Part shown: piece by piece, positions 1 through 15,231 of the stretch
How the letters are laid out: each line of letters opens with the position of its first letter
How positions within the stretch are numbered: the stretch's first letter is position 1
Source of the DNA: an uncultured Ectothiorhodospiraceae bacterium
GTDB taxonomy: Bacteria; Pseudomonadota; Gammaproteobacteria; CAYQDX01
Length of the DNA stretch: 15,231 bases
Assembly: GCA_964416345.1 (NCBI GenBank)
Contig: CAYQDX010000001.1
Span: 29,033-44,263, forward strand
Direction of reading: 5' to 3'
Position numbers and translations under genes: made by a program
Notes under the pieces: generated by a model
What the model saw: the letters and a program-made list of their open reading frames with translations, nothing else
What the model was told of the DNA's origin: nothing
Databases searched by the model: none

Positions 1-47
1 GGTGTGCCGCCGGCCGACGCGCCATAACTGAGTGGGTCCGCCGCGAC

Positions 48-764
48 ATGATCGAGATCGTCCGTCAGCCGGGAATGGGTCAGCCTGCCGGCGTCTGGGC
101 CGCCGAGCCGGCGTTTTGGATGGATACGCGGCGCGGCCTGGTGCTGCCGGAGTGGGGCAGGACGCCCGTCGTGGCCGAATTCCTGGCCCATCGCGTCGCC
201 AGGTGTCCAAACGACTTGCAGGCCCATGTCCGGCGGGTGTTGTTACAGCGGCAGCTGGGGGATGCGGACGGTGTGTACGGCGCGCTGCTCGATTTGTGCA
301 TCGCGCTGCGCGGTGTCGGGCGAGAGGTTCGGGAGCGGATGCTGGGCTGTGCCGGTCCGCTGTTGTCCCCCTCGCGGCGCCAGGCGCTGGAGGCCAGACT
401 CGATGCCGGACTGGGTCCGACCGACCCCATGCCGGCTTCCCGGCATTCGGTGCTCGGTCGCGGATTGAGCGCCTCGGTCCCCGTGGTGTTGATGACCGAA
501 GGCGCACAGAAGCACGAGGCAACGGCGCTGGAGCAGGCTCGGGAGCTCATCGAATCGGGGCGCGTGGCCGAGGCTCAGGAGCTATTGGAGAGTGCCCTGG
601 TGCGCAACCCCGACGATGATGAGGTAGGGTTGGAGCTGCTCGAAGTTTACCAACACACACGGGATACCGAGTCGCTGCGCAGGATGTGCCGGCTGCTCGG
701 CAAGCTGGGCACGCCTTCGGCTCAGGCCTGGGTCGGCATGGCGGAGCTATTCGCCATCGAGTAG
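48..764 (+). CDS. Hypothetical protein with C-terminal TPR-like helical repeat. May be 5'-partial, because the reading frame stays open back to nt 3 at the window edge.
   Basis: 238-aa ORF. No stop codon lies in-frame between nt 3 and the ATG at 48, and there is no clear SD before 48. The C-terminal ~60 aa (ALEQARELIESGRVAEAQELLESALVRNPDDDEVGLELLEVYQ...) has a TPR-like / FimV-C-terminal-like helix pair pattern. It ends 44 nt before the next co-oriented gene. Confidence 0.45.
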   Translation: MIEIVRQPGMGQPAGVWAAEPAFWMDTRRGLVLPEWGRTPVVAEFLAHRVARCPNDLQAHVRRVLLQRQLGDADGVYGALLDLCIALRGVGREVRERMLGCAGPLLSPSRRQALEARLDAGLGPTDPMPASRHSVLGRGLSASVPVVLMTEGAQKHEATALEQARELIESGRVAEAQELLESALVRNPDDDEVGLELLEVYQHTRDTESLRRMCRLLGKLGTPSAQAWVGMAELFAIE

Positions 765-808
765 CACCAAGCCGCATATCTGACCCAAGACATTCCGAAG
801 GGGCCTGG

Positions 809-1990
809 ATGACGACGATGAGCAAGCCATTGAGAGTGACGGCGCTGGGCCTGGATAAGCGCTCCCGCTCAGCCCTGGAGATGATTCTGAAGGGGCCTGG
901 CAAGGGCGCCTGTGTGCTCACCGACGTGGCCGAGAGCGAGGCGGCGATAGTCGACATGGATAGACCGGAGGCGTCGATGCTATGGGAGAACTACCACCGG
1001 CACTACCCAGAGCGCCCGGGCATCGCCCTGTCGGCACAGGATTCTTGCCCCGAGGGAACGCGCCTCCAGCCCAAGCCGGTGAGCATCAACGCGCTGCTGG
1101 CCAGCCTTCGAGCGGTCGCCGAGGAGCTTGCGGGCCCGGAGGCCGCCACGGCGGAAACGGGAAAGGCTGCCGGTGCCCAGCTCGAGTCCAAGGTGGTTTC
1201 CACCAGGGGGGCGACGCAGGTCCTGGAAGATCGGGCCGTTCGCCGTTATGTGTCGGCCCTGCCCGAGTCACTGCCCGAGGACTACCGGCAGCTCTCTGAT
1301 CCCGCGTCGCGAGCCAAGCTCTTTTTCGTGCCCACGGACTACATCGGGGGCCATTTGCTGGAGGCCATCCGTGAGGCCGTAGCCAGGGGAGAGGCGCGAA
1401 TTATCCATCTGCGGGTGGGCGCGATCACCGTGGACCCGGCGGCGCATCGGACTTGGTGCGCTCTAACGGATACCCGGCTGAAGCAGGTATGCATGGTACG
1501 GGCGCACAGCGGAGACGGCGAGGCCCTGGATCTGCGGATCGAAGGACAAGCGCGCGGCGCCGCCGTCGAGGCGCCGCCAGGTGGCGGCGCGGGATTGGAC
1601 CTCGATGCGTTTGTCTGGAAGGTGGCGGTTTGGGTTTCTCGTGGCCGCGCGCCGGAGGGCACGGACCTGCAGGAGCCGGTGCTGCTGCGCCACTGGCCCA
1701 ATCTGACCCGCCTGCTGATGACCCCAAGCGTTATGCGGGTCGCCGCGATCTGGGCCAAACAGCACCGCTCGCCGGTGGAGACGGCCACCCTGCTGCGCAT
1801 CCCCTTGTCCCATGTGCTGACATTCTACGCGGCGGCGAGGGCGACCGGGTTGCTCGTGGAGGCCCGACGCCAAAAGGACGAGCTGTTCTCGCCGCCGGAC
1901 ATCGATCGACATCGCCAACGCGGTCTGCTCAGCAGGATGCTCGCCAAGATTCTTGGCGCGACACAAGGTTCAGACCAGAAGGGCACTTGA
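809..1990 (+). CDS. Hypothetical 393-aa protein. The N-terminal ~100 aa resemble a degenerate receiver (REC) fold; the rest is unrecognised.
   Basis: The listed ORF 686..1990 was trimmed to ATG 809, which is preceded by GAAGGGG (797-803) at 5-nt spacing. The N-terminus LRVTALGLDKRSRSALEMIL...AAIVDMDRPEASMLWENY...PGIALSAQ follows the REC pattern (hydrophobic strand, acidic pocket reduced to GLD, a conserved Asp in IVDMD). It is the first gene of a tight cluster with the GTPase gene 18 nt downstream. Confidence 0.6.
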   Translation: MTTMSKPLRVTALGLDKRSRSALEMILKGPGKGACVLTDVAESEAAIVDMDRPEASMLWENYHRHYPERPGIALSAQDSCPEGTRLQPKPVSINALLASLRAVAEELAGPEAATAETGKAAGAQLESKVVSTRGATQVLEDRAVRRYVSALPESLPEDYRQLSDPASRAKLFFVPTDYIGGHLLEAIREAVARGEARIIHLRVGAITVDPAAHRTWCALTDTRLKQVCMVRAHSGDGEALDLRIEGQARGAAVEAPPGGGAGLDLDAFVWKVAVWVSRGRAPEGTDLQEPVLLRHWPNLTRLLMTPSVMRVAAIWAKQHRSPVETATLLRIPLSHVLTFYAAARATGLLVEARRQKDELFSPPDIDRHRQRGLLSRMLAKILGATQGSDQKGT

Positions 1991-2008
1991 GACCAGAGGC
2001 GGGCTGCG

Positions 2009-2554
2009 GTGGAGCAACACAAGATCATATTCACGGGCCCCGTCGGGGCGGGTAAGACCACGGCCATCAATGCGATTAGCGACATCCCAACGGTGCGCAC
2101 GGACGCCACGGCCACCGACATGACGGCGGGCCGCAAGCGTGTGACTACCGTGGCCCTGGATTTTGGCGTCATGAATCTAGGACCGGACGAGCGTATTCAT
2201 CTCTACGGCACCCCAGGCCAGGAGCGCTTCGACTTCATGTGGGAGATCCTGTCTAAGGGAGCCATCGGCCTCGTGCTGTTGCTCGACAACACCCGCGCCG
2301 ATCCCTCCGCCGACCTACGCTTCTTCGTGCAGGCGTTCCGTGGGTTCATCGACCGCACGGAGCTAGCGGTGGGGGTGACCCGCATGGACCTGAGCCCCAA
2401 GCCCCGGATCGCGGACTATCACAGCGCCATCCGCGGTGTTGGACTCAAGCCGCCCGTCTTCGCGGTCGACGCCCGGGAGTCCCGGGATGTCGGGCTGCTA
2501 ATTCAGGCCCTGCTCTACAGCCTGGATCCGGGTTTGGTGGCAGCCGATGAGTGA
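2009..2554 (+). CDS. Small Ras-like GTPase (MglA / conservon CvnD-like ATP/GTP-binding protein)
   Basis: 181 aa with a GTG start. P-loop GPVGAGKTT (aa 10-18). Switch II/G3 is GTPGQERF (aa 67-74), characteristic of the CvnD/MglA-like subfamily. The G4 position reads VTRMD instead of NKxD. AGAGG lies 9 nt upstream. Its stop overlaps the start of the next gene (ATGAGTGA). Confidence 0.8.
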   Translation: MEQHKIIFTGPVGAGKTTAINAISDIPTVRTDATATDMTAGRKRVTTVALDFGVMNLGPDERIHLYGTPGQERFDFMWEILSKGAIGLVLLLDNTRADPSADLRFFVQAFRGFIDRTELAVGVTRMDLSPKPRIADYHSAIRGVGLKPPVFAVDARESRDVGLLIQALLYSLDPGLVAADE

Positions 2555-3230
2555 GCTTACTTTGGCCCCGGAGACCTATGTGGTGCCAAGTCCGGCGGGC
2601 GCGTACTACGCGGCATCCAACCGCAGCCAGGAGCCGGCCCGCGCCCTGCTGTTTAGGCTCATGAGCCTAGGGCAGACGCCGATACTCACGACGGATCTGC
2701 TGCGATCCTGGCTGGGGGACCAGCAGGTGCACACGGGGCTGGAGCTGCTGTGGCACATGCAGTCGCTGGGCTGGATTCAGGGCGCCCGGCAGGCCCGTCC
2801 GGCGCCGGCCGGGGCGCTGGACGAGATTCTTCTGGGGATGCTGGCCGAGCTCTCCAGCGAGAAGAAGGCGCTGCTGGCCGACGACAGCGGCTTCTACGTC
2901 GCCAACTACGGTTATACCCACGAGGCCGCCGAGGAGCTTTCGGCCCTGAGCGGGCGCCTGGCGTCACTCTACGAGCGTCATCGCGGCCTGCTCTACAACA
3001 ATCTGGGAATTCCCTCGGCGGCCTGGGCCGTGGTCGACGCCGCCGGCAACAGCACGATCGGCTTCTGGCCACTGTACATCGGCGTCGAGCGCTTCGTTCT
3101 GGCCATCAGCGGCATGCCGCAGCTCAGTCAGCCGGCCTTCGTCGACCTGGTCTGGGCGCTGGCGCGCCGCTACGCAGATGTGCCGGAGGTCGCTCCCGAC
3201 GCAACCGTCGTGCCCGTGCACGGTACCTGA
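2547..3230 (+). CDS. Hypothetical 227-aa protein, translationally coupled to the GTPase gene
   Basis: The ATG at 2547 overlaps the GTPase stop by 8 nt. GC3-rich codon usage is consistent with the neighbouring genes. No family recognised from the sequence alone. It sits between the GTPase and Roadblock genes, which is the position taken by the DUF742-type CvnC partner in the actinobacterial gene order cvnA-cvnB(roadblock)-cvnC-cvnD(GTPase). This arrangement is hypothetical-REC-like, GTPase, unknown, roadblock, so the order differs. Confidence 0.6.
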   Translation: MSELTLAPETYVVPSPAGAYYAASNRSQEPARALLFRLMSLGQTPILTTDLLRSWLGDQQVHTGLELLWHMQSLGWIQGARQARPAPAGALDEILLGMLAELSSEKKALLADDSGFYVANYGYTHEAAEELSALSGRLASLYERHRGLLYNNLGIPSAAWAVVDAAGNSTIGFWPLYIGVERFVLAISGMPQLSQPAFVDLVWALARRYADVPEVAPDATVVPVHGT

Positions 3231-3306
3231 GCAGGAATACATTTGCCCGCGTGGCGCCGGTGCACCACGCATTAGACCCACAGACTGGGAATAGGAGAGC
3301 CTACTC

Positions 3307-3669
3307 ATGCGCGAAGACATGCTCACCTCCATACTGAATGATCTCAAGGGCACATCTGCGGATATCGAAGCCTCGGCGGTGATCTCCACCGATGGACTCA
3401 TCATGGCGGCCCAGCTTCCGCAAGGCATCGACGGCGACCGGGTGGGCGCCATGGCCGCCGCCATGCTGTCGCTGGGTGATCGCACCGCCCAGGAGCTCAG
3501 CCGCGGACTGCTGGAGCAGGTCCTGATAAGAGGCAACAAGGGCTACGTGCTCATGACTCATGCCGGGCCCGATGCGGTGCTCTCGGTGCTTGCCTCCTCC
3601 AATGCCAAGCTGGGCCTCATCTTCTTGGATGTTGCGCGGGCCGCGGAATCCATCGCCAAGCTGGTTTAG
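3307..3669 (+). CDS. Roadblock/LC7 domain protein (MglB / CvnB-like)
   Basis: 120 aa. SAVISTDGLIMAAQLP...DRVGAMAAAMLSLGDRTAQELSRGLLEQVLIRGNKGYVLMTHAGPDAVLSVLASSNAKLGLIFLDV is the typical Roadblock/LC7 alpha-beta pattern. A strong RBS AGGAGAG sits 7 nt upstream. Confidence 0.8.
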   Translation: MREDMLTSILNDLKGTSADIEASAVISTDGLIMAAQLPQGIDGDRVGAMAAAMLSLGDRTAQELSRGLLEQVLIRGNKGYVLMTHAGPDAVLSVLASSNAKLGLIFLDVARAAESIAKLV

Positions 3670-3696
3670 CGCGGCAAGTAGAACGGAGACCAAATT

Positions 3697-4056
3697 ATGG
3701 CCAACAAAGCGTTCTTTCTGCTGCGCATGAACGATCACGTCCAGTACCTGCACAAGATCCAGGCGACGCTGGAAGGTAGGGGCGACTTTCAGGGCACGGA
3801 CTGGCACGAGTGCAAGCTGGGCAAGTGGCTCTACGGCGAAGGTGTCGCCGAGGCGGAGGCAGCCGGCCCCGAGGTCAAGGCTCTATTCGACAGCCTGTTT
3901 GAGCCCCACGAGGCCTTCCACAAGGCCAGCCACAGCGCCTTGGGCAAGCAACAGGACGGCGACGAGCAGGGCTCACGGGAGGCCGTGACCGAGATGTACC
4001 GGCTGTCGAACACCCTGGTCGAGATGCTGCTGTCCTTGGATCAGAAAAGCAACTAG
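3697..4056 (+). CDS. Stand-alone CZB (chemoreceptor zinc-binding) domain protein
   Basis: Matches the published CZB motif exactly: H-x2-Y (HVQY), then 21 residues, then C-x-L-G-x-W (CKLGKW), then 26 residues, then H-x3-H (HEAFH). The RBS GGAGA precedes the ATG. It starts 27 nt after the roadblock gene, so it is probably co-transcribed. Confidence 0.8.
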   Translation: MANKAFFLLRMNDHVQYLHKIQATLEGRGDFQGTDWHECKLGKWLYGEGVAEAEAAGPEVKALFDSLFEPHEAFHKASHSALGKQQDGDEQGSREAVTEMYRLSNTLVEMLLSLDQKSN

Positions 4057-4361
4057 CGCGCTGGCCTCGGCGGGCCGGCATGATGCAGACCCGCTGAGAC
4101 ATTGCGGACTCGTCCTCTTGATCCACGGCGCACCCCGGCCGGTGCGCTGTGCCTCCTCCTATCGCTTGCGTCGACTCGCCGACTGGGACTTGACTTCCTG
4201 GGGGGCTGGCCCGGCATCATTTGGCCTCGGCGCGGCCCGGGTCAGGGTGCAGCGATCAACGCCTAGACTTGGACGAGGAGGCCGTGGTCCATGGAGACCG
4301 GCGAGGCTCAACGAGACCGTGAGATCGGCGACTGCCCGCCCAGGGGTATGCGGCCGGGCGC

Positions 4362-6002
4362 ATGATGAACAACAAGCTCATCCAGCTGCTGCGGCAGGAG
4401 ACCAAGGCCAACCTGCTGAAGCTATTCGTCGGCTTCATCATCATCGGCGTGACCAATGCCCTGGTGCTGGTCATCGTCCACGATGTCACGGAGGCCCAAG
4501 GTCTCGACGTGATCAATTTCCGGCTCTTGATGCTGTTCGTCCTGTGCGTGGCGACCTTCTGCTACACCAAAAGAGTAGTGAACATCTGGCTGACCACCCA
4601 CGTGCAGCAGGCCATCCTACAGCTGCGCTTGCGGATCCTGGACAAGGTGCGCAGCTCCAGGCTGATGTCCTACGAAGGTCTGGATCGCTCGCAGCTCATC
4701 AACGCGCTATCCGAGAATACCCTGGTCATCGTGGAGGGGGCCAAGTACTTCGGCGAGGGTGTGCCGGCGGCAATCATGCTGCTTTGCTCATTCATCTACG
4801 TCGGCGTGATCAGCAAGGCTGCCATGGTCATCGTCGCGGTGTGTGTGCCCGCGGCGGCAGTGGTGATCTGGGCTCTGAACCGCTCCATCGCCGAGGATCT
4901 CAACACGGCCATGCACAAGGAGGACGAGTTTCTCACCGCTTTCCATCAGCTGCTGGACGGGTTCAAGGAGCTGAAGATGAGCCGGCGCAAGAGCGGCGAC
5001 TTGTTCGACAATTACCTGAGCCGGTGCTCCAAGCAGGCCAAAGACCTGAACACCAAGGCCGCCGTGAGCGTGGTCCGCTCCGATATCTACAACTATTTGT
5101 TCTTCTATCTGCTGCTGGCATCGATGTTGTTCCTGCTGCCCAAGCTCACCGTCATCAGCGCCGGGGAGACCATGAGCATCACGACGATACTGCTGTTCCT
5201 GCTGGGCAACGGTACCGTATTCGTGCAGGCCCTGCCCAACATCACCAAGACCGACGTGGCCATCGGCAACATCACCCGCATGGAGGAGGCGCTCGACGAT
5301 CTGGAGCCGCCGGTGGACTCCAGCCTCGCCAATCCCTGGCTCCCCGAGGGGGACGAGCGGGACATTGTGCTGCGCAACCTCTATTTCAGCTACGCCGGGC
5401 CTCGGGACCAGAGCTTCTCGGTGCACGTGGACCACCTGACCGTCAAGGCCGGGGAGCTGCTCTATATCCAGGGTGGCAACGGCAGCGGCAAGTCAACGCT
5501 GCTCAAGCTCCTCACGGGACTCTACAGGCCTGCAGTGGGAAGCATCGAGTACGGCGGAACGGCGGTTTCGATGGAGAATCTGCAATACTACCGGGAGTGC
5601 TTCTCCATTATCTTCGCGGACTTCCATTTGTTCGACCGGGTCTACGGTCTGGAAGGCGTGGACGCGGGCAGGGTGGCGGAGCTGCTGGTGGAAATGCAGC
5701 TCAGCGCCAAGACTAGCTACGCCCAAGGGGCCTTCCGCAACCTCAATCTGTCCACGGGCCAACGCAAGCGTCTGGCGCTGCTGGTCGCGCTGCTGGAAGA
5801 CCGGCCGGTGTGCGTATTCGACGAGGTGGCCGCGGACCAGGATCCCCAGTTCCGCAAGTATCTCTACGAAGTGATGCTGCAGAACCTCAAACGCCAGGGA
5901 AAGACCATCATCGCGGTGACCCACGATGATCGCTACTTTCACACCGCGGACCGGGTGCTGAAGATGGAATACGGACGGCTGCTCGACGAGCAGGCCGAAT
6001 GA
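4362..6002 (+). CDS. ABC transporter, fused permease-ATPase, of the cyclic-peptide exporter family (YojI / PvdE / SyrD-like)
   Basis: 546 aa. The N-terminal ~300 aa hold six hydrophobic helices. The C-terminal NBD has Walker A GGNGSGKST, the ABC signature LSTGQRKRLALL, Walker B VFDEVAADQDP (the DE-AADQDP form typical of the cyclic-peptide transporter subfamily) and an H-loop VTHD. Confidence 0.85.
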   Translation: MMNNKLIQLLRQETKANLLKLFVGFIIIGVTNALVLVIVHDVTEAQGLDVINFRLLMLFVLCVATFCYTKRVVNIWLTTHVQQAILQLRLRILDKVRSSRLMSYEGLDRSQLINALSENTLVIVEGAKYFGEGVPAAIMLLCSFIYVGVISKAAMVIVAVCVPAAAVVIWALNRSIAEDLNTAMHKEDEFLTAFHQLLDGFKELKMSRRKSGDLFDNYLSRCSKQAKDLNTKAAVSVVRSDIYNYLFFYLLLASMLFLLPKLTVISAGETMSITTILLFLLGNGTVFVQALPNITKTDVAIGNITRMEEALDDLEPPVDSSLANPWLPEGDERDIVLRNLYFSYAGPRDQSFSVHVDHLTVKAGELLYIQGGNGSGKSTLLKLLTGLYRPAVGSIEYGGTAVSMENLQYYRECFSIIFADFHLFDRVYGLEGVDAGRVAELLVEMQLSAKTSYAQGAFRNLNLSTGQRKRLALLVALLEDRPVCVFDEVAADQDPQFRKYLYEVMLQNLKRQGKTIIAVTHDDRYFHTADRVLKMEYGRLLDEQAE

Positions 6003-6005
6003 ATC

Positions 6006-6185
6006 TCAAGCGGCCCGCTGATCCGGGCGCACCTTGTCCGAGGCGAATACCATGATGAGGCCGATGAACGGGGTGAACAGCAGAGAGGCGAAAAAGTAGC
6101 CCCAGAATCCGAACTTCCTGTGGTTGCCGAGGACGGCGACGATGACGCTGAGGAGTATGTACAGGGCTATCGCCGAGCTGAGCAT
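6006..6185 (-). CDS. Small 59-aa two-helix membrane protein (not in the ORF track because it is under 60 aa)
   Basis: Minus-strand ORF MLSSAIALYILLSVIVAVLGNHRKFGFWGYFFASLLFTPFIGLIMVFASDKVRPDQRAA. Two hydrophobic helices are separated by a basic loop (NHRKFG). GAGGTG lies 4 nt upstream of the ATG. It is co-oriented with the DUF697-like gene and 73 nt downstream of it. Confidence 0.4.
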   Translation of the reverse strand: MLSSAIALYILLSVIVAVLGNHRKFGFWGYFFASLLFTPFIGLIMVFASDKVRPDQRAA

Positions 6186-6258
6186 GGGGCACCTCGCGGC
6201 CGGTGGGATTCATGGCCTGGCACCGCACCCACCGATGCCAGGCCACGAGGTGTCGCTG

Positions 6259-6807
6259 CTAGGCGGCGGCGCCGGTGGTGTGCTGCTTGACCACCAGCTT
6301 GCCCTCCTGGAACTGCTGGGCGAAATAATCCTTCACGGCTTCCGGGTCGAAGTTGAGGAAGGTGCCGCCGGATTCGAAGTGCTGGATAAACACCTTGCCC
6401 AGCGCATAAGTGGCGGCGCCGGAGAGGCTGGGCATGGTGAGGGCGCCCAGGATCGGTCCGGCAATCGGGATGACGCGCAGGGCACTGTAGACCGGCCGTG
6501 CCACGGCCGCCGGTGCTGCACCCGCCAACAGCGGCGCGATGATGTTCTTCACCATATCGTGCGAGTACGGGATTTCGTATAGCTTGCTCAGCCGGTACAA
6601 CAGGTTGAGCTGAATGCCGGTGTTGCCCACGAAATCCAGCAGGGGCAGCGGAAGGACGCCCACGCCCACCGATGCGAGCACGTGCTTCAGAACTAGGGAA
6701 TTGGCTTGCTGGGCCTTGCCGGTGCTGACCGGGAGCTGAGCCTCTGCTGCCGCGTCCGTCTGCGGCTGGGTCGCGCCCTGGTCCGATGCGGTTGATTTTT
6801 CTGTCAT
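6259..6807 (-). CDS. DUF697-like (YcjF-type) domain protein
   Basis: 182 aa. The core GVLPLPLLDFVGNTGIQLNLLYRLSKLYEIPYS...PILGALTMPSLSGAATYALGKVFIQHFESGG follows the DUF697 consensus as I recall it (..PiPlaD......iq..m...ia..YG.......LGk....yF). The N-terminus is low-complexity and Ala/Gln-rich. The family assignment is from memory and should be confirmed by an HMM search. Confidence 0.6.
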   Translation of the reverse strand: MTEKSTASDQGATQPQTDAAAEAQLPVSTGKAQQANSLVLKHVLASVGVGVLPLPLLDFVGNTGIQLNLLYRLSKLYEIPYSHDMVKNIIAPLLAGAAPAAVARPVYSALRVIPIAGPILGALTMPSLSGAATYALGKVFIQHFESGGTFLNFDPEAVKDYFAQQFQEGKLVVKQHTTGAAA

Positions 6808-7087
6808 TGGCTGGCCTCGTTGGGGTGGTTACTACAGAGGCCGGTGAACCGCCGAGCTCATCGACCATCCGGGCTGTGAGCCTTATCACACGAGTCCTAA
6901 GGTTCTCAAAGCGGTGCGGCCGTGTCAATATAGCCCCGCGCCGTACGGCGCCATGCCCAGGGGGATTGGCCGGGGCGGGCGCCATGTCCCGGCGCGACCC
7001 TCAACGCTCGTGCCGGAGTGTGGCCGTGCCGGGACCGCCACGAGTCGGTGGCGAGGGGGGGGCTGCAGGCACAGGAGCTCCAAGCTG

Positions 7088-7390
7088 ATGACCACGATCG
7101 ACGTTTTTCCGGGCCAGGGCTCTGAGAAGAAGGGCATGGGGGCCGAGCTCGAAGCATTTCTGGCCGGCGTCGACTTTGCGCCCTTGCAGATTCCGGTTGT
7201 CTCGAATGTCCATGCCAGGCCCAACGCGCCGGGCGAGATCTGCCAGAATCTCGCCAGCCAGATGACCCACCCCTTGCGCGGGACCGAGAGCACCCAGTAC
7301 CTGCTGCGCCAGCCCGATCCGCAGATCGAGGAGGTCGGTCCCGGGACGGTGGGCGCGGGCCTCATTCCACAGATCAAGGCAGCCGCTTGA
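7088..7390 (+). CDS. Truncated FabD-like acyltransferase remnant. It keeps the N-terminal GQGS oxyanion region and the C-terminal helix, but lacks the GHSxGE nucleophile and the catalytic His.
   Basis: The 100-aa ORF starts at ATG 7088, with AGGAG 10 nt upstream. MTTIDVFPGQGSEKKGMGAELEAF aligns to the FabD N-terminus (FAFVFPGQGSQTVGM...). PLQIPVVSNVHARP...HPLRGTESTQYLLRQ...EEVGPGTVGAGLIPQI aligns to the FabD C-terminus (PTVPVVNNVDV...NPVQWTKSVEYM...YEVGPGKVLTGLTKRI). The ~200-aa catalytic middle is absent, and the deletion is in-frame. Confidence 0.5.
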   Translation: MTTIDVFPGQGSEKKGMGAELEAFLAGVDFAPLQIPVVSNVHARPNAPGEICQNLASQMTHPLRGTESTQYLLRQPDPQIEEVGPGTVGAGLIPQIKAAA

Positions 7391-8172
7391 GCTCATGCTC
7401 CGGCGCGGCCGGTGCCATGGCAGGCGCCCATGAGGCGGCGGGACCGGCCCTGCCGCTGCTGCTGGAGACGCGCGATGGTCCGCTGCGGGCCGCCTTTGCG
7501 CAGGTGGGTGCCGGCGAATATGCAGCCGTGGAGCACTCGCGCCGGATCTGGCTGCACCCGACGGAGCTGCGCTACTTGGACACGCTGAGCGCGGAGCGCC
7601 GCCGGCGCAGTTATCTGCTGGGTCGCTGCGCCGCCAAGCGCGCTCTGTGCTGTCTGCTGCCCCAGGCGCCCGCAGCGCAGCTAGAGGTCGCAAACGGGGT
7701 CTTCGGCCAGCCGGTGCTGCGCTATGCGACCTCAGAGCCCGTGGATCTCAGCATCAGCCATACGAATCAGCTGGGCTGCGCGCTGGCATTTCCCGCCCTG
7801 CATCCCATGGGGCTGGACGTGGAGCAGGTGAGCGTCGAGCGGGCGCACGTCATGCAGAGCCAGATGGTGGCGGAAGAGCTAGCCGCCGCAGAAGCGGCGG
7901 TGGGCTCGGCGCCGGCGGCGTGTGCCCTGCTGTGGACCGCCAAGGAGGCCCTGTCCAAGGCGCTGCGCTGCGGCATGACCTGTCCCTTCGAGCTGATGGC
8001 CGTGGCCGGCATCGAGGGTGAGCCCCCCGCGCTGGGGGGACGTTTCCGCAATTTCGGCCAGTACCAATTCCAAACCTGGATTGGCGCCGGGACGGTGCTC
8101 AGCCTGGTGCTGCCCCGCAGCAGCCGGCTGTTGACGGACCTGAGCTCTGCGGCGGCCGGGATGCCGGCGTGA
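7387..8172 (+). CDS. 4'-phosphopantetheinyl transferase (Sfp/EntD-type PPTase)
   Basis: PPTase motifs are present: LGRCAAKRAL (like motif P1/P2 L-GR-AAKEA), SISHT, GLDVEQV (G-x-D-x-E) and WTAKEALSKAL (W-x-x-KEA-x-K). The listed start is TTG 7387, overlapping the upstream stop. The first in-frame ATG is at 7417, so the exact start is uncertain. Confidence 0.8.
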   Translation: MSSCSGAAGAMAGAHEAAGPALPLLLETRDGPLRAAFAQVGAGEYAAVEHSRRIWLHPTELRYLDTLSAERRRRSYLLGRCAAKRALCCLLPQAPAAQLEVANGVFGQPVLRYATSEPVDLSISHTNQLGCALAFPALHPMGLDVEQVSVERAHVMQSQMVAEELAAAEAAVGSAPAACALLWTAKEALSKALRCGMTCPFELMAVAGIEGEPPALGGRFRNFGQYQFQTWIGAGTVLSLVLPRSSRLLTDLSSAAAGMPA

Positions 8173-9155
8173 GTCCTGTCATTTGGATGTGCTCCGGTCA
8201 GGGCTCCCAGTATTACCACATGGGCAAGGACCTCTACGACGCCGAGCCCGTCTTTCGCGGCACCATGGATTCCTGCAGCGAGATCCTGCGACCCATGATC
8301 GGCTTGTCGCTGAGCGAGCTGCTGTACAGGCCCCGTGCCGATCGCTTCGCGGCCTTCGACCGGACCCTCTACAGCGGACCCGCCATCTGCTGCCTGCAGT
8401 ATGCCGTGGCCCAGCTGCTGCGCGCCCGCGGCTGCGCACCCGACGCGGTGCTGGGCTACAGCATTGGGGAGGTATCCGCCGCAGTCATCGCCGGCGGGCT
8501 GACACTTGCAGACGGGTTGGAGGCAGCTGTGCGGCTTGCCGAGCTGTTGGAAGCGCGGATCCCGGAGGGCGGCATGCTGGCCGTGCTGGCCAGGCCGGAG
8601 ATCCTACGGGCACGGCCGGATGTGTTTGCCGGCACCTGGGTCTCCGCCTGGAACTTCCCCGCCCATTTCGTCCTGAGCGGCACAGGCCACGCCATCGCCC
8701 GGGTAGAGCAAGGCCTTGCGGTCCACCAAATCGGCTGCCAGCGCCTGCCGGTGCGCTTCGCCTTTCATTCGCCCCTGATCGAGCCCATAGGCGAGGCGCT
8801 GATGGCGCATCTGGCACGGCTCGATTACCGGCAGCCGCGCATGGCGCTGATCTCGGCGACGCTGGGCGGTGACAGGCTGGAGCCGTCACCGGAGATCCTG
8901 TGGGGTGTGCTGCGCCAGCCGGTGGACTTCGCGCGCACCGTGCAAGTCATCGAAGGCTGGGGGCCCCACACTTATGTGGATCTGGGGCCGTCTGGCACGC
9001 TGGCGACGTTCGTGAAGTACAACCTGTCCGCGAGCTCCGAATCTAGGGTAGCGTCCACCGTCACGCCCTTCGGTCGGGCCGTGCAGAACATGGAGGGCGA
9101 TCTGCTGCGACCGGTGCGACGGCAAGCCGCGGACCCCGGTAGGTCGTCACCCTAG
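8169..9155 (+). CDS. Acyltransferase of the malonyl-CoA:ACP transacylase (FabD/PKS-AT) fold, with GYSIGE at the nucleophile elbow
   Basis: 328 aa. The GTG start at 8169 overlaps the PPTase stop (GTGA). SGQGSQYYHMG matches the oxyanion region. LGYSIGEVSAAVIAGG matches GHSLGEYSAL of FabD, with Tyr in place of His. The Arg in LLEARIPEGG, and AFHSPL carrying the catalytic His, are both present. Confidence 0.8.
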   Translation: MSPVIWMCSGQGSQYYHMGKDLYDAEPVFRGTMDSCSEILRPMIGLSLSELLYRPRADRFAAFDRTLYSGPAICCLQYAVAQLLRARGCAPDAVLGYSIGEVSAAVIAGGLTLADGLEAAVRLAELLEARIPEGGMLAVLARPEILRARPDVFAGTWVSAWNFPAHFVLSGTGHAIARVEQGLAVHQIGCQRLPVRFAFHSPLIEPIGEALMAHLARLDYRQPRMALISATLGGDRLEPSPEILWGVLRQPVDFARTVQVIEGWGPHTYVDLGPSGTLATFVKYNLSASSESRVASTVTPFGRAVQNMEGDLLRPVRRQAADPGRSSP

Positions 9156-9320
9156 CGGCTCTTTGGCGCCGTCTCCGGGACCGCCATGCACCCGGAGCTC
9201 GCACCGATGTGGGATGGGCATGCTCGACGGGACAAGCGCTTGCATGTGGGGTGGCGAATACCGAAGATCGGGCGGCCGGCATGCGGCAGCCACGGTGGTC
9301 AGGGTGATCTTGTGAGCCGA

Positions 9321-10679
9321 ATGAGCAGATTCCTGGTACGCTTCTACCCGTCGCTCGTTGCCGTGGTGCTGGGCGCGGTGACTCTGGGGCTGCTCATGGT
9401 GCCGGGTGAGGTAGGACCCGAGATTCACGGCGTCCGCGGCTGGCTCTCGGTCTACGCGGCGCATATCACCGTGGTGCTGTTGGTGGCCGCCCTGATTTGG
9501 GCCAATGCGGCGCGCGAGCGACTGGCGGCCGTCAGCGACCGAGGGCGCCGCTGGGTGCGCCGTCAGATCATCCCACTGGCGGTCGTTGGGCTGCTCTTCG
9601 TCTGGCTGTTCATCTACCTCATCCCCAACATCTTCATCTTCGTCAAGCCCGGCGAGGGCGGGGTCCTGTGGCACCGCTTCGGCAACGGCACGGTCACAGA
9701 CAGGTCCTACGGCGAAGGCACACACATCATCCTGCCGTGGGACCTGATGTACATATACAATGTCAGGCTGCAGAATCGGACCCAAGTATTCGAAGTGCTG
9801 TCCAAGGACGGCCTGCTCTACCACGTGGCCCTCACCATCCGCTTCAGGCTGATCCTCGAGGATCTGGGTCTGCTGCATCAGCACGTGGGACCGGACTACG
9901 TCAACACGCTCATCTTTCCCGAGCTCGGCTCCCATGCCCGGGCGCTGATGGCTCAATACCGCGCAGATGAGGTCTACACGACCCGGCGTCTGGAAATCGA
10001 GAACGAGATTCTCGCCCGGCTGCGCCGGGAGATGGTGGTGGGCTACATCCCGGAGGTCAAGCGGGAGAGCTACCTGCATGTCGAGAATGTACTGGTTCGC
10101 CAGATCATCCTGCCGAAGAAGGTGGCAGACGCCATCGAGAACAAGCTGGCTCAGGAGCAAATGATGCTGGAGTACGACTTCCGTCTCGGCAAGGAAATGA
10201 AAGAGGCCGAGCGCAAGCGCATCGAAGCTTACGGTATCCGCGACTTCCAGTCCATTGTGCGGCAGGGCATCTCGGAGCAGCTGCTCAAGTGGAAGGGCAT
10301 CAACGCCACCCTGGAGCTGGCCAGGTCGAACAACAGCAAGATCGTGGTCATCGGTGCGGGCAAGGAAGGGATGCCGCTTATCCTCGGCGGCTTCGACAGC
10401 TCAGCGTCCGCAGCGAGATCAACGCCGGCGAATCCGCAAGGGAGTGTCGGCTCGTCCGAGGACGGTCAATCCACCGAGTCCCAGGGACTGGACTGGCTAC
10501 AACCAGAAGCCTCGGAGACCGGCCTCAGCGCGGCACCGGATGGCAGCCGCGCCGAGCCTGCCTTGCCGGCGATGGACTACAAGCCGGCGCCATCCGCGGT
10601 CGCGCCGGCGGGGCGTGCCCCTGACGGCAACACCGCCGGCGGGCGTGCGGCCCCGGTGACACAGCCTCCCATGCCCTGA
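9321..10679 (+). CDS. SPFH/Band-7 (prohibitin/HflC-like) domain membrane protein with a long low-complexity C-terminal tail
   Basis: The listed ORF 9186..10679 was trimmed to ATG 9321; an alternative GTG at 9312 lies 4 nt after AGGGTGA. There are three hydrophobic segments before VKPGEGGVLWHRFGNGT...THIILPWDLMYIYNVRLQNRTQVFEVLSKDGL...VALTIRFRL, which is the SPFH core pattern. A coiled-coil-like segment follows. The last ~110 aa are rich in Pro/Ala/Ser/Gly. Confidence 0.75.
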   Translation: MSRFLVRFYPSLVAVVLGAVTLGLLMVPGEVGPEIHGVRGWLSVYAAHITVVLLVAALIWANAARERLAAVSDRGRRWVRRQIIPLAVVGLLFVWLFIYLIPNIFIFVKPGEGGVLWHRFGNGTVTDRSYGEGTHIILPWDLMYIYNVRLQNRTQVFEVLSKDGLLYHVALTIRFRLILEDLGLLHQHVGPDYVNTLIFPELGSHARALMAQYRADEVYTTRRLEIENEILARLRREMVVGYIPEVKRESYLHVENVLVRQIILPKKVADAIENKLAQEQMMLEYDFRLGKEMKEAERKRIEAYGIRDFQSIVRQGISEQLLKWKGINATLELARSNNSKIVVIGAGKEGMPLILGGFDSSASAARSTPANPQGSVGSSEDGQSTESQGLDWLQPEASETGLSAAPDGSRAEPALPAMDYKPAPSAVAPAGRAPDGNTAGGRAAPVTQPPMP

Positions 10680-10714
10680 GACCGTCAATTTACGGGCGTT
10701 TCTCACGCGCACGC

Positions 10715-11224
10715 TCACGGCTGCGTATTGAGGGCGACGAGCTCTTTGAGCGTATCGGGATCGTCCCAGTCTCGCTTGCCCACGACGTGCATTGCCACGC
10801 GGCCTTTCGGATCCAGCACGTAGGTGGCGGGCAGCAGCTGTATGCCCCATTCCTGACTCACCGCCGCATCCGGGTCCAACAGCACGGGGAAGCTCACTGG
10901 GGAGTCATCCAGGAAGCGCTGGATTTGGTACTGCGTCTGGGCGATGTTGAGGGCTAGCACCTGAACGTCATTGCGTCGCAGCCGCCTCCAGGCTTGCTGC
11001 AGGCTTGGCATTTCCTCGCGGCACGGACCGCACCAGGTCGCCCAAAAGGTCACGACCACGACCTTGCCGCGATAGTCGCTCAGGCGATGGGTTGCACCGT
11101 CCAGATCGGACAGATTGAATTCCGGAAGCATGGATGCCGTGGTCGTCGGCACTGTTTCGGCGGCGTGGGCGCCGGCCGCAAATAGCAGCGTGGTCCAAAA
11201 CATGGCGGTGAGCAATAGGCGCAT
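10715..11224 (-). CDS. Secreted TlpA/ResA-like thioredoxin-fold thiol:disulfide oxidoreductase (redoxin family)
   Basis: The listed ORF 10715..11413 was trimmed to Met at 11224, which is preceded by AAAGGAG with a 9-nt spacer. The N-terminus MRLLLTAMFWTTLLFAAGAHAAE is a signal peptide. The active site is WATWCGPC (CxxC). The remainder is a typical TlpA-like fold (VVVVTFWATWCGPCREEMP...LLDPDG). Confidence 0.8.
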   Translation of the reverse strand: MRLLLTAMFWTTLLFAAGAHAAETVPTTTASMLPEFNLSDLDGATHRLSDYRGKVVVVTFWATWCGPCREEMPSLQQAWRRLRRNDVQVLALNIAQTQYQIQRFLDDSPVSFPVLLDPDAAVSQEWGIQLLPATYVLDPKGRVAMHVVGKRDWDDPDTLKELVALNTQP

Positions 11225-11397
11225 CGTAGTATTCTCCTTTGACGTGCCAGAGGGTCCATCTGGCGGGCATCCCAGCGGCATTCGCCTACTAATCTGGAAT
11301 TGTCTGCATTGAATACCGAATAGAGTTTTCGTTGCCGATCCAAGGGTCACAATGCAGCTAGAGATGCGCGCGTCGATGCAACTGCCGCATACTGCTG

Positions 11398-11415
11398 TTG
11401 TGACAGGCCCCACAA
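11398..11415. promoter_or_regulatory. Second CRP-like site TTGTGA-caggcc-CCACAA
   Basis: Near-palindrome: 5 of 6 bases match per arm, and TGTGA-N6-CCACA compares with the TGTGA-N6-TCACA consensus. It lies ~175 bp upstream of the tlpA-like start codon. Confidence 0.25.
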
Positions 11416-11568
11416 TTCCTACTTTCGGTGTGACGGACGGCAGACTTGCAGGTAGGTCGGACGGGACCTAGGCGCCGAATGCCCCGCGGATTGTGACGCA
11501 GAATTTGCCGCGGGTAGCTGCGTCAACAAAGGCGGGTCGGGCGTGGCGATCGCGAGGCGCGAGCCATT

Positions 11569-11584
11569 CGTGACGTGTGTCACG
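11569..11584. promoter_or_regulatory. Perfect CRP-family palindrome cGTGAC-gtgt-GTCACg (core GTGA-N6-TCAC) in a divergent non-coding region
   Basis: The sequence CGTGACGTGTGTCACG is a 6+6 inverted repeat with a 4-nt centre. It fits the CRP/Vfr-type core GTGA-N6-TCAC. It lies in the 1.1-kb non-coding region between the divergent tlpA-like and Sel1 genes. Confidence 0.3.
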
Positions 11585-12251
11585 TGAAGTTTGTGCGGGA
11601 ATTCTTTTGGCACGTGCAATCCGTGCGCGCCGGTCAATCGAGAGTGGGTCTTCGCTTCGCGTGCTTTGCGGCTTGACCAGAGTGCTTTTTCTTCGGTCCG
11701 GAGCAAACGAGCGCTCTCGGCAAGGCGGAAGGATGGCAAGGAATTCTATATCGTGGTCCGTGCTATTCCCGGTCGAATGCTTTTGATTGCGAAGCAGCGC
11801 AAATTCGTCAATGCGGAATTGGTTGGAGCTAGTCCGCCGAGCGTCGCTGCAATTTATAGGCTTGAACCGGTACCGCGATATGTCTATTTCTGCACCCCGG
11901 GTACGGGGTTACGGCTTTGCTTTTCTTGTAGGTTCTTGCGTCAAGTCGATCCCGGGCAGCCACTATTTCGGCGGTACTCTGCCGAAGCCGCAATCGTCGC
12001 TGAGCAAGGGCCGCGGAAAGAAATAATTGTCCCAAGATTGCGCCGGATATGGGGACGGATTCAAGGCGCGGCAAGGGGCGCATAGCCCGGACTATGCAAC
12101 GCTTGCCACCGCATCCCGCTCGGCCGCCTGCGAGCTGCCGGCCGGCAATCCACCGGCCAATAGGCGGAGCGCGCTTCGGTGCACGTCGCTCCATTTTGCG
12201 GTGTGGGCTTCCGTCGAGTGTCGCAGGGGCTCGATTGTCAGTCGCAAGATA

Positions 12252-12257
12252 TATAAT
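12252..12257 (+). promoter_or_regulatory. TATAAT -10-like hexamer upstream of the Sel1-repeat gene
   Basis: ATATATAATATT is the only strongly AT-rich patch within 100 nt upstream of ATG 12312. The -35 is unclear, because TTGTCA at 12235-12240 is too close. Confidence 0.2.
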
Positions 12258-12311
12258 ATTCAGCCTTCGCCTCGGCTACGATCAAGGCGCTGCAATTCCC
12301 TGGAGAGCACT

Positions 12312-13073
12312 ATGAAACGGATTGCCGGCTGCTTGCTGATCTTTTTCATGATCGGGATGAGTGCCCGGGCGGAGCATTCCGAGTCGGATTTTGCGAGGGG
12401 TCTCAGCGCATATGGCAAAGGTGATTTCGCCGCCGCACTGGCAAGCTGGCGCCCATTGGCCGAGCAGGGCAACCCGGTGGCACAGCTCAACGTTGGCGTC
12501 ATGTTTGCCAAAGGCGAGGGCGTGGCCCAGGACGATGGTCAGGCGGTCGAGTGGATTCGCAAGGCTGCGAGTCAGGGCTATGCTCAGGCCCGGCTCAGTC
12601 TGGCCAACATGTACTTCGCCGGCCGCGGGGTGTCGAAGGATTTGCCGCAGGCGGCCACACTCTACCGTCAGGCGGCTGAGCAGGGCAATTCTGTTGCGCA
12701 GCAGAATGTCGCCAACATGTACTACAAGGGCCAGGGTGTGGCGCGGGACGAGCAGGCCGCCGCCCAGTGGTATCTCAAGGCGGCGGCTCAGAACCAGGCA
12801 CTGGCGCAGTACAATGTCGGTGTCATGTACGCCATAGGACACGTGGGACTGGAGCAGGACTACGCCCAAGCCTATCTGTGGCTGACGCTTGCCTCCCGTA
12901 GAGGAGTGGGGCCGGCGGAAGCCGCGCTGGAGCAGATTTCTGCGAAGATGAGCCCCGAGGCCGTCGCGCGGGGGAAGGCTCTGGTAGAGCGCTGGCGCCC
13001 GCAGACGATGGCCGGACCCGGTGGGACCGCCGGTGCGTCATCGGCGACCCCTAAGCCGCAAGTCATCCCCTAG
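12312..13073 (+). CDS. Secreted Sel1-like repeat (SLR/TPR-family) protein
   Basis: The listed ORF 12027..13073 was trimmed to ATG 12312, with GGAGAG 4 nt upstream. The N-terminus MKRIAGCLLIFFMIGMSARA is a signal peptide. About five Sel1 repeats follow (A-x-L-G-x-MY-x-G-x-GV-x-D-x-x-A-x-WY-x-KAA-x-QG). Confidence 0.8.
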   Translation: MKRIAGCLLIFFMIGMSARAEHSESDFARGLSAYGKGDFAAALASWRPLAEQGNPVAQLNVGVMFAKGEGVAQDDGQAVEWIRKAASQGYAQARLSLANMYFAGRGVSKDLPQAATLYRQAAEQGNSVAQQNVANMYYKGQGVARDEQAAAQWYLKAAAQNQALAQYNVGVMYAIGHVGLEQDYAQAYLWLTLASRRGVGPAEAALEQISAKMSPEAVARGKALVERWRPQTMAGPGGTAGASSATPKPQVIP

Positions 13074-13407
13074 CGCTTCCGACGCTGTTCCTCGGGTGCG
13101 GCCGGCTCGGTGAGAAACCGCGTGCATCTTTTCCGAATATTATTGTTTGCGGAATATCTTAATCTATGGGAAATATGCGCAGATGTGGACAGGAAACTTG
13201 CACAGCTGGCCAATGGGCTGCAAGAGGAGCAGAGTCGGCTCTTCCACTAGGTTTCCGCCAATCCCAAGGCCCCGGCATGATGCAACAGCGGCGCGGGCCA
13301 AGCCCGCGAGGGATGTCGTTCGCCATTAACAAGTGGTTGTTGTGGCAGTATTATTCCCTACTGCCCGGAGGGGGCTAGAGCAGATTTTTCGAATGCGGAC
13401 GATTTCT

Positions 13408-13416
13408 TGGTAGAAT
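13408..13416 (+). promoter_or_regulatory. Extended -10 promoter element TGgTAGAAT
   Basis: TG-n-TAGAAT sits inside the AT-richer leader, ~130 nt upstream of the 92-aa ORF start. There is a weak -35 (TTCGAA) 17 nt upstream. Confidence 0.25.
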
Positions 13417-13547
13417 GGAGCTGTTTGGGCACCATGAAGCAGCCATGAAGAACAATAGGGAATGACTCTGGATAGGCCGGCGGCGCGCGCTCTGGCTGGG
13501 AAGCCGACGGCCGAGATCGACCACATGACTTTGATAAGGAAACAGGA

Positions 13548-13826
13548 ATGCAAGAGACCTCAAATGTGGAGATGGGTAGTGCCCGCCAGTTTCGCGTGAT
13601 GCTGGTGGAGAAGACGAGCGTGCCACACGGCGGCGCGGAGGATGACACCTGGTACCGATATGTCCTGAGCAGCGGCTGCTCGGCGATAACCGGCTGGCGC
13701 CGTGGCTCCCTGCAGGAGGTCACCCAGCACGCTACCCGGTGCACCGAAGAGCTCAACGCCCGCAGCCGCGGAGGCACCTCCTCCTGGTCACCCCGCCGCA
13801 AGAAGGTTGGCTCCAGCGCAGGCTGA
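13548..13826 (+). CDS. Hypothetical 92-aa protein
   Basis: The ATG at 13548 is preceded by AAGGA at 7-nt spacing. Third-position GC is high and matches the genome style, unlike the AT-richer leader upstream. It is convergent with glcF and separated from it by a GC-rich hairpin. No family recognised. Confidence 0.4.
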   Translation: MQETSNVEMGSARQFRVMLVEKTSVPHGGAEDDTWYRYVLSSGCSAITGWRRGSLQEVTQHATRCTEELNARSRGGTSSWSPRRKKVGSSAG

Positions 13827-13844
13827 TACGAGCCAGCACCTGGC

Positions 13845-13868
13845 AGGCGCACGGCTCCGGGTGCGCCT
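13845..13868. terminator. GC-rich hairpin between the convergent small ORF and glcF (candidate bidirectional terminator)
   Basis: aGGCGCAC-ggctccgg-GTGCGCCt gives an 8-bp stem and an 8-nt loop. On the plus strand it is followed by a short CTTTGG run. It lies exactly between the two convergent stop codons (13826 and 13868). Confidence 0.3.
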
Positions 13869-15076
13869 CAGCTTTGGTCCAGCAGCGTAATCCAGTGTGC
13901 CACCGGGACGTCCGCAGCGGTGTCCAGGTGGAGCTGGCAGCCGATGTTCGCCGTGGCGATGAGCTCCGGCCGTTGCTGCTGCAGCTGGCTGAGCTTGCGC
14001 TCGCGCAGCCTGGCGGCCAGCTCAGGTTGGAGTATGGAATAGGTTCCCGCCGACCCGCAGCACAGGTGGCTCTCGGCTACCGGGACCAGCTCATGGCCGA
14101 GCCGCGTGAGTATGCCTTCCACGAGCCCCCGCAAGCCCTGGCCGTGCTGAAGGGTGCAGGGCGGATGGAAGGCGATGCGCCGGATGGGTGTGGGGCGTAG
14201 CGCCTCTAGCGGCTCCGTTGCGAGCACTTCGCTGAGGTCTCGCGCCAGGGCGGCGATGCGCTCGGCCTTGGCCGCATAGCGCGGATCGCCTGCCAAATGG
14301 TGGCCGTAGTCCTTGATGAGGACTCCGCAGCCACTGGCGGTGCTGACGATGGCCTCGACGCCGGCCTCCACCTCGGGCCACCAGGCGTCGATGTTGCTGC
14401 GCATCTGCGCCCGCGCCTCGGCCTCGGCACCCAGGTGGGCGCTGACGGCACCGCAACAGCCCTCGCCCCGCACGCCGACAGGCTGGATGCCCAGCCGATC
14501 CAGCACCCGTGCGGCGGCGGCATTGATGTCAGGCGTCAGGGCCGGCTGCACGCAGCCCTCCAGCAGCAGCACGCGGCGTTCGCGCTTCCCCTCGGGACGT
14601 GCCGCGGCGACGACCCTGGCGGGCACCTTGCCCGCGAGGCGCCGAGGCAGCAGCGGGCGCAGCACCTGACCCAGGCGCAGCGCCGGGGTAAACAGCCAGC
14701 GTGTGGTGAGTGCCCGCCGCAGCAGCCAGCGCAGGCTGCGCTCCCCGGGGCCGCGCGGTGCGCGCTGCTCGATGAGCGGGCGCACGATATCCAGCAGGCG
14801 GCCGTACTGCACGCCGGACGGGCAGGTGGTCTCACAGTTGCGGCAGGTCAGGCAGCGGTCCAGATGCAGGCGCGTGCGCCGTGAGGTCTTGCCGCCTTCC
14901 AGCATCTGCTTCATCAAGTAGATGCGACCGCGCGGGCCGTCCAGCTCGTCGCCCAGCAACTGGTACGTGGGACAGGTGGCGTTGCAGAAGCCGCAGTGCA
15001 CGCAGGCGCGCAGGATCCGGTCGGCCTCCCGTCCCTGGGGGGACTCTTTGATGAAGTCGGCGAGATGAGTTTGCAC
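13868..15076 (-). CDS. glcF: Glycolate oxidase iron-sulfur subunit GlcF
   Basis: 402 aa with a GTG start. The N-terminus (V/M)QTHLADF...[38 protein letters not shown] is near-identical in pattern to E. coli GlcF. A second ferredoxin motif is [12 protein letters not shown]. The C-terminal CCG-type cysteine motifs CCGAV and CCGSAG are present. Confidence 0.9.
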
Positions 15077-15087
15077 CGATCGGAGTC

Positions 15088-15231
15088 TCAGAGCTCGGGG
15101 TAGAGACGCCCGGGATTGAATACCCCGTCGGGGTCCAGGGCATGCTTGAGCCGCTGGTGCAGGCGCAGCAGGGGCTCCGGCAGCGGCTGGAAGACCTCGC
15201 CCGTGCCGTCGTGACCGCGAAACAGACAGGC
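15088..15231 (-). CDS. glcE: Glycolate oxidase FAD-binding subunit GlcE, 3' end only (the gene continues beyond the window)
   Basis: The minus-strand frame reads ...[37 protein letters not shown]-stop. This matches the GlcE C-terminus (…LDPxGIFNPGRMY…). The stop lies 11 nt upstream of the glcF start. Confidence 0.7.

Follow-up and report, generated by a model that had tools for sequence, protein, structure and literature searches.

The closest described relatives of the locus studied here are the Group 3 MglA systems, catalogued by Wuichet & Søgaard-Andersen in 2014 in beta- and gamma-proteobacteria, in which a gene for a 'DUF' protein is followed by one for MglA and then by one or two for MglB (PMC4316618). 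According to that description the DUF protein is REC-like at its N-terminus and wHTH-like at its C-terminus, with a variable linker between the two. MglA proteins of Groups 2-5 share the signature TT and GTPGQ, and in Groups 2 and 3 the G4 motif has no lysine and G5 reads DAR (PMC4316618). Table S2 of that paper lists, for example, Methylomicrobium alcaliphilum MEALZ_2464 (GTPase of 178 aa) and Methylomonas methanica Metme_1347 (179 aa), both in the order DUF>MglA>MglB>MglB. Within Group 3, phenotypes are on record for Snodgrassella alone: a colonisation benefit was reported, and mglB mutation altered soft-agar motility (PMC11112851). Among other MglA-type systems, the Roadblock proteins MglB and MfpD are GAPs (PMC3199381; PMC13343842), the TPR protein SgmX is an effector of MglA-GTP (PMC7519303), and the accessory proteins encoded at the 3' end of conservon operons, a stand-alone GAF (CvnF) and a P450 (CvnE), are sensory inputs (PMC13343842).

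In the window, by which we mean the whole 15,231-nt stretch of DNA that was analysed, positions 48-4056 hold six forward-strand genes. They encode a 238-aa TPR protein (48..764), a 393-aa protein (809..1990), a 181-aa MglA-family small GTPase with a GTG start (2009..2554), a long 227-aa Roadblock protein ('MglB-1', 2547..3230), a canonical 120-aa Roadblock/LC7 protein ('MglB-2', 3307..3669) and a stand-alone 119-aa CZB (chemoreceptor zinc-binding) protein (3697..4056). Architecture, motifs and the published member list place this locus, as far as sequence can tell, among the Group 3 MglA-type systems of small-GTPase signalling, in the subtype with one GTPase and two MglBs. The GTPase is very probably an MglA-family switch without an intrinsic arginine finger, the two Roadblock proteins its MglB-type partners and the 393-aa protein its 'DUF' partner. 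The core of the operon was catalogued by computer in 2014, and the sensor slot is the part not found described. The original prediction, which held the composition to be undescribed, therefore fails for the core; of the TPR gene and the sensor slot we found no description in the literature searched.

The junctions from the 393-aa gene through the CZB gene measure 18 nt, an 8-nt overlap (gccgATGAGTGAgctt at 2547-2554), 76 nt and 27 nt, and purine-rich RBS-like motifs lie 5' of the starts of the 120-aa and CZB genes at 3307 and 3697. The overlap, which runs from the start codon of the 227-aa gene to the stop codon of the GTPase gene on the forward strand (ATGAGTGA), suggests translational coupling of the two. 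Reading frames, coordinates and junctions all agree with the five co-oriented genes, overlapping or less than 80 nt apart, of the original prediction, and its proposal of a single operon is supported by the tight junctions and by an order that recurs across relatives. Its five-gene extent was too short: it overlooked the TPR gene, which lies on the same strand 44 nt upstream of the 393-aa gene and opens the conserved cluster as a member of it. Judged from sequence, this gene is an operon member and the operon is one of six genes.

A relative of the 227-aa protein is encoded in 431 genomes, and the same gene order recurs in nearly all of the 80 species-representative genome loci sampled, so the arrangement is far beyond chance. 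At least 63 of 78 species-level loci have the TPR gene 5' of the 393-aa homologue, and the order TPR-DUF-GTPase-MglB1-MglB2 is likewise kept in at least 63. Syntenic loci occur in Methylococcales, Chromatiales, Thiotrichaceae, Sedimenticola, Thiodiazotropha, Halothiobacillaceae and others, and include congeners of the Methylomicrobium and Methylomonas table entries (GTPases of 178 aa in L001 and 179 aa in L079). The junction between the GTPase gene and the 227-aa homologue ranges from -23 to +7 nt over the 67 loci measured (median 1 nt); that between the TPR and DUF genes has a median of -4 nt, with overlaps in 33 of 59 pairs. The flanks of the cluster show no conservation at all in the window and four annotated relatives. 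The hosts are mostly methanotrophs and sulfur oxidisers of gradient habitats.

The GTPase matches Pfam PF03029 (4.9e-13), with weak Roc, Ras and MMR_HSR1 matches besides; it is 66% identical to its orthologue in Methylotuvimicrobium buryatense, and among solved structures MglA of Thermus and that of Myxococcus come closest to it in sequence (E ~1e-4), in keeping with its earlier designation as MglA/CvnD-like. It carries G1 GPVGAGKT (residues 10-17, nt 2036-2059), G2 T46-T47, G3 GTPGQ (67-71, nt 2207-2221), a lysine-less G4 TRMD (124-127, nt 2378-2389) and G5 DAR (154-156, nt 2468-2476), every motif residue being at least 90% conserved among 73 orthologues. There is neither a Group 1 arginine finger nor a TVPGQ motif; the signature fits the published Groups 2/3, and TRMD differs from the Group 2 NxFD. 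The 120-aa protein, already recognised as a Roadblock protein, matches Robl_LC7 (1.7e-17) and the solved Roadblock structures 7f8m (2e-23) and CvnB5 3leq (9e-12). It shares 73% identity with its M. buryatense orthologue, has most positions at least 90% conserved among 74 orthologues and is named in one source a 'predicted regulator of Ras-like GTPase activity (Roadblock/LC7/MglB family)'. The 227-aa protein, previously taken to be of unknown fold, is a second, divergent Roadblock/MglB protein, in which an N-terminal helical/beta extension of about 85 residues (nt 2547-2801) precedes a divergent Roadblock/LC7 domain (residues ~88-210, nt 2808-3176). Its only Pfam match is a faint one to Robl_LC7 (E = 0.07), in structure it matches, among others, LAMTOR2/3/5 and the C-terminal domains of Rag proteins, and 11 of 25 members of its family match Pfam LAMTOR5.

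Neither the 227-aa nor the 393-aa protein is covered by a Pfam or NCBIfam model. The 393-aa protein is predicted to comprise a REC-fold domain (residues ~8-107, nt 830-1129), a disordered variable linker (~111-153, nt 1139-1267), an alpha/beta middle domain (~170-280) and a C-terminal domain of three helices and a strand (~300-351, nt 1706-1861). The last looks like a wHTH, given its AF2 secondary structure, sub-threshold MarR/HTH_20/OhrR matches (E about 0.05-0.3) and the Phyre2 statement of the 2014 paper. The expected receiver-like N-terminus is thus present; the suggested likeness to RomR extends to the common REC fold and ends there. The TPR region of the 238-aa protein is C-terminal (~residues 155-210; TPR_14 1.4e-6, TPR_19 2.4e-5), and the protein is 27% identical (E = 7e-25) to the product of the same-position gene of M. 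buryatense. Of the profiles that the original prediction had singled out, Robl_LC7, GTPase and CZB were matched and Response_reg and DUF742 were not; HATPase_c is absent as well, as anticipated for a locus without a CvnA-type kinase or DUF742.

The stand-alone CZB protein likewise matches expectation (Pfam CZB 4.5e-13; 49.8 bits, cutoff 29.4), and all four predicted zinc ligands are present: H14 (nt 3736-3738), C39 (3811-3813), H71 (3907-3909) and H75 (3919-3921). Its gene occupies a slot, between or after the two Roadblock genes, that holds stand-alone sensor-type genes in 64 of the 75 informative loci, elsewhere PAS plus a PhnD-like protein, protoglobin or FIST. Six other loci, from different MAGs, have a CZB orthologue (60-66% identity) at the same place after the short Roadblock gene, and the ligands are invariant in all seven proteins. 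CZB senses Zn2+, HOCl, redox potential and O2 (PMC8262984; bioRxiv 10.64898/2026.07.03.735341), and in HGbRL a globin domain is joined to a Roadblock domain in one protein (PMC4476040). We found no report of a stand-alone CZB tied to a small-GTPase operon in the literature searched. The zinc/redox input proposed earlier is plausible and gains support because relatives carry other stand-alone sensors at the same position; a sensor is not obligatory, since 11 of the 75 loci have none.

Taken together, we lean towards a cytoplasmic G-protein switch with a Roadblock heterodimer on the GTPase, CZB as input and the REC-wHTH and TPR proteins as output. The long and short Roadblock proteins would probably pair as a heterodimer on which the GTPase docks and which controls its nucleotide state, most likely through GAP activity; the start/stop overlap would keep synthesis of the long one in step with that of the GTPase. 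CZB would quite likely provide the signal: its 3His/1Cys site would lose or take up Zn2+ in response to zinc availability or oxidants, and this would alter its contact with the Roadblock pair or the GTPase. GTP-bound GTPase would then act via the REC-wHTH-like protein and the translationally coupled TPR protein. As the operon holds no kinase, the REC domain would be a protein-binding pseudo-receiver or be phosphorylated by an unlinked kinase. The leading candidate for the output, a tentative one, is a change in transcription, the alternative being that the switch recruits a cellular machine, for instance type IV pili; the sole experimental data on Group 3 (Snodgrassella, PMC11112851) favour type IV pilus motility and host colonisation over transcription.

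The same proteins could instead form a spatial (polarity or type IV pilus) switch like Myxococcus MglA/MglB, with the REC protein as a RomR/FrzS-like polar adaptor, the TPR protein as an SgmX-like effector, and CZB, or elsewhere PAS or protoglobin, biasing motility in redox or O2 gradients. M. xanthus MglA binds the REC-domain proteins RomR, FrzS and AglZ (PMC4316618) and the TPR effector SgmX (PMC7519303); the REC domain has FrzS and an M. xanthus receiver among its best structural hits; taxis classically takes input from CZB and protoglobin, most hosts are gradient dwellers, and what phenotypes have been reported for Group 3, all in Snodgrassella, are altered motility of the type IV pilus type and altered colonisation of the gut (PMC11112851). 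However, pilus and motility genes are absent from the cluster flanks in the window and four annotated relatives, the GTPase lacks both Group 1 hallmarks, and the conserved C-terminus of the 393-aa protein resembles a wHTH rather than a RomR-type Pro/Glu-rich tail, which leaves a spatial role rather doubtful. We also consider it unlikely that the CZB gene is a mere neighbour, such as a zinc buffer or an independent sensor, of a functional unit limited to the five-gene core. While sensorless loci exist, CZB-only proteins are a recognised architecture class elsewhere (PMC8262984) and a crude NJ tree places the window outside a tight clade of five other CZB-bearing loci, the gene is on the same strand after a 27-nt gap with its own RBS-like motif, six further loci have an orthologue directly after the short Roadblock gene, the slot or inter-Roadblock gap mostly holds a sensor, and conservon accessory sensors are a direct precedent (PMC13343842); terminators and promoters give no evidence either way.

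Similarly improbable is a downstream half of a two-component-like pathway, a conservon with its kinase elsewhere, in which the REC domain receives its phosphate from an unlinked histidine kinase, and GTPase and Roadblock proteins modulate the response regulator. The receiver fold does retain Lys89-Pro90, Ser75 and the acidic residues D16, D49 and D51, and the Group 2 sister systems are built round a kinase (PMC4316618; PMC13343842). Nevertheless, no kinase lies in or beside the cluster in the window or its relatives, DUF742 is absent, and only one of 42 members of the 393-aa family matches Response_reg (E = 0.016). D51 is invariant, but phosphorylation is uncertain because family members have either D or N at the likely phospho-acceptor position, D49, at the strand end. 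A small-GTPase system of a previously undescribed kind is highly improbable: two proteins outside existing models and an undescribed TPR gene and sensor slot would suit it, but core architecture, motif signature and taxonomic range fit Group 3, and the published table, with loci in congeners of syntenic organisms, contradicts it for the core.

Read as the cytoplasmic G-protein switch that we prefer, the locus has several partial counterparts. Eukaryotic and Asgard Ragulator/Rag-type platforms likewise pair unlike Roadblock proteins as a platform for a small GTPase, as the putative heterodimer would here, a structural likeness that supports shared descent no further than the Roadblock superfamily. 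The CZB sensors DgcZ and TlpD/McpA have the same 3His/1Cys site and cytoplasmic location (PMC8262984; PMC6715182), but there CZB is fused to GGDEF or chemoreceptor outputs. The Myxococcus xanthus polarity module (MglA, MglB, RomR/RomX, MglC, RomY) resembles it in its small GTPase, Roadblock GAP, further Roadblock-family regulators, REC-domain partner and TPR effector (SgmX), whereas its Group 1 MglA has the intrinsic Arg finger and TVPGQ in place of TT and GTPGQ, and RomR, RomX and SgmX come from unlinked genes and differ in their non-REC regions. The actinobacterial conservon or AGPS (CvnA-D, CvnE/CvnF; Group 2 MglA; PMC13343842) shares an operon-encoded MglA-family GTPase with DAR and a lysine-less G4, a Roadblock partner and optional stand-alone sensors at the 3' end; it differs in having CvnA and CvnC/DUF742, one Roadblock gene rather than two, no REC-wHTH-like and TPR partners, and GAF/P450 sensors. 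The Snodgrassella mgl locus (PMC11112851) is alike in its one mglA and two coupled mglB genes, although it is betaproteobacterial and the mutation that was informative there affects a third, orphan mglB. Closest are the Group 3 systems with one MglA and two MglBs (PMC4316618; also Neisseria, NMB0476-), which share the gene order, the DUF layout, a 178-181 aa GTPase with the same motifs and gammaproteobacterial hosts; to their description the window adds a TPR gene upstream with translational coupling, ~85 additional aa at the N-terminus of the first MglB, and stand-alone sensor genes, here CZB, beside the MglB genes.

By its sequence, the core of this operon is very probably a catalogued Group 3 MglA system whose first MglB is the 227-aa protein, and what appears to be new are the operon-level additions, namely a TPR gene and a sensor slot, to a core that was already known and computationally defined. 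All of the genes lie on the forward strand. A gene for a 238-aa protein with a C-terminal TPR (48-764) ends 44 nt before an ORF call for a 393-aa protein that has no Pfam or NCBIfam match (809-1990), which is followed by a 181-aa GTPase with a GTG start (2009-2554; Pfam PF03029 at 4.9e-13, weak Roc, Ras and MMR_HSR1 matches), the 227-aa protein or MglB-1 (2547-3230; faint Robl_LC7 match, E = 0.07), the 120-aa protein or MglB-2 (3307-3669; Robl_LC7 at 1.7e-17) and a 119-aa CZB protein (3697-4056; Pfam CZB at 4.5e-13, 49.8 bits against a cutoff of 29.4). Read from the sequence, the junctions from the 393-aa gene through the CZB gene are, in order, 18 nt, an 8-nt overlap, 76 nt and 27 nt, the overlap between the GTPase and 227-aa genes being ATGAGTGA (2547-2554). 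The original prediction had described five co-oriented genes with this spacing and overlap, encoding an MglA/CvnD-like GTPase, a Roadblock protein and a CZB domain; ORF calls and junctions bear out the arrangement and Pfam (PF03029, Robl_LC7, CZB) the domains, while the unit itself has to be extended by the TPR gene at 48-764, which had been left out. A promoter and terminator scan gave a signal no better than that of shuffled sequence, and Rfam and tRNA scans of the window were empty.

We base the Group 3 assignment on the agreement of motifs, architecture, and the gene order and GTPase lengths of congeners with the published classification. In that scheme, prokaryotic MglA proteins are split into five groups, with Group 3 almost confined to beta- and gamma-proteobacteria; Groups 2-5 have a Thr replacing the Arg finger, plus GTPGQ, Groups 2 and 3 share a G4 without Lys and a DAR G5, with NxFD in Group 2, and in Group 3 mglA is directly followed by one or two MglB genes and preceded by the gene of a partner protein in which a variable linker joins a REC-like N-terminus to a wHTH-like C-terminus (PMC4316618). 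The window GTPase combines a P-loop G1 (GPVGAGKT, 10-17), T46-T47 in G2 with no intrinsic Arg finger, GTPGQ in G3 (67-71), a G4 that reads TRMD (T124-D127, no Lys) rather than NxFD, and DAR in G5 (D154-R156), each of these motifs being at least 90% conserved among 73 orthologues, and among proteins of solved structure it is MglA proteins that come closest to it in sequence (E ~1e-4). Upstream of it stands the 393-aa protein with its REC-like part, linker and wHTH-like end, and downstream are the 227-aa and 120-aa Roadblock proteins. The order DUF>MglA>MglB>MglB is listed in Table S2 for Neisseria, Acidithiobacillus, Teredinibacter and Leptothrix, among other organisms, and likewise for Methylomicrobium alcaliphilum MEALZ_2464 (178 aa) and Methylomonas methanica Metme_1347 (179 aa) (PMC4316618). 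The syntenic GTPases that we found in Methylotuvimicrobium buryatense and Methylomonas sp. have 178 and 179 aa, exactly the listed lengths, which together with the synteny is indirect evidence of orthology to the listed members; the gammaproteobacterial hosts of the operon fall in the beta/gamma range of the group. For the core, the claim of an undescribed system thus did not survive.

Known relatives of the system fit less well. An actinobacterial conservon (CvnA-D) was considered and rejected: it is characterised by the CvnA kinase and by CvnC (DUF742), both missing from the window as originally predicted (Pfam, window proteins and family members), and its G4 signature NxFD is not that of the window GTPase. 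HATPase_c or HisKA had no match among the seven window proteins and none in the relatives' clusters, and at E<=1 DUF742 matched none of 42 proteins from the 393-aa family and none of 25 from the 227-aa family. A relationship to RomR or RomX would draw on the REC fold, which, when family models are compared, is all that the 393-aa protein has in common with RomR; it has no NCBIfam or Pfam match, and the Pfam and NCBIfam searches returned no PATAN or RomR/RomX family matches. A Myxococcus-type Group 1 MglA, with its Arg finger and TVPGQ, is dismissed by T46-T47 and GTPGQ in the same positions.

In Neisseria, the Group 3 locus of strain MC58 is entered under the tag NMB0476 (PMC4316618). The adjoining NMB0477 of Neisseria meningitidis, annotated as "GTP-binding protein, unknown" (PMC5586341), is probably the GTPase of that locus, since it lies next to the listed tag. 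It was 5.1-fold up in an nrrF-deleted compared with the complemented strain and is a predicted direct target of NrrF, an iron/Fur-controlled sRNA that also acts on respiratory-chain components (PMC5586341). Our literature search by locus tags returned only this NMB0477 row of a proteomics table.

The AF2 model of the 393-aa protein, with a pLDDT of 72 overall and of 80-90 inside the domains, has four regions: a REC domain with a (beta/alpha)5 flavodoxin-like fold, in line with the receiver-like N-terminus proposed originally, a disordered linker whose length varies, a middle domain of alpha/beta type, and a C-terminal unit of three helices and a strand whose similarity to MarR-type wHTH proteins is sub-threshold only. 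Inter-domain packing in this model is unreliable because the alignment was shallow (9 sequences), a word-indexed search having yielded 7 homologues when run with the single sequence and 9 when run with a profile of 42 sequences; an exhaustive search, unlike the word-indexed one, showed the family to be large. Within it, D51 is invariant, K89-P90 varies hardly or not at all, and position 49, at the strand end, is occupied by D or N; S75 aligns with CheY T87, and in the profile comparison with CheY only K89-P90 and S75 act as anchors, the acceptor Asp not being singled out. Pfam Response_reg matches one of 42 family members. Further along, a WK...GR.P...WPNxTRL block is highly conserved, with G279, R280, P297 and R301 invariant, and it is a possibility that R280 and R301 supply the arginine finger missing from Group 2-5 GTPases and their MglBs. 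The 227-aa protein had been called one of unknown fold, a description that gives way to a Roadblock assignment by its alpha-beta-beta-alpha-beta-beta-beta fold, its profile match and Pfam matches across its family; the 120-aa protein is a canonical Roadblock with very strong conservation. [quoted passage not shown]

This gene arrangement is widespread. Homologues of the 227-aa protein number at least 662, and a scan with one genome per species found a relative encoded in at least 431 genomes. Among 80 fetched loci, compared by ORF calling and phmmer with the window proteins, the order TPR, 393-aa, GTPase, 227-aa, Roadblock recurs on the same strand in nearly every locus of sufficient length, which answers, for these genes, the earlier question of whether the gene order is conserved; the upstream TPR-DUF-GTPase part is present in 63 of 78 loci, the remainder being mostly on truncated contigs. 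All named loci are from Gammaproteobacteria (Methylococcales, Chromatiales, Thiotrichaceae, Sedimenticola, Thiodiazotropha, Ectothiorhodospiraceae, Halothiobacillaceae and other gammaproteobacterial MAGs). The REC-wHTH partner family comprises ~2,000 clusters at 50% identity, and Group 3 systems occur in Neisseria, Xanthomonas and Stenotrophomonas as well as in methanotrophs and sulfur-oxidising symbionts, among other hosts. Identity to the Methylotuvimicrobium buryatense counterparts is 73% for the short Roadblock protein, 66% for the GTPase, about 50% for the 227-aa protein (orthologue P0082), 29% for the 393-aa protein and 27% for the TPR protein. The GTPase-to-227-aa junction has a median of 1 nt and a maximum of 7 nt (67 loci), and the TPR-to-393-aa junction a median of -4 nt. 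In four annotated relatives the cluster is flanked by entirely different genes in each, so we regard it as a self-contained unit. Variants of it also occur: in one rearranged locus (L075, 1-5748) the 393-aa gene is represented by two paralogues in tandem, the full cluster is present twice, on different contigs, in a single MAG (L037 and L054), and in four Methylococcales loci (L013, L058, L059, L072) a tandem duplication of the short Roadblock gene gives three mglB genes.

In the window, the operon is followed after 305 nt by a cyclic-peptide/multidrug-type ABC exporter (4362-6002, +; TIGR01194, 276 bits), and further on by a 4'-phosphopantetheinyl transferase (7387-8172, +) and an acyltransferase (Acyl_transf_1; 8169-9155, +) whose genes overlap by 4 nt; together with the exporter they may represent part of a small gene cluster for a secondary metabolite or a lipid. 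The longest ORFs in the intervening ~1.4 kb (6003-7386) encode 272 aa (6167-6985, -) and 158 aa (6914-7390, +) and have no Pfam match. An AhpC/TSA-type peroxiredoxin with a ~90-residue N-terminal extension (10715-11413, -) precedes a region of lower G+C (11000-12500; 0.58 vs ~0.65), in which a Sel1-repeat protein is encoded (12027-13073, +).

The most variable part of the operon is the position beside the two Roadblock genes. Stand-alone sensor-type genes follow the short Roadblock gene or stand between both Roadblock genes in 64 of 75 informative loci, the slot having no sensor gene in the other 11. The prevailing arrangement is Roadblock, PAS and a PhnD-like binding protein without signal peptide (37 loci); others are Roadblock-CZB (5), protoglobin-Roadblock (4), Roadblock-protoglobin-PAS-PhnD-like (4), PhnD-like-149-aa protein-Roadblock-PAS-PhnD-like (3), two tandem Roadblocks-PAS-PhnD-like (3), Roadblock-FIST (1), and further sensor-bearing arrangements (7). 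O2/redox sensing is the role of protoglobin and of many PAS domains. The window and one further locus (L086) are additional Roadblock-CZB cases left out of this count, and only a minority of loci have the form with CZB. The seven CZB proteins of the slot are orthologous (60-66% identity) with invariant zinc ligands; CZB proteins carry the zinc-site motif HxxY...CxLGxW...HxxxH, and H14, C39, H71 and H75 of the window protein make up the full predicted 3His/1Cys site. In a crude NJ tree of concatenated GTPase, MglB-1 and MglB-2, five CZB-bearing loci form one tight clade and the window falls outside it, close to loci with PAS; this reflects either an error of the crude tree or a move of the CZB gene between cluster lineages.

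Several details of the slot are worth recording. The ~248-aa PhnD-like protein, of the "periplasmic" phosphonate-binding fold yet without signal peptide, almost always follows a stand-alone PAS gene (e.g., L001 9906-10652, L084 11712-12458, and most PAS-bearing loci) and has the look of a ligand sensor of the cytoplasm that the GTPase operon has recruited. One locus (L035, 10678-14522), counted among the further arrangements, has a 903-aa PAS-SpoIIE(PP2C)-HATPase_c_2 protein and a 376-aa STAS-PhnD-like fusion between the two Roadblock genes, which places partner-switching components within the GTPase operon. A conserved ~149-aa protein with no Pfam match (e.g., L078 11493-11942) and a second PhnD-like gene lie between the Roadblock genes in L043, L069, L070 and L078. 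In a single case (L042, 11579-12025) a thioredoxin-domain protein is encoded directly 3' of the CZB gene, which fits a thiol/redox theme. Literature searches for the sensor-slot combination found nothing, and the TPR gene in the operon and the variable sensor slot appear not to have been described previously.

We tentatively suggest, as a reading that is possible but rather doubtful, that Group 3 MglA operons are modular cytoplasmic O2/redox G-protein systems, in which swappable stand-alone sensors (CZB here; PAS with a cytoplasmic PhnD-like protein, protoglobin or FIST elsewhere) act through a heterodimeric Roadblock platform on a small GTPase, with the TPR and REC-wHTH proteins as effectors. 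A narrower mechanism for the operon itself is more probable than this general reading. The hosts of the operon are largely gradient organisms, and CZB reports Zn2+ occupancy, responsive to HOCl, redox potential and O2 (PMC8262984; bioRxiv 10.64898/2026.07.03.735341). MglB and the conservon protein MfpD are GAPs (PMC3199381; PMC13343842), and where one MglA is paired with two MglBs (1:2 systems), each MglB belongs to a clade of its own and the two clades co-evolve; because Roadblock dimers bind small GTPases and because of this co-evolution, we propose that an MglB-1/MglB-2 heterodimer regulates the GTPase, with which MglB-1 would be produced stoichiometrically via the gene overlap. The output could be transcription via the wHTH-like domain of the 393-aa protein, as proposed by the 2014 authors (PMC4316618), or a spatial or pilus role, as hinted at by Snodgrassella (PMC11112851), and we only slightly prefer the former; the TPR protein could be an SgmX-like effector or adaptor.

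Two features are conspicuous, a TPR gene that is translationally coupled and a slot taken by varying stand-alone sensors, and they turn a comparative pattern into concrete hypotheses on input (zinc, redox or O2) and wiring (sensor to Roadblock pair to GTPase), which could be tested in tractable hosts such as Methylotuvimicrobium. Were the modular reading true, it would give a first role to a "CZB-only" protein and a bacterial counterpart of the sensor-to-Roadblock-to-GTPase signalling of the Ragulator/Rag logic. Parallels to the sensor slot are the conservon accessory proteins CvnF (GAF) and CvnE (P450), recently demonstrated as inputs (PMC13343842), and HGbRL, a natural globin-Roadblock fusion (PMC4476040). 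By analogy with the conservon accessory sensors, the CZB protein in its slot would be the signal input, and the "accessory sensor" principle would thereby be carried from actinobacterial G-protein systems to proteobacteria.

Follow-up and report, generated by a model that had tools for sequence, protein, structure and literature searches.

The stretch of DNA analyzed here (the window) is 15,231 nucleotides long, with a GC content of 64.6%. The subject of this study is a short open reading frame (ORF) on the forward strand at positions 7088-7390, which consists of 100 codons followed by a TGA stop and is called the stub below. Its product of 100 residues reads MTTIDVFPGQGSEKKGMGAEL / EAFLAGVDFAPLQIPVVSNV...EEVGPGTVGAGLIPQIKAAA, where the slash marks a deletion junction. 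A Shine-Dalgarno-like AGGAG is found on the same strand at 7073-7077, 10 nucleotides before the ATG. The first-pass annotation of this DNA had regarded the ribosome-binding site as usable, which is plausible, and the AGGAG is also intact in L004, a related locus with the same stub that is 95.8% identical to the window over 4.57 kb of DNA. Scans for promoters and terminators and a comparison with Rfam, covering the stub and the DNA around it, detected no sigma-70-like promoter, intrinsic terminator or Rfam family.

The neighbor on the upstream side is a DUF697 gene on the reverse strand (6259-6807), divergent from the stub. On the downstream side lies a gene on the forward strand for an Sfp-type 4'-phosphopantetheinyl transferase (PPTase; 7417-8172, 251 amino acids, PF01648), which is intact and constrained and has an alternative TTG start at 7387. 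It is followed on the same strand by an intact gene for an acyltransferase-like protein of 322 amino acids (8187-9155), which was initially labelled AT2 and which has GYSIGE instead of GHSxGE as well as a C-terminal extension. By far the best structural relative of this protein is PksD (8avz, E 1.2e-60), the proofreading acyl hydrolase of the bacillaene trans-AT polyketide synthase (PKS). In the PksD structure paper PksC is assigned the role of acyltransferase (AT) and PksD that of acyl hydrolase (AH), and the hallmarks of an AH are a residue other than His before the Ser and a C-terminal extension (PMC11775670). Because of the PksD match, the GYSIGE motif and the extension, the AT-like gene downstream of the PPTase gene is identified as a PksD-type AH. 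A short spacer (9156-9206) separates it from an SPFH/Band_7 gene, also on the forward strand (9207-10679). The other genes of the window are unrelated to polyketides and include an ABC transporter, a GTPase/Roadblock/CZB group, a peroxiredoxin, Sel1 repeats and an Fe-S/CCG protein.

Homology of the stub and extent of the missing segment

When the stub protein was compared with PDB sequences using phmmer, the best match was PksC (5dz6, E 2.7e-18), and it fell into two collinear pieces that pair stub residues 6-21 with PksC 5-20 and stub residues 19-98 with PksC 202-281. PksE, DisD and many FabDs ranked below PksC in the same search, in which residues 210-288 of Escherichia coli FabD (1mla) paired with stub residues 19-96 (E 7e-9). 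The NCBIfam fabD model TIGR00128 likewise matches the stub in two stretches with an E value of 4e-18, so the alignment to the two ends of FabD, which the first-pass annotation had made by eye, holds under a profile search, although the score of 65.9 bits is below the curated cut-off of 260.9. Pfam was less informative. The stub has no Pfam match at the default threshold, and PF00698 (Acyl_transf_1) reaches only 13.6 bits against a cut-off of 32.7, with residues 6-21 alone aligned (E 0.046). The homology of the C-terminal part is visible because the NCBIfam fabD model and phmmer against the PDB were used; Pfam was insufficient for this.

The weak Pfam score, together with the fact that GC-rich DNA is full of long ORFs (98 of at least 60 amino acids in this 15-kb window), could lead one to view the stub as a chance ORF with a resemblance to FabD motifs, or else as the product of mis-assembly. 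However, E values of about 1e-18, obtained in two collinear segments with the fabD model as well as with PksC, are not compatible with this, the identical junction recurs in at least seven independent assemblies including those of a lineage that is 4% divergent, and synteny with full-length AT1 genes is conserved. An artefact of either kind is therefore barely conceivable.

The closest known proteins are the trans-ATs of the PksC/BaeC/DisD type (PDB 5dz6, 6mhp, 3sbm, 5zk4), with 49-56% identity over the last ~79 and first ~20 residues of the stub. FabD (E. coli, 1mla; TIGR00128) belongs to the same superfamily, but the stub is nearer to the PKS trans-ATs than to FabD of fatty-acid synthesis, and the catalytic residues of FabD are absent from it. 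Judged by its sequence, then, the stub belongs by descent to the PksC/DisD/FabD acyltransferase family. The functional marks of that family are missing, since the stub falls short of the curated score and has neither the Ser, the Arg and the His nor the small subdomain. Unlike the PksC/BaeC/DisD-type enzymes it is without residues 22-204 and hence without the GHSxGE Ser, the malonyl-binding Arg, the xFHS His and the ferredoxin-like subdomain, and a protein of this composition is incapable of acting as an acyltransferase.

The extent of the loss was established by alignment with full-length ATs from related loci, L008 and L011, and with P0123. The segment missing from the stub is 183 amino acids long and corresponds to residues 22-204 (549 nucleotides) of the L011 enzyme, here called AT1. 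The GHSxGE Ser, the Arg that binds malonyl, the xFHS His and also the small subdomain, which is ferredoxin-like, are all inside this segment, and in the alignment with 1mla the gap of the stub takes in Ser92, Arg117 and His201 of FabD along with its entire small subdomain. Also missing are the strand of the nucleophile elbow and, in the large subdomain, the N-terminal helices. What is left of the N-terminus is residues 1-21 (7088-7150, forward strand), equivalent to AT1 residues 1-21 and comprising strand 1 and the FPGQGS..GMG oxyanion loop. The stub then resumes past the FHSRYM...F region, where its counterpart in L011 is residue 205, and its residues 22-100 (7151-7387, forward strand) correspond to L011 AT1 residues 205-283 with 56% identity. 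The first-pass annotation had described a 100-residue ORF with a FabD-like N-terminus fused to a C-terminus and no catalytic core, and the two collinear PksC/FabD matches with Ser, Arg and His in the gap bear this out. It was also correct that the middle of the protein is gone, but the estimate of about 200 residues was too high. As for the motifs that it listed as retained, the FPGQGS segment is present, with FPGQGSE kept in the window copy and degenerated to FSGAGSH in a sister lineage (P0002), but the Trp of the C-terminal W-x-x-S motif has been replaced by G65 in the window copy (PLRGTES) and is still found in P0002.

The junction is at 7150/7151, give or take one codon, and lies within A19-E22. 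A TTCGA-like sequence occurs at both break points in relatives, and a simple repeat-mediated deletion at this microhomology was considered as the mechanism. However, such an event would leave one codon more than is observed.

The same slot in related loci

Related loci were found via contigs that encode homologues of the PPTase. In L011, L012 and L013 the order is DUF697 on the reverse strand, an AT of 283-286 amino acids, the PPTase (52% identical to that of the window), an AT-like protein of 325 amino acids, an enoyl reductase (ER) and an acyl carrier protein (ACP), with further genes beyond. In L008 a megasynthase is followed by an AT of 285 amino acids, the PPTase, an AT-like protein of 326 amino acids, ER, ACP, ketosynthase (KS), HMG-CoA synthase (HMGS), two ECH genes and a Band_7 gene. 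L014 and L015 have an order like that of L008, but with DUF697 at the end, and in L014 a PKS lies upstream and the AT has 286 amino acids. In L006 the AT is divergently upstream of the PPTase. The slot of the stub is thus filled by a full-length AT in L011-L013 (283-286 amino acids) as well as in L008 and L014 (285 and 286), and the PksC-type ATs of these relatives share the operon position of the stub, upstream of a PksD-like hydrolase, an ER, an AcpK-like ACP and a beta-branching cassette like PksF-I. Read from the domain order and the PksC and PksD matches, the order in the relatives would be that of bacillaene pksC-pksD-pksE-acpK-pksF-G-H-I with a PPTase inserted.

Compared with L011, identity is 59% for the DUF697 gene, which has the same position beside the full-length AT1 there, 56% for the C-terminal part of the stub, 52% for the PPTase and 55% for the AH. 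Identity is thus similar throughout the block, and prior to its deletion AT1 had been conserved to the same degree as the genes beside it. The intact cluster of L008 ends in a Band_7 gene that has 40% identity to the SPFH/Band_7 gene of the window. When all cluster proteins of L008 and L006 were compared with the window by tblastn, matches were confined to the PPTase, the AH, Band_7 and two segments of AT1 (residues 1-20 and 204-279); no relics of ER, ACP, KS, HMGS, ECH or a megasynthase/PKS were detected in the window in this comparison. Because relatives have a full-length AT in the slot of the stub, followed by ER-ACP-KS-HMGS-ECH-ECH and accompanied by megasynthases, the window is best interpreted as a collapsed trans-AT PKS accessory operon that has lost DNA twice, once within AT1 and once between the end of the AH gene (9155) and the start of the SPFH gene (about 9207).

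The following course of events is proposed. The ancestral layout would have been DUF697 on the reverse strand, AT1, PPTase, PksD-like AH, trans-ER, ACP, KS, HMG-CoA synthase and two ECH genes, with Band_7 at the far end. In the window's lineage AT1 codons 22-204, which encode the nucleophile elbow and the catalytic His as well as the malonyl-binding Arg and the small subdomain, were removed by a single deletion of 549 nucleotides. A second and larger deletion, which the comparison of loci points to and which would have occurred at the AH-SPFH spacer where relatives carry ER-ACP-KS-HMGS-ECH-ECH, would have removed everything between the AH and the SPFH gene. Start codon and ribosome-binding site stayed in place in the stub, the frame was preserved by a one-in-three chance, and substitutions have since accumulated as fast as expected under neutrality. 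Transcription of the stub at the 5' end of a PPTase-AH transcript probably continues, and translation perhaps does too, with a peptide that would have no function.

The identical junction is common to three lineages and to at least seven independent assemblies from different samples. The stub was found in assemblies from SRR9023183, SRR9710701, JGI 3300031256 and SRR21285598, while SRR21285591 contains its 3' end only; a more distant lineage comes from SRR22807980 and SRR22808046, and there is also one NCBI record. A word-indexed search of 5.8 billion proteins returned P0002 as the sole other match (100 amino acids, 81% identical to the stub), and P0272, in which two residues are different, came from a look-up of the cluster. 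P0001, P0272 and P0002 are the only carriers of the junction. An exhaustive HMMER search of 1.84 billion representatives found no further member in the stub's own 50% cluster. The next match was a full-length AT of 293 amino acids with 54% identity in two stretches, and many AT-ER fusions came after it. Retrieval through the PPTase, which does not depend on the stub having been called as a protein, returned the same three lineages only, and when metagenome contigs were scanned with the alignment of the stub, the one locus obtained (L016) was an unrelated AT, incomplete and lying at the end of its contig. It should be noted that the closest relative with a full-length AT is distant, at about 52-56% identity, which makes the deletion datable only relative to the split between the window and L004.

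Two further proteins in which the N-terminal end of an AT is fused to the C-terminal end match in one stretch, P0145 (135 amino acids) and P0169 (98 amino acids). Their junctions, LFDHFPDLE/PFSF and ILGYSI/VHARPY, are unlike that of the stub. P0169 lies in an intact trans-AT PKS cluster with its own AT-ER, and P0145 lies beside CcmH and RNA polymerase genes. Because the junctions differ and the contexts are unrelated, the three appear to be independent deletions and not a family, and a conserved family of mini-ATs was rejected on these grounds. It should also be noted that a homology search of this kind detects only those AT deletions that are in frame. That three independent cases of such two-ended AT derivatives reflect some recurrent use is the less likely reading. 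The first-pass annotation had raised the question of whether similar short AT-like proteins are conserved beside PPTase genes, and the three lineages that share one junction are the only such cases, P0145 and P0169 having unrelated contexts.

Substitution pattern of the stub and its neighbors

Divergence between the window and L004 is 10.6% in the stub and 7.1% in the intergenic DNA between DUF697 and the stub, compared with 3.1% in the ABC gene, 2.2% in orf59, 3.6% in DUF697, 3.8% in the PPTase and 2.5% in the AH. By the Nei-Gojobori method the stub has a dN of 0.109 and a dS of 0.134, and its dN/dS of 0.82 stands against 0.07 for ABC, 0.11 for DUF697, 0.33 for the PPTase and 0.21 for the AH. 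Its overall divergence of 0.106 per site is comparable with the dS of the neighbors (0.05-0.12). The 23 non-synonymous and 9 synonymous changes in the stub are consistent with an omega of 1 (p 0.76), whereas the pooled omega of the neighbors (0.16) is rejected for it (p 1e-5; Fisher p 7e-5). This test draws on one deep pair and one shallow lineage (L097), and in the latter both of the two differences in the stub are non-synonymous. The dN/dS comparison that had been proposed as a check at the outset therefore separates the stub clearly from its neighbors.

The position of the changes points in the same direction. The 19 amino-acid differences were polarised against 29 full-length ATs, with columns mapped from L011 coordinates, and the derived changes are divided evenly between the window and L004 lineages (9:9), with near-invariant columns affected in both. 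The window lineage has lost such residues through V63L, W65G and L89G, and the L004 lineage through P8S, Q10A, which removes the invariant oxyanion Gln, and V37A. Among 31 columns that are invariant in the AT1s of four intact clusters, nine were lost in the stub after the split but only two before it, and one of those two is the junction; post-split losses of invariant columns were 0/66 in the PPTase and 3/78 in the AH. The stub evolves without amino-acid constraint, while the PPTase and the AH remain constrained. The near-pristine state of the ancestral stub indicates that the deletion took place not long before the split of the known lineages. The stub is most probably an in-frame relic, and its deletion, shared by lineages about 4% apart in DNA, is recent and lineage-specific. 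Full-length homologues at this locus in relatives, which the first-pass annotation had named as the sign of a recent strain-specific deletion or pseudogene, are present at 283-286 amino acids in the same gene order, and a pseudogene is the probable reading, but "strain-specific" is too narrow a term for a deletion with this distribution.

These data argue strongly against a retained non-catalytic mini-protein, in which the two ends of the AT would fold as a small domain that docks to the ACP, the PPTase or the AH and serves as a scaffold, regulator or decoy. In its favor, the ORF is intact and has a good Shine-Dalgarno sequence, and the two other public AT derivatives of ~100-135 amino acids made of an N-terminal and a C-terminal end, one of them (P0169) in an intact trans-AT PKS cluster, could be cited as parallels. 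However, a dN/dS of 0.82 is difficult to reconcile with a functional peptide, near-invariant structural and active-site residues have been lost independently (the oxyanion Gln in one lineage and the Trp in the other), and the three mini-ATs differ in junction and context as independent deletions would. The stub also has neither the elbow strand nor the N-terminal helices that belong to the large subdomain. A single-sequence AlphaFold2 model gave no compact fold (pLDDT 56.5, pTM 0.18), although a model made without an alignment is weak evidence. The docking or scaffold mini-protein that the first-pass annotation had entertained is thus highly improbable, with neither amino-acid constraint nor a conserved family to its credit.

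The precedent behind the idea of a docking piece is found in the AT-docking or KS-flanking subdomains of trans-AT PKS modules. A flanking subdomain appended to KS domains is mentioned in the PksD structure paper (PMC11775670). These subdomains and the stub are both regarded as AT-related leftovers without AT activity, but the former are conserved and selected parts of megasynthases beside the KS, whereas the stub is a stand-alone ORF that has both ends of an AT domain and no constraint.

The fact that the frame has stayed open requires separate consideration. All three lineages have kept the frame, the start codon and the Shine-Dalgarno sequence, and the 32-34 substitutions are accompanied by no indel, whereas indel events in the flanking intergenic DNA, some of them in a G8 tract, number about one for every 7-10 substitutions. 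A deletion of 549 nucleotides has a one-in-three chance of keeping the frame. When 32 random substitutions were introduced at the observed transition/transversion ratio, the frame was stop-free in 44% of trials, and in 35% it was stop-free with a surviving start codon. The chance of survival without an indel was estimated for the L004 branch alone, because the window copy had been picked for being open, and comes to roughly 0.1-0.2 if the intergenic ratio is assumed. On this rough estimate the absence of indels is not significant, though it leaves room for weak selection on the open frame. Because little time has passed and stops are rare in 65% GC DNA, an open frame is unremarkable here. A disrupted frame is not observed in the stub, nor is one required of a pseudogene that arose by an in-frame deletion; a full-length orthologue in the slot, a neutral substitution pattern and the independent loss of invariant residues in sister lineages are all present.

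Selection on the frame as such would be expected if the stub were a sequence-independent leader, that is, if its translation and not its peptide were kept by selection for the expression of the PPTase and the AH. This could operate through termination-reinitiation at the TTGA overlap of the TTG at 7387 with the stub stop (TGA, 7388-7390) or by protection of the transcript against Rho-dependent polarity, and selection would then act on the start, the Shine-Dalgarno sequence and the open frame but not on the amino acids. The survival of open frame, ATG and AGGAG without indels in all three lineages, despite substitution at the neutral rate, agrees with this prediction. Where relatives have an intact AT1, its stop lies across or close to the start of the PPTase gene (a 4-nucleotide overlap in L008 and L014, an 11-nucleotide gap in L011), which suggests that coupling is ancestral, and no sigma-70-like promoter or terminator was detected between the stub and the PPTase gene. 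Furthermore, the PPTase and the AH are under purifying selection, which implies that their expression matters. However, the survival of the frame is unsurprising given how the window was chosen, since the probability of no stop is 0.44 and only one lineage is independent of that choice. The start of the PPTase gene is also in question. The TTG at 7387 is the only PPTase start that overlaps the stub stop, and the overlap described in the first-pass annotation exists for this start but not for the ATG at 7417, which the gene callers chose on four assemblies and which lies 26 nucleotides past the stop. The ATG has no obvious Shine-Dalgarno sequence upstream, which would favor a leader, but the alignment of PPTase homologues fits either start and so favors neither. 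A leader role is therefore unlikely; if it were true, what remains of a dead enzyme gene would have been put to new use in the expression of the PPTase and the AH, which survive.

Most probably, then, the stub is a functionless in-frame pseudogene relic of the cluster's stand-alone malonyl-CoA:ACP acyltransferase, the PksC equivalent AT1. The first-pass annotation had suggested a decaying paralogue. The decay is evident from the neutral rate and from the family-invariant residues lost independently in each lineage, but "paralogue" does not apply, as the stub derives from the cluster's own PksC-type AT and the AT-like gene downstream is a PksD-type AH. Its statement that the stub is not a remnant of that downstream gene was sound, for the two proteins have no significant similarity and belong to the PksC-type and PksD-type subfamilies, respectively, and such an origin was rejected.

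The stub is a new instance of a familiar object, a gene relic in a degraded biosynthetic cluster, and no long-standing problem hinges on its nature. Such relics have a full-length orthologue in the slot, have lost essential residues, show a neutral pattern and are accompanied by the deletion of adjacent pathway genes, as the stub does. Unlike ordinary pseudogenes, the stub has an open frame because its deletion was a multiple of three, and for this reason automated annotation calls it a hypothetical protein of 100 amino acids. It should instead be annotated as an AT pseudogene, and genome mining should refrain from counting the locus as a functional part of a trans-AT PKS, since this remnant has neither AT nor synthase and constraint persists only on the PPTase and the proofreading AH. 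The stub also offers a clean, small example of an in-frame deletion that leaves a gene-like ORF evolving neutrally. A question raised by the locus is what role a PksD-type AH and an Sfp-type PPTase have once the assembly-line genes are gone. A scan of genome contigs of GTDB representatives gave no match with the PPTase, and with the AH alignment it returned 80 loci, all at 46% identity or less, which include Thiomargarita, Vicinamibacterales, Bacillus, Paenibacillus and cyanobacteria.

Conservation of the PPTase and acyl hydrolase genes and their borders

An Sfp-type PPTase gene between a PksC-like AT gene and a PksD-like acyl hydrolase gene is an arrangement that was found to be kept across many metagenomic lineages, including the window (PPTase and acyl hydrolase at 7417-9155) and the distant contigs L006, L008, L011 and L014. 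PPTase homologues were listed from Acidobacteria, Verrucomicrobia, Opitutus and others. Despite there being no PKS genes nearby, purifying selection is still acting on both the PPTase and the acyl hydrolase of the window.

The borders of trans-AT PKS accessory operons of the AT-PPTase-acyl hydrolase type were repeatedly occupied by DUF697 and SPFH/Band_7 genes in distantly related contigs, and the collapsed locus of the window still has both. Its DUF697 gene (6259-6807, reverse strand) has counterparts at L011:2053-2589 and L014:13620-14165, and its SPFH/Band_7 gene (9207-10679, forward strand) has one at L008:15655-16521. The SPFH protein of the window is about 200 residues longer than that of L008, mainly through a C-terminal low-complexity tail of about 95 residues rich in Pro, Ala and Gly.

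When the window was compared with L004, a contig of the sister lineage, the two acyl hydrolase genes were found to differ by a 1-nt indel close to their 3' ends (window ~9100-9155, L004 ~4240-4288). The window protein ends in …RPVRRQAADPGRSSP (322 aa) whereas that of the L004 lineage ends in …RPERRQSPGPR (318 aa). Since the tails differ through this indel, the extreme C-terminal tail of the acyl hydrolase is unconstrained.

Other AT genes with internal deletions

Two other short proteins, P0169 (L098:7966-8262, NCBI GCA_040961345.1; 98 aa) and P0145 (L100:282-689; 135 aa), also have an AT N-terminus joined in frame to an AT C-terminus, though their junctions are unlike that of the window stub. 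P0169 lies in an otherwise intact trans-AT PKS cluster, with ECH on one side and a methyltransferase or megasynthase on the other, and the neighbours of P0145 are CcmH and RNA polymerase genes. Both are internal deletions in trans-AT genes that arose independently.

Upstream of the stub

A G8 homopolymer (7055-7062) lies in the divergent intergenic region between DUF697 and the stub, about 25 nt upstream of the stub Shine-Dalgarno sequence. Relative to the window, this tract has a 2-nt insertion and substitutions in L004 and a 1-nt deletion in L097, a shallow stub-carrying lineage. The tract appears to be slippage-prone and within a likely promoter region.

Farther upstream, and unconnected with the AT stub finding, is a gene group (686-4056) that looks like a GTPase/Roadblock regulatory module. 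Its first member, a 434-aa ORF (686-1990), has no family matches and is followed by the gene for a small MglA/Roc-like GTPase (2009-2554) and by a 227-aa ORF, again without matches (2547-3230). The last two genes encode a Roadblock/LC7 protein that is MglB-like (3307-3669) and a protein with a CZB zinc-binding domain (3697-4056).

What the first reader, a model, noticed from the sequence alone, without database searches (positions are those of the whole stretch)
7088..9155. Orphan, translationally coupled AT-remnant / PPTase / acyltransferase operon with no ACP, KS or NRPS partner in 15 kb
Sfp-type PPTases and trans-acting ATs normally accompany PKS, PUFA-synthase or NRPS genes. Here the only neighbours are a cyclic-peptide-type ABC exporter, membrane proteins and an SPFH protein. 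The AT has Tyr instead of His at the nucleophile elbow (GYSIGE). This is unusual for FabD and suggests a specialised, non-housekeeping substrate. The pair may prime and load a carrier protein encoded elsewhere, or serve an undescribed lipid or metabolite modification pathway.
Basis: partly seen in the sequence, partly recalled or inferred. Interest (0 to 1): 0.5.

Follow-up and report, generated by a model that had tools for sequence, protein, structure and literature searches.

The report
Gutted trans-AT polyketide cluster remnant
The three genes are the helper genes of a trans-AT polyketide synthase cluster (a dead loading enzyme, a carrier-protein activator and a proofreading hydrolase), left here without the synthase they normally serve, so this is an ordinary cluster remnant and not a new pathway.

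Summary
The three ORFs exist as described: a 100-codon AT stub (7088-7390), a two-domain PPTase (7417-8172) and a 328-aa AT-fold protein (8169-9155). No ACP, KS or NRPS lies in the 15 kb.

The third gene is not a loading AT. Its best solved relative is PksD, the bacillaene acyl hydrolase (AH). It keeps the Ser-His dyad, lacks the malonyl-binding Arg, and its GYS elbow is normal for this family (117 of 122 homologues).

The neighbours are not unrelated. In relatives the same AT-PPTase-AH string continues into trans-ER, ACP, KS, HMG-CoA synthase and ECH genes and adjoins a ~8,000-aa trans-AT PKS. The window's ABC exporter (67% identical), DUF697 and SPFH genes recur in those clusters.

Here the core genes are absent, and the PksC/DisD-type AT carries an in-frame ~181-codon deletion that removes Ser, Arg and His. 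Independent assemblies reproduce two of the junctions.

PPTase plus AH (pN/pS 0.18) and the ABC gene (0.12) still look constrained. I therefore read this as a gutted trans-AT PKS cluster. Loss of the core is the more likely history, but relocation elsewhere in the genome cannot be excluded, because the rest of the 44-kb contig and genome were not retrievable. It is a new member of a known kind, of low to moderate interest.

The parts
4362..6002 (+). ABC exporter (fused permease and ATPase, TIGR01194 / YojI-like). It is the counterpart of the exporter that sits between the megasynthase and the AT/AH genes in intact clusters.
   Evidence: Pfam ABC_tran; TIGR01194 276 bits, NF007813 315 bits. It is 67% identical over 543 aa to the ABC gene that lies between an 8,533-aa PKS gene and the AH gene in L002, and 62% identical to the equivalent gene in L007. 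Window versus strain L092: 33 synonymous and 12 nonsynonymous changes, pN/pS 0.12.
6259..6807 (-). DUF697 membrane protein, divergent from the operon. It recurs next to the same accessory genes in relatives.
   Evidence: Pfam DUF697 34 bits. It is 59% identical to the DUF697 gene in the same divergent position in L006. DUF697 is also found in L008, L103, L108 and L162.
7088..7390 (+). Dead remnant of a PksC/DisD-type trans-acting malonyl-CoA:ACP acyltransferase. An in-frame internal deletion of about 181 codons has its junction near 7157-7159.
   Evidence: It aligns to L006 AT residues 1-25 and 207-280 only. GHSxG Ser, the Arg and the FHS His are all within the missing part. Six of the 24 columns it still covers that are at least 90% conserved are mutated (GQGSQ to GQGSE, W to G and others), against 0-2 of 24 in intact ATs. 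The intact counterpart scores 349 bits on TIGR00128 and best matches PksC 5dz6 (334 bits) and DisD (333 bits), above E. coli FabD at 200 bits.
7417..8172 (+). Two-domain (Sfp/EntD-type) 4'-phosphopantetheinyl transferase, intact. The ORF opens at TTG 7387.
   Evidence: Pfam ACPS 45.5 bits. A profile of cluster-linked homologues hits AcpS, EntD, Sfp and the human PPTase. The motifs SISH, HPMGLDVE and WTAKEALSK are conserved with 16 homologues that lie beside AH genes, almost all with PKS-type genes in the same locus. It is 70% identical to L175, 52% to L006 and 50% to L103.
8169..9155 (+). AT-fold acyl hydrolase (AH, PksD/PedC clade), intact. It belongs to a variant-pocket subclade with Gly70 and Leu123 in place of PksD His71 and Gln124.
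   Evidence: Best PDB hit is PksD 8avz at E 1.5e-62 and 215 bits, with the next hit at 131 bits. S98, H200, F199 and Q11 are conserved. Leu123 sits at the FabD Arg117 position and Tyr97 precedes the nucleophile. The GTG start overlaps the PPTase stop as GTGA. Homologues at 49-69% identity lie inside trans-AT PKS clusters or their accessory strings.
9132..9320 (.). Presumed right-hand deletion scar. Similarity to the closest relative ends inside the last ~8 codons of the AH gene. In L175, L006, L103, L007 and L002 a trans-ER gene starts at this point.
   Evidence: The DNA alignment of window against L175 stops at about 9131. In L175 the ER gene overlaps the AH stop. The AH C-terminal tail differs between strains (P0129). 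No ER, ACP or KS trace was found.
9321..10679 (+). SPFH/Band-7 membrane protein (ORF opens at 9186). Related SPFH genes occur in three related trans-AT PKS loci.
   Evidence: Pfam Band_7 77.5 bits. It is 45% identical to the SPFH gene that follows ECH-DUF697-ABC in L103, 41% to one in L108 and 37% to one in L102. The AH-to-SPFH junction is reproduced in the independent assembly L001.

Best explanation
Window 7088-9155 is the trans-acting service section of a trans-AT polyketide synthase gene cluster.

It holds three genes. The first is a PksC/DisD-type malonyl-CoA:ACP acyltransferase gene, reduced by an in-frame deletion to a catalytically dead 100-codon stub. The second is an intact Sfp/EntD-type PPTase, whose normal job is to convert the PKS's apo-ACP domains to the holo form. 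The third is an intact AT-fold acyl hydrolase of the PksD/PedC clade. Its normal job is to take stray acetyl or short acyl groups from ACP domains onto its active-site Ser and hydrolyse them, freeing blocked carriers. It does not load carriers.

The flanking ABC exporter, DUF697 and SPFH genes belong to the same cluster family. In relatives the AT-PPTase-AH string runs directly into trans-ER, free ACP, KS, HMG-CoA synthase and two ECH genes (a beta-branching cassette) and adjoins a ~8,000-aa megasynthase. In this genome every carrier-protein and chain-building gene is absent from the locus. It is therefore a gutted cluster. Most likely the core was deleted; less likely it was moved elsewhere.

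The surviving PPTase, AH and ABC genes still evolve under purifying selection.

Shown here: gene identities, synteny, the AT deletion, absence of core genes from the window, and strain-level constraint. Inferred: hydrolase activity, the direction of events (loss), and what the survivors now act on.
For: AH identity:
- PksD (8avz) is the top solved relative at 215 bits, with the next hit at 131 bits. S98, H200, F199 and Q11 are kept and there is no Arg at the FabD Arg117 position.
- These are the AH criteria given in PMC11775670.
- A Bacillus atrophaeus gene 68% identical to PksD, with an AT-ER gene immediately downstream, is among the loci that the AH profile retrieved.

Synteny:
- L175 (AH 69%, PPTase 70% identical): PPTase-AH-ER.
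- L006 (AH 55%): DUF697(-) | AT-PPTase-AH-ER-ACP-KS.
- L103 (AH 50%): PKS-AT-PPTase-AH-ER-ACP-KS-HMGS-ECH-DUF697-ABC-SPFH.
- L007 and L002: a 7,870- or 8,533-aa PKS, then ABC, then AT/AH, ER, ACP, (KS), HMGS and two ECH genes. Their ABC genes are 62% and 67% identical to the window's.
- Census: 80 of 88 homologue loci with at least 5 kb on both sides carry a KS, PKS, HMGS, ER or AT partner.

Decay:
- The AT stub lacks Ser, Arg and His and has 6 of 24 conserved columns mutated. Its intact counterpart is PksC/DisD-like.
- No trace of core genes was found in the window.
- Homology to L175 ends at the AH 3' end, exactly where the ER gene starts in relatives.

Not an artefact: the AH-to-SPFH and CZB-to-ABC junctions recur in independent Logan and JGI assemblies.

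Constraint: PPTase plus AH show 8 synonymous and 4 nonsynonymous changes, pN/pS 0.18, binomial p 0.004. The ABC gene shows 33 and 12, pN/pS 0.12.
Against: - The rest of the 44,263-bp source contig and the genome could not be retrieved. A PKS core elsewhere, or even beyond the window ends, is not excluded.
- Purifying selection on PPTase, AH and ABC after the cassette was lost is not what a purely decaying relic predicts. It fits a still-used module.
- The strain comparison rests on only 12 substitutions for PPTase plus AH.
- The AH pocket differs from PksD at two positions (Gly70, Leu123) where Ala substitutions inactivate PksD (PMC11775670). Hydrolase activity and acetyl preference are therefore extrapolations.
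- Gene order differs among relatives. The ABC gene is upstream in the window, L002 and L007 but downstream in L103 and L108. The ancestral arrangement, and hence the number of deletions, is inferred.
Confidence: 0.6

Rival explanations
1. Split but working cluster. The megasynthase, a functional malonyl-AT and the beta-branching cassette lie elsewhere in the genome. The window's PPTase, AH and ABC exporter still serve that pathway in trans.
For: PPTase plus AH and the ABC gene are under purifying selection in strains that already share the cassette-less junctions. All catalytic motifs are intact. These enzymes act in trans by nature (PMC11775670). A few homologues in other genomes also lack a PKS within 10 kb on either side.
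Against: The cluster's own malonyl-AT is dead, which is unexpected if the pathway is in use. In every informative close relative the core genes are contiguous with these accessory genes. This rival needs relocation of about 30 kb or more plus a replacement AT, which is less parsimonious than loss. No data from the rest of the genome are available.
Confidence: 0.28
2. Exapted survivor module. After the core was lost, the exporter, DUF697 and SPFH membrane genes were kept as immunity against the polyketide made by relatives. The PPTase and AH were kept because they now service other carrier proteins.
For: The ABC gene has pN/pS 0.12 without an adjacent PKS. PPTase plus AH have pN/pS 0.18. Three separate biosynthetic losses contrast with intact export and membrane genes. 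[quoted passage not shown]
Against: This is entirely inferential. No target carrier protein or toxin is known. The PPTase is evolving about twice as fast at the protein level as ABC, DUF697 and AH in the divergent strain: roughly 5.6% against 2.5-3% (my count on the sequences). The AH evidence alone is 3 synonymous against 1 nonsynonymous change.
Confidence: 0.15
3. One reading: a specialised non-FabD acyltransferase and a PPTase that prime and load a distant carrier protein in an undescribed lipid or metabolite-modification pathway.
For: The protein is indeed not FabD. Its pocket (Gly70, Leu123, Leu248) is more hydrophobic than PksD's, so a neutral acyl substrate other than acetyl is conceivable. 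A few AH-like genes sit far from any PKS, for example in Tistlia (L003) and Sulfidibacter (L011).
Against: The whole neighbourhood is syntenic with trans-AT PKS clusters. The same variant-pocket subclade occupies the AH slot beside a bona fide malonyl-AT in L006, L007 and L103. The GYS motif is the family norm. The missing Arg is described as diagnostic of hydrolases, not loaders (PMC11775670).
Confidence: 0.05
4. Assembly or binning artefact: a chimeric contig joins a cluster fragment to unrelated DNA.
For: The source is a metagenome-derived contig. GC content varies from 0.60 to 0.69 across the region.
Against: The AH-to-SPFH-to-TlpA stretch is colinear at 98.9% nt identity in an independent Logan assembly. 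The CZB-to-ABC junction is seen in at least four other assemblies from different samples. The collection records the ABC gene, the PPTase and the upstream GTPase each with a longest contig of the same length, a 15,113-bp JGI contig, and DUF697, PPTase and AH likewise with a 4,564-bp Logan contig. Those contigs were not read.
Confidence: 0.02

Closest known systems
PksD (Bacillus subtilis bacillaene AH, PDB 8AVZ) and PedC (pederin AH): trans-AT PKS acyl hydrolases
   Same: Same AT-type fold family, and PksD is the best solved relative (36% identity, 215-219 bits). The Ser-His dyad, the xFHS Phe and the oxyanion Gln are conserved. There is no Arg at the malonyl-binding position and a non-His residue precedes the nucleophile. 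It is a stand-alone ~320-aa protein. Its closest homologues lie between a PksC-like AT and a trans-ER gene, next to the PKS's other trans-acting genes.
   Different: The pocket residues differ: Gly70, Leu123 and Leu248 replace PksD His71, Gln124 and Val249. These are positions where Ala substitutions kill PksD. About 15 of the loci collected share this Gly/Ser/Asn + Leu/Met pocket. There is no PKS or ACP at this locus. Activity is untested.
PksC / DisD AT: trans-acting malonyl-CoA:ACP acyltransferases of trans-AT PKSs
   Same: The intact counterpart of the stub (L006 AT) best matches PksC 5dz6 and DisD at about 333 bits. The stub keeps the N-terminal FPGQGS and the C-terminal VSN...GPG segments and the same position upstream of the PPTase and AH genes.
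   Different: About 181 residues are missing, including the nucleophilic Ser, the malonyl-binding Arg and the catalytic His. Further conserved residues are mutated. It cannot be an active AT.
Sfp / EntD-type (group II) PPTases encoded in secondary-metabolite clusters
   Same: It is a ~250-aa two-domain protein with the ACPS domain and the metal- and CoA-binding motifs. The profile matches Sfp (1QR0) and EntD (7BCZ). PPTase homologues were detected in 9 of the 88 homologue loci that have at least 5 kb on both sides, and 16 such homologues were extracted from all loci.
   Different: It is highly divergent. A single-sequence search finds no solved structure at E<=0.01. No carrier protein is nearby.
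pksC-pksD-pksE plus HMGS-cassette organisation of bacillaene-type trans-AT PKS clusters
   Same: Relatives (L006, L007, L103) have a PksC-like AT, a PksD-like AH, a PksE-like trans-ER, and a free ACP, KS, HMGS and two ECH genes beside the megasynthase.
   Different: The window keeps only the AT stub, the AH, a PPTase and the export and membrane genes. The ER, ACP, KS, HMGS, ECH and megasynthase genes are absent. The recurrent ABC + DUF697 + SPFH set is, to my knowledge, not a described feature of the bacillaene cluster.

Membership tests
Trans-AT PKS acyl hydrolase (AH; PksD/PedC clade) | AT-type fold (Acyl_transf_1), closer to AHs than to ATs | tested here: met
   PF00698 at 161 bits. PksD 8avz at 215 bits against 131 for the best AT domain and about 61 for E. 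coli FabD. The PksC-like AT of L006 scores only about 79 bits on this gene.
Trans-AT PKS acyl hydrolase (AH; PksD/PedC clade) | Ser-His catalytic dyad, conserved Phe of xFHS and oxyanion Gln | tested here: met
   S98, H200, F199 and Q11 align to PksD S99, H201, F200 and Q12. Criteria are from PMC11775670.
Trans-AT PKS acyl hydrolase (AH; PksD/PedC clade) | No Arg at the malonyl-binding position (FabD Arg117), described as diagnostic of an AH | tested here: met
   Leu123 occupies the position. The usual residue is Gln or His. Leu or Met occurs in the window's subclade. An Arg sits one residue earlier (R122), but that position is variable across the family.
Trans-AT PKS acyl hydrolase (AH; PksD/PedC clade) | Residue before the nucleophile is not the His of GHSxG | tested here: met
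   GYSIGE. Tyr is found in 117 of 122 homologues.
Trans-AT PKS acyl hydrolase (AH; PksD/PedC clade) | PksD-type pocket residues His71 and Gln124, which are required for PksD activity | tested here: not met
   Gly70 and Leu123. These features define the PksD pocket rather than the clade. The protein is therefore filed as an AH-clade member with a variant pocket.
Trans-AT PKS acyl hydrolase (AH; PksD/PedC clade) | Encoded within a trans-AT PKS cluster | tested here: not met
   No KS, ACP or PKS in the 15-kb window. The feature is met for homologues: 80 of 88 loci, and the closest relatives L175, L006, L103, L007 and L002.
Trans-AT PKS acyl hydrolase (AH; PksD/PedC clade) | Hydrolyses short acyl-ACP thioesters and does not transfer malonyl | not testable with these tools
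   Needs an intact-protein MS assay with acyl-ACPs.
Housekeeping FabD (malonyl-CoA:ACP transacylase) | Scores above the TIGR00128 equivalog cut-off, with GHSxG and Arg117 | tested here: not met
   For 8169-9155: 101.7 bits against a cut-off of 260.9, GYS in place of GHS, and Leu at the Arg position. For the stub: 65.9 bits, with the catalytic core missing.
Trans-acting malonyl-AT of trans-AT PKS (PksC/DisD type), applied to the stub 7088-7390 | Complete ~280-aa AT with nucleophilic Ser, Arg and His | tested here: not met
   Only residues equivalent to 1-25 and 207-280 remain. It is homologous by descent but is not a functional member.
Sfp/EntD-type (group II) PPTase | Two-domain ~230-250-aa protein with the ACPS domain and conserved metal- and CoA-binding motifs | tested here: met
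   251 aa. PF01648 at 45.5 bits against a cut-off of 25; 4PPT_N is weak at 16.8 bits. HPMGLDVE and WTAKEALSK are conserved. The profile hits EntD, Sfp and AASDHPPT.
Sfp/EntD-type (group II) PPTase | Transfers phosphopantetheine from CoA to apo-carrier proteins | not testable with these tools
   Needs a biochemical assay.
Complete trans-AT PKS biosynthetic gene cluster | KS-containing megasynthase with ACP domains, plus an active trans-AT | tested here: not met
   None is present in the window and the AT is dead. The rest of the genome could not be examined.

The most novel reading that the evidence does not exclude
After the polyketide assembly line was lost, the remaining genes (ABC exporter, DUF697, SPFH, PPTase and a variant-pocket AH) persisted as a selected, self-standing module. 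It might act as immunity or export against the compound made by relatives that still carry the full cluster. Alternatively the PPTase and AH may have been co-opted to service another carrier protein. That would also mean the Gly/Ser/Asn + Leu/Met AH subclade has a substrate range different from PksD's.
Probability: 0.18. Interest if true: 0.5.

Novelty: new member of a known kind. Interest (0 to 1): 0.22.

Why it matters
The main value is corrective. An apparent orphan AT/PPTase pathway turns out to be the accessory end of a trans-AT PKS cluster that has lost its core. Genome miners should not count it as a producing cluster or as a new pathway.

Three smaller points may be useful to specialists:
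- It is a clear natural example of stepwise cluster erosion. The biosynthetic genes are gone or dead, while the exporter, PPTase and hydrolase still show purifying selection.
- Some uncharacterised proteobacterial trans-AT PKS clusters share an accessory set of ABC exporter, DUF697 and SPFH genes.
- A minority AH subclade replaces two residues that are essential in PksD. This bears on how AH substrate range is set and could be engineered.

Tried and rejected
- Walking along the source contig failed. The 328-aa AH, GlcF and the GTPase are not indexed for context look-up, although cluster look-up shows they come from a 44,263-bp NCBI contig. Look-ups on shared proteins returned only short Logan and JGI contigs, which extend the view by about 1.2 kb upstream with no PKS.
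- The species-representative genome scan found no close relative; the best AH match was 46% identical. No genome of this organism could be searched for a PKS.
- The stub is not a duplicate of the downstream AH, and it is unrelated to the ER gene of L002.
- The FabD hypothesis for 8169-9155 was rejected.
- The promoter and terminator scan and the tRNA scan of the region found nothing, so there are no mobility or boundary markers.
- A single-sequence PDB search with the PPTase found nothing. A profile was needed.
- dN/dS against the 69%-identical relative was not attempted because synonymous sites would be saturated. Near-identical strains were used instead.
- An assembly artefact was considered and rejected, because independent assemblies reproduce the junctions.
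- Structure prediction was not run. Sequence evidence was already decisive, and the tools give no residue-level pocket read-out.
Full report
**1. Observation**

The window is GC-rich (0.58-0.71) and densely coded.

- ORF 7088-7390 (100 aa) has no Pfam hit. It matches the FabD model TIGR00128 in two pieces only, the N-terminus and model positions 209-288 of 290.
- ORF 7387-8172 carries the PPTase domain PF01648 at 45.5 bits against a cut-off of 25.
- ORF 8169-9155 carries PF00698 (Acyl_transf_1) at 161 bits and has the elbow GYSIGE.

Pfam and NCBIfam scans of all other sizeable ORFs give the following gene map:

| Coordinates | Strand | Gene |
|---|---|---|
| 48-764 | + | TPR protein |
| about 809-1990 | + | unknown, 393 aa |
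| 2009-2554 | + | ATP_bind_1 / MglA-like GTPase |
| 2547-3230 | + | unknown, 227 aa |
| 3307-3669 | + | Roadblock/LC7 |
| 3697-4056 | + | CZB-domain protein |
| 4362-6002 | + | ABC exporter |
| 6259-6807 | - | DUF697 |
| 7088-9155 | + | the three ORFs |
| about 9321-10679 | + | SPFH/Band 7 |
| 10715-11413 | - | TlpA/ResA-like redoxin |
| 12027-13073 | + | Sel1-repeat protein |
| 13868-15076 | - | GlcF |

There is no PP-binding, KS, condensation or adenylation domain anywhere. tblastn with ACP, KS, HMGS, ECH, ER and PKS sequences from intact relatives finds nothing credible at E<1.

Only the PPTase/AH overlap (GTGA at 8169-8172) is good evidence of translational coupling. The gene calls of L006 show the same 4-nt overlap. 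The PPTase most likely starts at ATG 7417, 26 nt after the stub's stop.

**2. What the 328-aa 'acyltransferase' is**

Against all PDB sequences the best hit by a wide margin is PksD, the acyl hydrolase (AH) of the bacillaene trans-AT PKS. PksD (8avz) scores E 1.5e-62 and 215 bits. The next hit is the CurL AT domain at 131 bits, and E. coli FabD scores about 61 bits. The FabD equivalog model scores 101.7 bits against a cut-off of 260.9.

The paper that solved PksD (PMC11775670) lists what distinguishes AHs from ATs:
- a Ser-His dyad;
- a conserved Phe (xFHS) and an oxyanion Gln;
- absence of the malonyl-binding Arg (FabD Arg117), usually replaced by Gln or His and called 'diagnostic of an AH';
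- a non-His residue before the nucleophile, which is not critical for activity.

In the HMMER alignment the window protein has S98, H200, F199 and Q11. It has Leu123 at the Arg position and Tyr97 before the Ser. Tyr97 is not an oddity: 117 of 122 database homologues have GYS. Among about 170 loci from genomes and metagenomes, Y, A, V, T and S dominate at this position, and His marks the true ATs in the tail of the list. A Bacillus atrophaeus gene 68% identical to PksD, with an AT-ER gene directly downstream, is among the loci the AH profile retrieved.

There is one real difference. The window protein and its nearest relatives have Gly/Ser/Asn at the PksD His71 position and Leu/Met at the Gln124 position, about 15 loci in all. 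About 97 loci have the canonical His + Gln/His pocket. H71A and Q124A inactivate PksD. This subclade must therefore shape its pocket differently. In L006, L007 and L103 it sits beside a genuine malonyl-AT, and my tblastn with the window AH found no second AH-like gene in those loci.

**3. The stub and the PPTase**

Against the intact 283-aa AT of locus L006, the stub aligns to residues 1-25 (72% identity; window 7088-7159) and 207-280 (57%; 7157-7378). This is a clean in-frame deletion of about 181 codons.

In an alignment with 73 intact ATs, the missing part holds GHSLGE, the Arg and the FHS His. Of the 24 columns at least 90% conserved that the stub still covers, six are changed (GQGSQ to GQGSE, F to L, I to M, V to L, W to G, L to G). 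Intact ATs show 0-2 changes in the same columns. The intact counterpart scores 349 bits on TIGR00128. Its best solved relatives are PksC (334 bits), DisD (333 bits) and PksE (301 bits), the trans-acting malonyl-ATs of trans-AT PKSs, well above E. coli FabD at 200 bits. The stub is a dead trans-AT gene.

The PPTase is divergent, with no PDB hit by single sequence. A profile of it and seven homologues from loci that also encode an AH matches AcpS, EntD, Sfp and the human PPTase. Its length (251 aa) and its motifs (SISH, HPMGLDVE, WTAKEALSK) are conserved with 16 homologues that lie beside AH genes. It is an intact two-domain Sfp/EntD-type enzyme.

**4. Context in relatives**

Gene order in the window and in related loci:

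| Locus | AH identity to window | Gene order |
|---|---|---|
| Window | n/a | ABC, DUF697(-), AT stub, PPTase, AH, SPFH |
| L175 | 69% (PPTase 70%) | PPTase-AH-trans-ER; the ER start overlaps the AH stop |
| L006 | 55% | DUF697(-) then AT-PPTase-AH-ER-ACP-KS; DUF697 59% and PPTase 52% identical to the window's |
| L103 | 50% | PKS-AT-PPTase-AH-ER-ACP-KS-HMGS-ECH-DUF697-ABC-SPFH, all on one strand; SPFH 45% identical to the window's |
| L007 | 52% | 7,870-aa PKS-ABC-AT-AH-ER-ACP-KS-HMGS-ECH-ECH |
| L002 | 54% | 8,533-aa PKS-ABC-AH-ER-ACP-HMGS-ECH-ECH |

The window's ABC exporter is 67% identical over its full length to the L002 exporter and 62% to that of L007. L108, L102 and L098 show AT-AH-ABC, with SPFH and/or DUF697 nearby in L108 and L102.

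Of 88 homologue loci with at least 5 kb on both sides, 80 carry a KS, PKS, HMGS, ER or AT partner, and nine carry a PPTase.

So every gene from 4362 to 10679 in the window has a counterpart in a family of trans-AT PKS clusters with a beta-branching cassette. What the window lacks is exactly the carrier-protein and chain-building part. DNA similarity to L175 stops about 20 nt before the AH stop, where the ER gene begins in relatives. The AH tail is also unstable between strains.

**5. Is it real, and is it still used?**

An independent Logan assembly (L001) is colinear with window 7294-12036 at 98.9% nt identity and has the same AH-to-SPFH junction. At least four other assemblies from different samples show the CZB-to-ABC junction. 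Chimerism is therefore unlikely.

Window versus L001:
- PPTase: 5 synonymous and 3 nonsynonymous changes.
- AH: 3 synonymous and 1 nonsynonymous.
- Together: pN/pS 0.18, binomial p 0.004 against neutrality. This is similar to SPFH at 0.14.

Window versus L092: the ABC gene has 33 synonymous and 12 nonsynonymous changes, pN/pS 0.12.

Both strains already lack the cassette (L001) or an upstream PKS (L092). These genes have therefore been constrained since the rearrangement. The numbers for PPTase plus AH are small. In a more divergent strain the PPTase protein differs by about 5.6%, against 2.5-3% for ABC, DUF697 and AH (my count on the sequences).

**6. Explanation and rivals**

Best explanation: this is the accessory part of a trans-AT PKS cluster whose core is gone from the locus. 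It consists of a dead PksC-type AT, a live PPTase and a live AH, plus the exporter and membrane genes.

I rate the gene identities and cluster origin at about 0.9. I rate 'core lost rather than relocated' at about 0.55-0.6. The cluster's own AT is dead, and in all informative relatives the core is contiguous with these genes.

The main rival is a split but working cluster (about 0.28). The purifying selection supports it, and it could not be tested because the rest of the 44,263-bp contig and the genome are not retrievable here.

A related, more novel reading is that the survivors are kept for immunity or for other carrier proteins (about 0.15-0.18). An artefact is very unlikely.

**7. Host and novelty**

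GlcF is at most 72% identical to anything in the protein collection. The best named hits, at 64-67%, are Thiobacillaceae, Hydrogenophilales, Thiohalorhabdus and unclassified Gammaproteobacteria MAGs. The host is therefore an uncultured proteobacterium with no close sequenced relative.

The kinds of gene involved, and cluster erosion as such, are well known. The locus is a new member of a known kind.

Three points are mildly interesting: the selective survival of export, PPTase and AH functions; the recurrent ABC/DUF697/SPFH accessory set; and the variant AH pocket. Interest is scored 0.22.

Noticed in passing
window 48-4056: A conserved string: TPR protein, 393-aa unknown, MglA/ATP_bind_1-like GTPase, 227-aa unknown, Roadblock/LC7 and a CZB zinc-binding-domain protein. 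It looks like a conservon-like small-GTPase signalling module. The same order is seen in six other assemblies. The CZB gene shows a relatively high pN/pS of 0.37 between strains.
   Followed up: partly
window 11740-11975: Twelve of the 53 substitutions between the window and strain L001 fall in about 230 bp of intergenic DNA upstream of the Sel1-repeat gene (12027-13073). That is about 5% divergence against about 1% elsewhere.
   Followed up: no
window 8169-9155; L002, L003, L006, L007, L008, L097, L103, L175: An AH subclade has Gly/Ser/Asn at the PksD His71 position and Leu/Met at the Gln124 (FabD Arg117) position. Canonical AHs have His + Gln/His there. Both positions are essential in PksD. 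The substrate range of this subclade is unknown.
   Followed up: partly
L003 (Tistlia sp.), L011 (Sulfidibacter corallicola), L012 (Sporomusa ovata), L044 and L055 (Paenibacillus), L097, L156, L163: AH-like genes with no KS, PKS, AT, ER or HMGS gene within 10 kb on either side. They may sit at the edges of very large clusters or be genuinely stand-alone.
   Followed up: no
L103 17120-20869; L108 7578-11560; L102 2943-12055; L162 5994-9814: DUF697, a TIGR01194-like ABC exporter and an SPFH/Band-7 protein recur next to trans-AT PKS accessory genes in several unrelated metagenomic loci. This suggests a conserved membrane or export module for this uncharacterised cluster family.
   Followed up: partly
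window 9100-9155 and protein P0129: The AH C-terminal tail differs between strains (...RPVRRQAADPGRSSP against ...RPERRQSPGPR) and from L175. This fits an unconstrained tail next to the presumed deletion breakpoint.
   Followed up: partly
window 4001-6000 versus 7001-9000: The ABC exporter region has lower GC (0.60-0.62) than the AT-stub/PPTase/AH region (0.68-0.69), although both belong to the same cluster family.
   Followed up: no

Follow-up and report, generated by a model that had tools for sequence, protein, structure and literature searches.

A spacer of more than 1 kb between two divergently oriented genes raises the question of whether it hides a gene or an RNA, serves as a control region, or carries little of any function. 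In the window (the whole 15,231-nt stretch of DNA that was analysed) a tlpA-like redoxin gene (10715-11224, minus strand; Pfam AhpC/TSA and Redoxin, E about 1e-30) and a Sel1-repeat gene (12312-13073, plus strand; identified by Pfam) point away from each other, and the DNA between their start codons (11225-12311) comprises 1,087 nt with a GC content of 57.9%. The first-pass annotation offered three options: the region might contain a decayed gene or a small RNA, or it might be a multi-input promoter region. We propose a plainer answer, to which we assign a probability of roughly 0.7, namely that the region is true intergenic DNA, most of it without sequence-specific function, and that only the parts beside the two genes are functional. 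The spacer shows no coding signal, drifts at a nearly neutral pace, differs by indels between lineages and contains a copy of a multi-copy repeat, and its two ends are conserved.

Composition of the spacer and its evolution in relatives

The initial description of a ~1.1-kb spacer devoid of credible genes proved accurate: its coordinates are exact, and the ORFs that can be drawn in it lack the local coding signature. The real genes of the window have a GC3 of 0.76-0.87 and a GC2 of 0.34-0.57, against flat profiles and a GC3 of 0.51-0.73 in the ORFs of the spacer (0.51-0.66 for those of at least 69 aa). In a sliding three-phase GC plot the periodicity is gone from ~11200 to ~12350, where the difference between the maximum and the minimum is at most 0.22. 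The claimed drop in GC is also real, with 60-70% in the genes of the window versus 57.9% over the spacer and 54.7% in its lowest 300-nt window. Unselected DNA in GC-rich bacteria tends to have a lower GC content than coding sequence, and we attribute both the length of the spacer and its lower GC to the accumulation of such DNA.

Two other statements made about the region did not hold. All other spacers were said to be shorter than 310 nt, but a second long non-coding stretch (13074-13547, 474 nt, 55% GC) lies directly 3' of the Sel1 gene. The spacer was also said to be dense in palindromes, but its 16 inverted repeats with 6-bp stems compare with 9.9 +/- 4.2 in dinucleotide shuffles (P = 0.085), its three with 7-bp stems compare with 2.4 (P = 0.43), and other 1,087-nt tiles of the window contain 8-30 inverted repeats with 6-bp stems. 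The spacer contains no tandem repeats, and a repeat search for direct and inverted repeats inside the region returned nothing significant. Two interleaved inverted repeats at 11483-11525 (CCCGCGG...CCGCGGG, 11483-11489 with 11508-11514, and TGACGCAG...CTGCGTCA, 11494-11501 with 11518-11525) fold with a z-score of only -1.1; the segment 11471-11509 is unchanged in relatives, an invariant run of a length not above chance.

Close relatives of the locus were found by exact-cluster look-ups and through the spurious ORFs that the spacer yields in public assemblies. TlpA-anchored scans of genome and metagenome collections gave as their best match a protein 45% identical and without synteny, the candidates being flooded by the common motif VTFWATWC. 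TlpA homologues at ~50% identity (L170-L173) were tried as syntenic guides and rejected; they are not syntenic, and the 211-aa protein encoded upstream of them is unlike the spacer. Three close metagenomic lineages, 92-98% identical, cover the region: the window type (L163, with L001, L002, L164, L167 and L168; 97.5-100% identity), L165/L166 and L175/L176. A distant lineage, in which TlpA is 62% and Sel1 70% identical, is represented by two short contigs from JGI sample 3300062818, L169 and L174, which cover 67 nt and 146 nt of the spacer, respectively; both ends of the spacer can still be aligned at this distance. L165/L166 and L175 span the region from tlpA to Sel1, and therefore the adjacency of the two genes is real.

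Among the close lineages 120 of the 1,087 columns of the spacer vary (11.0%), as compared with 14.9% of third codon positions in tlpA and 9.4% in Sel1. The same picture emerges pairwise: the window and L165 differ by 7.9% in 11225-11866, versus third-position divergences of 11.4% in the SPFH gene and 8.8% in tlpA, and the window and L175 differ by 7.5% over the whole spacer, versus ~10% at tlpA third positions. Substitutions are distributed without bias over the three phases (12/19/14, p = 0.42), and no invariant run exceeds 40 nt, where permutations give a mean of 45 for the longest one. The sole sign of constraint among the close relatives is a reduced density of changes in 11257-11374 (6 variable sites in 118 nt, about 13 expected), with the qualification that at 92-98% identity such a conservation test would miss a short RNA or constraint that is weak or patchy. 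The indels in the spacer measure 1, 1, 1, 11 and 280 nt and are thus mostly not multiples of three. The largest corresponds to a segment (11867-12146) that is present in the window lineage and in L175/L176 and missing from L165/L166. L175 shares 27 of the 51 differences between the window and L165, and we infer that the absence is a derived deletion in the L165 lineage, so that this quarter of the spacer would be dispensable. On the preferred reading the centre of the spacer is unselected DNA, drifting at about the synonymous rate and free to gain and lose pieces, the 280-nt deletion in one lineage included.

Tests for decayed genes and non-coding RNAs

Pfam searches with the six longest ORFs and with full six-frame translations of the spacer gave no match at E <= 1 except for one chance match (E = 0.095). 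We also carried out an exhaustive, index-free phmmer search with the 12 longest open segments (at least 54 aa) against 1.84 billion representatives. The positive control P0252, a 209-aa ORF called in the same spacer of a relative (L165), was recovered at 1e-73, and so was P0263, an ORF of 97 aa that had been called in another relative's spacer; the remaining six matches are weak (E 3e-5 to 9e-4) and all fall on the translation of 12007-12107, the repeat described below. Hence phmmer revealed no protein family in the spacer, and its matches are confined to spurious ORFs of the same locus and ORFs derived from the repeat. A word-indexed protein search with an X-spaced composite of the six frames came back empty but is unreliable, as it missed P0252, which is ~80% identical to part of the query.

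Comparison of the lineages likewise gives no conserved coding frame, in that none of the ORFs with 25 codons or more combines a frame unbroken in the three lineages with a codon bias. The only one of that size that is intact throughout has 26 codons, and its variable sites are spread evenly over the codon positions (2/3/4); a 164-codon ORF (19/18/20) is broken in L165. The 209-aa ORF of L165 is itself a product of the 280-nt deletion together with the loss of one stop codon and an insertion of 1 nt. It has a GC3 of 0.57 and encodes an arginine-rich protein that is 80% identical at 92% DNA identity, values that suggest roughly neutral evolution in that frame.

Of the alternatives to unselected intergenic DNA, the one that fares best is that at least one gene, perhaps transcribed together with tlpA, used to lie in the spacer and has decayed past recognition. 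Stop codons in the six frames are fewer than expected (49, against 64.5 +/- 5.7 in dinucleotide shuffles), and three open frames reach at least 140 codons (P = 0.026); this mild depletion and excess could be the fossil of a former coding sequence. TlpA homologues at ~50% identity are indeed preceded by a gene for a hypothetical protein of 211 aa on the same strand, which overlaps the tlpA start by 4 nt, but these homologues are adjoined by citrate synthase instead of the SPFH gene and may be paralogues, and tblastn searches of the window with the 211-aa proteins gave only chance matches (E >= 0.18). Selection on the neighbouring Sel1 gene appears relaxed: its substitutions show little third-position bias (5/8/11 by codon position), and in L165 it has acquired a premature stop at codon 188. 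The additional non-coding stretch beyond Sel1 (13074-13547) would also be in keeping with a decaying neighbourhood. Against this stand the failure of the Pfam and phmmer searches to find any family and the lack of residual codon periodicity, and so the decayed gene of the first-pass annotation is left without positive evidence. The locus resembles the long neutral intergenic or gene-decay zones of other genomes in its approximately synonymous drift, frequent indels, lower GC than coding DNA and a neighbour under relaxed constraint that is truncated in one lineage, but it differs from them in the absence of a recognisable pseudogene fragment. Overall we consider an eroded gene unlikely, although the shortage of stop codons and the long open frames leave room for such an origin, which would fit the relaxed and truncated Sel1; nothing identifiable is left of it.

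Long spacers between divergent genes are typical homes of small RNAs, structured leaders and antisense transcripts, and some features could be read in that direction here: the conserved hairpin-capable elements beside both genes, discussed in the next section, and a hairpin ACCCCG-GGTA-CGGGGT at 11896-11911 that is followed by a T-rich stretch. Nevertheless, Rfam gave no match at gathering thresholds over the whole window and, for 11100-13950 at E <= 5, only two chance-level matches of 17-18 bits against thresholds of 46-50; no tRNA was found, and on both strands of the spacer no sliding 100-nt window reached an RNA fold z-score of -2. A single terminator-like site is predicted in 11000-12500, versus 1.9 expected. 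Moreover, the centre drifts almost neutrally and tolerates the 280-nt deletion, with which the hairpin at 11896 is lost. The small RNA suggested earlier thus finds no support either, and we regard any non-coding RNA here, whether a small RNA, an antisense transcript or a long structured leader at the 5' end of tlpA or Sel1, as a highly improbable content of the region.

Candidate control regions beside the two genes

Under the preferred reading, in which the bulk of the spacer is unselected, the outer parts would work as regulatory regions and leaders, covering roughly 360 nt next to tlpA and 60-100 nt next to Sel1. The option of a multi-input promoter region, the third of those proposed at the outset, stands in part: both ends are conserved in the lineage with 62% and 70% identical proteins, and three CRP-type motifs are kept in the three close lineages.

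The tlpA side would comprise a ribosome-binding site, an inverted repeat in the leader and three CRP/FNR-type sites located 175-360 nt upstream of the start codon. The putative ribosome-binding site AAGGAGA (11232-11238, tlpA side) is kept in all lineages, including L169. Just upstream of it, 22-40 nt from the tlpA start, lies the inverted repeat GCCAGA-N7-TCTGGC (11246-11264, minus strand), whose arms are identical in the window, L163, L165, L175 and even L169 (TlpA 62% identical), where the 7-nt centre differs. Its fold is not significant (z = -0.6). We consider this repeat a candidate operator or 5'-UTR hairpin; as an operator it would bind a regulator.

Matches to TGTGA-N6-TCACA with at most two mismatches occur four times in the window, and three of them are clustered within 186 nt of the spacer (11399-11584). 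The first, TGTGACAGGCCCCACA (11399-11414), has one mismatch and is kept in L175 and L165, with a sole change at the first base of the second half-site. The second and weaker one, TGTGACGGACGGCAGA (11429-11444), has two mismatches, and its only substitution in relatives falls within the 6-nt spacer. The third is a perfect 16-bp palindrome, CGTGAC-GTGT-GTCACG (CGTGACGTGTGTCACG, 11569-11584), equivalent to GTGA-N6-TCAC and the only perfect GTGAC-N4-GTCAC in the window; its half-sites are kept in all lineages, with one change (11574, L175) in the central spacer, and its flanks are densely variable. Thus, wherever the CRP-type motifs have changed in relatives, the change affects a 6-nt spacer or the first base of a half-site. 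The fourth match, at 6875-6890, fits the consensus perfectly and is located in another divergent promoter region, which separates a DUF697 gene from an ORF starting at 6914. Over the whole window the number of matches is at chance (4, with 3.75 expected) and the motif was picked after inspection of the sequence, whereas the L175 contig, which consists mostly of the spacer, has 4 matches with 0.49 expected, a number reached in 0 of 200 shuffles. The heptamer TTGTGAC was seen three times, only in 11346-11497, and was merged into the reading of these sites as CRP-type motifs.

The clustering and conservation of these motifs are suggestive of candidate sites for a regulator of the CRP/FNR family, in which case tlpA transcription would probably depend on an activator. 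E. coli CRP, Pseudomonas Vfr and Xanthomonas Clp act at promoters with multiple TGTGA-N6-TCACA sites. The region upstream of tlpA is similar to such CRP-dependent promoters in that its three motifs match 8-9 of the 10 half-site positions, with half-sites kept in three lineages, and in that a perfect consensus occurs in another divergent promoter region of the same window. It differs from them in that the window contains no gene of the CRP family, and in that the sites are 175-360 nt away from the tlpA start codon, farther out than class I and class II sites typically lie, unless tlpA has a long leader.

On the Sel1 side the putative control elements would be a TATAAT-like box and a leader hairpin. 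Both are found at 12250-12278 (plus strand): the box TATATAAT at 12250-12257, with TATAAT at 12252-12257, followed by the hairpin AGCC-N8-GGCT at 12261-12278, which is also what the single minus-strand terminator-like prediction corresponds to. Upstream of Sel1 no other block can still be aligned with L174, where Sel1 is 70% identical. Scans of both strands found no consensus sigma-70 promoter, and no sigma-54 site was found. We regard the TATAAT-like box as a candidate -10 element of a Sel1 promoter that falls short of a full sigma-70 consensus, and the hairpin as the possible start of the 5'-UTR.

A dispersed palindromic repeat in the centre of the spacer

The segment 12007-12107 (plus strand, 101 nt) is a partial copy of a MITE-like palindromic repeat, with the left terminal repeat and the central hairpin present and the right arm missing. 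The same 101 nt recur, 97% identical, at an unrelated locus with unrelated flanks in another metagenome (L177, 1506-1606). A BLAST comparison of the spacer with the fetched loci revealed a further copy in L169 (596-696; 86% identical to 12007-12107, E = 8e-28). There the match constitutes the left arm of a larger element, 166 nt long and bounded by terminal inverted repeats of ~28 nt (AGGGCCRCGGAAAGAAATAAKTRTCCCA); this element folds as one long hairpin (DNA fold z = -11.9), and its reverse self-match spans positions 2-164 at 73%. The L169 element is located 3' of tlpA, between the stop codons of tlpA and the SPFH gene; at this position the window and L165 show an empty site of 35 nt. The flanks of the filled and empty sites are too diverged to define a target-site duplication, with TA or TTA possible at the ends of the L169 element. 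Further copies exist on other contigs, where six called ORFs translate them; several of these copies include the right arm, as is visible from the peptides P0264, P0266 and P0267. Neither this dispersed repeat nor the lack of constraint in the bulk of the spacer had been foreseen in the first-pass annotation.

The copies of the window and L177 (101 nt each) and of L169 (166 nt) are well below ~500 bp and have no coding capacity; the ORFs that overlie them run in differing frames and are artefacts of gene calling. The window copy on its own has no significant fold (z = 0.2), and the terminal inverted repeats of the full-length L169 copy are absent from the one-armed copies of the window and L177. 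The latter two stop at the same base, a shared boundary that simple random truncation does not explain. We found no match to the repeat in Rfam, in plasmid records (blastn) or in viral contigs (two pattern scans), and a literature search with its sequence strings yielded nothing beyond a yeast primer that is unrelated.

Bacterial MITEs and palindromic dispersed repeats include the Correia elements of Neisseria, the enterobacterial ERIC/IRU, the cyanobacterial Nezha and the REPINs. The present repeat resembles these families in being small, non-coding and intergenic, in its occurrence at several unrelated loci and genomes, in the terminal inverted repeats of ~28 nt and single long hairpin of the full-length L169 copy, and in that it breaks short-read assemblies. 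It differs from them in being unrelated in sequence to any catalogued family searched (Rfam, plasmid records, literature strings), and also in that a target-site duplication could not be delimited, the two viral-contig scans revealed no parent insertion sequence, and the copies of the window and L177 are one-armed with an identical end base. We infer that the repeat arrived in the spacer by transposition: the unselected centre would have captured a small, non-autonomous palindromic element, of which the one-armed 101-nt copy at 12007-12107 is left.

A more far-reaching scenario is that the 101/166-nt repeat represents an undescribed family of mobile elements of this uncultured gammaproteobacterial lineage, whose one-armed form propagates itself or, placed upstream of genes, serves as a portable regulatory module; the spacer would then be a CRP-controlled regulatory hub. 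The basis offered for propagation of the one-armed form is the identical right boundary at two loci. We regard this scenario as quite unlikely.

The repeat also bears on the integrity of the locus. In Logan contigs from four sequencing runs, all assemblies break at 12036-12098, within the repeat: the contigs end 30-31 nt into its left end and restart 10-34 nt before its right end, and we take the reach of ~30 nt into the repeat to be the k-mer overlap. A de Bruijn-graph assembler is expected to break in this manner at a multi-copy repeat. A chimeric join at the repeat, with the long spacer as an artefact of assembly, could be suspected on account of the breaks at 12036-12098 in the short-read contigs of all four runs, but it is of negligible probability, as the breaks match the ends of the multi-copy 101-nt repeat (10-34 nt inside, mostly about 30) and independent assemblies join tlpA to Sel1: in L175 (ENA) the spacer is complete, and in L165/L166 it lacks the 280 nt.

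Thus, the spacer is ordinary and largely unconstrained, and its interpretation as a hidden gene or RNA is unsupported. Outside annotation it matters little. For annotation, we suggest that gene callers should place no genes here; spurious ORFs of 209 and 97 aa from this spacer are already in protein databases. The multi-copy repeat accounts for the breaks in short-read assemblies at this spot in the organism. The CRP-type sites provide a testable hypothesis for the regulation of tlpA, the gene of a periplasmic thiol-disulfide reductase, and the repeat family could be a marker for a poorly sampled lineage.

Palindromic repeat and contig ends

The Logan contigs of the window type (L001, L002, L163, L164, L167 and L168, from four sequencing runs) all end or start within the 101-nt palindromic repeat, 10-34 nt inside it, at window positions 12036-12098; these ends therefore foretold the boundaries of the repeat ahead of any homologous copy. 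A full-length copy of 166 nt is inserted at positions 595-760 of L169, a short contig of a distant lineage, where tlpA and the SPFH gene converge on it from either side. The SPFH gene terminates with TAA, and this stop codon lies at the outer margin of the right terminal repeat.

The word-indexed protein search, for which the query was a composite of 1,950 aa with runs of X translated from the tlpA-Sel1 spacer, missed a database representative approximately 80% identical to part of that query, and an exhaustive protein search recovered the same representative (P0252, a spurious ORF from the L165 spacer) at 1e-73. Negative results of indexed searches with long composite queries should not be trusted.

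Sel1 gene and the region downstream

In the closely related lineage represented by L165 and L166, a premature stop follows codon 187 of the Sel1 gene (L165 1996-2559; L166 568-1131), which in the window comprises 253 codons (12312-13073). Substitutions in Sel1 between the window and L165 are distributed as 5/8/11 over the first, second and third codon positions, so purifying selection is slight. The box upstream of Sel1, TATAAT in the window, reads TATAAC in L165.

The Sel1 stop codon is followed by a second long non-coding spacer (13074-13547, 474 nt, 55% GC) without codon phase, bounded on its other side by an ORF of 92 aa (13548-13826, GC3 0.80) that has no Pfam match. This ORF is 99.3% identical between the window and L165, and both differences (2/2) fall in third codon positions. 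The equivalent spacer of L174, a distant relative, is AT-rich and 240 nt long, and a different gene, whose product carries a signal peptide, comes after it.

Other loci of the window and the context of distant tlpA homologues

A perfect match to the CRP consensus, TGTGAGCCTTATCACA, is present at 6875-6890, in the region from which the DUF697 gene (6259-6807) on the minus strand and the ORF that starts at 6914 diverge. For the long minus-strand ORF at 6167-6985, which is probably spurious, the GC profile is non-coding (GC3 0.49). The cluster at 2009-4056, which encodes a small GTPase (ATP_bind_1/Roc-like), a Roadblock/LC7 protein and a protein with a chemoreceptor zinc-binding (CZB) domain, resembles a polarity or signalling module of the MglA/MglB type.

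The gammaproteobacterial TlpA homologues of approximately 50% identity have, ahead of tlpA, a conserved hypothetical gene (L170 6366-7004; L173 6369-7004; L171 104-829), whose product of 211-241 aa has no Pfam match. This gene and the start of tlpA overlap by 4 nt, and a citrate synthase gene adjoins the pair. The hypothetical gene and tlpA look like a conserved two-gene unit.
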